Below, piece after piece: positions 1 to 64,000 of a stretch of 64,000 bases of DNA. The notes under the pieces were generated by a model. That model was given only the letters and a program-made list of their open reading frames with translations. It was not told the DNA's origin and made no database searches. The stretch's first letter is position 1. The number at the start of each line of letters is the position of its first letter. Made by a program: the position numbers and the translations under genes. Origin of the DNA: an uncultured bacterium (GTDB lineage Bacteria > Fidelibacterota > JAANXI01); the NCBI GenBank assembly GCA_964413425.1, contig CAYPST010000010.1:5070-69069 (forward strand), in the 5' to 3' direction.

Positions 1-396
1 ACCACTGAATGGCACCTGATAGTACAACAGGGCAAAAACAAGCATGGAAAATCCTACGATGAACGCCAGCAGAACATACGGGAGCACTTTTCCAATGATG
101 ATCTGGGAAGCGCTGGCAGGAGAGAGCTGCAGCTGGATCATGGTCCCGGTTTCTTTCTCCCGGGCGATGGTGATGGAGGTGAGAATGGTGGCAATCATCA
201 TGAGAAAAACGACCACCAGGCCCGGAACAATAAAGTTCGCCCCTTCCATCTCCGGATTATACCAGACCCGCGGTTCCATGGAAAACAGGCCCCGTGGGGG
301 TTCATCTCCAAAGGTGGTTTCGGAAAGAATTACCGTAATTCCCGTCTGAATGATCTTTCCTGTGTTGGCATCCGAACCGTCGATAACGACCTGCAT
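1..396 (-). CDS. ABC-2 family transporter permease (partial; C-terminal part lies beyond window start)
   Basis: Manual reverse-complement translation of 1-396 gives AMQVVIDGSDANTGKII...IVPGLVVVFLMMIATILTSITIAREKETGTMIQLQLSPASASQIIIGKVLPYVLLAF.... The REKExGT motif followed by TM helices is the ABC-2 permease hallmark (YbhS/YbhR-like). Candidate ATG is at 396-394 with no clear RBS, and TM1 appears to be missing. Confidence 0.55.
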   Translation of the reverse strand, partial: MQVVIDGSDANTGKIIQTGITVILSETTFGDEPPRGLFSMEPRVWYNPEMEGANFIVPGLVVVFLMMIATILTSITIAREKETGTMIQLQLSPASASQIIIGKVLPYVLLAFIVGFSMLVFALLYYQVPFSG

Positions 397-593
397 TGCC
401 GGGGATTTGCCCCGGCCGAAGGCAGCAGGATTCCACAGAGCATGCGAATGGTGGTGGTTTTCCCGGCACCGTTTGCCCCGAGAAATCCGAAAATTTCGCC
501 GTCTTTAACGGCAAACTCGATGTGATCCACCGCAGTGAATTTCCCGAAATTCCGGGTCAGGTTCCGGACTGCAACAGCGTGCGCTGAATTCAT
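330..593 (-). pseudogene. ABC transporter ATP-binding domain fragment (Walker A region only), frame-disrupted and running into the permease
   Basis: Translation begins MNSAHAVAVRNLTRNFGKFTAVDHIEFAVKDGEIFGFLGANGAGKTTTIRMLCGILLPSAG (P-loop) and then becomes nonsense. A full NBD needs about 650 nt, but only about 180 nt precede the permease reading frame. ATGA start/stop overlap with the upstream ATPase at 590-593. Confidence 0.45.
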
Positions 594-1498
594 GAAACCT
601 CCTCCAGGGCGGCGAAGACGTCCTCCATTCCGGGCCTGATTTCCTGAACCTCAAAGTCCGCCTCGAAAAGTGAGCGGAGCTTTTTGTGGACATCTGATTC
701 GGTCAGACCGGTTTCATGACTGCTCAAATGCAGGGTATCTCCCTTGGGATAGATCATGTGGATCCAGGATTCTGTTTCCAGACGATCCAGTGCAGTCATG
801 ATATTCGCGGTTCGGACCTCAAATAATTTGTGTTGATACTCCTGCTTCAACCCGTCCGGCGAATGGCCGGCCAGCATTTTTCCATGGGAAAGAAAAATCA
901 CCTGATCGCATTGCACTGCCTCTTCCATATAAGGCGTGCTGACCAGGATAGTGCGGCCTTCGGCCTGCAATTGCGCCAGCATTTCCCAGAGCTCCGCCCG
1001 GGCCATGGGATCCACTCCGGTGGTCGGTTCATCCAGGATGAGAAAGGGCGGCGCATACATAAGGAGGCTGATAAGCGCCAGTTTCTGCTTCATGCCGCCG
1101 GAGAGATTCTCCGCGCGTCTGTTCGTAAATTGGGTGAGCCGGCTGAACTGAAGCAATCGTTCATAGCGCTCCATCCGCTGATTCCCTGGAATTTTATAGA
1201 GGTTGGCGAAAAACAGCAGGTTCTCCCGCACGGTGAGGTCCGGATACAGGGAAAACTCCTGGGGCATGTAGCCAATCCCCCCGGGCTGTCGAATGTCCGG
1301 CGATCGGAAACGCAGCTCGCCCGCATCGGGCTTCAGCAGCCCGACGATGATTTTCATCAACGTCGACTTGCCGGCGCCATCCGGTCCGATAATGCCAAAG
1401 ATGGACTGTTCCGGAATCGGCACTGAAATATCATCCAGAGCTGTGATGTCTCCGTAGTATTTGCGTATATTCCCAATCTGTAAAAAGTGTTGTCCCAT
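590..1498 (-). CDS. ABC transporter ATP-binding protein (ABC-2/CcmA-like NBD, 302 aa)
   Basis: Walker A GPDGAGKST, Q-loop, signature LSGGMKQKLAL, Walker B LILDEPTTGVD, H-loop. C-terminal ~80-aa extension. Confidence 0.9.
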   Translation of the reverse strand: MGQHFLQIGNIRKYYGDITALDDISVPIPEQSIFGIIGPDGAGKSTLMKIIVGLLKPDAGELRFRSPDIRQPGGIGYMPQEFSLYPDLTVRENLLFFANLYKIPGNQRMERYERLLQFSRLTQFTNRRAENLSGGMKQKLALISLLMYAPPFLILDEPTTGVDPMARAELWEMLAQLQAEGRTILVSTPYMEEAVQCDQVIFLSHGKMLAGHSPDGLKQEYQHKLFEVRTANIMTALDRLETESWIHMIYPKGDTLHLSSHETGLTESDVHKKLRSLFEADFEVQEIRPGMEDVFAALEEVS

Positions 1499-1764
1499 GT
1501 ACCACTCTTTCGTTAAGTGTATCGAGAATTGATACCCGGGAGTGTTCTACACAGAGATCCAGAAGACCACGCCAATCGAACTTCCTTTGGGATAAAGGCC
1601 TCTGGAGAACTAAAGGACTCTTCGGGAGCATCCCTACTGAACCATAAAATATCCGAGCTTCCAGACAGCTTCTGCCTTTTGACTTTTCACGTTTCACTTT
1701 TCACGGACGTTTATCTGTGGTCATCTGTTGTTTCTGTGTCCATCCGCGTGCTATTTTTTTTGAA

Positions 1765-2649
1765 TTACTTAGAGTAGGTCAAGGTCACCGGCATCCCGAT
1801 TTTCAGCACCCCATCCGGATTTGGGATTTGCACCCGGATGCCATAAGTCAGCGACGTTCGCGTATCTTCGGTATACACCGTTTTCGGGGTGAATTCTGCT
1901 TCCGAGGCGATCCAGGCAACTGTTCCCCGGAGGGCGTTCTGCCGGCCGTCCAAGTGCACGGCGATCTCTTCACCCAGCGTAATTTCCGAGAGCAGGGGCT
2001 CCGGGATGTACATCATCACCCAGACGGTGTCGGTTAATCCGAGAGTGGTCACCAGATGTCCCGGCTGGAGGCGTTCGCCCCGTTCCACATAACGTTCCAG
2101 AACCACTCCTCCGGCGGGCGCCCGGATCACCGCCTCATCTATCCGAAAATCAAGGAGCGGCAGCTGTTCACGCAGCTGCTCCTGCTGATTGACCAGCAAC
2201 TGTCTCTGAACAGGGATATCCTCCAGCTGCGCTTGGGTCACGTCCCGTTCCATCTGCAGTTCGTCCAGCTTATCTTGGGCGACCCCGTCGCTGGCAACCA
2301 GCTTCTGCAGTCGATCGTGCTGCTTGTTCAGATAATTCAGTTTAATTTGCAGTTGCTCCGCTTTGTTGGAGAGCGATTGGAGTTGAATCGAAATTCCATT
2401 CAACCTGGTGTGCACCTGCTGCTTCTGAAGATGGAAGTCTGTGGTGTCAATAACCGACAGGAGGTGGCCCCGGGAGATTTTAACTCCCTCGGGCATATCT
2501 GAATACAGTATTTTTCCCGGTGAGGCTGTCCGGATATCGATGGTGTAGGCTTCTACCGTGCCGGTCGTCGTATACCCCTGCTGATCTCTTCCGTTGCAGG
2601 TGAAGAGGAACAGAAGGGAAGTCAGGAAACATACCTGTATGCGGCTCAT
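1765..2649 (-). CDS. HlyD-family periplasmic adaptor (membrane fusion) lipoprotein
   Basis: N-terminal signal with lipobox LFTCNG, coiled-coil central region rich in L/Q, C-terminal beta-barrel-like segment. Stop/start abuts the TetR gene (2649/2650). Confidence 0.85.
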   Translation of the reverse strand: MSRIQVCFLTSLLFLFTCNGRDQQGYTTTGTVEAYTIDIRTASPGKILYSDMPEGVKISRGHLLSVIDTTDFHLQKQQVHTRLNGISIQLQSLSNKAEQLQIKLNYLNKQHDRLQKLVASDGVAQDKLDELQMERDVTQAQLEDIPVQRQLLVNQQEQLREQLPLLDFRIDEAVIRAPAGGVVLERYVERGERLQPGHLVTTLGLTDTVWVMMYIPEPLLSEITLGEEIAVHLDGRQNALRGTVAWIASEAEFTPKTVYTEDTRTSLTYGIRVQIPNPDGVLKIGMPVTLTYSK

Positions 2650-3282
2650 TCACGATCTCCTTTCAAGGCCGGTCATTAAAATCTCTTCGAGATGTTCTAA
2701 TCGTCCATCGAGAAATGTATCAACATCATCAATATCCAGAATCTCTATGAACAAGGGTTTCGCCACAAAGAAAAAAACGATTGAGCTAATGGTGGTAATG
2801 AGAAACTGTCGCGGATCAACCGGATTGAAGTGTCCCCGGGTGACTCCTTCGTCGATGACCTGCGCAAATGCTTTGGGATAGTTAGGATTTTCGGAAATCA
2901 ACCTGCCAAAGAAATCCACCACTTCCTGTGGAGAGGACATGATTTCATGGACCATCAGTTTTGGCAACTCGGGGAGTGATCTGATAAATGTAAAATAGGA
3001 ACGGATAAGTGCCCGGATTTGTTTTCCGGGCTCCAGAGGAAGATCCAGGGACTGCGAAATCTGAGAGAATCCCTTCTCAAACACCCGCCGCAAGACCTCC
3101 CTGTGGAGATTCTCTTTGGTTGAAAAGTAATAGTGGAGAAGTGCCTTGTTGACACCTGCCCGGTCGGCAATGGACTGCATCCGGGCGCCTTTTTTTCCGA
3201 ACTCGATAAACTCGTCCATGGCTCCCTGCAAAATTTCTGCCTGGGGTGATTTCTCGTTAAAATACGGTGGTTGCCGGTTCAT
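2650..3282 (-). CDS. TetR/AcrR family transcriptional regulator
   Basis: HTH motif ARMQSIADRAGVNKALLHYYFSTKENL. Start ATG at 3282-3280 is preceded by a strong SD (GAGGGGGAG, minus strand). The longer ORF to 3426 lacks an RBS and overlaps the operator region. First gene of the TetR-HlyD-ABC operon. Confidence 0.85.
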   Translation of the reverse strand: MNRQPPYFNEKSPQAEILQGAMDEFIEFGKKGARMQSIADRAGVNKALLHYYFSTKENLHREVLRRVFEKGFSQISQSLDLPLEPGKQIRALIRSYFTFIRSLPELPKLMVHEIMSSPQEVVDFFGRLISENPNYPKAFAQVIDEGVTRGHFNPVDPRQFLITTISSIVFFFVAKPLFIEILDIDDVDTFLDGRLEHLEEILMTGLERRS

Positions 3283-3370
3283 GGCATTCTCCCCCTCAAT
3301 AGGATTCGTTCCGAAACCGGATCGATAATCCGGGAAGGAGTAGAAGGATATCGCAGAAGTTGACCATACT

Positions 3371-3415
3371 TTTAAACCTTTTGGTTTAATTATTTGGTTA
3401 AAGTATATGGTTAAA
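3371..3415. promoter_or_regulatory. Candidate TetR operator: inverted repeat TTAAACC-tttt-GGTTTAA plus two direct GGTTAAA half-sites
   Basis: Perfect 7-bp arms at 3372-3378 and 3383-3389. GGTTAAA repeats at 3396-3402 and 3409-3415. Located 90-130 bp upstream of the TetR start, in the divergent promoter region. Confidence 0.4.
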
Positions 3416-3851
3416 CTGTTTGACATGCAAGAAGAAATGTGATCTGACGGATGACCCGAGGGATTTGGAATGCGGAATGTATATCTATCTTCAACAGATG
3501 ATTATCACTATGAAGAACATCGAGCTCTCATTAACTTTCTGAGGCGGTGTGGTGTGTGGCGCGTTATAGATCAGATGAGAAACCAGGTCATGAGTGTGGT
3601 GGAACGAAAGCGTTAAATCATTGGAAAGACCTGCTGACACGTGAAGTTCCTTCCGCCGGTTGAAGCAAAGAACCGTCCGGCCGGCGGATAACTGTTCGTT
3701 GAATTGCCGTCAGGTTATGATCGAGATCTGTGGCGCACAATGAAGGGATTGTAATCAGACCACGGATATATTGTATTTGCACAATACATTATATGATAGT
3801 ATGTATCAACCGGACTGTATCCAAATTACTGACCTCATGGAGTAGGAACCG

Positions 3852-4469
3852 ATGCGTCGATTGATCTTCCTGCTGGTGCTCTGCACAGCACACTTCATTT
3901 CCGCACAACCACGAGAAATCAATCCACTCAATTTACGGTTTTCCGGTCAGCTTCATCCTTTGTTCCGGTATCAAACCAGTAATTACACCCAGCTTGACCT
4001 GCCATTTCGCATCGCCAGCGGGGAAGTGGAAGGCAGCATCGGTGAACTGGAGGTGAAGGGACGCGGAGTGCTGGAAACCCGCTGGTCGGAGATTCAGTTC
4101 ATAGAGCCTGTGCTGCGGGAGCTCTATCTGCATTGGTATCCGGAGTTCGGAGAAGTCAAAATCGGGCAATTGATTCACCGCTGGGGGCTGGCAGACGGCA
4201 GGAATCCCACAGATAACCTCTCTCCCTATAACTTCTATTATCTATTTGAGACAGGAAATGAACGAAAGGTTGGGGAGCTCTCTTTGAGTATGACCGTGAA
4301 TTTTGGTCGCTGGGATCTGGAAACCCTGATTGTCAATGCACACAGACCAAATGTCTTGCCGTTTGACGAGGAGGATCTTCCACTTACCACTGCACTCTAT
4401 CGGCATTCTGAGCATACTCATATGCACAAAACCATAAAGAAAAAGCAGGCAGGAAAGTGGGGCAATTGA
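3852..4469 (+). CDS. hypothetical secreted protein
   Basis: N-terminal signal peptide (LIFLLVLCTAHFISAQP); no recognisable domain. Confidence 0.45.
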   Translation: MRRLIFLLVLCTAHFISAQPREINPLNLRFSGQLHPLFRYQTSNYTQLDLPFRIASGEVEGSIGELEVKGRGVLETRWSEIQFIEPVLRELYLHWYPEFGEVKIGQLIHRWGLADGRNPTDNLSPYNFYYLFETGNERKVGELSLSMTVNFGRWDLETLIVNAHRPNVLPFDEEDLPLTTALYRHSEHTHMHKTIKKKQAGKWGN

Positions 4470-4522
4470 TTTGAGGGTATCCATAGAGATGAACCACGCG
4501 GCTTAACAAAAACAAGGGAGAA

Positions 4523-5194
4523 GTGATGAATTTACCATTCACCGCGGATGAATTTCTGGAAGTTTTCCGGCTGTATAACCTGAGTATATGGCCTGCCCAG
4601 ATCGTCGCCTATCTCCTGGGGATCGGGGCGGTCATCCTGGTCCTCCGGCGCCGGAAGTATTCGGACCGGATCATCTCGGAAATCCTGGGGTTCTTCTGGC
4701 TCTGGATCGGCATTGTCTATCATCTCATGTTCTTCAGCGCCATCAATCCTGCGGCGAGAATATTTGGCGCATTTTTCATTCTGCAGGGATTACTGTTTGC
4801 CTGGCACGGCGTGGTGAAAAAGAATCTGCAGTTCGAGTTTGAGAATAATTTATATTCATGGACAGGGGCCGTTTTTATTCTGTATGCGTTGATTGTTTAT
4901 CCGATCATCGGTACTATGGCAGGACATGGCTGGCCTTACAGTCCCATGTTTGGTGTGACGCCGTGTCCGGGCACCATCTTCACCTTCGGGCTCCTCCTGT
5001 GGACCGGTGAACGATTTTCAAAATGGATACTCGTCATTCCGTTCGTATGGTCGCTCATCGGGAGCTCAGCCGCAGTGTCGTTTGGGATATGGGAAGATTT
5101 GGGATTACTGGTTGCCGGCCTGGCGGGAGTTGCTCTGTTGATACTCCGGGATCGAAAGGTAATTCAGGGGACTGCGGCGGAAAGTTCGGCTTAA
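4523..5194 (+). CDS. hypothetical polytopic membrane protein
   Basis: About 6 hydrophobic helices; no recognised catalytic motif. Confidence 0.5.
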   Translation: MMNLPFTADEFLEVFRLYNLSIWPAQIVAYLLGIGAVILVLRRRKYSDRIISEILGFFWLWIGIVYHLMFFSAINPAARIFGAFFILQGLLFAWHGVVKKNLQFEFENNLYSWTGAVFILYALIVYPIIGTMAGHGWPYSPMFGVTPCPGTIFTFGLLLWTGERFSKWILVIPFVWSLIGSSAAVSFGIWEDLGLLVAGLAGVALLILRDRKVIQGTAAESSA

Positions 5195-5437
5195 GAGAGA
5201 ACACAAACAAATTACGGAATCAGGCACTGTCGTCCTCAGGGATAGAACCGGTGTTCCGCCGGTGAATCCTGACCTGATCACCGACAGTGATTGCCCGGAT
5301 CACCGGAAGAATAAAATAACCATTAGTCATCAAAGGGGTTCGCAAAGGAAGAATACGCTGAGTGGAAAGACTTCGTACCTGGATCGGCAGTCAGTAAATT
5401 ATTTCCCAAAGACAATACAAAACAGGAGAGTAAGGAC

Positions 5438-7081
5438 ATGTCTGAAAAATTCGCATTCATGATTGTTGTGGTGTGTGCGATTGCCTTGCCAACCACCGGC
5501 TTGGGAGCTGATCAAACCGCTATCCGGACGAAGTTCGAAACCAGTTTCCGGAGCAGCAAAACCTATGAAAATCCCCTCTATGATGTGGAATCGTTTACCG
5601 TACAATTTACCTCGCCGACTGGTCGCGAGAAAAATATCCTGGGATTCTGGGATGGCGGCGCCACCTGGCGGGTGCGGTTCATGCCGGATGAACCGGGCAC
5701 CTGGACCTATATCACCGAATGTTCCGATCAGGAGAATGCGGGCCTGCACCAGGTGAGGGGCTCCTTTGAATGCACGGACAATTCCAGTGAACACGAGATT
5801 TATACTCACGGCGCCATCAAACGTCCTCCCGGCTCCTATCATTTAACCTACAGCGATGGGACGCCCTTTTTCTACACGGCCTGTACTGCCTGGAACGGGG
5901 CGCTGAAATCCACGGAAGAAGAGTGGGATACCTATTTGCAGAATCGGGTGGACAAAGGATTCAATACCATTCAATTCGTCACCACCCAATGGCGGGGAGG
6001 TGAGTCCAACCGTTTCGGACAGAAAGCCTTTGAGGGATGCGGCCGCATCCGGCTGAACGTGGAATTTTTTCAGCATCTGGATACCAAAGTGGATCGGGTG
6101 AACGAATACGGACTGGTGGCTGCTCCGGTGCTGCTGTGGGCGCTTCCCTTCGGGGAAGGGATGGAACTGAGTCCAGGGTATTATTTGCCGGAACGGGAAG
6201 CCATCCTGCTGGCACGCTATATGGTCGCTCGCTATGGGGGTAATCACGTGATCTGGATACTCGGCGGTGACGGCCGCTACGTGGAGGCCTTCGAACAGCG
6301 GTGGAAGAACATCGGCCGGGGCGTGTTCGGTGACGAGCATCCGGGCGTTGTGGCCCAACATCCGCACGGCCGGTCCTGGATTGGGAATGTATATGCCGAC
6401 GAAGACTGGCTGGATATCTACGGCTATCAATCCAGCCATAGCGCCAGTCAGGGAACTGTGGACTGGATCAACAAAGGTCCGGTGAGCGAAAATTGGCATC
6501 GCATTCCGGCAAAGCCGATTATCAATATGGAACCGTGCTATGAAGAAATTCACTTTGCAATCTCCGCCGCAGATGTACGTAACGCTTCCTACTGGAGCCT
6601 CATGAACGCACCGGCAGCCGGAATTACCTACGGTCATAACGGCATCTGGCCCTGGCTTCGTGAGGGAGAAGAAATTCTGAATCACCGGCACGAGCCGGGA
6701 GTGACTCCCTGGTACGAGGCGATCCATGCCCCCGGCAGCACCCAGATTGGCTATCTTTCAAAGTTCTTCCGGCAATTCGATTGGTGGGAGTTCCGTCCGG
6801 ATCAGTCTCTGCTGGCAGAACAGCCAGGGAAGAAACAGTTTAATCACTTCATTTCCGCCACCCGCACAGGAGATTACGGCGTTATTCTCGCTTATGTGCC
6901 AGTGAAGTCCACGGTGAAACTGTATAATAGCAGGCAGTATCAATACGAAGGTCAATGGTTTGATCCGGTGGAAAACACCACTTCCGGGGCAAACGTGATG
7001 CATGAAGATGGAATCCTGGAAGTGACTTCTCCCAAAGAACAGGATATGGTGCTGGTTTTGAGACAGTCATTTCGGGAATGA
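5438..7081 (+). CDS. secreted putative glycoside hydrolase (DUF4038/TIM-barrel type, GH140/GH5-like)
   Basis: Signal peptide, N-terminal Ig-like region, then a TIM-barrel-like core (FNTIQFVTTQWRGGE, NMEPCYEEIH). Family assignment is recalled from memory, not searched. Confidence 0.5.
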   Translation: MSEKFAFMIVVVCAIALPTTGLGADQTAIRTKFETSFRSSKTYENPLYDVESFTVQFTSPTGREKNILGFWDGGATWRVRFMPDEPGTWTYITECSDQENAGLHQVRGSFECTDNSSEHEIYTHGAIKRPPGSYHLTYSDGTPFFYTACTAWNGALKSTEEEWDTYLQNRVDKGFNTIQFVTTQWRGGESNRFGQKAFEGCGRIRLNVEFFQHLDTKVDRVNEYGLVAAPVLLWALPFGEGMELSPGYYLPEREAILLARYMVARYGGNHVIWILGGDGRYVEAFEQRWKNIGRGVFGDEHPGVVAQHPHGRSWIGNVYADEDWLDIYGYQSSHSASQGTVDWINKGPVSENWHRIPAKPIINMEPCYEEIHFAISAADVRNASYWSLMNAPAAGITYGHNGIWPWLREGEEILNHRHEPGVTPWYEAIHAPGSTQIGYLSKFFRQFDWWEFRPDQSLLAEQPGKKQFNHFISATRTGDYGVILAYVPVKSTVKLYNSRQYQYEGQWFDPVENTTSGANVMHEDGILEVTSPKEQDMVLVLRQSFRE

Positions 7082-7125
7082 AGCCATAAAAAAGTGAGAG
7101 TGTATTCTGAGATAAGGAGGCTTCA

Positions 7126-8382
7126 ATGATGGAAAGATGTTTATTCAGATGGTTTATCTTTGTATTCGCCACTGTCAGTATGCTGGGATGTAACAGGCAG
7201 GTTTCCCTGGAAACGAATATTTCAGCCGGCATGTTTCAGCATCACTTTATTACCCGGGATCTGCCGGGCGACCAGGGGTGGGGATACGGAACGCCTGCCA
7301 TGGCCGATTTTGATAACGATGGTGATCTGGATTATGCCTTCTGCGTGCGAAATGACAGTCTATACTGGTTCGAGAATCAGGGAGGGCAAACATGGGTGAG
7401 ACACACTGCGGGTGAAATCCCCTTGCGCACCCTGGGAGCGACAGTGACAGACGTCGATAATGACGGATGGCAGGATATTGTCATCGGCGGTTACTGGTAC
7501 CGGAACAGTCAGGATCCGCAAAATACACAATTCGAGTTATACCGGTTCGATAATTCCATCGAAAATGAAATCCATGACATTGTAACTGCAGATATCGACG
7601 GAGATAATCAGCCGGATATCGTACTCACCGGGGATCACGAAGGAGCATTCTGGTATAGTATTCCGGAGAATCCCCGTCAGGATATGAATTGGCCCAAAAC
7701 CACTATCACTCTGGCTGTGTTGCACGACAGTGTGGCCATCCACGCAGGATTTTTTCCTCGGGGTGTGGATGATCTGGATAATGACGGGGATGCCGATATC
7801 GTTTTGCCGGATCGCTGGCTCGAGAACCGGGAGCGTGGCCAGAGGTGGATCGAGCACTCAATTCCGTTCGGTAAACGGGGACCATGGGGATTGTCTTCCC
7901 GGAGCTGGATAACTGATCTGGATGAAGATGGCGACAATGATATCGTCATGGTAGACTGTGATCAAAAGGCTTCCAGAGGAGCCTGGCTGGAAAATAATGG
8001 CGATCGGCCACCGACCTTTACTGCCCATTTCCTTCCCATGAGTGCACCCGGAATTCGGGGGTCATTCCATTCGCTCTACGTGGGAGATTTTGACCTGGAC
8101 GGGGACCTGGATATTTTTACCTGCGAGCAGGAAGATTCCGCCATTCTGCCGGAAGGAGCGCCGCCTCGCTGGTATATCTGGGAAAATGTCAGTTCCGCTG
8201 AACATATTCAGTTCAGAGAGCAGGTCATCCATGACGCCCGGCTGGGAGGGCATGATGCGCTGGTCGGTGATGCCGATGGCGACGGGGATCTCGATATCTT
8301 CTCAAAGATATGGAACGTCTGGGACAGCAACGGTAATCAGGGCAGAGAGCATGGTGATTTTCTGGAGAATCTGATGAAATAG
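7126..8382 (+). CDS. FG-GAP/VCBS repeat lipoprotein (7-bladed beta-propeller)
   Basis: Lipobox MLGC. Seven Dx(D/N)xDGxxD(I/V/Y) repeats (DFDNDGDLDYAF, TDVDNDGWQDIVIGG, ...). Confidence 0.75.
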   Translation: MMERCLFRWFIFVFATVSMLGCNRQVSLETNISAGMFQHHFITRDLPGDQGWGYGTPAMADFDNDGDLDYAFCVRNDSLYWFENQGGQTWVRHTAGEIPLRTLGATVTDVDNDGWQDIVIGGYWYRNSQDPQNTQFELYRFDNSIENEIHDIVTADIDGDNQPDIVLTGDHEGAFWYSIPENPRQDMNWPKTTITLAVLHDSVAIHAGFFPRGVDDLDNDGDADIVLPDRWLENRERGQRWIEHSIPFGKRGPWGLSSRSWITDLDEDGDNDIVMVDCDQKASRGAWLENNGDRPPTFTAHFLPMSAPGIRGSFHSLYVGDFDLDGDLDIFTCEQEDSAILPEGAPPRWYIWENVSSAEHIQFREQVIHDARLGGHDALVGDADGDGDLDIFSKIWNVWDSNGNQGREHGDFLENLMK

Positions 8383-8732
8383 ATGGGAATGTGTACGCCG
8401 CTCTCCGGCCCGGTCATTGATTCGTGGATAATTACGCGGAACACACAAAATGGTATTCCGCATTCTCCGAGTGCATAACAAACCATCCGGAAGCCCAGGC
8501 CGGGTCTTTGAAAGGCCGCGAGGAATAAATGTCTGTTCAGGTACTTTCGCATTTATCCAGAACTCTCTCCCCTGATACCTCAGCCATTGGGGATTCTGTA
8601 TGTGCCTGTTTTTACACCGGACGAGAAGGAAGAAGTCCGCGGTTGTGGCTGAACTTCCGCACAGTACGTTGTTTCAGGGTTGGCTTGTGCCCGTTAATTT
8701 GAGTATGAGAGTGCATCAACAGGAGCGTTCGC

Positions 8733-11135
8733 ATGCTGCATCAGGAACAGTGGAAGTTATTCATAAGAATTATCGTCGTATCCGGATTGTTCTCAGTTCA
8801 TGGGATATTCGGACAGGCAAAGTTCATCAGGCAGACTCTCGATTCTGATCACGGGATCGTTGCGGTATGCGACCTGAATAATGACGGACAGAACGACGTG
8901 GTAAAGGCCGCTTCCGGAGGAGAATCGCTGGTGCTCTATCGATATGTGGAACCGGGGTCGCTTGTCAAGCATGTTCTTCTCAGAGATGTCCGGTTCCGCG
9001 GCGACCGGATTGCCAGCGGGGATATCGATAATGACGGTGATATAGATCTGGTCGCCGGATTGAATGTAGCCCCGCCGAATGAGGAGGAACAGTATGCGAT
9101 AGTGTGGCTCCAAAACCCACTGCCCGAAGGTGACCCGACCGCGGAAAGCAGCTGGACGATTCAGACCATCGGGTCGCAGAACGAGTATGTCAAAAACATA
9201 GCACTTGTTGATATGAATCGGGACGGGCATCTGGATGTGGTCACCCGTGCTCAGAGAGAGACAGCACTCTATCTCCAAACGAACACTTCCACCTGGCATA
9301 AGGATTTGGTGCTTGAACACGAGAGCCGTGCTGGCATGGGTGTGGGTGATCTGGATAATGACGGTGGTGTGGATATCGTTTTGAATGGATTCTGGTTCGA
9401 GAATCCGGACAATCCGACCTATCAGGACTTTCAGAGACACGTGTTCGACGAGAAATGGTTCACACCAGTCGATTATTCCTGGCGGGATAATAATGCCGAA
9501 GTGAAAGTCGTCGACCTGAACCAGGATAACCTCCTGGACATCCTGATTTCTCACTCTGAGCTTCCTGGTTATCCGATCTCCTACTACACTGCCAACCCGG
9601 TTGAAAATATCAGGAAGGATCACTGGACCGAGGTCAGGATCACATCACAATTCAATTTCTGCCAGACCCTGGATGCCGGTGATGTCGACAATGACGGAGA
9701 TATTGATGTGCTGGCAGCCAAATTTCAGCGCAATCCGGAGGAAGGCGAACAGTGGACCAATGCCCCGCCGTTTCCTGTGGTACTCTATGAGAATAAGGAC
9801 GGCATCGGACTGGAATGGCAGCCAACGATTATCGCCGAAGACGGTATGTATGCCGGTGTTCTTGGTGATGTGGGAAGCGATGGAGATCTGGATATTGTGG
9901 GATCCGGAAGTTACTGGAGAGGACCATTGCACTTCTGGGAAAATACGCTGGCGGATAATCCGTTATCGCTGGATGCCTGGACATATATTCTTGTTGACAG
10001 CAGCCGAGGCAAGTGGGGAGATTTCGATGAGCCGGAGTGGTTGAAGTACTTCGGGCTGGATATGGCCGACGTCACAGGAGACGGCTACCAGGATATTGTG
10101 TCGGGTCGCTATTTTTATCGCAATCCGGGTGGAGATATGAACCGGTTCTGGCCCCGGGTAGATCTGGGCCTGAATGTAGACGGGATGTTGTTCGTCGATG
10201 TGGACGGCGATGAATACGGAGATATTATCGGAACAGCTTTCCCCGAGGTTTTTTGGCTGGAGGCCAGCGATAGAGAGGGAAGTTCCTGGAATGCACATCA
10301 TATCGGCTACCTGAAGGAAACCGATCACATCAACGGGCAGGGATATGCTTCTGCGCAAATTGTCCGGGGCGGCAAGCAGGAACTTCTGCTAACTGCCGGA
10401 GATGGAATATATTATCTGGAAATTCCCAACCGTCCGGAGCGGGATCAATGGCCTGCCACCTTAATTGCTCCCTCCGCCTATGCGGAGGGAATCGCTGCCG
10501 GTGATATCGATCGCGACGGGGATATCGACGTAATCGGCGGGTATGTCAGCGGCGGAGAGAAGCTGGTACCCGGGACGGGCGACATCCGCTGGGATAATAC
10601 TACGGTGGCCTGGTGGGAAAATCCCGGCGATGGGAGCGCGAAATGGACCCGGCACGATATCGGCGAAGCAACCCAGGCCGACCGGTTCGAACTGGGCGAT
10701 ATCAATGGCGACGGCCGAACTGATGTGATTATCAGTGAGGAACGATATCCCGGCACCGAGCCGAATGCCAGCCTGCATTGGTTTGAGGCACCGGAGAATC
10801 CCAGAGATGGCAGGTGGGTGCGACACACGATATTTACCGGATATTCTCTGAATAATCTCGATGTTGCTGATCTGGATCGGGACGGCGATCCGGACATCAT
10901 CACCAATGAACACAAGGGCCCGGCAGAGAAAACGCTGATCTTTGAAAATAACGGCGGTGGGCATTTTATTCAGCATATCCTCGGACGCGGCAAAGAAGCC
11001 CACCTCGGTGCGCAGGCGGCCGATCTTGATGGCGACGGTGATCTTGATATCGTCAGTCATGCCTGGGACGAGCATCAGTACCTCCATCTCTGGAGGAATG
11101 ATGCCATTCCCGATATCAACTCCAACCAACCGTAG
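8733..11135 (+). CDS. FG-GAP/VCBS repeat protein, about 14 repeats (two beta-propellers)
   Basis: Signal peptide; 13-14 copies of the DxDxDGxxDhh calcium-binding FG-GAP motif. Confidence 0.8.
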   Translation: MLHQEQWKLFIRIIVVSGLFSVHGIFGQAKFIRQTLDSDHGIVAVCDLNNDGQNDVVKAASGGESLVLYRYVEPGSLVKHVLLRDVRFRGDRIASGDIDNDGDIDLVAGLNVAPPNEEEQYAIVWLQNPLPEGDPTAESSWTIQTIGSQNEYVKNIALVDMNRDGHLDVVTRAQRETALYLQTNTSTWHKDLVLEHESRAGMGVGDLDNDGGVDIVLNGFWFENPDNPTYQDFQRHVFDEKWFTPVDYSWRDNNAEVKVVDLNQDNLLDILISHSELPGYPISYYTANPVENIRKDHWTEVRITSQFNFCQTLDAGDVDNDGDIDVLAAKFQRNPEEGEQWTNAPPFPVVLYENKDGIGLEWQPTIIAEDGMYAGVLGDVGSDGDLDIVGSGSYWRGPLHFWENTLADNPLSLDAWTYILVDSSRGKWGDFDEPEWLKYFGLDMADVTGDGYQDIVSGRYFYRNPGGDMNRFWPRVDLGLNVDGMLFVDVDGDEYGDIIGTAFPEVFWLEASDREGSSWNAHHIGYLKETDHINGQGYASAQIVRGGKQELLLTAGDGIYYLEIPNRPERDQWPATLIAPSAYAEGIAAGDIDRDGDIDVIGGYVSGGEKLVPGTGDIRWDNTTVAWWENPGDGSAKWTRHDIGEATQADRFELGDINGDGRTDVIISEERYPGTEPNASLHWFEAPENPRDGRWVRHTIFTGYSLNNLDVADLDRDGDPDIITNEHKGPAEKTLIFENNGGGHFIQHILGRGKEAHLGAQAADLDGDGDLDIVSHAWDEHQYLHLWRNDAIPDINSNQP

Positions 11136-11293
11136 TTGACATACCACTGGCATGTTTCCGGGATAACCAATGTATTTCCAATGATCTTTGACCAAACGGG
11201 TATGTTGTTTCACCAGCGGTCGGGTTCATCAATAAACCCGCTGGTGCGTTGAGGACGATTTGCGAAGAACTGCTGAGATCCGGTGGAGTGCTG

Positions 11294-11545
11294 CTGAGTC
11301 TTTGTGAAAGGCCGCTGACTTTCTGGGAATGGCCGCTGAGTTCCGGGGGAAGGTTGCTGCGGATCGGTGAATGGTGGCTATGTTCCGGGGATCGACTGCT
11401 GACTTTCGGGCATCACCTGCTGTATTTCGGTGAACGGCGGCTGTATTTCGGTGAACGGCGGCTGTGGTTCGGGGGACGACGGCTGAGTTTTGGTGGACGG
11501 TGGCTGTGCTTCGGTGGACGGTGGCTGACTATGGAAGAAGGACTG
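11294..11545. repeat. 21-bp tandem repeat array, about 12 units (e.g. CTGTATTTCGGTGAACGGCGG x2, perfect)
   Basis: Two adjacent identical 21-mers at 11420-11461. The repeat is in frame as 7-aa units on both strands: + gives ..FGERRL.., - gives QPPFTEI/QPPSTEA. Confidence 0.7.
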
Positions 11546-11726
11546 CCGGGTATGGCTCGAAGGCGACTGATTTTCAATAGCCCTCAATGATATTTGTGGA
11601 ATCGGGCGGCTTTTCTCATGGAGACTGATGTTTTTGTCGGCAGACCTATTCCAGGTACTGGCGGAGCTGAGAATTTGTTCGTTTTCTCTGAATTCTGCAT
11701 CCGGGAAGGAAAGGGGAGAACTGAAG

Positions 11727-12380
11727 TTACTGTGCTCGGAACTCATATTGACGAATGACACGCAAAGCCATCTTCCCCTTGTTGGCGAGGGGCATATATT
11801 TCGAGCGAAAGGCGGCATCAATGGCCAGATGTTCCAGCTCCTGGTTACTGGTGGTATTCCGCAGCACCCAGACGCTGTCTACCAGCCCATCCTGGTTGAC
11901 CAGCAATCCGAGCTCCACCAGACCCGATACGCCTTTTTTGCGAAGCCGATCCGGGTACTCCGGAATTGCTTCCACCACCGGGCGGGGGTTCCCGGCCCCG
12001 GGAAGCGCATGCTGCCGTCCGGTGCCCCCCATTCCCATACCGGTATCGAACTCCTCCAGGGATACCCTGAATTCATCTATGGGAATCACTTCCGGCAAAT
12101 CTTCCATGGGCACAGGCACCGGAACCTTGGGACGGCTGGGAGTTCTGGGGGGACTTCCCTGGACGGTCGGAGCAATGTCCGGAACCACGGCGATGGTTGT
12201 GACTTCCGGAAGGTGTGATTGTGGGTGCCGGAAAGGGATGTGGAGGGCTGCAACCATCAGGATAATGGTTAAAAACAAGCTGCCAGCCAGTGCCATGCGC
12301 AAACGCAATTCATAAGCATTTTCCCGTTCGAACAGATGGTCATTCTGCCGTTGCCGCATGGTATGGCTTCTTTTTAACAT
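11727..12380 (-). CDS. TonB-family energy transducer (TM anchor, Pro-rich linker, TonB C-terminal domain)
   Basis: TM LAGSLFLTIILMVAAL; PKVPVPVP linker; C-terminal domain with EYPDRLRKKGVSGLVELGLLVNQDGLV. Confidence 0.7.
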   Translation of the reverse strand: MLKRSHTMRQRQNDHLFERENAYELRLRMALAGSLFLTIILMVAALHIPFRHPQSHLPEVTTIAVVPDIAPTVQGSPPRTPSRPKVPVPVPMEDLPEVIPIDEFRVSLEEFDTGMGMGGTGRQHALPGAGNPRPVVEAIPEYPDRLRKKGVSGLVELGLLVNQDGLVDSVWVLRNTTSNQELEHLAIDAAFRSKYMPLANKGKMALRVIRQYEFRAQ

Positions 12381-12530
12381 CTCGTCAGCAACTGAAATTA
12401 TTTCAGGATTTGCCGGGACATACAGTGGCTGCTCCCAAGGAATCCCCCCGGTGATATTCCGGTTTCTTGGATTGAGTTCTTATGATTCGTGTTAATCCGT
12501 GTGACTTCCAGGTTACTCTACCGGTTATTT

Positions 12531-14966
12531 TTATTCTTTTAGAATCCGGAACCGGAGGCCTTTCTGCACTTGCTGATCGGAATTCAGATCCCGGATGGTC
12601 ACCGCAAGCGTATACAGACCAGGGTCCCACTCGCTGATATCCACCACCGATCGCTGGCGTTCAATCTCCGCATTGCCCTGGTATTCCTGATGGAGACTCA
12701 CGCTGCGGTCTCCCGGCTGTAAGCCCAGCAGCCGGCGCATGCTCCTCCAGACCTTCTGCAGCCCGCCCTGGGGCGTTTTTGCCGTGCTGACTTCTGTCGT
12801 TACGGCGAACCTGGTGTTTCGCAGCTCCGGTGATGTGGACAGATTGTACACTTCGTAATACAGATGCAGCATCTGGCCGGGTTCGAAAGCGAAAGCCGGA
12901 TTAGGAGCAATGTGCAGACTATCTCTGGAACTCACGGGATATCGATTCGCCCGGATATCGGACGCCAAAAGTATATCGCTGATCATCAGACTGTCGCTCC
13001 GATACGAAGGGATAGTCAGCTCATCCCGGACGATACTGATATTCTGTGAATAGTGGTTCTTGAATTCCAATGAAAAGAGGTATTCTCCGGGATTCAGGGA
13101 GACGGAGGTTCGATCTGCAATTTGATCCGCCTCGCTGGAATCCGGCAGCATGGAACGGGTATAGTGCTGCTCCTCTGTTTGTTTATGGATATCGTTGAAT
13201 TCAGCATCGAACAAGAATAAGCCCCGGGTATACGAACCCTGATATCCTTCTGCAGACGAACGCAAGTCGGCAGGCATCACCGGAATGCCGTACATAATCT
13301 CAAGGTCGGTACCCTTGTTCTCCCCGCGGAACGTGGCCAGCTGACAGGGGATGTACCACAGCTCTCCTTCCGTCGGCAGCTGATACTCTTCCGGATTATT
13401 CCGGAATTCCTGCCGGGCAATTTCGTTGAAATCAATGCCGTAATAGGCACCGAGATCATAGCCGGTTCTCCCGTCACCCCAGGGATCGTCGAAGCAGAAG
13501 GTTTTATCTTTGTAATACCAGAATTCGTAGTAGTGGCCGGCTGCTTCCGGTCGTTTCCGTTTGATTTCCAATGGTTCTCCATAGCGGACATAGACCTTGC
13601 CCCGATCCGTCCGCAGTCCATCGATGTTTCTGGGCGGGAAACCGAACCGGAAATGCGCATAGGCACACCGTGCGTAATGTGCCAGCCGGCGTTCGTTCTC
13701 CGGGGATAAGAACAAGGGATCCCGGGCACGCCAGTATTTTCGGTGATCCACAGCAGCGGCCAGATCCTCCGCTTCCTCCGAATCCTGCATCTCGGGCCCC
13801 GCCACCGGTAATAAATACTGCGGAGATTCATAGATGAACTGTTCCTCAGGGTGCATGTGAGCGAGGGCTTCGGCAAACAGGTGTTCGGATTGCTCGTATT
13901 CCCGGAGGGCGTAGGACGCCAGACCGGCAAATAACAGGGTCTGTTTATTCTTCGGAGCGCGGTGTAACACTTTATCAAGACGTATTGCAAGTAAAGCCGT
14001 GCTGTCCTGTTCATAGGCCAGCAGTCCTAGTTCCAGGAGAGAGGGCCAATGGGTTGAATCCACCTGCAGGGCATCCCGAAAGGCCTGTTCGGCATTTGTA
14101 TACAGATCCTCGCCGAATCGATCAAACCTGATCATTCCGACCTGGGAAAATTGCTCTTCAAGTATCCGATCGTATGTAATGGTTTCCCCGGTCATGTGCA
14201 ATCCGACCGGGGAGGGGTTGTCGGCATCATACAAACCAAATTCGTATGCACCAGGATTCCGGGAGGCATTGCGGGCACCAAAATACCGCATCATGTTGTC
14301 GTCAAAAAGCAGGTACGGTGATTCTACGGAGATCATGGAACCATAGGCGTGCATCTGGTCGCGATAATGTAAACCCAGTCGATAGAATGCTTCGATGCTG
14401 GTGCTGTCGATTTGTAAAGCACGTTTGTACTGCTCCGCGGCGTTATGATGCGAGCACTGCTTTTCATAGATGGCTGCCAGCAGGAGATGATACTCGGGAT
14501 TTTTCCAGTCCACCCGGAGAGCCTCCTTTGCCGCGCGTTCGGCCAGCGTCCAGTCATACCAATGCTCGGATTGTAACAGGATCCGGGCCTTCAATATGTA
14601 AGCGTCGGCACAAGAATCATCCAGTTTCACAGTTTCATCGAGGGCTTTTAGTGCCTGGGAATACTGTTCGAGTTCATAATAATTCTGCGCCAGTGCATAG
14701 AACTTTTCCGCCTGTGCACGCCGCTCCTCCCTGCGCCTGCGAAACTCATGAAGAATCCGGGAAATGATACCATGTTTGGTCTTCGTTTGTCTGAGTGAAT
14801 CGATCGTGTTTTCAATCTGATTGCTATCCGAGAAGCTGAAATCATATCCTTCCATAGAAGGGAAAGGCAAGGCCAGGAGGAGCAGTATCAACACCAAAGA
14901 TTTCAGGAGATACGACCACTTCATCATTTTCCGTAACCGATTAAGGATAGTGTCCGGTTTATTCAA
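12531..14966 (-). CDS. secreted TPR-repeat protein with GWxTD-like domain
   Basis: Signal peptide, N-terminal TPR helices, and the motif GLRTDRGKVYVRYGEP, which resembles the GWxTD domain signature (G-W/L-x-T-D-R-G...YG.P). Confidence 0.65.
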   Translation of the reverse strand: MNKPDTILNRLRKMMKWSYLLKSLVLILLLLALPFPSMEGYDFSFSDSNQIENTIDSLRQTKTKHGIISRILHEFRRRREERRAQAEKFYALAQNYYELEQYSQALKALDETVKLDDSCADAYILKARILLQSEHWYDWTLAERAAKEALRVDWKNPEYHLLLAAIYEKQCSHHNAAEQYKRALQIDSTSIEAFYRLGLHYRDQMHAYGSMISVESPYLLFDDNMMRYFGARNASRNPGAYEFGLYDADNPSPVGLHMTGETITYDRILEEQFSQVGMIRFDRFGEDLYTNAEQAFRDALQVDSTHWPSLLELGLLAYEQDSTALLAIRLDKVLHRAPKNKQTLLFAGLASYALREYEQSEHLFAEALAHMHPEEQFIYESPQYLLPVAGPEMQDSEEAEDLAAAVDHRKYWRARDPLFLSPENERRLAHYARCAYAHFRFGFPPRNIDGLRTDRGKVYVRYGEPLEIKRKRPEAAGHYYEFWYYKDKTFCFDDPWGDGRTGYDLGAYYGIDFNEIARQEFRNNPEEYQLPTEGELWYIPCQLATFRGENKGTDLEIMYGIPVMPADLRSSAEGYQGSYTRGLFLFDAEFNDIHKQTEEQHYTRSMLPDSSEADQIADRTSVSLNPGEYLFSLEFKNHYSQNISIVRDELTIPSYRSDSLMISDILLASDIRANRYPVSSRDSLHIAPNPAFAFEPGQMLHLYYEVYNLSTSPELRNTRFAVTTEVSTAKTPQGGLQKVWRSMRRLLGLQPGDRSVSLHQEYQGNAEIERQRSVVDISEWDPGLYTLAVTIRDLNSDQQVQKGLRFRILKE

Positions 14967-15193
14967 AAGAGACTGTCAACAATATACATCATTTTCTGTA
15001 AAGCTCAAATAGGTTGCAAGTCCGGAAAAAAGTGTAGGTGTTTCGGTTTATTTGTTCTTATCTTGAAATACCATTTACTGATGCTGAGAGTTCATATCAG
15101 TGCACATGGCTGCGTTGACTGAGGACAATATCTGATAGTAATATACACTTTGCATAAAACCCAAATCCAATAACCTGAAAGGCAGGAAATATC

Positions 15194-16087
15194 GTGAAAC
15201 GTCGAGAATTTATATCCAGATCCTTAGCCGGAATTGGGGGGCTGGTTGTTGGGGGAAGACTGCTGGGAGTGCTGCCGGAAGCCGCCGGGTATGATCCTTA
15301 CGGTATGGTTTCGTTAGGGAATACCGGCATAACAGCCAGCCGGGTGGGGTTGGGTACCGGTATGCGCGGATACCAGCGCTCCTCGAACCAGACCCGGATG
15401 GGAGCGGAGAGATTCAATCGATTGATCCGGCAGTCCTATGAGCGGGGAATTCGCATGTTCGACATGGCGGATTTGTATGGCTCGCACCCGTATCTGAGGC
15501 CTGCCCTGGAGGGGGTTCCCAGGGAAGATTATGTGATCACTTCCAAGATCTGGTTCCGGAAAGGTGGATTGCCGGAAGAAGAGCGTCCTGATGCAGATGT
15601 AGTGGTGAAGCGGTTCCTGAAAGAGCTGCAGACTGATTATATTGATATCGTTCACCTCCACTGCGTGGTTTCCCCAACCTGGAATCAGGATCTCCGGAAA
15701 CAGATGGATATACTTGAAGAGCTGAAACAACAGGAGATCATAAGAGCCCATGGCGTGTCGGTTCACTCGCTGCCTGCTCTGGAAGTCGCTGCCGATGAAC
15801 CCTGGGTGGATATCGTTAATACCCGAATAAATGCGTTCGGTGTGAAAATGGATGATATCCCTGAGAAAGTCACACCGGTTCTGGAGAAAATGCATAAGAA
15901 CGGCAAAGGGATCGTCGGAATGAAACTAATTGGCGAAGGGGAGTTCCGAGATGATCCTGAGAAGCGGAGGCAATCTGTGGAGTATGTGCTGAACTCCGGG
16001 GTGGTGGACGTCATGGCCGTGGGCTTCGAGGCGATAGAGGAAGTGGATGATTTTGCACAAATCGTGGCGCAGGTTCGGAAATCATAG
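15194..16087 (+). CDS. aldo/keto reductase with Tat signal peptide
   Basis: RREFISRSLAGIGGLVV twin-arginine motif; AKR fold motifs (DMADLYG, ITSKIW). Confidence 0.85.
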   Translation: MKRREFISRSLAGIGGLVVGGRLLGVLPEAAGYDPYGMVSLGNTGITASRVGLGTGMRGYQRSSNQTRMGAERFNRLIRQSYERGIRMFDMADLYGSHPYLRPALEGVPREDYVITSKIWFRKGGLPEEERPDADVVVKRFLKELQTDYIDIVHLHCVVSPTWNQDLRKQMDILEELKQQEIIRAHGVSVHSLPALEVAADEPWVDIVNTRINAFGVKMDDIPEKVTPVLEKMHKNGKGIVGMKLIGEGEFRDDPEKRRQSVEYVLNSGVVDVMAVGFEAIEEVDDFAQIVAQVRKS

Positions 16088-16338
16088 CCGGGCCGCCGGC
16101 TGGTGACTGTCCCTGTGGGGTTTTTGTCGAATAAGCAACTTATTGATCATTCACATGCCATCCCTTCGGGGCTATTTGTGTTTCCCAAGGGGATCTCTCA
16201 GAGGCAATCACGGCGGGATTTGTTACTGCCTTTTGTTTCCTCAATCAGCAGAGCAAATCCTCCGGAATAATTGCGATAATGATAGACAACGAGCACGGAA
16301 ACTGGTTCCGGATATTCCCCTGTCTTTATTACAATACT

Positions 16339-16920
16339 ATGCAAGAGATCACTCAGGAAGGAACAGATTTATCCGTTTCACTGCTGGCGGCAAATCTCTA
16401 CAGTCTTGTGCTAATACTCCCGCTGGCCGCATTCATTATCGTGGCTGTTTATCTGATTCACGGTTTGCAGATATTGGTGGATGGATTCTTTTACTGGCAT
16501 GATCGTTTGTTACTTGGGATCTCAATTTTACTGGTAGGCATTATCGTACATGAGGGCTTGCATGGAATTGCCTGGCTGTTTGTCGCAAAGAACGGCCGGT
16601 ATGCGATAAAATTCGGCTTCCATCTGGCTGCATTCTCACCTTATGCGCATTGCACAGAACCTATGCCTGCACGCAGCTATCGTATCACAGTTATATTACC
16701 GGGCATGGTGTTGGGTGTAGTTCCTCTGGCTATTGGCATTCTCCTGGGAAACGGACCGGTAATAGTATTCGGATTCCTTTTCACTCTTTCCGCAGGCGGC
16801 GATGCGTTGATTCTCTGGCAAGTGCGTAAAATTCCACCAGGCACTCTGGTACGCGATCATCCTGATCGTGCCGGTTGTCTGGTTATCAGAGACACCCACG
16901 AGCAAGATACTTCTGAATAA
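16339..16920 (+). CDS. DUF3267-like membrane zincin (HExxH) protein
   Basis: HEGLHG motif between TM helices; start chosen at the internal ATG at 16339. Confidence 0.55.
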   Translation: MQEITQEGTDLSVSLLAANLYSLVLILPLAAFIIVAVYLIHGLQILVDGFFYWHDRLLLGISILLVGIIVHEGLHGIAWLFVAKNGRYAIKFGFHLAAFSPYAHCTEPMPARSYRITVILPGMVLGVVPLAIGILLGNGPVIVFGFLFTLSAGGDALILWQVRKIPPGTLVRDHPDRAGCLVIRDTHEQDTSE

Positions 16921-17061
16921 TATTTTCAACAGTGGAATACTTCTTCTCACTGCTCTAATTTATATATAAAGAGAAATTTGGTCATCTTAAGTCCTGTAAA
17001 CGCAGATTATCTCGAAAGCTGTTTACCGGAAATTCATCATCAACATTAACCGAATGAAGAG

Positions 17062-17640
17062 GTGAGGCAGATGTCTGATGAACATATATCATTTGATACG
17101 GAGCCCCAGATTAGCGGGGTAGTGCAGTCCCCGAAACAATGTATTCGTGAAATCCTGACCGACGACGGGACGTTTCCAAACAACGAAAAGTTGCCATTAC
17201 TGGTCTATAAAGGCGCCCTGAATCTGACCGAGAGCGACGCCGCATCAGATATTGAGCGTGTGTTTCATGCAAACAACTGGCGGGGCTCCTGGCGGAACGG
17301 CATTTATGGATTTCAGCATTACCACAGCACAGCCCATGAGGTGCTGGGTGTGTATAGTGGATCGGTACAGGTACAGCTGGGGGGTCCGGAAGGGATCACT
17401 TTAACAGCAGAGACGGGAGATGTGATTATTATCCCGGCCGGCGTGGCGCACAAAAATCTGGGCAGCAGGAATTTCCGATGTGTGGGTGCCTATCCCCGCG
17501 GCCAATCCTGGGATATGAATTATGGCAAGGCAAAAGAGCGTCCCCAGGCCGACAGGAACATTGCCAGGGTGCCGCTGCCGGAGCTCGACCCGGTGTATGG
17601 TGCTGACGGGCTGCTGATAGAGTATTGGCTGCAGGGGTGA
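17062..17640 (+). CDS. cupin-domain protein (YjlB-like)
   Basis: Cupin beta-barrel motifs (HYHSTAHEVLGVYSG ... GDVIIIPAGVAH). Confidence 0.65.
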   Translation: MRQMSDEHISFDTEPQISGVVQSPKQCIREILTDDGTFPNNEKLPLLVYKGALNLTESDAASDIERVFHANNWRGSWRNGIYGFQHYHSTAHEVLGVYSGSVQVQLGGPEGITLTAETGDVIIIPAGVAHKNLGSRNFRCVGAYPRGQSWDMNYGKAKERPQADRNIARVPLPELDPVYGADGLLIEYWLQG

Positions 17641-18024
17641 ATAACTAATGGGAGTTCGGGTTAATTACAAAGCGCCTCACCCCGACGAAAATCGATGTTG
17701 AAGCGCTCCTCCGGTCGAGCCCTTCGGACCTTCGGGATATCCTGGAATGAGAAATATGCCATCAACTATACACCAGTAGTAACGACTTTGAATCGACTGA
17801 ATCACCAGTCAGACAATAGTTTTAAATATGCATAAATTCATTATTGGATTCCCGATGTATAAAAAGTAGTTTCTACTGACTGTCCGCGGATTGTTTCAGA
17901 TATATTTGCCGGTTCTGATGAGTCAGGGATAAAACTATACTACCCGTGAGAATGGATTCCAGCCAGGTATCCTATGCGAGCTTTTTGAAAATGCACACCC
18001 CTGAAATAATAAAGGACTATCTCA

Positions 18025-18372
18025 ATGAGAAATGAGATTACGGAAATGATCGACGGATGGGAATATCCCAACCGGGAAATCGGGCATAAATTGCGATTGA
18101 TTATTCTGAAAATCGATGAAGAAATCACCGAAGCGGTAAAGTGGGGTGCTCCGGCGTTCACTTACAAGAAAAACCTGTGCAGTATTATGCCGCATACTGA
18201 TCATGTGAATCTCCGGTTTTTTAACGGCGGGGCGTTATCTGATCCTCACAATGTACTGGAGGGCACCGGAAAATCTATGCGGCACATGAAAGTACATGCG
18301 ATCGAAGATATCAAAGAAAATGTCATTGCTGAGCTGGTTCGGGAGGCTGTATCATTGCAGGACGACGATTAG
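18025..18372 (+). CDS. DUF1801-domain protein
   Basis: About 115-aa protein with a YdhG-like pattern. Confidence 0.55.
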   Translation: MRNEITEMIDGWEYPNREIGHKLRLIILKIDEEITEAVKWGAPAFTYKKNLCSIMPHTDHVNLRFFNGGALSDPHNVLEGTGKSMRHMKVHAIEDIKENVIAELVREAVSLQDDD

Positions 18373-18420
18373 ATTCATCACTAAAGCACGGGATTCCCAA
18401 ACATTTGAAGGGATAAGATC

Positions 18421-18759
18421 ATGAATTGGTTGAAGAGCATACTGCTGGATATCATCGTAACCGCTCTTATTCTACTGGCAGTAATATTCCGGATCCACTG
18501 GCTTAAAATTTTCATTATGGTGTATTCGGTCTTGATAGTAGTAATCCGGACTGCGGTATTGTTTAATGAAGACACCTTAAGAGCTATTTTCCGCAGGATT
18601 AAGGAGACGCCGTCGTGGCCTCTGCATGTCTTATACGGTATTAACGTCATAGTTCTTCTGGCGGGATCCTGGTATATCGTCAGCATTTTATGGATGTTTA
18701 TATGGATACTTTCGGTCCTCACGGAACGAAAAGCGAACAAGATTGGCGGTACTGCATAA
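18421..18759 (+). CDS. small hypothetical membrane protein (3 TM)
   Basis: Hydrophobic helices only. Confidence 0.4.
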   Translation: MNWLKSILLDIIVTALILLAVIFRIHWLKIFIMVYSVLIVVIRTAVLFNEDTLRAIFRRIKETPSWPLHVLYGINVIVLLAGSWYIVSILWMFIWILSVLTERKANKIGGTA

Positions 18760-19208
18760 TCTCCGGATAGTGTTTGCCGAGGATCCTCAACTCAGCACCG
18801 GGGTGATCAATGGGGGAATGAGCAAGCGGTTCCCATTCGATAGCGGAGTGTGGGATTACCTCACCGGTGCACCCGGTGCTCAGTTAATCTTGTGGCTGGA
18901 AGGGAGTCGTGGCCTGGTACTTCCGGCGGGTTCTCTGGCCGTCTCGACAGTATTCGGAAACGGAGGGATAATCCTCTTTGCCCGGGCACGATTCATTAGA
19001 ACGGCCAGCCCGAAAACCGCAGTGATTTCGGGAATGCTCACTTCACTCGGTTTCGGTTTTGATATCCGATGCACCGGAAAAGGAGATTACTTTTCTTACT
19101 GAGATTCAATACTTTTGAAGTGTCAAAAATACATTTATACCGGATGAGGTAGAGCAGTGAAAGTATCGTCGAACTGTCATCTATTCTGAAAAGAGGAACG
19201 AAAGCACG

Positions 19209-20492
19209 ATGTCGAAGCGAGCTACTTTTCTGTTTGTTGCAGTGTTTATGGGGTTAGCCTGGGCGCTCCGCGGTCATTTCGGACATGAAAACGGGGCGGC
19301 GTGGGCCGGAGCGATCGGTACGCTGGCTATTCTGGTTGCAGTCCGCCGGGGAGACTGGATAAACCGGCTCCCGGTGGTGATATCGCTGGGAGCGATTGGA
19401 TGGGGAGTGGGGGGGATGATGAGTTACGGCCGCATCATTGGCTATACCCGGGGCACGGATTTCGGCAATGTTTTTTATGGTCTGCTTATGCTGGGGATTG
19501 TAGGGGCGTTGTACGGCTATATTGGCGGGGGATTATTCGGACTGGGTCTGGAAACCGAACCCGACCATAAACCGCGCTGGCCTGCAATTATCACCGAAAT
19601 GACCGTTGGTGGTTTACTTGCCTGGAGTCTGTTGATCTATCAATTCGGATGGAAAATGACGCCCCCCAGATCCGAACTCTGGGCCGCCTGTTTTGGCGCA
19701 GCCATAGCCCTGGCCTGGTATGCATACCGGAATCGCTTCTATGGAACACTCCGGCTGGCCGCCTATTCCGCACTAGGCGCCGGATTGGGGTTCGCATGTG
19801 GGGACTTTGTGCAAACACTCGGGAATGTAACCGGTCTCCGGTTTAACTGGTGGAACGTGATGGAATTCATTCTCGGATTCGGGGGAGGATTGGGAATGAT
19901 GTATGGAATCACAACCAGAGAATGGCCGGAATCCGCACAACCGTCCCGCCTGTCAAACTGGGTCGGACTGGTATTTCTGCTGGTTGTGCTGCCGGTGGTC
20001 AATATATTCCAGGGAATGGAGTATTCACATTTTACCCAGCTGGCAGAGCAGATCGGTCACCTGGAGCCCGCAGTATTCGCGCAGACGCAAATTCTGGTTG
20101 CCTGGATAATGGTGCTGTTGCTGGTGATCCCGGGAATCCTGTTCTGGAGATTAATGGAGCAGAAATCGGCAGTTCACCCGCTAACCTATGGGACGGGTTT
20201 GCTGTTCGGATATACTGTCTTGTATATCCTCTTCAGCCATGTCAAAAAAGGGATGCTTCATATCCCAGGGCAACCCGAACAGTATTTCTACTGGCTCATT
20301 CTTCTGGTAGCGTTAGCTCTCTGGTGGAAAGGAGAACAGGCTGATTCCGAAGTACCCTTTCAGCACATCAAACCTGATACATTAAAACGGTGGATGATCA
20401 TTCTGGCGGTCTCCATTCTCCTGATTGCATTATTCGCTTTGATTTCAATTTCCATTCATCAGGGATTGTCCGGGGCGTACACGCGCTTCTAA
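19209..20492 (+). CDS. hypothetical integral membrane protein (about 12 TM)
   Basis: Gly-rich TM helices throughout; no known motif recognised. Confidence 0.55.
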   Translation: MSKRATFLFVAVFMGLAWALRGHFGHENGAAWAGAIGTLAILVAVRRGDWINRLPVVISLGAIGWGVGGMMSYGRIIGYTRGTDFGNVFYGLLMLGIVGALYGYIGGGLFGLGLETEPDHKPRWPAIITEMTVGGLLAWSLLIYQFGWKMTPPRSELWAACFGAAIALAWYAYRNRFYGTLRLAAYSALGAGLGFACGDFVQTLGNVTGLRFNWWNVMEFILGFGGGLGMMYGITTREWPESAQPSRLSNWVGLVFLLVVLPVVNIFQGMEYSHFTQLAEQIGHLEPAVFAQTQILVAWIMVLLLVIPGILFWRLMEQKSAVHPLTYGTGLLFGYTVLYILFSHVKKGMLHIPGQPEQYFYWLILLVALALWWKGEQADSEVPFQHIKPDTLKRWMIILAVSILLIALFALISISIHQGLSGAYTRF

Positions 20493-20647
20493 TATGCTGT
20501 TTTGCATTTCAATGAATCGTATATCCGGGACGACCCTGCTACTTATTTCAGCCTGCGGACATCCGGTGGGATGATCCTCCTTGCAGGAGACACCGGAGAA
20601 TATTATCATGTGAAGGGTCTGAAAATCAGAAAAGGGGAAATAGTTCT

Positions 20648-21376
20648 ATGAAACTCGAAGCACAGGTTGCCGTTATTACCGGCGGCAGTACAGGAGTCGG
20701 CAGAGCCGTCGGTGAATTGTTCGTTCAGGAGGGAGCGAGTGTGGTGCTGGCGGCCAGGACTGAATCAAAATTGGAAGCAGCCGCGAAATCACTGCGCAGC
20801 AAGGGAGGCGAAGTGCGGGCTGTCCCGACCGACGTCAGCCGGCGCCGGGATTGTGAGCAGTTGATTGCGCAAGCAGTCGAGGCCTTCGGAACGGTGGATA
20901 TCCTGGTGAATAACGCCGGAGTTGGTATTTATAATCCTGTGGATGACCTGAGTGATGAGGAGCTGGAAACACTGCTTTCAATCAATTTAAAGGGAACCAT
21001 TTATTGTTCGCAGGCCGTATATCCAATGATGAAGGAGCGAGGATCCGGCCATATTATCAATGTAGCATCTATTGCAGGGAAAACGGGACTGCCGCGAGAA
21101 AGCGGGTACAATGCTTCGAAATTTGCCATGGTGGGGTTCGGACAAAGTCTGAAGAAGGAAGCCATCCGATATGGTGTACGAGTCCATAATATTTGTCCGG
21201 GAGGAATAAACACGCCATTCTGGGATGATGTACCGGATAAGCCCGATATCTCAAAGTTCCTGGATCCTGCCCATGTGGCCGGTCTGGTGCACTATGTTGC
21301 CCTGTCACCTGCCATGATGGTTTTTGATGATATTGTGGTACATCCGCACCATGAATATCTGGAGCGGTTTGCCTGA
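20648..21376 (+). CDS. SDR-family oxidoreductase
   Basis: TGGSTGVG cofactor motif, NNAG, catalytic YNASK. Confidence 0.9.
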   Translation: MKLEAQVAVITGGSTGVGRAVGELFVQEGASVVLAARTESKLEAAAKSLRSKGGEVRAVPTDVSRRRDCEQLIAQAVEAFGTVDILVNNAGVGIYNPVDDLSDEELETLLSINLKGTIYCSQAVYPMMKERGSGHIINVASIAGKTGLPRESGYNASKFAMVGFGQSLKKEAIRYGVRVHNICPGGINTPFWDDVPDKPDISKFLDPAHVAGLVHYVALSPAMMVFDDIVVHPHHEYLERFA

Positions 21377-21598
21377 TATACGGAAGTGTACGTCGATTCC
21401 GTGTGTTATTTTTCCGTGATTTCCGCCGGGAGATTCTCCTGTTGGGGTGACCGGGGTTAACGAGAATGAAGGGTAATTATTCAATACTGAAGTCGGTCAG
21501 GTCTTGGATCAAGCCATTGAAGGTCGCAGGTTCGAAACTGTCATACACGGTATTTCCGGAGGCTGTTATGTGTAAGCGGAAACGGTGATAGCATCCGC

Positions 21599-22939
21599 GT
21601 GTTCAGCAAGGTGAAGCGAGTGCTCTCATTTAATTTCTTCCGTCGCATTGTTGATGTCCGGCGCGAAGAATTGAAAGCCCTGCTCTGGTCTTTCTTCTAT
21701 TTTTTCAGCCTGCTCAGCAGCTACTATATTCTCCGGCCGCTCCGGGATGAAATGGGGATTGCCGGTGGAGTTCAACATCTCCAGTGGGTGTTTACGGGCA
21801 CATTCATTGTCATGCTCTTGATCGTGCCGGTATTCGGGGCAATCACTTCCCGCTACCGGTTACGAAAAATTCTCCCGTTCATTTATATATTTTTTATTAC
21901 GAATATCCTCATCTTTTTCTTTCTCTTCCGGTCGTTCGGGCAACCAACGGTTCTTGCGCACGCCTTTATGATCTGGACCAGTGTGTTTAATCTTTTTGTT
22001 ATCTCCGTGTTCTGGAGTTTCATGGCAGATATGTTCAGCAATGAACAGGCACATCGTCTGTTCGGATTTATTGCCGCAGGCGGCAGTGCCGGAGCACTGG
22101 TTGGACCAGGTGTGGCTGCGCTGCTTGCAACCTTCGCAGGAGTGGTGAATCTGCTCCCTCTTTCGGCCGGGTTTTTATCCATCACAATTTTGTGTATTCA
22201 TCAGCTGCTTCGATGGCGTGACACAACGGAAAGGTCAAGGGAATCAGAAATAAAGCACCAGGGAGAGGAGACCAGGAATTCCGCGTTCTCTCCGGGCATC
22301 CGGACTGAAGAACCTATCGGCGGCGGCTGGCTGGGGGGGATTAAACTCCTCCTGAAATCCCCTTATCTGCTGGGTATCTGCGCGTTCATTCTGTTGACCG
22401 CCACGGTACAGACTTTTTTATATTTCACCCAGGCACACATTGTGGAAAGTGCCTTCGATGACCCCGGGAAGCGAACCACCTTATTTGCTCTTATGGATTT
22501 AAGTGTGAATATTTTCACAATCTCTTTGCAGGTATTTATTACCGGCCGACTGCTGACCGAATACGGCGTACCGGTTGTCCTCGCATTGATACCGGTGTAC
22601 GTGTTGCTTTCATTTGTGGGATTGGGTATTGCCCCCATCTTGCCGGTGCTGGTGGTTGCTCAGGTGGGTACCCGGGCAGGCAATTATGCTATCACCCGCC
22701 CCGGCAGAGAGGTGCTGTTTACCGTCCTGGGGCGGGAGAAGAAATATAAAGCCAAAAACTTTATTGATACCGTGGTGTATCGAGCCGGGGATGCTCTCAG
22801 CGGATGGACGTTTGCCGGGCTGACTTCCATAGGAATCGGGTTATCCGGGATTGCACTCATCGCAATTCCCTTCTCTCTCGGATGGATGGCCGTCGGATAT
22901 CTCCTGGGACGGCGTCAGGAAGAGGAACGACCGGTTTGA
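21599..22939 (+). CDS. MFS-type transporter, Npt1/Npt2 (ATP/ADP translocase-like) family candidate
   Basis: 12 TM; N-terminal ...SYYILRPLRDEMG resembles NTT/TLC family motifs. Confidence 0.55.
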   Translation: MFSKVKRVLSFNFFRRIVDVRREELKALLWSFFYFFSLLSSYYILRPLRDEMGIAGGVQHLQWVFTGTFIVMLLIVPVFGAITSRYRLRKILPFIYIFFITNILIFFFLFRSFGQPTVLAHAFMIWTSVFNLFVISVFWSFMADMFSNEQAHRLFGFIAAGGSAGALVGPGVAALLATFAGVVNLLPLSAGFLSITILCIHQLLRWRDTTERSRESEIKHQGEETRNSAFSPGIRTEEPIGGGWLGGIKLLLKSPYLLGICAFILLTATVQTFLYFTQAHIVESAFDDPGKRTTLFALMDLSVNIFTISLQVFITGRLLTEYGVPVVLALIPVYVLLSFVGLGIAPILPVLVVAQVGTRAGNYAITRPGREVLFTVLGREKKYKAKNFIDTVVYRAGDALSGWTFAGLTSIGIGLSGIALIAIPFSLGWMAVGYLLGRRQEEERPV

Positions 22940-23495
22940 CTTCCGGAGTTGCTGCTGTTCATTTCGGACAACGGAGGTTTACTTCGTGTCGGGGCCAATA
23001 ACGGCAGCCTGCGCGGGGGCAAACAAATGGTCTACGAAGGAGGTATTCGGGTTCCCATGTGCGGCGGCTGGCCCGGGAAAATTCAACCGGATTCGCGTAC
23101 CAGCCAGATTGCACTCACCATGGATTTATTTCCGACGATTTGTGAAGCCGCCGGCGCCGAAATACCGCATTCCATCGATGGCATTTCCATACCGGATATT
23201 CTCACCGGGCAGACCAAAACGCTGCCGGAGCGTGATCTGTTCTGGACCAGACGGGAAGGGGGAAACCGATATATGGGCAAGACCATCCGGGCGATACGAC
23301 GCGGGGACTGGAAATTACTGCAGAACAGCCCGATGGAACCATTCAGGCTGTATAACCTGAGGGGAGGATCCGCTGGAAGAACACGATCGCTCGGAAAGCC
23401 ATCCGGAGCAGTTCGACGAACTGGCAGAAGCGCTGCGAGCCCATATTCAGCGGGGCGGTGCAGTGCCCTGGCAGAAACCAAAATATGGCGGTTGA
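22940..23495 (+). pseudogene. sulfatase C-terminal remnant (N-terminal ~270 aa missing, plus frameshift near 23355)
   Basis: LLFISDNGG...YEGGIRVP...WPGKI...DLFPTI...RDLFW...YNL, then a frame change continuing DPLEEHDRSESHPEQFDELAEALRAHIQ..KYGG*. Starts in frame immediately after the transporter stop codon. Confidence 0.6.
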
Positions 23496-23633
23496 TTTGC
23501 GTGTGTCGATTGACTGGCCCGGAATATTCGCCCGTCCAGGTACAGCTGCATGCAGAGCTGTGTTAGAAACATACAGCACGAGAGTGTCAGATCAGATTTT
23601 CAATGTTGGAGCCGACTGACATTGATTATACAT

Positions 23634-23773
23634 GAGTCTGTTTAGAAAACGCCTCGCCCCGAAGAGATGCCTTTGGCAAAGAGATCCCTCTGGGACAAAG
23701 AAAATATACAATATCTCCGTCCAAATAGCGGAATACATTGTGCTTATATCTTCTCTCCCTACTAAACATATAA
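23634..23773. repeat. R1 repeat copy 1 (interrupted by MITE-1; resumes 24157-~24205)
   Basis: GAGTCTGTTTAGAAAACGCCTCGCCCCGAAG...GGGACAAAGAAA..GTCCAAATAGCGGAATACATT, shared with copies at 34774 and 57507. Confidence 0.5.
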
Positions 23774-24156
23774 GACTATTAAGATAACGCAGTCCAGTAT
23801 CGACATGCTCCCTTAGGTGGATCATCTCTCCACCCATCCCGGCCCCGAACACTCTATCCTCCTGGCCCCCTTTCTCTCACCAGAGAAAGGGGGGACGGGG
23901 TGCGGCGCGTTGGGCGCCATTTCGGTCCCCTGTCCACCATCTCCTCGGGACAGACTGAGGAATGAGAGCACGCATGGTTGTGTGGGCCGCATGAGGGACT
24001 GCAGCCCGCCTCCCCCTCTCATGGGCTGCGGAAGATGGGGGAAGGGATCCAGGAGAGGGGGACCGAGGGGGGGGGAGTGCTCGCCGCTCCGCCAAGTCAG
24101 CCGTCCGGCCGAAGGAACGCAACCAGCTCGCTCTTTCCTGAGTTAACTTAATAGTC
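23774..24156. mobile_element. MITE-1 copy (383 bp) with terminal inverted repeats GACTATTAAG/CTTAATAGTC and flanking ATATAA duplication
   Basis: Homologous to 43064-43313. ATATAA is present at 23768-23773 and again at 24157-24162. GC-rich interior with hairpins (CTTTCTCTC..GAGAGAAAG). Confidence 0.6.
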
Positions 24157-24359
24157 ATATAAACATAAGCCAAGTTCACCAACTTGTATCCGACGCATGT
24201 TTTCTAAATAGGCTCATAGTACAGACATCATGTCCCGGGGCAGTACTGTTGAATTAATAACGAAGCAATCTGCAATGGAAGTAAAAGAAAAAGCCGGGTA
24301 TGGAAGAACCCGGCTTCCAGGATGACCTCTTGCGACAACAGGATAACTCGGCCTGGTGA

Positions 24360-24788
24360 TTACTGAATCTTCACCTCGATGGTGGCGCTTTTTCCGGTCC
24401 ACTGATTGGCCAGCTCTTCCGTCACCAATTCATTGCCCTGTTTATCATACACGCTGACATCGATGTGATAGGTCCCGCTCGGAGCATCCCAGGGCACTTC
24501 AAAGGAAGAACTCCAGATATTATCGCCTGCAACTTTGTCCGCACCCTCGCCGTTATTCTGCAATTGCCCCCGGAATTCAGTGTATTCACGGACGGTGGTT
24601 TCCACCCGATCAACATTTTCTGCAGGCCCGTTGACCACCACGTACAGGGATAGATCATTACCGGGGCCTACGGGTTGTGGTTCTGCATAGGCGTTCTCCA
24701 CGCTTAATTTCCCCCCGGCGCAATTCACCAGGAAGATTGAAACAAAGATAGTAAGGCTCAGAACGGAAAAACCTCTTTTCATAACCAT
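24360..24788 (-). CDS. hypothetical lipoprotein
   Basis: Signal and lipobox LVNCAGG; 142 aa. Confidence 0.5.
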   Translation of the reverse strand: MVMKRGFSVLSLTIFVSIFLVNCAGGKLSVENAYAEPQPVGPGNDLSLYVVVNGPAENVDRVETTVREYTEFRGQLQNNGEGADKVAGDNIWSSSFEVPWDAPSGTYHIDVSVYDKQGNELVTEELANQWTGKSATIEVKIQ

Positions 24789-25102
24789 ACCCCTCTGATT
24801 GAGTTCGGAATAACACTAAAAAGATTAGTACGGATTTTGCCGAAATGCAACATCCAAATGCTAGTCTCACTGACAATTCAGAAGTATAATCCGGACATTG
24901 TAGGTCCATGTCGATCTCTCCACCGATCTCAACGTGGAAGGCTGAAGGGATTTCATATTGCTATTCAGAGATATTTGGATAATATTATTGTGACCTCTGT
25001 AGAAACCACGAATGAACACGAATTACCACAAATTAAATCAAACCCATAATAAACAATTATTAATCAGAGAATTGATTTTACTATCACGGCAAATTACTTC
25101 AA

Positions 25103-25282
25103 CCCAAATTGAGCGATTTATTTCCATAAATCGCTCAACCGACAAAGAAAATGTACGTGTTCACCTCCCCGAAAACGGCGTCGGGACGTTTCGCACCCAT
25201 TCGGTGAAAACACACATTTTCTCAGTCGGGGTTATACCTAAGTACAGCGATACTTCGCGAAGCTCGTATCGCTCAACTTAGG
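25103..25282. mobile_element. MITE-2 copy (180 bp): TIR CCCAAATTGAGCGAT / ATCGCTCAACTTAGG, 5-bp TTCAA target duplication
   Basis: Reverse complement is about 90% identical to 43314-43514. TTCAA at 25098-25102 and 25283-25287. Internal palindrome TTGAGCGATTTAT-ttcc-ATAAATCGCTCAA. Confidence 0.6.
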
Positions 25283-25480
25283 TTCAATTATTTAAAGTGA
25301 GAGTTCTTTGATCTCCTTTTCAAAACCGACTATTTATTTCTGTCATACTAAAGAAAACGATCAAAAGCATTTTTACACTTCCGTATATTACTTGGAAGAC
25401 CATCAGCAGGGGTTAAAATCCGGGATCATTGGAACTTTATCCAATTTTCTTAACAAATGTGCAGCGAAGGAGAATGAACG

Positions 25481-26842
25481 GTGAGTGGTGTCTGGTTGCT
25501 GATCATACTACTGCTGGCGATTGTTTTCATCATCTATGGAACCGCCGGATTGAAATGGCATCCCTTTCTGGTTTTGCTGCTGGCATCCTATGCCGTAGGA
25601 TTACTTGCCGGTCTTCCGGGCTCAGAGACCATTAAAGCCATCACTGACGGGTTTGGCGGGACGTTAGGGTCCATCGGAATCATCATCGCTGCCGGGACCA
25701 TTATCGGTGCCATTCTTGAAAAAAGCGGTGGGACTATCGTCATGGCGAACACGGTCATCCGGTGGATCGGGGAAGCCCGGTCGGCGCTTGCCATGAGTAT
25801 CACTGGTGCGGTGGTTTCCATCCCTGTATTCTGTGATTCGGGGTTTGTGATACTCTCACCACTGAACAACTCCCTTGCCGCCCGGGCAAAAAAGTCCGTG
25901 GCACTGTATGCCGTGGCCCTGAGTATGGGATTATATTCCACGCACGTCTTCGTACCGCCCACTCCCGGGCCTATTGCCGCAGCCGGCATCCTGAACGCAG
26001 ATCTGGGATCGGTGATTCTGCTGGGTATAATTACCACGGTACCGGTCATCATCGTGACCTACCTCTTTGCCAGGTATGCAGGGAATCGGATCTACATCGA
26101 TCCGGCACAGGTGGTCGAAACAACACAACAGGAAGATTCGGATTCCCCGCCTGCCCAACCTGATGAACGGGAGCTTCCCCGTCCGATACTGGCCTTTTTA
26201 CCGATTCTGGTGCCGATGCTCCTCATTGCCCTCCGGTCGGTGGCCGAATTCCCTGGAAAAATTTTCGGTGAAGGAGTTGCCTTCAAGATCATTACCTTTT
26301 TCGGTGATCCCAATACTGCCCTGATTCTGGGTGTGATACTGGTGTTTCTTACGGTGCGGGAACGTGGTCCGCACGTGTATCGGGACTGGGTTGGCACCGG
26401 GTTAAAAAATGCCGGGACAATCATTTTAATCACCGGTGCCGGAGGAGCATTGGGGAGCGTTCTCCGGGCGACGCCAATCGGAGATTATCTGGGCAGCACT
26501 CTGGCGAACTGGAATATCGGGATCTTCCTGCCGTTTCTCATTGCCGCCGCTATTAAAACAGCCCAGGGATCATCGACGGTCTCGATTATCACGACCGCTT
26601 CCATTGTAACTCCGCTCCTGACAACCATGGGATTAGCCGGCGGGATGGGACCGGTGCTGGTGACATTGGCTATCGGTGCCGGAGCAATGACTGTCTCCCA
26701 TGCGAATGATAGCTATTTCTGGGTGGTCAGCCAGTTTTCGGGGATGGATGTTTCCCAGGCATACCGACTGCAAACTGTGAGCTCCGGGATAGCCGGCGTG
26801 ACCGGGATTCTTATGGTATTTATCTTCAGTTTACTCGTGTAA
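25481..26842 (+). CDS. GntP-family permease (gluconate/H+ symporter family)
   Basis: Typical GntP TM organisation and conserved Gly/Pro-rich helices. Confidence 0.8.
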   Translation: MSGVWLLIILLLAIVFIIYGTAGLKWHPFLVLLLASYAVGLLAGLPGSETIKAITDGFGGTLGSIGIIIAAGTIIGAILEKSGGTIVMANTVIRWIGEARSALAMSITGAVVSIPVFCDSGFVILSPLNNSLAARAKKSVALYAVALSMGLYSTHVFVPPTPGPIAAAGILNADLGSVILLGIITTVPVIIVTYLFARYAGNRIYIDPAQVVETTQQEDSDSPPAQPDERELPRPILAFLPILVPMLLIALRSVAEFPGKIFGEGVAFKIITFFGDPNTALILGVILVFLTVRERGPHVYRDWVGTGLKNAGTIILITGAGGALGSVLRATPIGDYLGSTLANWNIGIFLPFLIAAAIKTAQGSSTVSIITTASIVTPLLTTMGLAGGMGPVLVTLAIGAGAMTVSHANDSYFWVVSQFSGMDVSQAYRLQTVSSGIAGVTGILMVFIFSLLV

Positions 26843-27130
26843 CTGAGCAGTATGAGTGTCAGCAGGGATCTCCGATCCCATTCGCAGAGATTAGAGAAAA
26901 AGTATATCCATGAGAGTGGTTAAAAAAACAAGTGAAAGACAGAACATGTTCAAATGGACATGTAGGTAGTGGGCAAAGTTGAATATCAAGTTTCATATTA
27001 TCAGTGTCTTTCAGTGCGTTTCAGTGTTTCATTCAGGTATTATTTTTGTCCCAGAGGGATCTCTTCGAGGCGGTTCTGGCGATCTTTGCGCTTTCTCTCA
27101 TTCATAGAATTACAACGAGGGAGGTGATTC

Positions 27131-27823
27131 ATGTCCCGTTCATACCAGAAGATGTCGGTATTTTTGGCAATCCTGTTAGTTTTCCTGGGTCCTCAGCACG
27201 TATTCGGACAACCCGAGCGATGGGAAACCGCTATTCAGGCCTTTGAGGCACAAGACAGACAAGATCCTCCACCCGCCGGAGCAGTATTGTTCGCCGGAAG
27301 TTCCAGCATTCGCGGATGGGAATCTCTGCAGCAGGATTTTCCGTTCGTGCCGGTGATACAGCGGGGTTTCGGCGGTTCGGAAATGGAAGATTTGCTTTAT
27401 TATACAGATCGCATCGTTACTCCGTATAAGCCGTCGGTGATCATTGTCTACGAGGGCGATAATGATATTGCAAACGGGAAGAGCCCTGCCCGGGTTTTTA
27501 CCGACTTTAAAAAATTTGTGGAGCAGGTGCATACCGCACTTCCCGATGCCAAAATCGGTTACATTTCGATTAAACCCAGTATTGCCAGATGGTCGTTGGT
27601 GGAGGAAATGGCGGAAGCCAACCGGATGATTCGTAAGTTCACCCTGTGGGCACCGAACCTTGAATATATCGATATCTTTTCACCGATGCTGGGGTTGGAT
27701 GGAAAACCGCGCAATGAGCTGCTGATTGAAGACGGACTGCATCTGACACCGGCCGGGTATGAGCTCTGGACGGAAATAGTGACCCCATATCTGCAACCTG
27801 TAAAAATTACTCAGAATGATTAA
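27131..27823 (+). CDS. secreted SGNH/GDSL hydrolase
   Basis: Signal peptide; GSSSI(R)GW block I, GxND block, DGLH catalytic block. Confidence 0.7.
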   Translation: MSRSYQKMSVFLAILLVFLGPQHVFGQPERWETAIQAFEAQDRQDPPPAGAVLFAGSSSIRGWESLQQDFPFVPVIQRGFGGSEMEDLLYYTDRIVTPYKPSVIIVYEGDNDIANGKSPARVFTDFKKFVEQVHTALPDAKIGYISIKPSIARWSLVEEMAEANRMIRKFTLWAPNLEYIDIFSPMLGLDGKPRNELLIEDGLHLTPAGYELWTEIVTPYLQPVKITQND

Positions 27824-27844
27824 AAGTGAGAGGAGGAAAAATCC

Positions 27845-28693
27845 ATGCGAAAAAAATGGTCCGGTTTTTTATCTCTGGGAGTAGTTGTTTTTCTTATCAT
27901 GGGAGATGTGGTATTGGCGCAGCCGGAAAATGTTGACGAGTTAAGAAAAGGGCATAATTTTATTCCTACGCCGGTCTACTCAATGGAAGAAGATCAGGCA
28001 ATTCTCAAGCTATTCGAGGGATTACGAGTGGCAGACGTTTCCGATGGTATGGATAAAGTCGGTCTGCAGAACGTCGGGCTTATGACTCCGGAAATCCATG
28101 CGCTGTGGAAAGATACCGAAGACTTTTCGCACCAATTTGTCGGGATTGCGGTGACAGTACGCTACGTTCCCACCAATAAGCCGCCCGCCGGTCATATGGA
28201 GACCGAACAGTTTGATCAGTGGGTGGGACACTGGTACGGGGAGTATTCTTCGGAACCTTTTGTGCCGCTGCTCCGGGAGGGCTCAGCGCTGGTGATTGAT
28301 GATGCGAACAGTGTTGATGTGGGATCCATCGGGTCGAATAATATTATGGGATGGGCCATCCGGGGCTGCGTCGGAGTCGTCACGGATGCCACCGCCCGGG
28401 ATACGGATGAAATCATCGCGGAAGGTATTCCGTTATATTTTAAAGAAACGGGAAGAGGCATCCGTCCCGGCCGGAATGAAGTAGAGTCAGTCAATCGTCC
28501 CATAGAAGTGGGAGGCGTACTGGTGCGTCCGGGCGATGTGATTGTGGCCGATGGTGACGGTGTCATCTGTGTGCCCCGGGAATACGCGGAAGAAGTAGCG
28601 GAGTATGCACGAAAGACCATTGAAGGCGATAAAGAGAGCCGCCGGCAGAAGTACGAAAAATTGGGCATCCCATTCGATGAAACAGTAAAGTAA
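27845..28693 (+). CDS. RraA-family protein (HMG/CHA aldolase / RNase E regulator fold) with apparent signal peptide
   Basis: LRVADVSDGMD...GDVIVADGDGVICVP motifs; N-terminal MRKKWSGFLSLGVVVFLIMGDVVLAQP. Confidence 0.65.
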   Translation: MRKKWSGFLSLGVVVFLIMGDVVLAQPENVDELRKGHNFIPTPVYSMEEDQAILKLFEGLRVADVSDGMDKVGLQNVGLMTPEIHALWKDTEDFSHQFVGIAVTVRYVPTNKPPAGHMETEQFDQWVGHWYGEYSSEPFVPLLREGSALVIDDANSVDVGSIGSNNIMGWAIRGCVGVVTDATARDTDEIIAEGIPLYFKETGRGIRPGRNEVESVNRPIEVGGVLVRPGDVIVADGDGVICVPREYAEEVAEYARKTIEGDKESRRQKYEKLGIPFDETVK

Positions 28694-28753
28694 ACCTTGG
28701 TGTGGCTCGCAGTATATACGCCAAATTAAGTAAAGGATTCGTTAAAAAATCCG

Positions 28754-30826
28754 ATGATGAAAAACCAACTGAAGAGACAATCCTGTGGGGACTTGTTTCG
28801 AAGCATTTCGATACTCTGCATATTGTTAGTCGTTTGTTTTCCAGTTTCATTTGCTGTTTCCGAAGCCCAGGAGTATCCGGAACGTCTCCGACGAGCCGAG
28901 AGCTTTCTGGGGATCCATTTCGATTTTCACGCCGGAGACGACTGCATGGATATCGGCAGAGATGTGGATCGCGAGATGGTGGAGTATGTCATAGAGATGG
29001 TCCACCCTGATTATATCCAGGTCGATTGTAAGGGCCATCCGGGATTATCCAGCTATCCCACAGAGGTCGGTCACCGGGCACCGGGATTCGTGCAGGATCC
29101 CCTGCGCATCTGGCGGGAGGTTACTGCTGAACATGGGATCGCGCTGTACGTGCATTATTCGGGAGTATGGGACGCCGAAGCAGTAAACCGGCATCCGGAG
29201 TGGGCCCGGATTAATGAGCAGGGACGTCCCGACAACAGACTGACTTCCGTGTATGGACCGTACGTTGACAGCCTTCTGATCCCCCAAGTGAAAGAACTCA
29301 TCGATCAATACCAGATTGATGGGGCCTGGGTAGATGGTGAGTGCTGGGCGATCGAACGCGATTACCGGTTTGCGAATTTCCTCACCATGCACAAACAATT
29401 TGGCCTGGAGCGATTACCTCGCTCGCCGGATGATCCCTATTGGTACGAGTTTTCGCGGTACAGCCGGGAGGGATTCCGGGATTACCTGAAGTATTATGTC
29501 ACTACCCTTCACGACTATGCGCCGGATTTCCAGATCGCCAGTAACTGGGCATACAGTTCGATGATGCCGGAACCGGTGACCATTGATGTCGATTTCATTT
29601 CCGGCGATTATTCCGCCATGAACAGCATCAACAGTGCGCGTCTGGAGGGGCGCAGTATGGTACATCAGGGCAAACCCTGGGATCTGATGGCCTGGAGTTT
29701 CACCTGGACAGACCGGCACTTCAGCACCAAATCGATTCCTCAGCTTCAACAGGAAGCAGCCATGGTTCTTTCTCTGGGCGGAGGATTCCAGGCCTATTTT
29801 CCCCAGCGGAGAGATGGCTCTATTCGGCGTTGGCAGATGAAACTCATGAAAGAAGCAGCCGAATTCTGTCGTGCCAGAGAAGCTCTCTGCCACAATGCCG
29901 AACCTATTCCACAGATCGGGTTGATCTACTCCGGAGAGGCGTTTTACCGGAACAATCAGAAGTTATTTGCTGCGTGGCACGGCGAGCTGGTGCCGCTTCG
30001 GGGCAATCTGCAGGCTCTGCTGGAATCGCAGAATGTGGTGGATGTAGTGATGGAGCATCATCTCAGGGATCGGATGAGAGAATATCCGCTCCTTATTTAC
30101 CCGGAGTGGGAATATATCGATCCGGAGTTTAAGCAGGAGCTGCTTGAGTATGTGAACGCCGGAGGGAACTTGCTGATGATCGGGCCCAGGGCTGCGGCCC
30201 TTTTCGAAGAAGAACTCGGTGTCACCCTGGTAGGAGAGCCAGAAGAAAGGCTGAATGGATTGGAGTATGGTGGGTGGCTGGGAGGTGTCCGCTCGCTGTT
30301 TCAGAGGGTCCGGCTCGGCGAATCGGCCAGACCATTCGGAAAGATATATAACAGCGATCCGAACAACGTAAACGACATGAAAGGCCCAGCCGAAACTGCG
30401 GCCTCAATTCGCCGATACGGAGAAGGTCGGATCGCGGCAACATACCTGAATCTGGGAGAACGATACTATAATGCGGCGACCTCGGTCAGCCGGGATTTTC
30501 TGGATACCCTGGTCCGGGAGCTCTTCCCGGAACCCTTAGTGACAGTTGAAGGATCGCATCACGTGGATGTTACCGCGAACAGAAAAAATGGACGGGTGCT
30601 AATCAATCTGGTGAATACGGCAGGGCCCCACGCCAATGAGAATATCTATGTGTACGATGACATCCCCTCTGTGGGACCTCTGCAGGTGACTATAAGATCG
30701 GAAGAGGAACCCGAAATCCTTCGACTCGAACCTCTCGGCAGGGAATTGGAGTATACTTTCAGAGAGGGAACACTTACCACGACAGTGAAATCGCTTGATT
30801 TACACCAGATTCTGGTGCTGGAGTGA
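28754..30826 (+). CDS. secreted putative glycoside hydrolase with GH42-like trimerisation/GATase-like C-terminal domain
   Basis: Signal peptide; TIM-barrel-like N-terminal half. C-terminal ...DVVMEHHLRDRMREYPLLIYPEWEYIDPEFKQELLEYVNAGGNLLMIGP resembles the GH42 M domain. Confidence 0.45.
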   Translation: MMKNQLKRQSCGDLFRSISILCILLVVCFPVSFAVSEAQEYPERLRRAESFLGIHFDFHAGDDCMDIGRDVDREMVEYVIEMVHPDYIQVDCKGHPGLSSYPTEVGHRAPGFVQDPLRIWREVTAEHGIALYVHYSGVWDAEAVNRHPEWARINEQGRPDNRLTSVYGPYVDSLLIPQVKELIDQYQIDGAWVDGECWAIERDYRFANFLTMHKQFGLERLPRSPDDPYWYEFSRYSREGFRDYLKYYVTTLHDYAPDFQIASNWAYSSMMPEPVTIDVDFISGDYSAMNSINSARLEGRSMVHQGKPWDLMAWSFTWTDRHFSTKSIPQLQQEAAMVLSLGGGFQAYFPQRRDGSIRRWQMKLMKEAAEFCRAREALCHNAEPIPQIGLIYSGEAFYRNNQKLFAAWHGELVPLRGNLQALLESQNVVDVVMEHHLRDRMREYPLLIYPEWEYIDPEFKQELLEYVNAGGNLLMIGPRAAALFEEELGVTLVGEPEERLNGLEYGGWLGGVRSLFQRVRLGESARPFGKIYNSDPNNVNDMKGPAETAASIRRYGEGRIAATYLNLGERYYNAATSVSRDFLDTLVRELFPEPLVTVEGSHHVDVTANRKNGRVLINLVNTAGPHANENIYVYDDIPSVGPLQVTIRSEEEPEILRLEPLGRELEYTFREGTLTTTVKSLDLHQILVLE

Positions 30827-30839
30827 CCTTTCGTCTTGC

Positions 30840-31181
30840 TTATTCCGGCCAGATGGAGTCGCTGCCCAGGTTGTAGAATCGATCCAGCATCCATTCTTCG
30901 TACGTTTTCGTCTGTTCTATGGGATCCACCGGCAGGTTAATAAGCAGCTCGACCAGTTTATCATTTTCCAGGAGAGACGTGGGACCGGATTTGCCAGGAG
31001 TTAACCGGGCATAGGCCTGGTTAATGGCGCCCATAATCCGCTCGTCACGTTCACCGATGTCCGGATGGACCTGCTTGGCTTTCCGGCGATAGGCTTTTTG
31101 AATATTCTCCTGTGGCGCACCTTCAGAGAGACCCAGAATTTTTCTCGCCCGGTCCGTGATTTCCTGATCTCTTAATTTCAT
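30840..31181 (-). CDS. small J-domain protein
   Basis: AYRRKAKQVHPDIG with HPD tripeptide. Confidence 0.65.
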   Translation of the reverse strand: MKLRDQEITDRARKILGLSEGAPQENIQKAYRRKAKQVHPDIGERDERIMGAINQAYARLTPGKSGPTSLLENDKLVELLINLPVDPIEQTKTYEEWMLDRFYNLGSDSIWPE

Positions 31182-31249
31182 ATCTTCCTCACGTTATTCC
31201 CGACTTACGGGAGTTTTTTGTCTGATTAAAAAACATACGAAATTTTGCT

Positions 31250-31490
31250 GGAAATGCAACCGAAGATTCAAGATTCAAGAATTCAAAACTTCAAAACTCA
31301 ATAAGGCAAACAACCCGGCCCATCCCCTGAGAACAGCCACAGATTGCCACAGATTTTCACTGATAAAAGGCCATTATAAATGAGAATTCAAGAACTCAAG
31401 GACTCGAGAAGGCAAGTATTCAAAACTCCAAATTCAAAAGTTCAAAAAGACAAGGGGCAAAATTTTCAATCCAAACTCCAATTGGATCCC
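31250..31490. repeat. low-complexity 7-8-bp periodic TTCAA(R)A tract in two blocks
   Basis: gattcaagattcaagaattcaaaacttcaaaactcaa ... gaattcaagaactcaaggactcgagaaggcaagtattcaaaactccaaattcaaaagttcaaaaag. Confidence 0.4.
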
Positions 31491-31714
31491 TAGGCCCATA
31501 AGTGCAGAGCGGGAGTATCGGAGACCGGCCTTTCCACGTCCACCGCCCGATTAGCACACAGTTTTGTATACGAATGTACCCCTCTGCCCCGAGTAGAAAT
31601 CCCGACCCTTCCGGGGTTGTCATTATCGGAGTCTTTCACCGTGCGGCTCCTTTTTTCTGTGTTCATCCCCGTCAGGAGGCCGTCAGGGTCAGGCCTTCGA
31701 CCGGCGTGTGCGAT

Positions 31715-32677
31715 TTATGAGGCGTCCATGACGCACCGGAAGCCGATATTTCCGGTTGAACTGTCCGGCGTATTGGCAGTGCGGGCAGCCACCCGGTACC
31801 GGTTACAGTAGGATTTATGGCAGAGGTATGAGCCACCCCGCATCACCCGGGCCTGCCCCTGTGAGGGTCCGGTGGGATTTTCCCGGGGGCCGTCGATATG
31901 ATAATCCGGACTGAACCAGTCCGCACACCATTCCCACACATTCCCGGACACATCAAAGAGTTCATATCCGTTGGGTTTAAATGATCCCACGGGAGCGGTA
32001 CCAACGTAACCATCCTCTGCGGTGTTATGATCCGGAAATGATCCCTGCCAGATGTTACAGCGATGTTCTCCGTCCGGGGTCAATTCATCTCCCCAGGGGA
32101 ATTTTTTTTGCTCCAGCCCCCCTCGTGCTGCATGCTCCCATTCCGCTTCAGTCGGCAACCGCTTTCCCGCCCAATCCGCATACGCCTGCGCGTCATTCCA
32201 GGATATGTGAATGGCCGGGTGATCCATGCGGTTCCGGATAGAGCTGCCGGAGCCTTCCGGCGATTTCCAGCTGGCTCCTTCAACCGGAATCCACCACGGT
32301 GCATCCGGCACCACCTGGACGGTTTGATGCACGGTTTCCGGGGGAAGGAACTGAAAAAAGACAAATGACCATCCGAAGCGTTCAGCCTCAGTAGTATATC
32401 CGGTGGATTTGACAAATTGCTTGAACTGCCGGTTGCTCACAGCTTTCTTATCTATGTAGAAGGGATCGAGAACGACTTCCCGGACGGGCCCTTCGCCGTC
32501 TGCCGGGAATCCTTCCTCGTCATCGGTTCCCATGAGAAATGCCCCGCCTTCCAGCCTGACCATCCCTCTGGTTGACCCATTTGTGCCCTTTTTTGCGTTG
32601 TGTCTGGTGAGCGTTTTACTCTCAGAGCCTGTTCTGCTCGCACTGCAGCAGGCATGTTCCTGATGCTTATCATCCAT
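31715..32677 (-). CDS. formylglycine-generating enzyme (FGE/SUMF1 family)
   Basis: RGGSY..., GNVWEWCADW, NxGFRC motifs typical of FGE. Confidence 0.9.
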   Translation of the reverse strand: MDDKHQEHACCSASRTGSESKTLTRHNAKKGTNGSTRGMVRLEGGAFLMGTDDEEGFPADGEGPVREVVLDPFYIDKKAVSNRQFKQFVKSTGYTTEAERFGWSFVFFQFLPPETVHQTVQVVPDAPWWIPVEGASWKSPEGSGSSIRNRMDHPAIHISWNDAQAYADWAGKRLPTEAEWEHAARGGLEQKKFPWGDELTPDGEHRCNIWQGSFPDHNTAEDGYVGTAPVGSFKPNGYELFDVSGNVWEWCADWFSPDYHIDGPRENPTGPSQGQARVMRGGSYLCHKSYCNRYRVAARTANTPDSSTGNIGFRCVMDAS

Positions 32678-32874
32678 GGTAAATCACCTGAATTTGGTAC
32701 CGTTTTTTATAGGTAACATGATTGATTATATCATCATAACACAACCATTTTATAAATCCTTAACCGGGAAAACAATAGTTTTTTTATGCCGGTTTTTATA
32801 GAATTCGGTCTGGCTGAGGAAACTGTATACTATCGAGAGAAAATATAAAAAAGATCGAAATTAAGGAATCAGGC

Positions 32875-33744
32875 ATGCAAGGACCACCGGTGAAATCAGC
32901 GGTACTGTTAATCCATTGTCCGGACAAAAAGGGGATTGTGGCTTCGGTCACTTCGTTCCTTTATGAACACAACGGGAATATTCTCTACCTGGACCAGCAC
33001 GTAGACGTGGAAAAGCATATTTTCTTCATGCGTATCGAGTGGGATTTAGCCGGGTTCAACCTCTCCGTCGATCAAGTAGGACAGGAGTTTCGGCAAACAG
33101 TGGGGGCACAGTTCGGAATGCAGTGGCAACTCTATTTTTCCGATGAAATCCCGCGGATGGCCATCTTCGTCTCCCGGCTTTCGCACTGTTTGTACGATAT
33201 CCGCGCCCGATATGAAATTGGTGAGTGGCAGGTGGAGATTCCCGTGATTATCAGCAATCACCGGAAGCTTCGTCCCATTGCTGATCGGTTCGGCATTGAC
33301 TATCACTATTTTCCGATAACAGGAGCAAACAAACACCAGCAGGAAAGGAAACAACTGCATCTTCTAAAAGAGTATGGTATCGATGTGAATGTGCTGGCGA
33401 GATACATGCAAATACTGACCGAACAGTTTGTGACCGCATATCCTGAAAAAATCATAAATATCCACCATTCCTTTCTGCCGGCTTTTCCTGGCGCCCGGCC
33501 GTATCATTCAGCGTATGAAAGGGGGGTGAAAGTAATAGGCGCAACCAGCCACTATGTGATACCGGAGCTTGATGCCGGTCCGATCATCGAACAGGATGTT
33601 GTTCGGGTAAGTCATACACACACGGTGGGAGATATGGTTCGGATGGGGCGTGATTTAGAAAAGGTCGTACTCTCCCGTGCCATCGGGTACCACCTGCAGC
33701 GCAAGATTTTGGTATACGATAATCGTACGGTGATTTTCGCCTGA
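32875..33744 (+). CDS. purU: formyltetrahydrofolate deformylase
   Basis: N-terminal ACT domain plus formyltransferase core (HHSFLPAF, GATSHYV). Confidence 0.9.
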   Translation: MQGPPVKSAVLLIHCPDKKGIVASVTSFLYEHNGNILYLDQHVDVEKHIFFMRIEWDLAGFNLSVDQVGQEFRQTVGAQFGMQWQLYFSDEIPRMAIFVSRLSHCLYDIRARYEIGEWQVEIPVIISNHRKLRPIADRFGIDYHYFPITGANKHQQERKQLHLLKEYGIDVNVLARYMQILTEQFVTAYPEKIINIHHSFLPAFPGARPYHSAYERGVKVIGATSHYVIPELDAGPIIEQDVVRVSHTHTVGDMVRMGRDLEKVVLSRAIGYHLQRKILVYDNRTVIFA

Positions 33745-33963
33745 GTGGAGTTCGCTGATATATCGGGAATTGTGCGCATTGCTGATGTCGATTGATCGAA
33801 GATGCTCACTCGGTGACATCCCATCGGCTGCGCTGATGACTCACATGCCACAGTGGGAACCCACGAGATCGCTTCTTCACCAATGATCTCGATTATATAT
33901 TAAAAGCACGGCAGCAGAGATAGTCGCCGTGGCAGAGCCGGTACAGTACGATTCGGGTTATTT

Positions 33964-34632
33964 TTACCGGTCACGGATACGAAAATTCACGGTGATTGAA
34001 TCCCAGTACGCGATTGGTTGATCAAATCTCCGGGCCGGTTTGAACCGCGTTTTTTCAATTCCGGCGATTGCGGCTTCATTAAAGCCGGTGCGCGGAATTC
34101 CCTCGATTATAGCGGTCTCAGTGACCTTCCCGTCCACATTAATGTGCACGCGCACAACAACCGTCCCCTCAATTCCTGCCTGTCTGGCAAGCGGAGGATA
34201 CTCGATGTTTCGTCTTAATGTTTCATAGCCCCCGTCCGGTTCGGGTTTTCGAAGGTACGTGTCTGGAGTGGGGGAAATAGTCAGGTCAGGTTCCGGATCC
34301 GGAGAAGGGGGATAATCGATTGCTTTATACTCCTGAAATTCGATGGGAGCAATGGTGACATCCTCCGGGAGATCTTCTGACTCCACAGGCACCGGAACCG
34401 TGGGCCGGGGGGGTGCGGGAGGACGTAAATGCAGGTCAGTGGAAGGGATCTCCACTATATCAACATTCATGGAAGGCGGGGATGCGGGTTCACGATCCGG
34501 AAGCGAATCGGGCGTGACCAGAAATAGAGCAATAACGATGAGCAGTGCCCCGATCAATGACAGGCGAAGACGCCTCCCATAATAGTGTCTTACAATTTGA
34601 TTCTGAGTAAAACTGTCCTTATCTCGATACAC
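33964..34632 (-). CDS. TonB-family protein (second paralog)
   Basis: TM anchor, Pro-rich PPAPPRPTVPVPVESEDLPE linker, TonB C-terminal domain (YPPLARQAGIEGTVVVRVHINVDGKV). Confidence 0.7.
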   Translation of the reverse strand: MYRDKDSFTQNQIVRHYYGRRLRLSLIGALLIVIALFLVTPDSLPDREPASPPSMNVDIVEIPSTDLHLRPPAPPRPTVPVPVESEDLPEDVTIAPIEFQEYKAIDYPPSPDPEPDLTISPTPDTYLRKPEPDGGYETLRRNIEYPPLARQAGIEGTVVVRVHINVDGKVTETAIIEGIPRTGFNEAAIAGIEKTRFKPARRFDQPIAYWDSITVNFRIRDR

Positions 34633-34773
34633 ATTTTCGTCTGTATGCTGTGACTCATAACGCTGAATGGTTTACATGTGATGATATACGAACCTGATGT
34701 TCGTTATCACCATTCCGGCAAACTCTTCTCTCTTTTGAAAAAATTTATACCTTTTCTATTGGATTATCGATAT

Positions 34774-34975
34774 GAGTCTGTTTAGAAAACGCAGAGATCG
34801 AGTCTATATAGAAAACGCCTCGCCCCGAAGGGATGCTCCGAAGTCCCAGAAGGTCCGAGGCCTTTGGCAAAGAGATCCCGTGACGACGGGACAAAGAAAC
34901 TACAACATATATCTGTCCAAATCGCGGACTAAAGTATGCAGATATTTTGTACACATAATACCTATACGTCAGGTG
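34774..34975. repeat. R1 repeat copy 2 (with internal partial duplication of its 5' 19 bp)
   Basis: GAGTCTGTTTAGAAAACGC..GAGTCTATATAGAAAACGCCTCGCCCCGAAGGG...ATACCTATACGTCAGGT; lies between TonB (-) and the hybrid kinase (+). Confidence 0.5.
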
Positions 34976-35582
34976 CATTATTATCTCTTTGTGCTCCTTG
35001 CGTTCCCGGCGAACTCTACATTTTCTCACTAGACTCAATGCTATCGAATCGTTGGAACCGCTCACCACTGGTATTGCAGAGTATAGGATAGTTTTCTGAG
35101 TTGACGAACGCAATAAAAATGTGCACCACCCCGGGCTTTATCAGACGGAATTCTCTTCTTGCAGCTCTGCCTGTATCAAAGAACCGGGCAAGTAAAAAAT
35201 GTGAACTGGTTCGCCCGGAGACAGACAACATTCCGTGGAGATTTTTCCGGTGAGATGATTTGTCTGGTACTCAGAAAACACATTCTTTTGATGCAGACTC
35301 CCGACATTTTAATTATATTTTCGCATTAGAATTTCACAGCCGGATTGCGTAGTTTCGTTCCTGGGTGTTTGATTTGAGGTATATTAACAGTTGGTTATGT
35401 TTGCAGAACTGAATCATCCATTAAAGAATACCGTTTCCAAGCTCGATTTTACCTTAATAAACTCACAAGAAATTACTGGCTGAAGAAGAGACCAGGTATC
35501 TTCGAAGGAAGCCGGAATGAAAGAATAGATTCGTAATGCTGACAGGAGATTTGACCAATAAATCTATTTAAAGAGGTAAGAG

Positions 35583-38324
35583 ATGGATGATAGCGCATTC
35601 CGGAACAAAACACGGCAGCAGTTACTTGATGAAATCGGAACATTACGGGCAAGGATAACTCGATTGGAAGAGGAGCATACTCGCCGTATCCAGCTGGAAG
35701 AAGCGCTGCACGAGAGTGATGCCCGGTTCAGCACGTTACTGCGAACCGCTCCCATAGGCATGGGCATAGTCATAAACCGGACTCTGATATTTGTAAATGA
35801 TTATCTCTGCAGGATGGTCGGGTATTCGCAGAACGAACTCCTGGAGAAGAATACCCGGATTCTGTATCCGAATGAAGAAGAATATCAGCATATAGAACGT
35901 GCCTATGTCCAGATTACGGAGCAGGGTCGGGGAGTAATAGAGTCAAAATTTGCGAAGAAGGACGGATCAATTCTCCATGTTATGTTGAACGGAATGCCCA
36001 TTGATCAGGACGATTGGTCCCGAGGGATCATATTCACTGCGCTGGATATTACGCCCTTGAAACAATCTCAAAAAGCAGTGAAAGAGGGCGAAAATCTGCT
36101 GCATTCTTTGATGAATGGTATCGATGAATCGATCCTCTTACTTGATAAGCAGGGGAAGGTTCTGATTATCAATGATGAAGGAGCCCGAAGAAACGGGGTC
36201 TCACCGGAAGAAATGCAGGGGAGAGATGTGTTCTCCTTTATGCCTCCGAAGCTTGCCCGGGGGCGAAGGGCCCAATTTGAGAGAATCCTGGAGGAACAAA
36301 AGCCGCTTCGATTCACTGATCAACGTCCGGGCGGACAAATCTATGACAACCTGGTTTATCCGATATTCAATTCCCAAAATGTGCTGTCCCAGATAGCGGT
36401 GATTGCCCAGAACATCACCGAGCGCAGCCAGATGGAAATGAACATGCGCAACACGAAAAATATTCTGCTGGCGCTTATAGAAGCCTCGCCGCTGCCCATG
36501 TTTGACATGGATCTGGAAGGTAATGTTCAGACTATCTGGAATACGGCTGCAGAAGAAACATTCGGATGGCAACGGGAGGAGGTTCTGGGACGCCAAACGC
36601 CGTTGGTTTCGGAAGAAAATGAAGAAGAGTTGGATGATCTGCTGGATCATATTGCTGCCGGAAACTCTATCACCGAACTGGAAGTCCAACGGATGCGAAA
36701 GGACGGGACTCCCATCGATGTCAGTATTTCGGCAGCTCCGGTGCGCATTTCTTCCGGGGAAGTAACCGGGGTGATGGTGGTGCTGGCCAATGTTACGGAG
36801 CGAAAACGGGCCGAAAATCAGCTCCGGAAGTTCAAACTGGGTATTGAGCGTTCCGGAGAGGTTATTTTTATGACGGACTCCGAAGGCGTTATCGGCTATG
36901 TCAATCCGACTTTTACAGAGGTATATGGTTATGACGAGTCTGAAGCAATCGGATCCACACCTCGAATCCTGAAGTCAGGCAAATATGGGGAGGAATTTTA
37001 CGAGCAATTCTGGCAAGCTATTCTGTCAAAACAGGTTGTGGACGGCGAAATCGTGAATAGAACCAAACATGGTGATCTTGTCACTGTCCAGGGCTCCGCC
37101 AGTCCTATTTTAAATGAGGAAGGAGAAACAATCGGGTTCCTGGCGATACACCGGGATGTGACCAAGCAGAAACAGATGGAAGAACAATACCGTCAGTCAT
37201 TGAAAATGCAGTCCATTGGCAGATTGGCGGGCGGCGTAGCCCATGATCTGAATAATTTACTCACTCCCATAATGGGTTATGCGGAGCTCCTCACCACCAG
37301 AATCAATGATGACGAGACACTGTTGGGATATGCCCAACAGATTCATCATGCTACTGATCGCGCCAAAGATTTGACTCAGCAGCTGCTGGCGTTCGGACGA
37401 AAACAAACCCTGAAGATGGAGACCATTGATTCGGTTGCGGCCATTGCCAAATTTGAAAAAATCCTCCGCCGCACCATCCGGGAGGATATTGAACTCCGGT
37501 TTCATTTGAAACCCGAGAGCGGCCATGTCCGGATTGATCAATCGCAGATTGGTCAGGTGATTGTTAACCTGGCAGTCAATGCCCAGGATGCGATGCCGGA
37601 AGGCGGCAGACTGACTATCGGAACGGATGACATTGAATTAACCCGGAAAGAAGCGCAAAGGATTCCGGAACTCGAGCCGGGATCGTATGTCATGATTACC
37701 ATCAGTGATACGGGTGAAGGTATTGATTCGGAGATCTTGCCCCAAATCTTTGAGCCGTTTTTTACCACGAAAGTCAACGGCGAAGGAACCGGATTAGGAT
37801 TAGCTACTGTTTATGGAATCGTCAAACAACATGAGGGACATATTTCCGTATACAGTGAGAAAAGCCTGGGCACGACGTTCCGGATTTACCTGCCCCGGGT
37901 AGAACCCGGAACCACCCAAACAACAGACGAATCGCAGCTCTCTCGGGCTAACGCCGGAGAAGAGACTATTGTAATTGCAGAAGATGACGATATGGTGAGA
38001 AATTATGTCTATAATCTTCTGATGGAGAAAGGGTATCAGGTCATTGAGGCGGCAAACAGCAGGGAAGCACTCGACGCCGTCCAAAAGCAGTCAGGTCAAA
38101 TTGACCTGCTTATCAGCGACGTAATAATGCCCGGGATGAATGGGAAGGAACTCTATAATCAAATCGCCGATCGGTATCCGGATATCAAGGTGTTGTATAT
38201 TTCCGGTTATACTGACGACGTGATTTCAAAACATGGGATACTGGAGCAGGGCGTTTCGTTCCTGCAGAAACCCTTTTCCAATCATCAGCTGACGGAGAAG
38301 ATCCGGGATATCCTGGACTCGTAA
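35583..38324 (+). CDS. cytoplasmic multi-PAS hybrid sensor histidine kinase (HisKA-HATPase-REC)
   Basis: Coiled-coil N-terminus, about 4 PAS domains, H-box GGVAHDLNNLLTPIMGYAELL, G-boxes, C-terminal receiver (IAEDDDMVRN...DLLISDVIMPGMNG). Confidence 0.85.
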   Translation: MDDSAFRNKTRQQLLDEIGTLRARITRLEEEHTRRIQLEEALHESDARFSTLLRTAPIGMGIVINRTLIFVNDYLCRMVGYSQNELLEKNTRILYPNEEEYQHIERAYVQITEQGRGVIESKFAKKDGSILHVMLNGMPIDQDDWSRGIIFTALDITPLKQSQKAVKEGENLLHSLMNGIDESILLLDKQGKVLIINDEGARRNGVSPEEMQGRDVFSFMPPKLARGRRAQFERILEEQKPLRFTDQRPGGQIYDNLVYPIFNSQNVLSQIAVIAQNITERSQMEMNMRNTKNILLALIEASPLPMFDMDLEGNVQTIWNTAAEETFGWQREEVLGRQTPLVSEENEEELDDLLDHIAAGNSITELEVQRMRKDGTPIDVSISAAPVRISSGEVTGVMVVLANVTERKRAENQLRKFKLGIERSGEVIFMTDSEGVIGYVNPTFTEVYGYDESEAIGSTPRILKSGKYGEEFYEQFWQAILSKQVVDGEIVNRTKHGDLVTVQGSASPILNEEGETIGFLAIHRDVTKQKQMEEQYRQSLKMQSIGRLAGGVAHDLNNLLTPIMGYAELLTTRINDDETLLGYAQQIHHATDRAKDLTQQLLAFGRKQTLKMETIDSVAAIAKFEKILRRTIREDIELRFHLKPESGHVRIDQSQIGQVIVNLAVNAQDAMPEGGRLTIGTDDIELTRKEAQRIPELEPGSYVMITISDTGEGIDSEILPQIFEPFFTTKVNGEGTGLGLATVYGIVKQHEGHISVYSEKSLGTTFRIYLPRVEPGTTQTTDESQLSRANAGEETIVIAEDDDMVRNYVYNLLMEKGYQVIEAANSREALDAVQKQSGQIDLLISDVIMPGMNGKELYNQIADRYPDIKVLYISGYTDDVISKHGILEQGVSFLQKPFSNHQLTEKIRDILDS

Positions 38325-38769
38325 CTGATGGATCCTCCCCACCAAAATAATGAATGCAGTCCAACCGGAAGGGTAGAGGCCAGGCTTTTATTTTCGGGTC
38401 ATCCCGAATTATCGAGGGAGTGAGAGGGCCCGGAACCCTGTGAGGGATACTGCAGACCCGCGTGGTGGGAGAATCCCCGGAATTCGGCAAGGTTGAATTC
38501 CGTTGGAATCGAACCGGCGCACGCTGCCGAATCAACCGGTTTGCCACGGTTCCGATATCGTTTTGATACCGGCCGTGTTCTCCGCGTCAGCAGTGGTTCC
38601 CGGTACAGGGCCTCCGGGGCAGGCGTCCGGTTCACCGTGAGTGATAACTTTATCCTGGCGCTGGATTACGGGAGCGCTATCCATCTCCGGGAAGGCACGA
38701 GCGGGATCAGCGCGAATTGTTATGTATAATAATTTGATCAATCACATTGCCGGGGCCGGCCGGTGCACG

Positions 38770-40383
38770 TCACTCGGTCTTTCCTTGCACAGAGGGGAAC
38801 TGTGAACCCGCACTCTCTTCTTCGGTGACGTACCCCTTCAGATCAGAGATGGTCCGAACACCCAGCTCTTCTGCATGGGATTCTCTCATGAGCAGGGCAT
38901 AGGTATTATTGAATCCCAGGGGACTGAGCCACTCCAGATCATACTGTTTCTCGAATTGAGTCCTGACGTATTCATAGACTTTTTGCCTGTCCTGTAAGAT
39001 GGATTGCGTGGTCTCCTGGTCGGTGTCCAGGAGCACAAGCAGTCCGGTTCCGGTGTATTCGGGATACAGGTCGATTTCGCCGTGGACCAGCGCATCGAAG
39101 CAAATTTTTGTCCCGCCCAGACCGGTTTTCAGGCCAACGGTGAGATCGGTATAGTTTTCGATCAGCCGATAAAAGATATGGGCAAGTATGAACTGTTCGG
39201 TAAAGTTTTTTGATGCCACTATGATATCAGGGGTTCCGGTCCGTTCGATTTCTGTCCGGAAGCCGTGTTCCCGTAAGTAATTTTTTGCCACCGCGGCCGG
39301 CCCCTGCTGATGCTGATCTACCTGGAAATTCAGGTTTCGCATGGTTTCATTGGAAATTGTTCCTGCAATTTTTTCAAGTGCCGTCCGCAGTTGAGGATAC
39401 TTTCGAATGGTCTCACCCCGCACGACAGGTGCGGCCTGATACGGAGGGAAATATTGTCTGTCATCCCGCAGGACGCGAAAATTATAGGCTGTAATACGAC
39501 CATCGGTGGAAAATCCGCTGATAACATCCACCTTTTTATCCCGCAATGCCCGGTACATCAACTGGGGATCGACCTCGACCGTGTTTAACGTCAGGCCATA
39601 ATGTTCCTTCATCCCCTGATATCCGTCGGATCGGGCCATGAATTCAGCCGTAAATCCCGCTTGAAAAGTTTCCGTAAACAGTGGGGGAAGCACCAAAACG
39701 GGTACGACAATGAATAACACGGCGACAGCACCTATGAGAGCCGGCTTGATTATCTGCCGGATCACGGTTTCCAACCGTCCCAGAATGAAGTCAAACAGCA
39801 GTGCCAGTAAAGCGGCAGGGATTGCGCCTGCCAGAATCATGTTCGTGTTATTCAGCGCAATCCCCCGAAAGATGAATTCGCCGAGTCCGCCGGATCCAAT
39901 CAGTGCACAGAGGGTAGCGATCCCGACATTGATAACGGTGGCGGTCCGAATCCCTGCAAAAATAACGGGCAGAGCCAGCGGCAGTTCAACCTTCATAAGA
40001 ATCTGTCTGTCGGCCATCCCCATGCCGCGCGCAGATTCAATAACACTGTCATCCACGTCATTGATTCCGGCATAGGTGTTGCGAACAATAGGGAGCAGGG
40101 CGTACAGAAATAATGCGATAATGGCCGGTGTCGCACCAATGCCGAAAAGCGGGAGGAGGAGGCCCAGAAGGGCCACGCTTGGAATAGTCTGGATGACCCC
40201 GATGCCCCCGATGACGACATCCGACACATTCCGGTGGCGGGTCAGCAGTATTCCTGCCGGAAGGCTGATCACCGTAGCAATGGCCATAGCGAAAAAGGTC
40301 AGACCAATGTGTTCTATTGTCTGCTCGATCAGGTCGGTTTGATGCGCAATGAGAAATTGAAAGATATTTGCCGGAGAGCTCAT
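38770..40383 (-). CDS. glycine betaine/choline-type (OpuC/OpuABC-like) ABC transporter, permease fused to substrate-binding domain
   Basis: N-terminal 6-TM permease with EAA-like loop, C-terminal OpuAC-type SBP. Confidence 0.8.
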   Translation of the reverse strand: MSSPANIFQFLIAHQTDLIEQTIEHIGLTFFAMAIATVISLPAGILLTRHRNVSDVVIGGIGVIQTIPSVALLGLLLPLFGIGATPAIIALFLYALLPIVRNTYAGINDVDDSVIESARGMGMADRQILMKVELPLALPVIFAGIRTATVINVGIATLCALIGSGGLGEFIFRGIALNNTNMILAGAIPAALLALLFDFILGRLETVIRQIIKPALIGAVAVLFIVVPVLVLPPLFTETFQAGFTAEFMARSDGYQGMKEHYGLTLNTVEVDPQLMYRALRDKKVDVISGFSTDGRITAYNFRVLRDDRQYFPPYQAAPVVRGETIRKYPQLRTALEKIAGTISNETMRNLNFQVDQHQQGPAAVAKNYLREHGFRTEIERTGTPDIIVASKNFTEQFILAHIFYRLIENYTDLTVGLKTGLGGTKICFDALVHGEIDLYPEYTGTGLLVLLDTDQETTQSILQDRQKVYEYVRTQFEKQYDLEWLSPLGFNNTYALLMRESHAEELGVRTISDLKGYVTEEESAGSQFPSVQGKTE

Positions 40384-41351
40384 AACTCGATAGTTTGTCT
40401 TACCCTGTAAAAGGCGTTCAAGATCGCCTGGGGAGTGAAGTCAATACCAGCGGATGCCTCATCCCTGATACTAACCACCGGCTGCTCTGCGTCGGCATTT
40501 TCCACCGTTTCCAATGCCTCGTACAGGGACGTATCGCCGGCAAATTCGAAGGACTGATCTGCAGTGGTTTCCTGCGGCTTGAGCTGAGAGACAATATCAT
40601 TGAGCGTCAGGGTTTGCAGTTCCAGCTGCAGTCTGTTTCCTTTTAAAAAGTCCCGTACGAAATCGTTTTTCGGTGCGAAGAGGAGTTCTTTTGGTGTTCC
40701 CAGTTGCTGAACATTGCCCTCATCCATCAGGCAGATAATGTCGCCAAGCTCGAAAGCTTCCATGACATCATGGGTCACCAGGATCATGGTTTTGTCCAGA
40801 AACTGCTCCAGGCGTTTAAATTCAGTGCGGATATCCAGCCGGGTAATAGGATCTAATGCGCCGAAGGGTTCGTCCAATAAAACGATGGGAGGATCGGCGG
40901 CTAAGGCCCGGATCAACCCGATGCGCTGTTGCTGCCCACCGCTCAGTTCATGTGGCATACGCCCGAGGTATTCTTCCGGCGGAAGGCCTACCAGTTCCAT
41001 GAGTTCATGCTGGCGCTGCTGCATCTTTTTTTCATCCCAGTGGAGGAGTTTGGGGACCACTGCGATATTTTCGCCGACCGTATAATGGGGAAACAGCCCG
41101 ATTTCCTGGATGACGTACCCGATATGCTTTCGCAGTTCCACCGGGTTCTGCTGCTGGATTTCTTTCCCCTCGATGCGAATGGAACCCGCGGTTGGTTCAA
41201 TCAGCCGGTTAATCATTTTGAGGGTCGTGGTTTTCCCGCTGCCGCTCGTTCCCAGCAGCACCAGTGTCTCTCCCTGTTCGACGGCAAAGGAAATCCCATC
41301 AACGGCGGTAAACCCATTAAAAGTTTTTTTAAGATGTGAGACGTCTATCAC
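40380..41351 (-). CDS. quaternary-amine ABC transporter ATP-binding protein (OpuCA/ProV-like) with C-terminal extension
   Basis: Walker A GTSGSGKTT, LSGGQQQRIGLIRALA, Walker B, plus an ~80-aa C-terminal regulatory-like tail. 4-bp overlap with the permease gene. Confidence 0.85.
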   Translation of the reverse strand: MIDVSHLKKTFNGFTAVDGISFAVEQGETLVLLGTSGSGKTTTLKMINRLIEPTAGSIRIEGKEIQQQNPVELRKHIGYVIQEIGLFPHYTVGENIAVVPKLLHWDEKKMQQRQHELMELVGLPPEEYLGRMPHELSGGQQQRIGLIRALAADPPIVLLDEPFGALDPITRLDIRTEFKRLEQFLDKTMILVTHDVMEAFELGDIICLMDEGNVQQLGTPKELLFAPKNDFVRDFLKGNRLQLELQTLTLNDIVSQLKPQETTADQSFEFAGDTSLYEALETVENADAEQPVVSIRDEASAGIDFTPQAILNAFYRVRQTIEL

Positions 41352-41360
41352 AGCAGCAGC

Positions 41361-42611
41361 TTATTTATGAATTTGTAGAATCACCAGGAGACTGTGTCCG
41401 CATCCCAGCCCTTGTTGCAAGCCGTGCTCCAGTCCACGGAGAGCGTAGCTCAGCTGGGGCTCAATAATATTTGCTCTCGGATCACCAACCCACATCCAGT
41501 TCGTGCTGGCAATTACCCGGTCGATGGTCATCAAACCGAATTGCAGTTCCTTGGAATACGCCGTCCAGTCGGACAGATCGTTCAGGGTCATATCGTCGTT
41601 CAATTTCTGTTGAGTGTACTCAACTAAAATATTCCAGCGTTCGATCAAATTCCGAAGAAACGGAGCGGCCACCGGATGCTCCGGTACAATCTCCGGATCG
41701 AGCAGCAGATTCTCTAAGTCTGTCCGGAGATAATCTTCATGCAGAGAATTGAGAAATCGCCTGATCGGAGGGAGCGAAGGATTGTATTCTCCGGTATCCG
41801 TATGCCGGCCAACCAGGATTGAGCGATCTCCCATGTGCGATACCTCAAAAGGAAGATTTTGCTGGGCTGATAGGTCGTTCACAAATTCCCGAATTTCGTC
41901 GCCAGTCCAGAATCGAATGGGAAAATGGTCGATATGCTGATGAATTCCGTTGTCGGTATAGAGATAACTCATCGAGTAATCGCGCATTTTTTCATCTTCC
42001 GTGCTCGCCGTCCAATATCCGGGCCACTCAATAGAATATCGTCCCATGAGATCTAATGTTACGATACTGTCATTATTCCCATGGTGATAGATGTCCGTCA
42101 ATACTCTCCGAAGGCTCTCGGTGTCCAGATGAGAAAGGGAACTGTAGGACGAGAAATAAATATCGAAGGCTGGTTCTGCGGATGAAATGCCGGAGAGCCC
42201 TTGATTTAAGTCGTGTTGCTGAAATTGAACGTGTGGGTTATGCACATAGATTTCCTGCCCTTTCCGAATCATATCCGGGTTGATATCAACACCCAGGTAG
42301 CATTCAATATCCTCTTCCTGTAAAATGTAATTGTATTCAAGCCCTAAGTCAGATTCTTTTGCATTGACTTTCGTCAGGAGTTCGTAACCCTGTCCGCTGC
42401 CGCATCCCAAATCAAGTATCCTGACTTTTTCACCCTGATCCCGCTTTTTTTGCACCAGCGAGCGTAAAAAGGGCCGGATAGTATATCTGGTTAATTGGTC
42501 CTCCCAATAGATGCGGAGATTATCATATTTTCCGGAGAGATTCCCCTCATAGAGATTATAATAGCCATGTTGGACGGCACTTTTATAATTAATAAAACTG
42601 TTTGATTCCAT
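41361..42611 (-). CDS. class I SAM-dependent methyltransferase with long C-terminal extension (416 aa)
   Basis: Motif I ILDLGCGSGQG, post-I acidic residue; about 200 extra C-terminal residues of unknown function. Confidence 0.7.
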   Translation of the reverse strand: MESNSFINYKSAVQHGYYNLYEGNLSGKYDNLRIYWEDQLTRYTIRPFLRSLVQKKRDQGEKVRILDLGCGSGQGYELLTKVNAKESDLGLEYNYILQEEDIECYLGVDINPDMIRKGQEIYVHNPHVQFQQHDLNQGLSGISSAEPAFDIYFSSYSSLSHLDTESLRRVLTDIYHHGNNDSIVTLDLMGRYSIEWPGYWTASTEDEKMRDYSMSYLYTDNGIHQHIDHFPIRFWTGDEIREFVNDLSAQQNLPFEVSHMGDRSILVGRHTDTGEYNPSLPPIRRFLNSLHEDYLRTDLENLLLDPEIVPEHPVAAPFLRNLIERWNILVEYTQQKLNDDMTLNDLSDWTAYSKELQFGLMTIDRVIASTNWMWVGDPRANIIEPQLSYALRGLEHGLQQGLGCGHSLLVILQIHK

Positions 42612-43063
42612 ATCCCGCGCCTCCCATCTATCATTAATTTGTACTTATCACTGAAGCGATTTTTGTTCAAAACGACCATTCTTATGTAATACATTTTTCG
42701 AGAGACAAGTAAACAAGCGACTGCAACCCCTTCCTGAAACGGGAAGGGGATACCTGCGACATCACAGCCACTCAATTCGGAATAGTGTAACGATTGTGAA
42801 TGATTTATTCAATCGATAAGACAACACTATTCAGACGCCAGGATTTCTCTGATTTTCCGAACAAACGAGCAATTGGGCTGCGCTTCACTGTGAATCCGCA
42901 GTCAAACCGTTGTTGTGAAGAGAGGTGAGTGTTCATAGAAGGCCGGTAATGGAGGGGTGTTAGTTCTGCTAATTCTCTGACTTGTTCACTGCTGTCCGCA
43001 TTGAAGTGCAGGTTGAAATCACATTTCAATGATTAACATTCAGTGCGGTAGGTTTTCTTGATC

Positions 43064-43525
43064 ATGACTATTAAGATACCTCAGTACAATAGCGACATGC
43101 TCCTCCGGGTGGACCATCTCTCCACCCATCCCGGCCCCGATCACTCTATCCCCCTTGACCCTCTTTCTCTCGCCAGAGAAAGGGGGGGCGGGCCCCAAGA
43201 GAGGGGGACCGAGGGGGGGAGTGCCCGCTGCTCCGGTCCACCAAATCGGCCCTCCGCCCGGACTGCCTCGTCGGGAGCGCAACCAGCTCGCTCTTTACGG
43301 AGTTAACTTAATACCTAAGTTGAGCGATACGAGTTTCGCGAAGTATCGCTGTACTTAGGGAAAACCCCGCCCTAGAAAATGTGTGTTTTCACCGAATGGG
43401 TGCGGAACGTCCCGACGCCGTTCTCGGGGAGGTGAACACGTATGCCGACGGCATTCTTCGAACATTTTCTTTTGTCGGTTGAGCGATGTATGGAAATAAA
43501 TCGCTCAATTTGGGTTAATAGTCAT
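43064..43525. mobile_element. composite MITE: MITE-1 (TIR ATGACTATTAAG) with MITE-2 (43314-43514) nested inside its right end, flanked by TTAATA duplication
   Basis: Left TIR at 43064-43075, right CTTAATAGTCAT at 43514/43515-43525. TTAATA at 43308-43313 and 43515-43520 brackets the MITE-2 insert. Confidence 0.6.
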
Positions 43526-43530
43526 ATTCT

Positions 43531-44997
43531 CTATTTGAACGGATCCCACCGGGCAACCATACTTTCGTAACCGACCGGGAAATGATCCTGAAATAATTTA
43601 TAATAATACACTTCTTTTGGTGAATTTAATTCAAGGCCGCCTTCGGATTGCCCCTTGTTTTTGTATTCGTCCTCCGAGGTATTATCAGCAGTCAGCTCAT
43701 CCATCAAATCATCCACCCCTGTTCCGCCGGCGAATCGAAGTTTCGGTCGGTTGGCAATTTCATCAGGCAGCCATTTCTTCATTGCCTCCCGGAGAATCCA
43801 CTTCTCGACAGTCCGGGCTTGTTCTTCATCATACCGGGTCTTTAATTCCATGGGTATTTTGTTGCTGAATGCGACCACTGCCGGATCCAGATAAGGCGTG
43901 CGGTAATTCACGGAATTGGCAAGCCAGCCGCGATCCAGTCTGCGTAATGCGGTATTATAGGCAATAGTTACCAGTTTCCGGGCCACCCGTTCTTTTTTTT
44001 CGACATCCGGTATGTCCTCCAGTTCCTGAAAGTATCCGCCGAACAATTCATCGGCACCTTCACCGACCACCACACAATTGGTATAATCAGAAATCATTTT
44101 CGAGGTGTAGAAATTCGCGATGGCTCCGGAAATGCAATCCTCATCAAATGTTTCCATATACCAGACGGCTTCCGGGATCAGACTCTTGATATCGTTGTCA
44201 GTGATTTCATAGATATAGTGCTCTAATCCGAGGTAATCGGCCATGAGTTTGGCATATTTCATATCTTTGCTCGGATATCGCTGGATCGTGGTGCTGAAGA
44301 GTTTCAGATCGGGATTCACAGATTTGGCTACTGCTGCGGATACAGAACTATCCAGTCCACCGCTCAGAGCGACCCCCTGTACTGCTCCATCTGCCATCCG
44401 TTTTTCAACCGCCTTCACAAAAAGCCGTTCCAGGATGTCAGCGGCTTCCTGGGAGCTGTCAAAGTCGGGAAGGTTCGGGGTGTAGCCGTCAAATTGCTGC
44501 AATCCGTCTTTGGTGGAATAATAATGTCCCGGAGGAAGTTCTTCCACAGCCGGGACATGCCCCAGTAATGATTTTGCCTCCGAAGCGAAGTAGAGGGTGC
44601 CATCCCGCTCTTTATATATTAAGGGCCGGGATCCGACATGGTCGCGTACAAGAAGAGTTTGACCCTTATCAATAACGGCGCATGAAAACGAACCATCCAG
44701 GTGTGAAAAACATGCCGGCCCCATTTGCATGTACTGGTCTCTGATAAACTCGGCATTCGTGGTGGTCTCAGAAATGGAATTATAGATATCACCGTCCAGT
44801 AAAACCACAGGGTACTCATCACCTGCTATGGCTGGGGTCGACCGGGGAGAGAGTGTTAATTCACCTGCTGCCACTCCGCCATCCGGCAGGGCCCTGACGG
44901 TGGAATTGTCCGGACCACGATGGCGGATTTTCTCCAGCATGTCTGCGAGCTGCTGTTGTTCGACTTTTTCACCGACGACACCGACGATTGCGCTCAT
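43531..44997 (-). CDS. asparagine synthetase-family protein lacking the N-terminal catalytic Cys (MSAI... instead of MCGI...)
   Basis: Aligns throughout with the neighbouring AsnB. Synthetase domain has the SGGLDSS PP-loop. Position 2 is Ser. Confidence 0.75.
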   Translation of the reverse strand: MSAIVGVVGEKVEQQQLADMLEKIRHRGPDNSTVRALPDGGVAAGELTLSPRSTPAIAGDEYPVVLLDGDIYNSISETTTNAEFIRDQYMQMGPACFSHLDGSFSCAVIDKGQTLLVRDHVGSRPLIYKERDGTLYFASEAKSLLGHVPAVEELPPGHYYSTKDGLQQFDGYTPNLPDFDSSQEAADILERLFVKAVEKRMADGAVQGVALSGGLDSSVSAAVAKSVNPDLKLFSTTIQRYPSKDMKYAKLMADYLGLEHYIYEITDNDIKSLIPEAVWYMETFDEDCISGAIANFYTSKMISDYTNCVVVGEGADELFGGYFQELEDIPDVEKKERVARKLVTIAYNTALRRLDRGWLANSVNYRTPYLDPAVVAFSNKIPMELKTRYDEEQARTVEKWILREAMKKWLPDEIANRPKLRFAGGTGVDDLMDELTADNTSEDEYKNKGQSEGGLELNSPKEVYYYKLFQDHFPVGYESMVARWDPFK

Positions 44998-45035
44998 ATG
45001 CTCCTCCTGTGAAAGTTCAATTCATCAACACATTT

Positions 45036-46631
45036 TCAGTATCCACCACATTGTGAATGCTTCAGTTCACCGTCAACTGTCCCACTCACTTGTTCTCGTT
45101 CTTCTTCAAAATCAAAGCCCGTCCATATTCCTACCGAGTCGAGAATAGAATCCTGCGGGTGGTAGCGCCGGAATATTTGAAAGTAATAGGCGGCTTCTTT
45201 GGAATTGATCTGCGCCTGAGGAGCCGCCTGCTGAAGAGCAGCCAGCTCATCATCACTTATTTCCTCTTCCGCAATCTGTTCACCCAGAGATTCACATCCC
45301 GCTCCCTGAGTATACTGGACCTTACAGCGCCATAAAATGGAATCCGGAAGCAGATCCGTATTTCGGAATGCATGTCGAAGAATCCATTTTTCGATTTTGT
45401 TCTCCTGGTGTTCACGAATTTTCCATTCGGGCGGAATCGCCATGGCCAGGTCTATCATCGCGGTATCAAGAAATGGAACACGCAGCTCAAGACTGAATCG
45501 CATGCCCATACGATCCGCACGTTGCAGGTTAATATTATGGAGCGTGTCGATACACCGCCTGGATTCCTGATTCAGTTCGGATGGTTTCCAATTTTTCATG
45601 TACTGGTATCCTGCAAATATCTCATCTGCCCCTTCTCCGGTTAATACGACTGTCACATATTCGGAAGCCAGTTTGCAGGTGAAATAACAGGGTACGGCAC
45701 ACCGGACCAGAGAGGGGTCGTAACTTTCCAGATACCGGATCACCTGGGGAAGTGCCTGGTAATAATCTGCTTCTGTAAATATTAATTCATGGTGATTCGA
45801 TCCGATATGTTCCGCAACGATTCGCGATGCTTTCAGGTCGTCACTTTCATTGCCGTTCTTGTCTTTCATGCCTACGGCAAACGTGTGGAGATTCGGGATA
45901 TTCCGGGCGGCAATGGCCGCCACCAGGCTGCTGTCCAGGCCGCCGCTGCAAAAGGCGCCAACATGGATTTCAGGATCGGATAACAGCCGCTCGTGCACCG
46001 CGCCAGTAAACGTTTCCCGAATGCTCTCGGCGGCACGGTCGATCTTCCAGTCGCTTCGCTCCCGCAGCGGCGGGACATCATAGTAGCCGATAAATCCCGT
46101 CTCCGGGGAATAATAGTGACCGGCAGGAAATTCATACACCTTATTAACTCCGGCATGTGACATTGCCCCCAGCTCCGAAGAGAAATACAGGTTTTCTCCC
46201 TGATAACCATAATATAACGGTTTAATGCCAACAGGATCTCTCGCAAGGAAAAGGGTCTCTTCGTCAAAGATGGCAAAAGCGTACATGCCTTCCAGACGGT
46301 GGACACATTCATATCCTTCTTCCTCATAGAGGGGTAAAATAACTTCGGTATCCGACTGTGTCTGAAAGGGGTAGAAGTGATCAAATTCCTCTCTGAGCGT
46401 ATGGTGATTATATATTTCCCCGTTGCAGATAAGGCCCCGGGTTCCATCCGGGCCGAGAATTGGCTGATGCCCACCCCGGACATCAACGATAGACAGCCGG
46501 GTGTGTCCGAATGAACCGATACTATTGGTATGAATGCCCCTGTCATCGGGACCGCGATGTCCCATAGCATCTGTCATTCGTCGGATAGTCTGATCATCGG
46601 GTTTGCCGTAACACCCTGCTATTCCACACAT
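45036..46631 (-). CDS. asparagine synthetase (glutamine-hydrolysing) family protein
   Basis: MCGIAG N-terminal nucleophile, GATase-II domain, SGGLDSS PP-loop. Confidence 0.85.
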   Translation of the reverse strand: MCGIAGCYGKPDDQTIRRMTDAMGHRGPDDRGIHTNSIGSFGHTRLSIVDVRGGHQPILGPDGTRGLICNGEIYNHHTLREEFDHFYPFQTQSDTEVILPLYEEEGYECVHRLEGMYAFAIFDEETLFLARDPVGIKPLYYGYQGENLYFSSELGAMSHAGVNKVYEFPAGHYYSPETGFIGYYDVPPLRERSDWKIDRAAESIRETFTGAVHERLLSDPEIHVGAFCSGGLDSSLVAAIAARNIPNLHTFAVGMKDKNGNESDDLKASRIVAEHIGSNHHELIFTEADYYQALPQVIRYLESYDPSLVRCAVPCYFTCKLASEYVTVVLTGEGADEIFAGYQYMKNWKPSELNQESRRCIDTLHNINLQRADRMGMRFSLELRVPFLDTAMIDLAMAIPPEWKIREHQENKIEKWILRHAFRNTDLLPDSILWRCKVQYTQGAGCESLGEQIAEEEISDDELAALQQAAPQAQINSKEAAYYFQIFRRYHPQDSILDSVGIWTGFDFEEEREQVSGTVDGELKHSQCGGY

Positions 46632-46685
46632 ACCAACACCTTGGTTCTCTCAGCTAGTAGTTCCAAAGATTTTGGTTTCGGCACG

Positions 46686-48152
46686 TCATGAAGCAAGAAT
46701 ATCCTTCTTGATACGGTGCACATCAGTGAGATCGAGAGAGCCCTCCAATCGTGTTCCCTGGTAAAGCCAGCCGCTGCGCAATCCGGGCCGGGATGCTCTC
46801 ATAAATTTTGAGCTGCTCCTCCCGGAAGTTACGGCTTCCTGAATTAGTTCGATCTGGGTATTCACCGTCGCAGAAGAGTATTCTTCATGCTCTGCAAGGA
46901 TAAAGTCTATGCGATCCGAAATATTGTGTGCCATTTCTGACTGCATTGTTACATCAAAGAATTCCAGTGCCTTCGTGACCGCTGTCTGAGCCAATTCCCG
47001 GAGGTTGTAATTCGGAGTCTGGTTGAAGAGTCCCTTGACCATCCCGATCACCGAATCATCAATGATATACTGTTCGGGACTCACGGTGAGCACCTGTTCC
47101 AGCATCCCAAGCGCACTGTTAATAAACTGGGCGCCGCTGGCTGTCTCAAAGACCCAGGAGAAAGTTTTTTCGGCCACTGTTTGCGGATTCGGGTCTTTCT
47201 CGTCAGAAACGGCGGCGGTTCCACAGCAGGGAATCCCGTAGAAATAGGTGAGGTCCGTGATCAGCGCGATCCGGCGGATGCTCTCCGGCTGGCACCAGCG
47301 GGGCGACCCGTCGGAATAGAGATCGGAACTGATGGGGATTCCCCGGTAGAAGACCCTGGCTCCGCTTCTCACAAGATTCGCAAGCACCACCGCCGAGAGG
47401 ATTTCCGCATTGACCTGCACAAGTTCACCGATTTCGGAAAGCGGTGCCGTGGTACCTGCCTGGGGACAGCTGGAAATTGACACCGGGATATCGTGCTCGA
47501 TTACCTTCAGAAATTTGTCGATGGTGGGACTCACTAAATTCAGAGGACTCACGGTAAGTGATGCGATAAATGATATCAGTAATGGATCTTGCACGGCGGC
47601 TATAATGTCCGGCAATTTATCTATCCGGACCAAATTGGCCAGATTCATGTGCTTTGTCGTATTCTCCAGCAGAATCCGGGTCTTTGCCAGATCCATCTCC
47701 TCTTCAGGTACGTCCGGTTCCACCGGACGAGTAATGAAGTCCACATTGGGCAATTGCTCACAAATTCGCACGATATCAATGAGATCCCGGGTCGTGGCTT
47801 GTTTTTTCACAAACGCGCCATTTTCATAATGCAGCACATTGAGGGCCTGACCGCCCGTGCCGAAGTAGATCTCCGGGGCATTTACATCTATGGTAACATT
47901 ATGGTTTGAATTTCTTGCGTGAAGATGAATGGTTTTCGCTGTCCGTTGTATAGCCTGCTCCACCATTTCGCGCGGTATTTTGATCCGTTTATTTTCCAGA
48001 GAAGCACCACCATCCAGGAACATTTGGACGGCCCGGTCGCTTTCAACGTGCACGCCTGCTTCGGAAAGCAGCCGGCAGGAACCCTCATGAATCAGCCGGC
48101 AGTTTGCATCGCTGAGAAGTTTCGTTCTTTCAACTGTGAAGCCCTTACCCAT
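46686..48152 (-). CDS. MttB-family (trimethylamine/glycine betaine:corrinoid) methyltransferase paralog 1, non-pyrrolysine
   Basis: 488 aa, uninterrupted (no in-frame TAG). Shares blocks with the other two paralogs (YFGTGG.., IPVSISSCPQAGTTAP, GIPCCGTAAVSD). Confidence 0.8.
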   Translation of the reverse strand: MGKGFTVERTKLLSDANCRLIHEGSCRLLSEAGVHVESDRAVQMFLDGGASLENKRIKIPREMVEQAIQRTAKTIHLHARNSNHNVTIDVNAPEIYFGTGGQALNVLHYENGAFVKKQATTRDLIDIVRICEQLPNVDFITRPVEPDVPEEEMDLAKTRILLENTTKHMNLANLVRIDKLPDIIAAVQDPLLISFIASLTVSPLNLVSPTIDKFLKVIEHDIPVSISSCPQAGTTAPLSEIGELVQVNAEILSAVVLANLVRSGARVFYRGIPISSDLYSDGSPRWCQPESIRRIALITDLTYFYGIPCCGTAAVSDEKDPNPQTVAEKTFSWVFETASGAQFINSALGMLEQVLTVSPEQYIIDDSVIGMVKGLFNQTPNYNLRELAQTAVTKALEFFDVTMQSEMAHNISDRIDFILAEHEEYSSATVNTQIELIQEAVTSGRSSSKFMRASRPGLRSGWLYQGTRLEGSLDLTDVHRIKKDILAS

Positions 48153-48259
48153 AATCTCCTGATTGGCTAATTAAAGGTTATGAAACGGCACACGTACTGT
48201 CGTCAACGTGTAGGCTGCGTGGCAGAGCATTGATCACCAAAGCAGATGCCGGTGTGTAC

Positions 48260-48934
48260 CTATGCCACTGCTTCCAGTTTGTTAATCGCGTCAAATGCAT
48301 CTTCCCCGTACAAATCAGCGCCAATTTGTTTCGCAAAATCCTCCGATGTGGGAGCGCCGCCGATGCACACGAGCACTTCATCCCGGATCCCTTTTTCTTT
48401 GAGCAGGTCAACTACCTCTTCCATATGTCCCATGGTTGTCGTCAGGAGCGCAGAGAGCCCGAGATATTTGGCCCGGGAATTCTCCACAGCTGTTACCACG
48501 TCTTCGGCTTCCACTCCGACTCCCAGGTCCTCCACCTCAAAACCGGAACCACGGAGCAAAGTTGAGACAATATTTTTACCTATATCATGGAGATCGCCTT
48601 CCACGGTGGCGATGATAAATTTCCCGCGGCTGTTGATATCACCTTCAACCAGGAGTGGTTCCAGAATTTTGGTTGCTTCACTGACGCACTCTGCCGCTGC
48701 CAGCATATCGGGAATCAAGTACTCGCCGCTCTCATAGCGCCGGCCGACTTCTTCCATACCGGGACTCACCGCCTCATTTAAAATAGTCGACGGCGCTAAG
48801 GAATCCTCCAGACCTTGCTGCACCAGCTCAATCACACCAGGTTCACCCGCCATATCACCATCAAATCCTTCATCCGCGCTGTCGATGCGTCCATCAATCA
48901 CATTCTTCTTGATTTGTTCCAGGATGTCTGACAT
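48260..48934 (-). CDS. cobalamin-binding corrinoid protein (MtgC/MtbC-like)
   Basis: B12-binding DxHxxG (GDLHDIGKN), SALL, GGA motifs, N-terminal helical cap. Start ATG at 48934 with SD AAGGAGA. Confidence 0.85.
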   Translation of the reverse strand: MSDILEQIKKNVIDGRIDSADEGFDGDMAGEPGVIELVQQGLEDSLAPSTILNEAVSPGMEEVGRRYESGEYLIPDMLAAAECVSEATKILEPLLVEGDINSRGKFIIATVEGDLHDIGKNIVSTLLRGSGFEVEDLGVGVEAEDVVTAVENSRAKYLGLSALLTTTMGHMEEVVDLLKEKGIRDEVLVCIGGAPTSEDFAKQIGADLYGEDAFDAINKLEAVA

Positions 48935-49312
48935 GGGTTCTCCTTTTATTGTTTGATTTGCCTGAGTATTCCAAAAAATCAGCACACAGATTCACACGGA
49001 AAAAAACGGAGGATCGCAGATTATCCACACATCCCAACACCTCGAAGTATATAGGTGCATAAGTACATACGTGTCGGCGATTGTATGGTAAATTAACCAT
49101 GAATTATCGACTCCGGAGTAGTAATGCAGGAAAGAGCGACGCTTGCAGCCTCTATGCACTTATGTCCGTATGTACCCGATGAAGTGCAGGTGTGAGGCCT
49201 CCTTCCTCTTGCCTCTTTACTCATTCCTATTGTTAAATCGCTATTCATCCTTTTTTTCCGTGTTCATCTGTGTGCTATGCTTTTCATCGCAAGAATACTT
49301 CGGATTTGTATG

Positions 49313-50887
49313 TTATTTAAGTTCAAATCTCTCCCTGGGTAACAGACCGGGACACTCAGCAAGTAGTTTGTTTAACACTTCCGGTTCAATTGGTTGTCCG
49401 GGTTGTGCCATAATTTCTTGAAGACGATCCTGTGCTTTGATTAGCACCTGATCTTCCATTTCGTCAGTTTCGAACGGATACGGTGAGGAGACCAATCCCT
49501 TCCTCCGGGCTTTGCGGAAAGATCGTGCGAACAGTTTGGTGGGAGAATCGACCGTGCGTCGAATCCCCTGAACAGCGGTATCGACCTCCTCTTTTCCAAA
49601 GATGGGCTGGCGCAGAATTTCCCGGATAATCCCGAGGTGGGCATCGTCAAGTACTGCCTGTAAAGGCGAAAAGGTGTTCGTTTTTTCCAGCAGGCCAATC
49701 GCATAGTGGATATATTGTGCGCCTGCTGCCGCCACTTCCAGCTGGGAAAAGAGTTTTTCGACAGTGGCCTGTACTCCGGGCACCTTTGCATCACCGACCC
49801 CGGCAGAGGAATAGCAGGGAATACCATAATGGCGGGCCATTTGAATACAATCGACATTATAGTGGATAAATTCCGGTGCGCCGTAGAAATCATGCAGGGT
49901 GTCCTGACGGGCGCGCACCGGCACAGCGCCATATAACACCGGGGTCCCGGGATTGGTAAGCTGCGTCAACGCGATCCCTGCCAGCAGTTCGGCATTAATC
50001 AGAGACACCATCCCTTCTTCCTGGACGGGTGCTGTTGAGCCGCCCTGGGGCGAGCTGGAGATCGCCACCGGAATACCTTGTTCAGCGATCCGAATTAATT
50101 TTTCCGTGGTATCATCCACCATCTGCAACGGGCTCTTTATCACACAGGTGATAAAAGATATAATCGGATTCTGGCGAAGTGCTTCTTCGCCCCCGGCGAT
50201 ACGTTCGGCTAACTGTATGACCGTATCCAGAGATCGGAGATCTTCCAGGCCGGCCTGGACATGTTTGGTCATGTACATTAACGCCGCCATGAACATATTG
50301 ACATCTTTGTTTTCCGGCGTGATGTCCGGGTCCTGGATATTGACATTCCGGATGAAGAAATCCACATGATCTAACGCATTGCACAATTTTGCAGATTGAC
50401 AGAGATGCAGCAGTGAGCCTCGTTCCCTGTGAAAAGCGACACCTTGCTTCTCAATGGACGGCGCATCCTTTTTCACATAAGTCGTTAACTCGGATTGGAG
50501 TATGTGATTGGTTTCCGCGCCGGTCCCGAAATACACCATCGGTTCCGCAGCATTGAGTTGTAAGGTGTTGTCCGGGTTCCGGGCACCGAGCATCACTTCG
50601 GTGGGAACCGTCTCCAGTATCCGGGTGATCACCTCTTCCGGGAAACGAATATTCCAGATCGTTTGATGGGTGCTTTCCTCCCGGACATCGCATCCCGCAT
50701 TCCCATAGATTTCCGCAGCATGAGCGTTGTGGCACACAATCCCGGGATCCGCCAGAATATCCAGCGAGGCCTCATGCAGCATTTGCACCTGATCCTCGTC
50801 GATGCGCACCCGCGGCTGAACCAGGGTACCGGGCCTGACTTTCCGTTCGCTCATGCTTTCCGGGGATGAGGTCACTTTACCTGACAT
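49313..50887 (-). CDS. MttB-family methyltransferase paralog 2, non-pyrrolysine
   Basis: 524 aa; YFGTGAETN, IPVAISSSPQGGSTAP, GIPCYSSAGVGD blocks. Confidence 0.8.
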   Translation of the reverse strand: MSGKVTSSPESMSERKVRPGTLVQPRVRIDEDQVQMLHEASLDILADPGIVCHNAHAAEIYGNAGCDVREESTHQTIWNIRFPEEVITRILETVPTEVMLGARNPDNTLQLNAAEPMVYFGTGAETNHILQSELTTYVKKDAPSIEKQGVAFHRERGSLLHLCQSAKLCNALDHVDFFIRNVNIQDPDITPENKDVNMFMAALMYMTKHVQAGLEDLRSLDTVIQLAERIAGGEEALRQNPIISFITCVIKSPLQMVDDTTEKLIRIAEQGIPVAISSSPQGGSTAPVQEEGMVSLINAELLAGIALTQLTNPGTPVLYGAVPVRARQDTLHDFYGAPEFIHYNVDCIQMARHYGIPCYSSAGVGDAKVPGVQATVEKLFSQLEVAAAGAQYIHYAIGLLEKTNTFSPLQAVLDDAHLGIIREILRQPIFGKEEVDTAVQGIRRTVDSPTKLFARSFRKARRKGLVSSPYPFETDEMEDQVLIKAQDRLQEIMAQPGQPIEPEVLNKLLAECPGLLPRERFELK

Positions 50888-51144
50888 TTCCTATTGTTCC
50901 GGCACGTTTTATAACGGCAACTGAGTTTGCTTCCCGGGCAGAGAGAGGGAAGGGCATCCCTCTCCTTCCGAAGGAGAGGGAAAGAGGGAGGTTATTGTCT
51001 CCCGCTGCTAGTTCCTCCCTTATCGCCACAACGTGAGCGCTCTCGTCTGGCACCTTTGGAATGCACTGAATTATCTTAAAAGCCATCTTTAGTAATTCGT
51101 GTCAATCCGTGTTAATTAGTGGTTCCATTCCTTGTCTACTTACG

Positions 51145-51957
51145 TTACTGCGTAAATAACCCCTGTCTCTCCGCCCGGGAATAATGCCGGCAGTATCGAT
51201 CTTGTCCGGCGAACAGTTCCCCCAGCAGTATGGCTCTTTGAATCTCCGGATCCGTAGGATCACAAATGGCCGAATCGAGTCCGTGTGGGATGGCGTTGAG
51301 AAGAAACGCGGCATTCAGCACGGTTCGGGATCGCAGCCCGAACGAGATGTTCGATACGCCAACCGTTATTCTTGAGTCCGGGAATTCACTTCTGAACCGA
51401 TGCACGGCTTCCAGAGCAACCTTCCCGAACGTATGATCCGAGGAGAGAGGCATCGCCAGGGGATCAAACAGAATATTCTCTGCCGGTATGTCGAACTTTC
51501 CGGCCTCTTCGTGAATTGCCCGGCAATTCTCGATTTTCTCGTCTACTGTCTTGGGCATGGTTTCACCGCCCATGGCCAGTGCAATCATCGGCATGCCTTC
51601 CCGGGCAACCAGCGGTAAGAGTTCCTGTAAAATCCGTTCCTCATTTTTAATGGAGTTCAGAAGCCAGCCCCGGTTTCCGTTAAGATACGCAGCCGCTTTT
51701 TGTATGATCTCCGGCTCTGCAGAATCGATGCTGAATGGTTTGTCCGTGCATTCCAGTGCAATGTCAATTAACCAGGACATGTCAGCGATTTCTTGCCGGG
51801 GATCCCCGCTGCCGGTGCCGGCATTCAGATCGATGTAATCAGCACCTGCTTCATCCTGTGAGGCGATCTGATCGCGTATGACCGCATCATCCCGATTCTT
51901 AATGGCCTCTGCAATGACAGTCCTTGTGGCGTTGACTTTTTCACCGATAACTAGCAT
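51145..51957 (-). CDS. methyltetrahydrofolate:corrinoid methyltransferase (pterin-binding, MtrH/MtgA/AcsE-like)
   Basis: LVIGEKVN N-terminus (IGERIN-like), DLNAG, pterin-binding barrel pattern; 270 aa. Confidence 0.75.
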   Translation of the reverse strand: MLVIGEKVNATRTVIAEAIKNRDDAVIRDQIASQDEAGADYIDLNAGTGSGDPRQEIADMSWLIDIALECTDKPFSIDSAEPEIIQKAAAYLNGNRGWLLNSIKNEERILQELLPLVAREGMPMIALAMGGETMPKTVDEKIENCRAIHEEAGKFDIPAENILFDPLAMPLSSDHTFGKVALEAVHRFRSEFPDSRITVGVSNISFGLRSRTVLNAAFLLNAIPHGLDSAICDPTDPEIQRAILLGELFAGQDRYCRHYSRAERQGLFTQ

Positions 51958-51964
51958 AATCCCC

Positions 51965-53464
51965 TCAATCTGTACTTACAGGTTCATTCTGAAACAAATC
52001 TGCTTGAATATTTGGGAATGAGCCCCTGAACTGTTCAAGAGTATCCTCTTCAACATACAGGGTGGGGTCTTCCGCGAGGAACTGCTCCACACATTCATGA
52101 GCCTCTTCTGCGGTGGTTCTGCCGCCATTGGTTATCCAGGTTTCCCGCTTGTCCCGGTTGGTCAGGGCGGGCGTATAGTGTTCCTCGTGCATATAAGTCC
52201 GGGTATGGCGCCCCGCGACGAAATTCCCGCCGGGACCGACCTCTTTGATCGTCTCAAAGGCGAGTGTATCAGCGTTCACCTCAATACCTTGCAACACCCG
52301 CATGACCATTCCCAGGATTTCATTGTCGATGATTAATTTCTCTTTACTGACCGTGGTTGCGAACTCCATTAATCCGGCGGCATCGTGGATAAAATCTCCG
52401 CCCGCCATAGCGACCAGAAGATTGTTTATCGCGGACTCGTACCCGCTTTGCGCATCCAGAGTTTTGGAGTCGCTAATCCCGGCGGTCGAGTAGTAGGGAA
52501 AGCCATAGAAGCGGGCCAGCTGGGCACTGGCGGCGTTCAGCATGCCGCTTTCCACCGGTCCGCCCAGGTAGCTGAGATCCTGCATATTTACCGAAGAGGC
52601 CACACTCCCATAGATGGCGGGAGCGCCCGGATCGGCCAGCTGGGTCAGCATGATATGTATAAGTCCGTCGCAATTTTGCATCACCAGCGTCCCTGCCAGG
52701 GTAATAGGCGCCGTGGCTCCGCTGAGCGGCTCCACCGGCACTGCCACCGGAATGCCTTTGCGGGCCAGTTGAATGATAAATTTGCCGTACTTGCTATCCA
52801 ATCGCAGAGGACTGATACCACAGGCGATTATAGAAATAAATGGCCTTTCCCGAAGCCCTTCCGGGCTCCCGGCAAGTTTTTCAGCCATCCTGATGACATC
52901 ATTGACGCCCTGTTGAGTGTATATTCCGCCCATCACGTGTTTGGACGTATACATCATGCCGGTGAGGAACCGGTGCACATCCACGTCTTCCACCGGCAGT
53001 TCAGTGGGGTAGGTGGGGAGCAGCATTACATGGATGTTATCCAGCTGATCAACCAGCCGGACAATATCCACGAGATCCTGTAAAGTGGCGGGACGATTGG
53101 TGTCTTCTCCGTGATCCAGGATGTTCATTGCAGTGCCGCCGGTGCCAAAATAGACATTGCCTGCACCCAGCTGCACGTCCTGATCCGGTTGCCTGCCACA
53201 GAGCGTAACCTGCCGCGGCACCGACGAAATAACATCCATCACCTGGGATTCGTTCAGGCGAACGATGTCTTCCCTGGTATCGATTTCCGCGCCGATTTCG
53301 TCGAATAAGGCGAGTGCTTCCGGTTCCGTGACTTCGAATCCCACTTCTTCCAGGACCCGCATACTGGTATTGTGAATTTGCTGAATATCCTCTGAACTCA
53401 GTGGTTCATACAGCCGGCTCTGTTGGTCGAGTTCCTGTTCAAGTGTGCGAATAATGTCAATCAT
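51965..53464 (-). CDS. MttB-family methyltransferase paralog 3, non-pyrrolysine
   Basis: 499 aa; YFGTGGTAMN, IPVAVPVEPLSGATAP, GFPYYSTAGISD blocks. Confidence 0.8.
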   Translation of the reverse strand: MIDIIRTLEQELDQQSRLYEPLSSEDIQQIHNTSMRVLEEVGFEVTEPEALALFDEIGAEIDTREDIVRLNESQVMDVISSVPRQVTLCGRQPDQDVQLGAGNVYFGTGGTAMNILDHGEDTNRPATLQDLVDIVRLVDQLDNIHVMLLPTYPTELPVEDVDVHRFLTGMMYTSKHVMGGIYTQQGVNDVIRMAEKLAGSPEGLRERPFISIIACGISPLRLDSKYGKFIIQLARKGIPVAVPVEPLSGATAPITLAGTLVMQNCDGLIHIMLTQLADPGAPAIYGSVASSVNMQDLSYLGGPVESGMLNAASAQLARFYGFPYYSTAGISDSKTLDAQSGYESAINNLLVAMAGGDFIHDAAGLMEFATTVSKEKLIIDNEILGMVMRVLQGIEVNADTLAFETIKEVGPGGNFVAGRHTRTYMHEEHYTPALTNRDKRETWITNGGRTTAEEAHECVEQFLAEDPTLYVEEDTLEQFRGSFPNIQADLFQNEPVSTD

Positions 53465-53470
53465 AGTTCT

Positions 53471-54148
53471 TCACGCAGCCTCTCTTCGATATGGACAGGT
53501 ATTCTTTTTACAGGTTCTGCAAGCATTTCTGGTTAATTGTATGCCCTCCTTCCCTCCGATTCCCATGAGCCCGGAGATCGTTTTCCTCGGAGACATCAAT
53601 GCGGTGTCAAGCAGGCGCACTCCGATCCGGTCCGAGGGAAGCAGAGCAAACAGTTTTTCCTGTTCTCCTATCGGCCAGTCACAATAACCCGGACTATAGC
53701 GGAAAGTTGTTGTTTCTTCAGGTTCCAGGGTTTGTTCAATACGGTTTTGAATAGACTGTGCTGTTGTTTCCGCAGCCACCGAAGCAGCCGCATCCAGAAT
53801 AAATCCATAATGCGGCTTACGCTCCATTGTCTCCCGGATCCTTTGATCGACATCCTCACCCAGGGTCAGCAGGAAAACCACCGTCCTGTCGCAGGTAGAC
53901 AACACTTCCGCAAGCATAGGGCTCTCCAGAGGGACATCTCCTTCCAGAATCACCGTGTTCTCTTCAATATGATGGGAAATGATCCGCTCGATTGCCCGGG
54001 GATGCGCCAATTCACAGATCTCCTGCTCGGCGTGCTGCATTTCTGTTGCCACCCGAGCTGACAGGGCATGGACATTTCTTTTCCCTAACCTTCGACACAG
54101 ATCTCGCCCGGAAATTTTGACCGGAATTTTCATATAATCCAAAACCAT
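53471..54148 (-). CDS. standalone MetH-activation-domain-like protein (AdoMet-binding reactivation domain homolog) with C-terminal Cys cluster
   Basis: FRYSPGYCDWPIGEQEKLFALL resembles the MetH RxxPGY..CP.HTEK..L..LL AdoMet-binding motif. C-terminal CRTCKKNTC. Size matches split-MetH activation subunits. Confidence 0.45.
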   Translation of the reverse strand: MVLDYMKIPVKISGRDLCRRLGKRNVHALSARVATEMQHAEQEICELAHPRAIERIISHHIEENTVILEGDVPLESPMLAEVLSTCDRTVVFLLTLGEDVDQRIRETMERKPHYGFILDAAASVAAETTAQSIQNRIEQTLEPEETTTFRYSPGYCDWPIGEQEKLFALLPSDRIGVRLLDTALMSPRKTISGLMGIGGKEGIQLTRNACRTCKKNTCPYRREAA

Positions 54149-54790
54149 TTTTATCTTCTCATGACCTGTTAACTAATTCTCGAACCCATAATTTCAATCT
54201 CACTAAACCTGCATGTTATGAACATGGAACAGATAACAGTATGATAACGCTTTCTGGCCAAACTTTTATCCACTCCCGTGTCAGCCATATTGTAATGGCT
54301 GACAGACAGTTCTGGTACTGAACCGAAAAACATTTTCTTTTATCTCTCCATGCTCATACCTAAACCTCTATCACTCCTTCTATTATAAATTCACTTTTGT
54401 ATGCACTTCTATATTGTTTTCAAACCAGGTATAGAATTATGCATGCTGCCTACGGTCAGGGGATGTAATGGTGGAAAGGAAGGAAGATGCCTTCTAATCA
54501 GGCAGGCTGTATTAATCCAACTATTTAGGGTAGGTTTCGAATATTTCATGAGTCGGTGTACTTATTTTTCAATTGAAAGCGATGCATGCGCTCAGCATCA
54601 AGTCATATAAATCTTTATACATCTGTTTTTCTCATTGCCTTTTCAACTGCGATTCTGTTCCGGATTCGCTTTCCCTCGATACCTCTCTTATTCCAAAGTT
54701 TCTCATAAGTGTTATAGTTTAGGAAGATGAAATGATAACTTCTACCATTAATCTTAATTGCTTATACACTAGAATTCATTAAAATAGAAT

Positions 54791-56284
54791 ATGTCCGAAA
54801 AAGTAAACATCCGCCTGGAACCCGCAGGAAAAGAATTCCAGGTCAGTTCCGGCACCCGGCTGATGGATGTGGTGCACCAGTACGGCGTGGAATTTCCCTG
54901 CGGCGGAAAAGGTACCTGCGGGGGATGTAAAGTCAGACTACTCACCGGCGATATCCATCTCACCCCTGACCACAGGGAAGCATTGCAGGAGATCGGACTC
55001 ACTGAAGAGTGGCGATTAGCATGTCTCAGTTCCGTCGAAAGTGATGTGGTGCTGGAAGTGGATCAATGGGAGCATATCATCCTGGCAGACAATACCACCT
55101 TCGAGTTCCTTCCGCGTGAAGGGTACGGCATTGCGGTGGATCTGGGCACCACAACCATCGTTTCACAACTGGTGGATCTGTCCGACGGGAATGTGATCAG
55201 CGTTCAGAGAGCCTTAAATCCCCAATCGCGGTATGGGACGGATATTATGTCGAGGATAGAGTTTGGTATACGATCACAGGAGAACGAGGAATTACTTACC
55301 GCCCTCTCCAGAGAGGTTGTCGGACAGCAGATAGAGGATTTGTTGCAGCAATCGGATGGGACGGTTTCCACCATCGTCATTGTCGGAAACACGGTCATGC
55401 ATCATACCTTCTCCGGCATTGACCTGAAGCCGCTTTCCGCGTATCCTTTTCACTCTGCCGACAGTGGAGCCCAAACCTTTCATCCCTTCGACCTTGAGCT
55501 CGACCTTCCCGGTGAGCCGCGTATCACATTCCTCCCCTGTATCGGCGGATTTGTGGGCAGCGATATCCTGGCAGGGATTATGGCAGCCAGGATGCATCGC
55601 AGTGACGAATGGATCGCCTTAATAGATTTAGGCACCAATGGTGAAATCGCCATCGGGAGTAAAGAACGGATCCTCTGTGCTTCGACGGCAGCAGGGCCCG
55701 CGTTTGAAGGCATGAATATCTCCATGGGAATGAGTGCGACCACCGGAGCCATATCTTCGGTATCTGTGGAGGAGGGGAAACTGCGATGTCATGTGATCGG
55801 AGATGAGCGGCCCAGGGGAATCTGCGGGAGTGGATTAATTGATGCCGTTGCTGTGCTGTTACAGGAGGGAAGAATCAATAATCGGGGACGATTTACCGGT
55901 TCTTCCGATACCATCGAATTGCTTTCGCCGGTATATCTCAGCCGAAGAGATATCGGGGAATTTCAGCTGGCGAAGGGCGCCATTGCCACCGGAATGCAAA
56001 TATTAATGGATCAACTCGGACCGGATCATGTGGATCTTCGGCAAGTCTATATTGCCGGAGCCTTTGGTCATTATCTCAATCCGCACAATATCCGGCAAAT
56101 CGGCATGCTGCAGCACGACCCGGATAAGATACAGAAGCTGGGGAACAGTGCATTGATCGGGGCAAAGATGTCTCTGTTTCAGGAATTTGATACCATCAAT
56201 GAGATATTAGAAAAAACCGAGCACATCTCACTGGAATCCGAACCGGACTTTCAACATATTTTTACTGAAAAAATGCTGTTCTAA
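54791..56284 (+). CDS. RamA/RACo-type ATP-dependent reductive activase of corrinoid proteins (2Fe-2S ferredoxin plus ASKHA ATPase)
   Basis: N-terminal CGGKGTCGGCKV...C ferredoxin motif; actin-like ATPase blocks (VDLGTTT, DLGTNGE). Confidence 0.8.
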   Translation: MSEKVNIRLEPAGKEFQVSSGTRLMDVVHQYGVEFPCGGKGTCGGCKVRLLTGDIHLTPDHREALQEIGLTEEWRLACLSSVESDVVLEVDQWEHIILADNTTFEFLPREGYGIAVDLGTTTIVSQLVDLSDGNVISVQRALNPQSRYGTDIMSRIEFGIRSQENEELLTALSREVVGQQIEDLLQQSDGTVSTIVIVGNTVMHHTFSGIDLKPLSAYPFHSADSGAQTFHPFDLELDLPGEPRITFLPCIGGFVGSDILAGIMAARMHRSDEWIALIDLGTNGEIAIGSKERILCASTAAGPAFEGMNISMGMSATTGAISSVSVEEGKLRCHVIGDERPRGICGSGLIDAVAVLLQEGRINNRGRFTGSSDTIELLSPVYLSRRDIGEFQLAKGAIATGMQILMDQLGPDHVDLRQVYIAGAFGHYLNPHNIRQIGMLQHDPDKIQKLGNSALIGAKMSLFQEFDTINEILEKTEHISLESEPDFQHIFTEKMLF

Positions 56285-56492
56285 TCAGGAGGAAAACAGC
56301 AAAAAGCTGTTTGGCCGCTATTCCGGGATATGCCTGCCCAGCTCCTGCAAAGCCAGATGTGCTTCCCCGGTATTGTATCACAGGAACACATTGCAGGACT
56401 GACGCGATTGCCTTCCGTACTTTCGGGGTTCATTCTGGAAACAGCTTCAGCGCAAGGTCAGATTGATACAGGTACAGGCTGCGGTATCCCGG

Positions 56493-56789
56493 TCACGTTT
56501 GCCGGGTGAGTCGCTGCCTGGGGCGCCGGCGTTCCGAGTCCTGCAGAATGTGATATGTCTTCGGTTCCGTGGAGTGCAGCAGATAGGGAAGAGTATAGCC
56601 ATGTTGCCTGCAGAGTGTGGACATTTCGGCAAATGAAGATTCTTTGCGCAGATGAGTGACAGTCCGGGACCGGCTGTGGAAGACGCGAACCGTACGGTCA
56701 TGTACACTGATGACAAACTGGCCCAGAGAGAATTCCCCGCCCGCAATCAATCTGTCCCACACTGTTTCCTCAATTGTAGTGGTATCCAT
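56493..56789 (-). CDS. hypothetical small protein
   Basis: ORF only; no motif recognised. Confidence 0.25.
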   Translation of the reverse strand: MDTTTIEETVWDRLIAGGEFSLGQFVISVHDRTVRVFHSRSRTVTHLRKESSFAEMSTLCRQHGYTLPYLLHSTEPKTYHILQDSERRRPRQRLTRQT

Positions 56790-56872
56790 GGTACACCTTA
56801 TCCTTTCGGGTCCACTGTTTATTTTTCACCGGGCATATCTGCCGCATCGACAACAGGCGTGTATTCGGAGTT

Positions 56873-57094
56873 CTAAAGTACGGGCTCGGTCTCAGGATGT
56901 TGAAGGGAAGAGATTCGGACATTCAGAGTCGTTCCGCACTCCCGGTGGTTGAACAATAAAAACGCCAGGAGCGGATCTTCAAAATGCGGCTGGTAGCCAA
57001 TGAATACAATGTTCGGATCATCGAGAAATTCCGATTGAAAATCCCATATTCTGCCACAGTTTGTACAAATCTTGAAGGGGATGGTATCGTCCAT
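56873..57094 (-). CDS. hypothetical small Cys-containing protein
   Basis: ORF only; CTNCG...HREC possible zinc-ribbon. Confidence 0.25.
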   Translation of the reverse strand: MDDTIPFKICTNCGRIWDFQSEFLDDPNIVFIGYQPHFEDPLLAFLLFNHRECGTTLNVRISSLQHPETEPVL

Positions 57095-57307
57095 GATGTA
57101 TCCCCCTTTGCATCTATTTGCATAACGATGTAAAAATATGCAAAATTAGGGCCAAACCGGTTTATTATATAAAACATCCTAGTAATTGTATTATTAAGGG
57201 AAAATTTTTCCGCACCCGGAAATTTTTTCCTGGTGAATTATTTCGAAAATCCACGGAGAAATGAAGAATATTTAACTATATGCAGGATATTTTAAAATGA
57301 TTTACAT

Positions 57308-57469
57308 GACTATTAAGTCAGTTCAGGAAAGCAATGGTATTGGCAACCTGTATGGTAGAGCGGTTGTCCCGTATCGGGGCATGCTCGTTGTTTCTGTGTC
57401 AATCTGCCTCGAAGAGATCCCGTCGGGATGTGCTATTTTTTATGAATTATCCAGGTTAGCTTAATAGCC
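57308..57469. mobile_element. mini MITE-1-like element (162 bp) with the same TIRs (GACTATTAAG ... CTTAATAGCC) and an internal hairpin plus T-tract
   Basis: TIRs match MITE-1. Interior differs but contains GATCCCGTCGGGATG-TGCTATTTTTT, a terminator-like structure. Right flank ATATTCT is identical to the composite copy. Confidence 0.5.
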
Positions 57470-57506
57470 ATATTCTTTCTTTACCCTGAAGAATCATCTA
57501 GGGATT

Positions 57507-57674
57507 GAGTCTATTTAGAAAACGCCTCGCCCCGAAGGGGTGCCTTCGGCACAGAGATCCTGTGACGACGGGACAAAGAAATTACAACATACATCTGTCC
57601 AAATAGCGGAATACATTTTGCAGATATTTTGTATACATAATACCTATACGTCAGGTTCAGCATCTTGTATCAGG
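57507..57674. repeat. R1 repeat copy 3
   Basis: GAGTCTATTTAGAAAACGCCTCGCCCCGAAGGGGTGCCTTCGGCAC...ATACCTATACGTCAGGTTCAGCATCTTGTATCAGG; 230 bp upstream of the response-regulator gene. Confidence 0.5.
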
Positions 57675-57903
57675 CCCATGATCTCTAAACACTCTCAGGG
57701 AATAACATACAAGGGAATTCTTTGAGACGTTTTTGAGACAGACCCAGTTATAGGTTTATTTGCGGATGGCAGGGCAGACCTCCCTCATTTCTCAATTCAT
57801 CGACTGTAAGAACTAAATCTGTTTGATCCACCCGAACTGCATGGCATCCGTTCCCGCCTCTTAGGCAATTTGCTGCAATTTACGGCTTAAGCGTTCGACA
57901 TAT

Positions 57904-58347
57904 TTGCCGATTATAACATTATCAATATATAATGGTCCGATACTGGAAGAAGAGGGCCCTCTGGTTCTGGTCGTGGATGATGAGGAGAGTGTGCTGCGGA
58001 ATGTTGGCCGCATCCTCCAGATCAATAATTATCGAGTAATGACGGCCGCGACCGGGGAAGCAAGTTTCAATCTGGCCCGTGAACATAAGCCGGACGTTGT
58101 GGTGATGGATATTGCAATGCCCGGATTAACAGGAGTCGAAGCGGTGAAAGTGTTGAAGAAGCATCAGCGCACCAGTGATATCCCTGTTATTATGATGACG
58201 GCATATGCCACTGAGGATTATGTGATGTTTTCTAAACAGGCCGGAGCTGACGATTATATTGCGAAACCTTTTCGTGCTTCGACACTTGTTCGAAGAATAG
58301 AGCGTATTTTAGATACACCGTCCTCTACAGCGGGAGAAAAGAGTTGA
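57904..58347 (+). CDS. single-domain response regulator (REC only)
   Basis: VVDDEE acidic pocket, phospho-acceptor D in VVVMDIAMPG, conserved T and K. Apparent TTG start. Confidence 0.7.
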   Translation: MPIITLSIYNGPILEEEGPLVLVVDDEESVLRNVGRILQINNYRVMTAATGEASFNLAREHKPDVVVMDIAMPGLTGVEAVKVLKKHQRTSDIPVIMMTAYATEDYVMFSKQAGADDYIAKPFRASTLVRRIERILDTPSSTAGEKS

Positions 58348-58492
58348 GTTATATGCAATAGAAGGAATCCCAATAGTCCGATGCTTCCCGAATATCAGAT
58401 CCCTCTCACTTCCGTAATTATTTGCTGACTCGAACTGCAGTTTCTTCATAATTCAACACACTGTGTAACTTCTGTAGAGTAGAGATAGGAAA

Positions 58493-61400
58493 TTGAGACG
58501 TACAATGAATCTCCGGAGATTATTAACCGAGAAACAATTCAGGATGACAGTCCTCATATCCGTATTGCTCGGCATTTTGTATGGAGTCGTTGATGCAGCC
58601 CTGGATGCGTATGTCTTTTATGGGGGGCAATTCCTCGAACTGGCAATCTATGAAGTACCCCCGCATGAAATATATGTCCGGGGCATATCCCTGGCGATTT
58701 TTGTTGCTTTCGGCGTAATTCTGGGTGTATTACGCCACCATCATCAACAGGAATTGCAGCATCACAACGATCAGGATCTGAGAATACTCCAGGGGATGGG
58801 ATGTGGCCTGATTACCACCGATTGTGCGGGGAACATCACCTTTCTGAATACGGCTGCTCAACAGCTTACCGGCTGGCGCGAGGGAGAAGCCACAGGCAAG
58901 CATTATTCTGATGTCTTCCGCATTCCGGCTGCGGATATGATCACCCCGGTGATCCAGGAGCATCGGATTGTCGAATCGCTTGATGGCAACCAGTTGGTTT
59001 CAAAAGAAGGCCATGAATCGCTGATCACTTACACGGTCGCTCCCAGGTATCATTCCGGGAACATCAGCGGTGCGATCATCACCTTTCACGAGAACACTCC
59101 CAGAGATGAATTAACCGGAAAAATTCGTGAAAACGAGGAGCTCCACCGTCTGGTTCTGAGGGAAATCAGTGATACTGTTCTTATCACGGATGACCAGGGC
59201 GAATTTACATACGTCTGTCCTAATGTGGAAGTGATTTTCGGTTATACTCCACAGGAAGTGAACGCCATGGGTTCAATCACGGTGTTAATGGGAGAGGTGC
59301 AGATGGAGCCGTCGGAAGTGGAAAAACTCGGTGAACTCCGAAACCTGGAACACACCATCATTGATAAATCCGGCCATGCTCACCATCTGCTGACCTCGGT
59401 CAAGGCAGTCGATATTCAGGGGGGCACTCTTCTCTATACCTGCCGGGATATCAGTGACCGCAAAGCGGTGGAAGAGGAGCTGCAGTTCCACTCCCGGATG
59501 TTGAACCAGGTGGGCGAAGCGGTGATTGCTACCGATCCGGCAGGGGAAATCATCTACTGGAATACGACTGCGGAGGTTCTCTACGGATGGAGCCGGAGTG
59601 AAGCTGTGGGCAAAAACGTTGTTGAAGTTACCACTACACCGGAGGTTGCCGAGGGGGCCGAGGAAATAATCCAAACGCTGCGGAACGGGCAATGCTGGTC
59701 CGGCACATTTCCGGTGCGGCGGAAGGATGGCAGTGTTTTCCAGGCTTTCGTCACCGATGCTCCGGTGCTGGACAGCAATGGGAACCTTGCTGCGATTATC
59801 GGAACCTCCAGAGATATTTCCGAACAAGTTGCGGCCTATACAGCCCTTAAGGAGAGCGAAGCACAATTCCGTACCATCTTTGAGGAAGCCCCCATCGGAA
59901 TGGCACTGGTAGATGAATCCGGCATTTTTCTGGAAGTCAATAGCAACCTCTGTCGCCTGTTGGGGTATTCGAAGGAAGAATTGTGTACCAAAAACTGGGA
60001 GGATCTCACCCATCCGGATGATCTCCAAAAGAATAAACGGGAAGCAACCCGGCTGATTTCCGGCGAAATATCCAGCCTGCAATTAGAAAAAAGATATATC
60101 ACAAAGCACGGGACTACCATGTGGGCAAATGTGAGTGTATCCCTGGGGGGCACAATTGAAGATCGAGTATTTCAGATTACCATGATAGAAGACATTACCA
60201 GCCAGAAACAGGCGGAACGTGCGTTAATGGACAGTGAAACCCGGTTCCGGAATATCTGGGAATGTTCCCCGGAAGCCATGTGTCTTACTGATGCGGAAGG
60301 GGTTCTCATGCTGGTGAATCCGGCATTTGCCCGGTTGGTGAACATCGACAGTGAGAAGTTGGTCGGCACCTCGTTTATCGAATTATTCCAGGAGAGTGAC
60401 CGGCAGGAGTATTTGCAGCAATACCGGGAATATTTTCGCAGGGAGGGTTTACCGGACACCATTGAAGAAGAAGTCACCTTTGTTGGTGAGAAAACGAAAT
60501 ACCTTGAGATTACCAATTCCTTCATGGAATTCGGGGATGATCGACAACCACTGTTGTTCAGTATTATTCGCGATTTGACTGTGCAGAAATCCATGGAACA
60601 AGAACTGATCCAGGCACAAAAGCTGGAATCACTGGGAGAAATCGCTGGTGGGATTGCACATGATTTCAACAATGTATTAACTGCCATTGATATTCCCGCA
60701 CATATCCAGGAAACGCAAAATACACAAAAGGAACTGGACCAGTATATTAAGATCATTCAGTCAAGTCTTGAGTGGGGTAAATCAGTTACGGAACGTATGC
60801 TGACATTTATTCGCTCCACCGAGCCGAAGAAGCAGGTGATTTCTCTGGAATCTTTTTTAAACGACTTCAAAGAAATTGCCGTCCATACTCTTCCGCCTTA
60901 TGTGAATCTGCGAATCCTGTCAGGTACGGAACCTGATGGAATTCTGGCTGATCCCGGACAGTTGCAGCAAATACTCTTCACATTGTGTATCAATGCGTCA
61001 GATGCCATGCCCAGGGGTGGCACGATCACGCTTGGATTCCGCGAACTGAGTGAAGAAGAACTCCAAAAACACGCCAGCGGTCGCCGGGATAGCTATCGCT
61101 GTTTGCTTGTCGAGGATGAAGGGGATGGGATGAATAGTGAAACATTGCACCATATTTTTGAGCCATTTTTTACAACCAAGAGTCCTGAGATAGGGACCGG
61201 ACTCGGGTTGGCAGTGGTGAAGAAACTTGTGCACATGCATCAGGGATGGATTGACGTTTCCAGTGAACCTAGAGCAGGCACCAGGTTCATAATCGGACTG
61301 CCTGCGGCGAAAACGCCTTCTGACCGCATCCGAACGACCACAGAACATAGGGAGGAAAGTCTGCCTGCTGGCAATGGTGAGACGCTCTTACTGGTAGAGG

Positions 61401-61771
61401 ATGAACGAAGCATCCTGAACGCCTTATCTAAATCATTTGAACATCTGGACTATAAAGTACTTACCGCTTCCAGTGGTACCGAGGCGGGAATTCGGATGAA
61501 GGAAAATCCCGGAAAGATCGATATGTTGATCACGGATATCGGACTGCCGGATATGAACGGCCGGGAGCTTGTCTTCAAATTCAAAGCACTTTTTCCTCAT
61601 GCACCAGTCATTGTCACAACCGGATATGTGGATGAATCGCTGAAGGATGAACTCTATGCCGCCGGAGTGAACAAAATCGTAACAAAGCCTTTCAATATTC
61701 GAACTATCTCACCCGTGATCAGACGTTTATTCAAACAGAGACCGGTAATGGAAACTGATCAGAAGGAGTAA
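58493..61771 (+). CDS. membrane-anchored multi-PAS hybrid sensor histidine kinase (HisKA-HATPase-REC)
   Basis: Two N-terminal TM helices, about 5 PAS/PAC domains, H-box GGIAHDFNNVL, ATPase G-boxes, C-terminal receiver (LVEDERS...DMLITDIGLPDMNG). Confidence 0.85.
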   Translation: MRRTMNLRRLLTEKQFRMTVLISVLLGILYGVVDAALDAYVFYGGQFLELAIYEVPPHEIYVRGISLAIFVAFGVILGVLRHHHQQELQHHNDQDLRILQGMGCGLITTDCAGNITFLNTAAQQLTGWREGEATGKHYSDVFRIPAADMITPVIQEHRIVESLDGNQLVSKEGHESLITYTVAPRYHSGNISGAIITFHENTPRDELTGKIRENEELHRLVLREISDTVLITDDQGEFTYVCPNVEVIFGYTPQEVNAMGSITVLMGEVQMEPSEVEKLGELRNLEHTIIDKSGHAHHLLTSVKAVDIQGGTLLYTCRDISDRKAVEEELQFHSRMLNQVGEAVIATDPAGEIIYWNTTAEVLYGWSRSEAVGKNVVEVTTTPEVAEGAEEIIQTLRNGQCWSGTFPVRRKDGSVFQAFVTDAPVLDSNGNLAAIIGTSRDISEQVAAYTALKESEAQFRTIFEEAPIGMALVDESGIFLEVNSNLCRLLGYSKEELCTKNWEDLTHPDDLQKNKREATRLISGEISSLQLEKRYITKHGTTMWANVSVSLGGTIEDRVFQITMIEDITSQKQAERALMDSETRFRNIWECSPEAMCLTDAEGVLMLVNPAFARLVNIDSEKLVGTSFIELFQESDRQEYLQQYREYFRREGLPDTIEEEVTFVGEKTKYLEITNSFMEFGDDRQPLLFSIIRDLTVQKSMEQELIQAQKLESLGEIAGGIAHDFNNVLTAIDIPAHIQETQNTQKELDQYIKIIQSSLEWGKSVTERMLTFIRSTEPKKQVISLESFLNDFKEIAVHTLPPYVNLRILSGTEPDGILADPGQLQQILFTLCINASDAMPRGGTITLGFRELSEEELQKHASGRRDSYRCLLVEDEGDGMNSETLHHIFEPFFTTKSPEIGTGLGLAVVKKLVHMHQGWIDVSSEPRAGTRFIIGLPAAKTPSDRIRTTTEHREESLPAGNGETLLLVEDERSILNALSKSFEHLDYKVLTASSGTEAGIRMKENPGKIDMLITDIGLPDMNGRELVFKFKALFPHAPVIVTTGYVDESLKDELYAAGVNKIVTKPFNIRTISPVIRRLFKQRPVMETDQKE

Positions 61772-61775
61772 ACCG

Positions 61776-63878
61776 ATGTCAGTCGAAACCAGTATCGAAA
61801 CCTTCGATCTGCATCTCAACAATGTTTTGGACGGAGGAATCCCGGCACCCTCATTCAATATTCTTGCCGGGCAGCCCGGCACGGGAAAAACCATCTTCTG
61901 TCAGCAGCTGCTTTTCCATCATATCACCACGCATCCGGATTCGTCGGTTTTATATCTCACTACCTTATCGGAACCCCCGGCGAAAATTCTGCGATTTATG
62001 CGCGGCTTTACATTTTTCCATGCTGATCTCATTGGTTCGACTATCCACATCGATGATATTGGGGGAACCCTACGGAAAAATTCTCTCGAAGAGGTGCTGA
62101 AAACCATCCTGAGCAAAGTGCAAAAGGTTGACGCTGAAGTCCTGGTCATAGATTCGTTCAAAGCTATTCGGGACTTTACCGAAGATAAGGAGGTATTTCG
62201 GAAATTTATTTATCGCCTGGCCATTCGGCTGTATAATGAAGGTTGTACCGCCATACTGGTGGGGGAATATGATACACAACGACTGACCAGCGGGGCAGAG
62301 TTTGCCATTGCAGATGGGATTATTTCTCTGACGCTTAAATTGGTTGCCGGAGAGTATCAGCGCACGCTCCAGGTTATGAAACTCCGTGGCCGAAATGCAT
62401 GGCTGGGACCAATACCTTTTATCATCGTACCGGAGGGAATAACAGCGCTGACATCCGGACTGAGCAATCCGGTATCATCGGAATTAAGGAGGAGGACTTG
62501 CGAGCCGACCGGAATTACAGGCCTGGATGCTCTGCTGAATGGAGGACTGTGTCGGGGGCGGGCCATCATTTTGTCCGGCGTCTCAGGGACCGGGAAAACC
62601 ACCTTGTCGCTCCAGATCCTTTCCAATGCCTCTAAGTGTGGGCAGCGAGGCTTGTATTATTCCTTTGAAGAGCCGGCAGCAGATTTATTGACGACAGCAG
62701 CGTCGTTCGGCTGGGAGTTACACTCGAAGCTGGAATCCGGGTTGATAAGACTGGTGCATATCCCCCAAACCGCCATTCGCATTGAAGAGAACCTAAAAGC
62801 TATCCGGGACGACATCGAGGAATTTCAGCCTGACTGGGTCGTACTGGATTCCTTTTCGTTGTTTCTCCACCGCGTGAAAAACGATGCCATAATTCGGGAG
62901 AAGACCTATCAGGTGAAAAACATGGTGTACCAGGCAAATGCAGTCGGATTGTTACTCTCGGATATCCCGGCAGACGCACCGGAGCAGTTCTCACGATTTG
63001 GAGTTGAAGAGACCATCGGAGATGGGACAATTCGATTAAGCAGCAAGATGAAACATACAGCCAGGCACAGATTCATAGAAGTGTACAAAATGCGACAGGT
63101 GAACCACGTTACCGGACAACATCGCATGGAAATTTCCGGGAACGGAATCGAAGTGATGTATATACCACCTTCAAACCATGGAAAGTTGAAATCCCCTTCG
63201 CCCCTTACGTTTTCTCCGGTGCAACCACTATTTCATGATGAGATTCGGTACGGATCAGCCTGGCTCGTCCGCGGTCAGGCAGGCATAGGAAAATCCACAC
63301 TCGCACTTCAGTTCGCTGCGGAAGGATTACAAAACGGAGAATCCGTATTGTTTATCACTGCCGATACGATACAAAATGGATTGGAAAAAATGAACATTCA
63401 ACCGGAACAGTATCAAAAAAAGCACAAGTTTCATCTGCTGGATGGGTATAGTGGAAGCCAGAAGGGGCTCAATTTGACAGATGGGAGTGGATTACTGTAT
63501 GTCATTGCCCGGACGATGGAATCCTATGACCCTCCGTTGAGAATTATCTTCGATTCGGTCACCCCGCTGGCAGCCAGTTTTAACAGTGCTCAATTTATTG
63601 ATTTGATACAGCAAAAGAACCGGTTATTGCGTCAACCCGGCGTCGTAATTCTGGATACCCACCTGCATGAGAATATGGATAATGAACCTTTACCGGAATT
63701 ACTTAATGTGTATGATATCGTGATGGATTTGTTCAGTACTGCCGGTGCTGATTTCTCCGAGGGCACTGAAAACCGGAGATATCTGCGAATGAGGAAATCC
63801 AGAGGAGGTCGGACCGATCGGACCGCCGTTCCGTTCTCCATCTCAGCGGAACAAGGTATTGTCATCGATGCCCCCTAA
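61776..63878 (+). CDS. KaiC-like RecA-superfamily ATPase with three tandem KaiC domains
   Basis: Three Walker A sites (AGQPGTGKT at ~res 35, SGVSGTGKT at ~270, GQAGIGKS at ~500), each followed by hhhh-DS Walker B (VLVIDSF, VVLDSFS, IIFDSVT) and a K(M/L)R-G motif. The gene starts 4 bp after the kinase gene. Confidence 0.75.
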   Translation: MSVETSIETFDLHLNNVLDGGIPAPSFNILAGQPGTGKTIFCQQLLFHHITTHPDSSVLYLTTLSEPPAKILRFMRGFTFFHADLIGSTIHIDDIGGTLRKNSLEEVLKTILSKVQKVDAEVLVIDSFKAIRDFTEDKEVFRKFIYRLAIRLYNEGCTAILVGEYDTQRLTSGAEFAIADGIISLTLKLVAGEYQRTLQVMKLRGRNAWLGPIPFIIVPEGITALTSGLSNPVSSELRRRTCEPTGITGLDALLNGGLCRGRAIILSGVSGTGKTTLSLQILSNASKCGQRGLYYSFEEPAADLLTTAASFGWELHSKLESGLIRLVHIPQTAIRIEENLKAIRDDIEEFQPDWVVLDSFSLFLHRVKNDAIIREKTYQVKNMVYQANAVGLLLSDIPADAPEQFSRFGVEETIGDGTIRLSSKMKHTARHRFIEVYKMRQVNHVTGQHRMEISGNGIEVMYIPPSNHGKLKSPSPLTFSPVQPLFHDEIRYGSAWLVRGQAGIGKSTLALQFAAEGLQNGESVLFITADTIQNGLEKMNIQPEQYQKKHKFHLLDGYSGSQKGLNLTDGSGLLYVIARTMESYDPPLRIIFDSVTPLAASFNSAQFIDLIQQKNRLLRQPGVVILDTHLHENMDNEPLPELLNVYDIVMDLFSTAGADFSEGTENRRYLRMRKSRGGRTDRTAVPFSISAEQGIVIDAP

Positions 63879-64000
63879 CGGGGGGCGAGAGGCATTCCCC
63901 TTTCGAATTTCTGGCAGAAGGAAGGCATGACCTGCATAGAAAGCCCTGCGACCTCGGCCAGTTCCGGAGAGTAGCAAGCGGCGAGATTTTCCCGAAAAGT

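What the first reader, a model, noticed from the sequence alone, without database searches (positions are those of the whole stretch)
61776..63878. KaiC-like ATPase with three, not two, tandem RecA/KaiC domains
Three complete P-loop domains, each about 230 aa, with Walker A, hhhhDS Walker B and the KaiC-type K(M/L)R-G motif, are readable directly in the 700-aa protein. Canonical KaiC (CI plus CII) and most homologs have two; archaeal ones have one. A triple-domain architecture would form a three-tiered hexameric ring and is, to my knowledge, undescribed or rare.
Basis: seen in the sequence. Interest (0 to 1): 0.65.

Follow-up and report, generated by a model that had tools for sequence, protein, structure and literature searches.

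The report
Three-domain KaiC-like ATPase beside a kinase
This gene really does encode a KaiC-type ATPase with three, not two, tandem ATP-binding modules; it belongs to a widespread but unstudied protein family and sits directly behind a sensor kinase, so it is probably a signalling ATPase and not a circadian clock.

Summary
Window 61776..63878 (+) encodes a 700-aa protein of three tandem KaiC/RecA modules. Each module passes the Pfam PF06745 cut-off of 26.6 bits on its own (116.7, 159.3 and 71.9 bits). Each keeps Walker A, Walker B Asp-Ser, an acidic catalytic residue and a trans-acting Lys-x-Arg motif.

It is not an assembly artefact. The modules share only 18-26% protein identity and no DNA similarity. 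The architecture recurs in at least 120 full-length homologues (694-745 aa) from cyanobacteria, Marinimicrobia, Planctomycetes, Thermoplasmatota and Asgard archaea. So it is not rare in databases, but I found no paper or solved structure describing it.

D1 and D2 correspond to KaiC CI and CII. D3 is a distinct C-terminal module type that also exists as a stand-alone gene. AlphaFold models place D1-D2 and D2-D3 both in CI-CII-like stacking, which fits a three-storey protomer. A hexameric ring is inferred, not shown.

The protein fails the circadian-KaiC equivalog cut-offs, has Glu-Thr where KaiC has Ser431-Thr432, and has no kaiB nearby. In all five members of its subgroup, a large multi-PAS hybrid histidine kinase lies immediately upstream. 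The most likely role is a nucleotide-driven signalling partner of that kinase. I rate it a new variant of a known kind, of moderate interest.

The parts
61776..63878 (+). Gene for the 700-aa three-domain KaiC-like ATPase (stop codon included)
   Evidence: ORF. PF06745 at 337.7 bits with 3 stretches. Identical protein P0001 in the NCBI-derived collection, and at least 120 full-length homologues.
61776..62483 (+). Domain D1 (aa 1-236), CI-like. Walker A G32-T39, catalytic S65-E66, Walker B D126-S127, K202/R204.
   Evidence: 116.7 bits alone. Best PDB match is KaiC CI (78.4 bits against 19.4 for CII). Motifs intact in 42/42 family members.
62484..63188 (+). Domain D2 (aa 237-471), aligned to the CII position. 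Walker A G268-T275, catalytic E298-E299, Walker B D358-S359, K438/R440. E412-T413 sit at the KaiC S431-T432 positions.
   Evidence: 159.3 bits alone. Full-length KaiC aligns to query 106-477. Column counts.
63189..63875 (+). Domain D3 (aa 472-700), the extra family-specific C-terminal module. Walker A G500-S507, A529-D530 in place of Glu-Glu, Walker B D593-S594, K674/R676.
   Evidence: 71.9 bits alone. Acidic residue at position 530 in 42/42 members (Asp 32, Glu 10). The exhaustive search finds 18 cluster representatives at E<=1e-30, then a sharp drop.
61869..61892 (+). D1 Walker A (GQPGTGKT)
   Evidence: G32, P34, G35, G37 and K38 invariant in 42 sequences.
62577..62600 (+). D2 Walker A (GVSGTGKT)
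   Evidence: S270, G271, G273 and T275 invariant; K274 in 41/42.
63273..63296 (+). D3 Walker A (GQAGIGKS)
   Evidence: G503, G505 and K506 invariant; S/T at position 507.
61765..61768 (+). GGAG Shine-Dalgarno, 7 nt before the ATG, directly abutting the kinase stop codon (61769-61771)
   Evidence: Read from the sequence. This suggests translational coupling with the upstream gene (inference).
58493..61771 (+). Upstream partner gene: a 1092-aa membrane-anchored multi-PAS hybrid histidine kinase with a C-terminal receiver domain
   Evidence: PAS x5, HisKA, HATPase_c and Response_reg. A homologous kinase lies immediately upstream of the 3xKaiC gene in 5/5 subgroup loci. The kinases of the window, L081 and L083 share 30-39% identity over ~890-1,060 aa.
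57904..58347 (+). Single-domain response-regulator (receiver) gene upstream of the kinase; probable member of the same signalling module
   Evidence: Receiver-domain hits over aa 20-136. A 125-aa receiver sits in the same relative position in the Marinimicrobia locus L081.

Best explanation
The gene encodes a genuine member of a conserved, widely distributed but uncharacterised branch of the KaiC/RecA superfamily. The protomer is three tandem RecA-like ATPase modules with no other domains. D1 and D2 correspond to KaiC CI and CII. D3 is a divergent third module, probably acquired by fusion with a stand-alone D3-type KaiC gene. Each module keeps a P-loop, the Walker B Asp, at least one catalytic carboxylate and a trans-acting Lys/Arg pair. 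So each tier most likely binds ATP, and probably hydrolyses it slowly, at subunit interfaces of a ring oligomer. By analogy with KaiC that ring would be a hexamer, giving a three-storey ring of about 470 kDa. The gene is translationally coupled to a multi-PAS hybrid histidine kinase, with a single-domain receiver gene just upstream. I infer that the ATPase acts as a nucleotide-state-dependent (and perhaps phospho-state-dependent) partner that gates or times the output of that kinase, much as KaiC controls SasA and CikA. I do not think it is a self-sustained circadian oscillator. Shown here: the domain content, the motif conservation, the family distribution and the kinase linkage. Inferred: the ring oligomer, ATPase activity in all tiers, and the functional coupling to the kinase.
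For: Each domain passes PF06745 alone. Walker A, Walker B, the acidic residue and K-x-R are intact in 41-42 of 42 family members for all three domains, except the second D2 glutamate, which is acidic in 37/42. At least 120 full-length homologues of 694-745 aa span many phyla. D3 is a distinct module type, with 18 cluster representatives at E<=1e-30 and then a sharp drop to generic KaiC domains. A genuine stand-alone D3-type gene sits next to two-domain KaiC genes in L091. The full-length AF2 model has pLDDT 87.8 and pTM 0.78. Its best PDB matches are KaiC protomers, with target-normalised TM 0.78-0.85. A separate D2-D3 model (pLDDT 89.3) superposes on whole CI-CII protomers with query-normalised TM 0.74-0.81 over ~465-490 columns. 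A multi-PAS kinase lies immediately upstream on the same strand in 5/5 subgroup loci, with gaps of -8 to +45 nt, and the three kinases compared are mutual homologues. Signalling genes dominate the neighbourhood in more distant members: HK, REC, GAF, GGDEF-EAL, STAS/RsbR-type modules and KaiB-KaiC. In Pseudomonas, two-domain KaiC homologues are also 'virtually always' next to a histidine kinase (preprint 10.1101/2022.01.26.477890).
Against: No oligomer could be modelled, and no biochemical data exist for any family member. The stacking geometry comes from AlphaFold monomer models, which may be biased by KaiC structures in the training set. D3 has Ala-Asp where KaiC has Glu-Glu and is the least conserved domain (42% against 51% mean pairwise identity), so it may bind nucleotide without turning it over. 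At least one relative (P0138) has a degenerate D3 P-loop. The kinase linkage holds only in the window's subgroup; other members are instead linked to a small uncharacterised protein or to a two-domain KaiC. The 3' neighbour in the window is unknown, because only 122 nt follow the stop codon.
Confidence: 0.6

Rival explanations
1. D3 is a catalytically dead or very slow pseudo-ATPase tier. It binds nucleotide, or nothing, and serves mainly as a docking or regulatory platform for partners such as the kinase, while only D1 and D2 cycle ATP as in ordinary two-tier KaiC homologues.
For: D3 has Ala/Thr-Asp in place of the KaiC Glu-Glu pair. It has the lowest HMM score (71.9 bits) and the lowest conservation. 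One relative, P0138, has lost the D3 Walker A. Inactivated KaiC domains ('iKaiC') are reported in archaeal signalling proteins (PMC5847659).
Against: GK[ST], the Walker B Asp and an acidic residue at position 530 are present in 42/42 members, and K674/R676 in 41/42. That degree of conservation is unusual for a dead site. D1 also has a single carboxylate (Ser-Glu) and is highly conserved.
Confidence: 0.25
2. It is a true KaiC-type timer (circadian or hourglass) that autophosphorylates and dephosphorylates rhythmically, with the third tier adding a further timing layer.
For: The best sequence and structure matches are circadian KaiC proteins. T413, at the position of KaiC T432, is invariant in 42/42 members. 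One family member lies next to a KaiB plus two-domain KaiC pair.
Against: It fails both circadian-KaiC equivalog models (TIGR02655: 177.2 against 546.25; NF006799: 273.2 against 408). The Ser431 position is Glu, and the local D2 motif GVEET resembles CI (GVEEF) more than CII. There is no kaiB and no second kaiC in the 64-kb window. The protein ends with D3, leaving no room for a KaiA-binding C-terminal tail. The host is a non-photosynthetic-looking bacterium with betaine/methyltransferase genes.
Confidence: 0.1
3. The three-domain ORF is an artefact: a misassembled or collapsed repeat, or a frameshift or read-through that fuses a two-domain KaiC gene to a neighbouring single-domain gene.
For: Stand-alone D3-type genes and D2-D3 or D1-D3 variants do exist, so neighbouring genes of this kind could in principle be fused by an error.
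Against: The domains share no DNA similarity and only 18-26% protein identity, so there is nothing to collapse. The same architecture, length and D2-D3 linker motif (PLxFxP) recur in at least 120 independent homologues from many assemblies, including complete genomes such as Calothrix sp. 336/3 CP011382.
Confidence: 0.02
4. It is a DNA-acting RecA-superfamily enzyme (RadA/Sms-, DnaB- or RadB-like repair protein or helicase), or part of an anti-phage defence system.
For: Weak partial hits to RadA/Sms, DnaB_C, RecA and RadB models, and to PADLOC models mad8, AbiO and Nhi.
Against: All of these hits are far below their cut-offs and cover only the P-loop region (for example TIGR00416: 75.8 against 403.05; mad8 positions 27-85 of 314). 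The protein has no zinc ribbon, Lon-like or DnaB N-terminal domain. The neighbours are signalling genes, not repair or defence genes.
Confidence: 0.03

Closest known systems
Circadian clock protein KaiC (Synechococcus elongatus; PDB 2GBL, 1U9I, 7S65 and others)
   Same: Same superfamily and Pfam family (PF06745). D1-D2 align colinearly with CI-CII. The predicted protomer superposes with target-normalised TM 0.78-0.85. Walker A/B, the Glu-Glu pair (in D2) and the Lys/Arg finger are shared. Like KaiC with SasA and CikA, it is genetically linked to a histidine kinase.
   Different: Three modules instead of two. It fails the KaiC equivalog cut-offs. The Ser431 position is Glu and the local motif is CI-like. 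There is no C-terminal KaiA-binding tail and no kaiA or kaiB in the window. D1 has Ser-Glu and D3 has Ala-Asp in place of Glu-Glu.
Non-clock two-domain KaiC-like proteins linked to histidine kinases (e.g. Pseudomonas KaiC homologues, preprint 10.1101/2022.01.26.477890; Legionella and Rhodopseudomonas KaiC, from my own knowledge)
   Same: [quoted passage not shown] Presumed role in stress or signal regulation, not circadian timing.
   Different: Those proteins are ~500 aa with two tiers. This family adds a distinct third module type (D3) that is almost confined to this family.
Archaeal single-domain KaiC-like ATPases (PH0186 2ZTS, PH0284 2DR3, SSO2452 2W0M, ArlH/FlaH 4YDS), the 'KaiC-like signal transduction hubs' of Makarova et al. 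2017 (cited in PMC5847659; paper not readable here)
   Same: Each of D1-D3 is a module of this type. Stand-alone D3-type proteins exist (P0126). The context is dominated by signal-transduction genes.
   Different: Here three such modules are fused in one chain. The ArlH and FlaH models are matched only below their cut-offs (132.6 against 215).
EccC of type VII secretion (three stacked FtsK/SpoIIIE-type ATPase domains per protomer). Comparison from my own knowledge, not tested here.
   Same: An ASCE-class P-loop ATPase with three tandem ATPase modules that stack as tiers in a hexamer. This shows that three-tier rings are physically feasible.
   Different: A different ATPase family (FtsK-HerA, not RecA/KaiC), membrane-anchored and acting as a secretion motor. 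There is no sequence relationship beyond the P-loop fold.

Membership tests
KaiC-like ATPase domain family (Pfam PF06745) | HMM score above the gathering cut-off (26.6 bits), for each putative domain separately | tested here: met
   D1 116.7, D2 159.3 and D3 71.9 bits; whole protein 337.7 bits with 3 stretches.
KaiC-like ATPase domain family (Pfam PF06745) | RecA-type catalytic apparatus: Walker A GxxxxGK[ST], Walker B hhhhD, catalytic carboxylate after strand 2, trans-acting Lys/Arg finger | tested here: met
   Present in all three domains of the query and in 41-42 of 42 family members. D1 and D3 have one carboxylate and D2 has two.
Bona fide circadian KaiC (NCBIfam TIGR02655 circ_KaiC; NF006799) | Equivalog HMM score above the curated cut-off | tested here: not met
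   TIGR02655: 177.2 against 546.25. NF006799: 273.2 against 408.
Bona fide circadian KaiC | Two-domain CI-CII architecture of about 500-520 aa with a C-terminal KaiA-binding tail | tested here: not met
   Three domains, 700 aa. The chain ends 3 residues after the last D3 strand.
Bona fide circadian KaiC | Autophosphorylation sites Ser431/Thr432 in CII | tested here: inconclusive
   The equivalent D2 residues are E412 (40/42 Glu) and T413 (42/42 Thr). Thr is retained and Ser is replaced by Glu. Phosphorylation itself is not testable here.
Bona fide circadian KaiC | Adjacent kaiB (and kaiA in cyanobacteria) | tested here: not met
   tblastn with a KaiB from locus L089 finds nothing in the 64-kb window. 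KaiB is adjacent in only one of the homologue loci examined (L089).
KaiC/RecA-type ring ATPases | Homo-hexameric ring with nucleotide bound at subunit interfaces | not testable with these tools
   Indirect evidence only: conserved trans-acting K-x-R in all tiers, and CI-CII-like stacking of D1-D2 and D2-D3 in monomer models. A hexamer (4200 aa) exceeds the predictor's limit.
Unnamed three-domain KaiC family (this protein's own family) | About 700 aa, D1-D2-D3 order, D3-type C-terminal module, conserved D2-D3 linker PLxFxP | tested here: met
   37-50% identity over 91-100% of the query length to at least 120 clusters. D3 matches the C-terminal ~225 aa of ~700-aa proteins at E from 1e-32 to 1e-59.
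RadA/Sms DNA repair protein (TIGR00416) | Equivalog score; zinc ribbon plus RecA domain plus Lon-like domain | tested here: not met
   75.8 against 403.05 bits, covering the P-loop region only. No other domains were found.
Archaellum protein ArlH/FlaH (NF052589, NF004723) | Equivalog or subfamily score; single-domain protein in an archaellum operon | tested here: not met
   132.6 against 215 and 133.1 against 194 bits. The context is bacterial, with no archaellum genes.
Anti-phage defence ATPases (PADLOC-DB) | Full-length match to a defence-system component | tested here: not met
   Only short local P-loop hits, e.g. mad8 profile positions 27-85 of 314.

The most novel reading that the evidence does not exclude
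This family forms a homo-hexameric ring with three stacked, nucleotide-binding RecA-type tiers. No such architecture has been solved or described for the KaiC/RecA family. It would have arisen by fusing a stand-alone D3-type ring protein onto a two-tier KaiC. The third tier would add a further slow ATPase or conformational state through which the ring gates its cognate histidine kinase: an extended, non-circadian 'KaiC-style' signalling timer found in both bacteria and archaea.
Probability: 0.35. Interest if true: 0.65.

Novelty: new variant of a known kind. Interest (0 to 1): 0.45.

Why it matters
KaiC is the model for how slow ATPase chemistry in stacked RecA-type rings is turned into biological timing and signalling, and all mechanistic work rests on one- and two-tier rings. 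A conserved, phylogenetically broad family with three apparently competent tiers would be a natural experiment on inter-ring communication. It also has a clear genetic partner, a multi-PAS hybrid kinase, which makes functional tests straightforward. The family also shows how KaiC-like 'hubs' diversify by fusion and fission of ring modules. If the third tier is only a docking platform, the family is still a distinct, unannotated signalling component that deserves its own name in databases. The limit on its importance is that this is an architectural variant of a well-known superfamily, not a new principle. It is already present in sequence databases in large numbers, although unrecognised.

Tried and rejected
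1. Literature. Four full-text searches for three-domain, triple or triplicated KaiC phrasing found nothing relevant. Makarova et al. 2017 and Dvornyk et al. 2003 could not be retrieved, so I cannot exclude that they mention such proteins.

2. Source contig. The window's own protein (P0001) is not in the gene-position index, so the genes beyond the window's 3' end could not be seen.

3. Genome scan. The genome-contig scan with the family alignment chose D1/D2 motifs. It was saturated by generic two-domain KaiC homologues, and only L001 (Symploca) was clearly three-domain. It did not reveal the source organism.

4. Structure library. Foldseek against afdb50 was unavailable.

5. Census. The search for homologous proteins with D3 alone returned no hits, not even the self-hit. 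I treat this as a word-index limitation and not as evidence, because the exhaustive search found the family.

6. Organism markers. tRNA and Rfam scans of the window found nothing.

7. Operon boundaries. Promoter and terminator scans around the operon were near chance level and uninformative: 10 promoter-like sites against 10.9 expected, and 14 terminator-like sites against 7.6 +/- 2.9.

8. Small upstream ORF. The family seen in other loci is absent from the window and from the L081 and L083 loci, so it is not a universal partner.

9. Defence-system hypothesis. Rejected.
Full report
OBSERVATION. The window contains an ORF at 61776..63878 on the + strand (ATG start, 700 aa). Pfam assigns it to PF06745 (KaiC) at 337.7 bits with three matched stretches. 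I cut the protein at residues 236/237 and 471/472 and scanned the three pieces separately. Each passes the gathering cut-off of 26.6 bits on its own: D1 116.7 bits (E 1.4e-33), D2 159.3 bits (1.3e-46) and D3 71.9 bits (6.4e-20), each covering almost the whole 231-position model. Walker A reads GQPGTGKT, GVSGTGKT and GQAGIGKS. Walker B reads VLVIDS, WVVLDS and RIIFDS. The Lys-x-Arg motif reads KLRG, KMRQ and KSRG.

NOT AN ARTEFACT. The three modules are old paralogues. D1 and D2 share 26% identity (BLASTP E 4e-14). D3 is only weakly similar to either by BLASTP, and profile-profile comparison gives 18-20% identity at 98.7-99.0% probability. There is no DNA-level similarity between the three segments, so there is no repeat that an assembler could collapse or expand. 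More importantly, the same architecture recurs. A search of 5.8 billion proteins returned the identical protein (P0001, NCBI-derived, on a 70.6-kb contig) and at least 120 further clusters of 694-745 aa, aligned over 91-100% of the query at 38-49% identity. They come from cyanobacteria (Coleofasciculus, Trichocoleus, Calothrix sp. 336/3, Chamaesiphon, Symploca, Aphanothece), Marinimicrobia, Entotheonella, Alphaproteobacteria, Planctomycetes (Alienimonas chondri), Thermoplasmatota, and Heimdall- and Odin-archaeota. Their only annotations are generic: 'ATPase domain-containing protein', 'AAA family ATPase', 'circadian clock protein KaiC' and 'RAD55 family ATPase'.

ANATOMY. Full-length two-domain KaiC structures align colinearly with query residues 106-477. 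D1 alone matches CI much better than CII (78.4 against 19.4 bits). So D1 corresponds to CI, D2 occupies the CII position, and D3 (aa 472-700) is the added C-terminal module. I built a 42-sequence family alignment (A1) and a domain-against-domain alignment, which give the following:
- GK[ST] of Walker A is intact in 42/42, 41/42 and 42/42 sequences for D1, D2 and D3.
- The Walker B Asp is intact in 42/42 for all three domains.
- The trans-acting Lys and Arg (KaiC K224/R226 and K457/R459) are intact in 42/42, 42/42 and 41/42.
- The catalytic Glu-Glu pair of KaiC is kept in D2 (E298 acidic in 41/42, E299 in 37/42).
- In D1 the pair is an invariant Ser-Glu (TLSEP).
- In D3 it is [Ala/Thr/Leu/Ile]-[Asp 32 / Glu 10], so an acidic residue is always present.

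D3 is the least conserved domain, at 42% mean pairwise identity against 51% for D1 and D2, but it is clearly under constraint. At the positions of the KaiC phosphosites S431 and T432, D2 has E412 (40/42) and T413 (42/42), within a GVEET motif that resembles the CI sequence GVEEF. D1 has Phe-Ala at these positions and D3 has no Ser/Thr equivalent. There are no extra domains and no N- or C-terminal extensions.

D3 IS A DISTINCT MODULE TYPE. An exhaustive phmmer search of 1.84 billion cluster representatives with D3 alone gave 323 hits at E<=1e-3, but only 31 at E<=1e-10 and 18 at E<=1e-30. The strong hits are mostly ~700-aa proteins with the match at their C-terminus. Below them the list drops to generic KaiC domains at E of 1e-10 and weaker. 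Variants exist:
- D2-D3 proteins (P0125, 479 aa).
- A D1/D2-chimera plus D3 protein (P0129, 478 aa).
- A relative with a degenerate D3 P-loop (P0138).
- Stand-alone D3-type proteins (P0126 and P0127).

P0126 is a genuine separate gene with its own upstream intergenic region. It lies in a cluster with a HAMP-V4R protein and two separate two-domain KaiC genes, each preceded by a small ORF (L091). The simplest evolutionary reading is that the three-domain protein arose by fusing a D3-type ring protein to a two-tier KaiC homologue. This is an inference.

STRUCTURE. AlphaFold2 with the family alignment gave a confident model (mean pLDDT 87.8, pTM 0.78). It has three RecA-like alpha/beta modules, with low confidence mainly in the D1-D2 linker (residues 229-237) and two D3 loops. 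Foldseek against the PDB finds KaiC protomers first, with target-normalised TM 0.78-0.85. Query-normalised TM is only 0.54-0.59 over ~460-485 columns, so nothing in the PDB covers all three modules. To test the D2-D3 junction I modelled residues 237-700 separately (pLDDT 89.3, pTM 0.83). That model superposes on whole CI-CII protomers with query-normalised TM 0.74-0.81 over ~465-490 columns, which is too high for a one-domain match. D3 is therefore predicted to sit on D2 as CII sits on CI, giving a three-storey protomer. Together with the conserved trans-acting Lys/Arg in every tier, this fits a three-tier ring. The oligomer itself could not be modelled, and the AlphaFold geometry may be influenced by KaiC structures in its training data.

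CONTEXT. The stop codon of a 1092-aa gene (58493..61771, +) lies 4 nt before the ATG, and a GGAG Shine-Dalgarno abuts that stop. That gene encodes a hybrid histidine kinase with N-terminal hydrophobic segments, five PAS hits, HisKA, HATPase_c and a C-terminal receiver. A 147-aa single-domain receiver gene lies just upstream at 57904..58347. I examined the four closest relatives with usable contigs (P0002, P0003, P0004 and P0005). In all four, a 1103-1685-aa multi-PAS kinase lies immediately upstream on the same strand, with gaps of -8 to +45 nt. Counting the window, that is 5 of 5. The kinases of the window, L081 and L083 are homologous to each other over ~890-1,060 residues at 30-39% identity. 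The Marinimicrobia locus also has a 125-aa receiver in the equivalent position. More distant members have other partners:
- A ~120-160-aa ORF with no Pfam hit abuts the 5' end of the 3xKaiC gene, or of an adjacent two-domain KaiC gene. The four bacterial examples form one family, with BLASTP E from about 7e-4 down to 3e-34.
- Neighbouring genes include KaiB plus a two-domain KaiC, an RsbR/STAS plus HATPase_c_2 plus SpoIIE module, GAF-PAS-GGDEF-EAL proteins and further kinases.

The window itself encodes no KaiB, no second KaiC-domain gene and no member of the small-protein family. The host is a bacterium with Gram-negative-type genes (HlyD/RND adaptor, GWxTD protein) and a betaine-transporter/MttB/corrinoid-activase cluster. 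Its identity was not established; the nearest named homologue is from a Marinimicrobia MAG (49% identity).

MECHANISM (best-supported). The protein is a KaiC-superfamily ring ATPase with three nucleotide-binding tiers, co-expressed with a sensor kinase. I consider it most likely (about 0.6) that its nucleotide state, and possibly phosphorylation of T413, controls or is read by the kinase/receiver module. This would parallel KaiC control of SasA and CikA, and the kinase-linked KaiC homologues of Pseudomonas. Shown: domain content, motif conservation, family distribution and gene linkage. Inferred: ring formation, activity of each tier and coupling to the kinase.

RIVALS.
- D3 is a non-hydrolysing docking tier (0.25). 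This is supported by the Ala-Asp substitution and lower conservation, and opposed by the complete conservation of its P-loop, Walker B Asp, acidic residue and Lys/Arg.
- It is a genuine circadian or hourglass timer (0.1). This is opposed by failure of both circadian-KaiC equivalog models (177.2 against 546.25 and 273.2 against 408), Glu at the Ser431 position, and the absence of KaiB and of a C-terminal tail.
- It is an assembly or fusion artefact (0.02).
- It is a DNA-repair, helicase or defence ATPase (0.03). Only sub-threshold P-loop matches support this.

COMPARISON WITH WHAT IS KNOWN. The protein works like, and is a member of, the KaiC-like ATPase superfamily. It is not a member of the circadian KaiC equivalog family, RadA/Sms or ArlH. 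I found no paper describing a three-domain KaiC homologue. Schmelling et al. [quoted passage not shown] Makarova et al. 2017 and Dvornyk et al. 2003 could not be read, so a prior passing mention cannot be excluded. From my own knowledge, three stacked ATPase tiers per hexamer are known in EccC of type VII secretion (FtsK-type domains). The geometry therefore has a precedent among P-loop ATPases, but not within the RecA/KaiC family.

VERDICT. The claim of rarity is wrong: this is a sizeable, cross-domain family sitting unrecognised in databases. It is a new architectural variant of a known kind and a good target for structural and biochemical work. It is moderately, not highly, surprising. Interest 0.45.

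Noticed in passing
L088:5578-5997, L089:5632-5997, L086:3661-4131, L084:5561-6001: An uncharacterised family of predicted helical proteins of ~120-160 aa with no Pfam hit. It abuts the 5' end of the 3xKaiC gene (Coleofasciculus; an 8-Mb genome) or of a two-domain KaiC gene just upstream of it (Alienimonas, Calothrix). Pairwise BLASTP E runs from about 7e-4 down to 3e-34. It is absent from the window. It could be a dedicated KaiC-like partner. The 133-aa ORF in the same position in the Thermoplasmatota locus (L087:5600-6001) is not detectably related.
   Followed up: partly
L091:730-6290: A cluster encoding a stand-alone D3-type single-domain KaiC (P0126, 244 aa), a HAMP-V4R protein, and two repeats of 'small ~120-aa ORF plus two-domain KaiC (474 and 480 aa)'. 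This suggests that D3-type rings can work as separate polypeptides alongside two-tier KaiCs.
   Followed up: partly
L089:3509-13436: In an 8-Mb genome (GCA_964656675.1) the 3xKaiC gene sits between a KaiB plus two-domain KaiC pair and a stressosome-like set (RsbR_N-STAS, STAS, two HATPase_c_2 proteins, SpoIIE phosphatase, RsbU_N-V4R), followed by a hybrid kinase. This is a possible KaiC-partner-switching signalling supercluster.
   Followed up: no
Proteins P0129, P0125 and P0138 (from, sequences): Architectural variants of the family. P0129 (478 aa) looks like a D1/D2 recombinant fused to D3. P0125 (479 aa) is D2-D3 only. P0138 (757 aa) has a low-complexity insert in D1 and a degenerate D3 Walker A (DAGGDSKA).
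   Followed up: no
window 38770-56284: A quaternary-amine utilisation cluster on the minus and plus strands: a fused glycine-betaine/choline ABC permease and binding protein (38770-40383), three MttB-superfamily methyltransferase paralogues all below the trimethylamine equivalog cut-off (46686-48152, 49313-50887, 51965-53464), and a RamA/AcsV-like corrinoid reductive activase (54791-56284). Two asparagine-synthase paralogues lie at 43531-46631.
   Followed up: partly
window 35583-38324: A second large hybrid PAS histidine kinase with a receiver (913 aa, CckA/PRK13557-like hits) about 20 kb upstream. Its relation to the 3xKaiC module is unknown.
   Followed up: no
window 8733-11135, 28754-30826, 5438-7081: Three large ORFs (800, 690 and 547 aa) with no NCBIfam hit at E<=1e-10. 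They were not examined further.
   Followed up: no
tool behaviour: the search for homologous proteins queried with the D3 sub-sequence returned no hit at E<=1e-25, not even the parent protein P0001. The exhaustive representative search found P0001 at 3.7e-149. The word-index search appears unreliable for this sub-sequence query.
   Followed up: no
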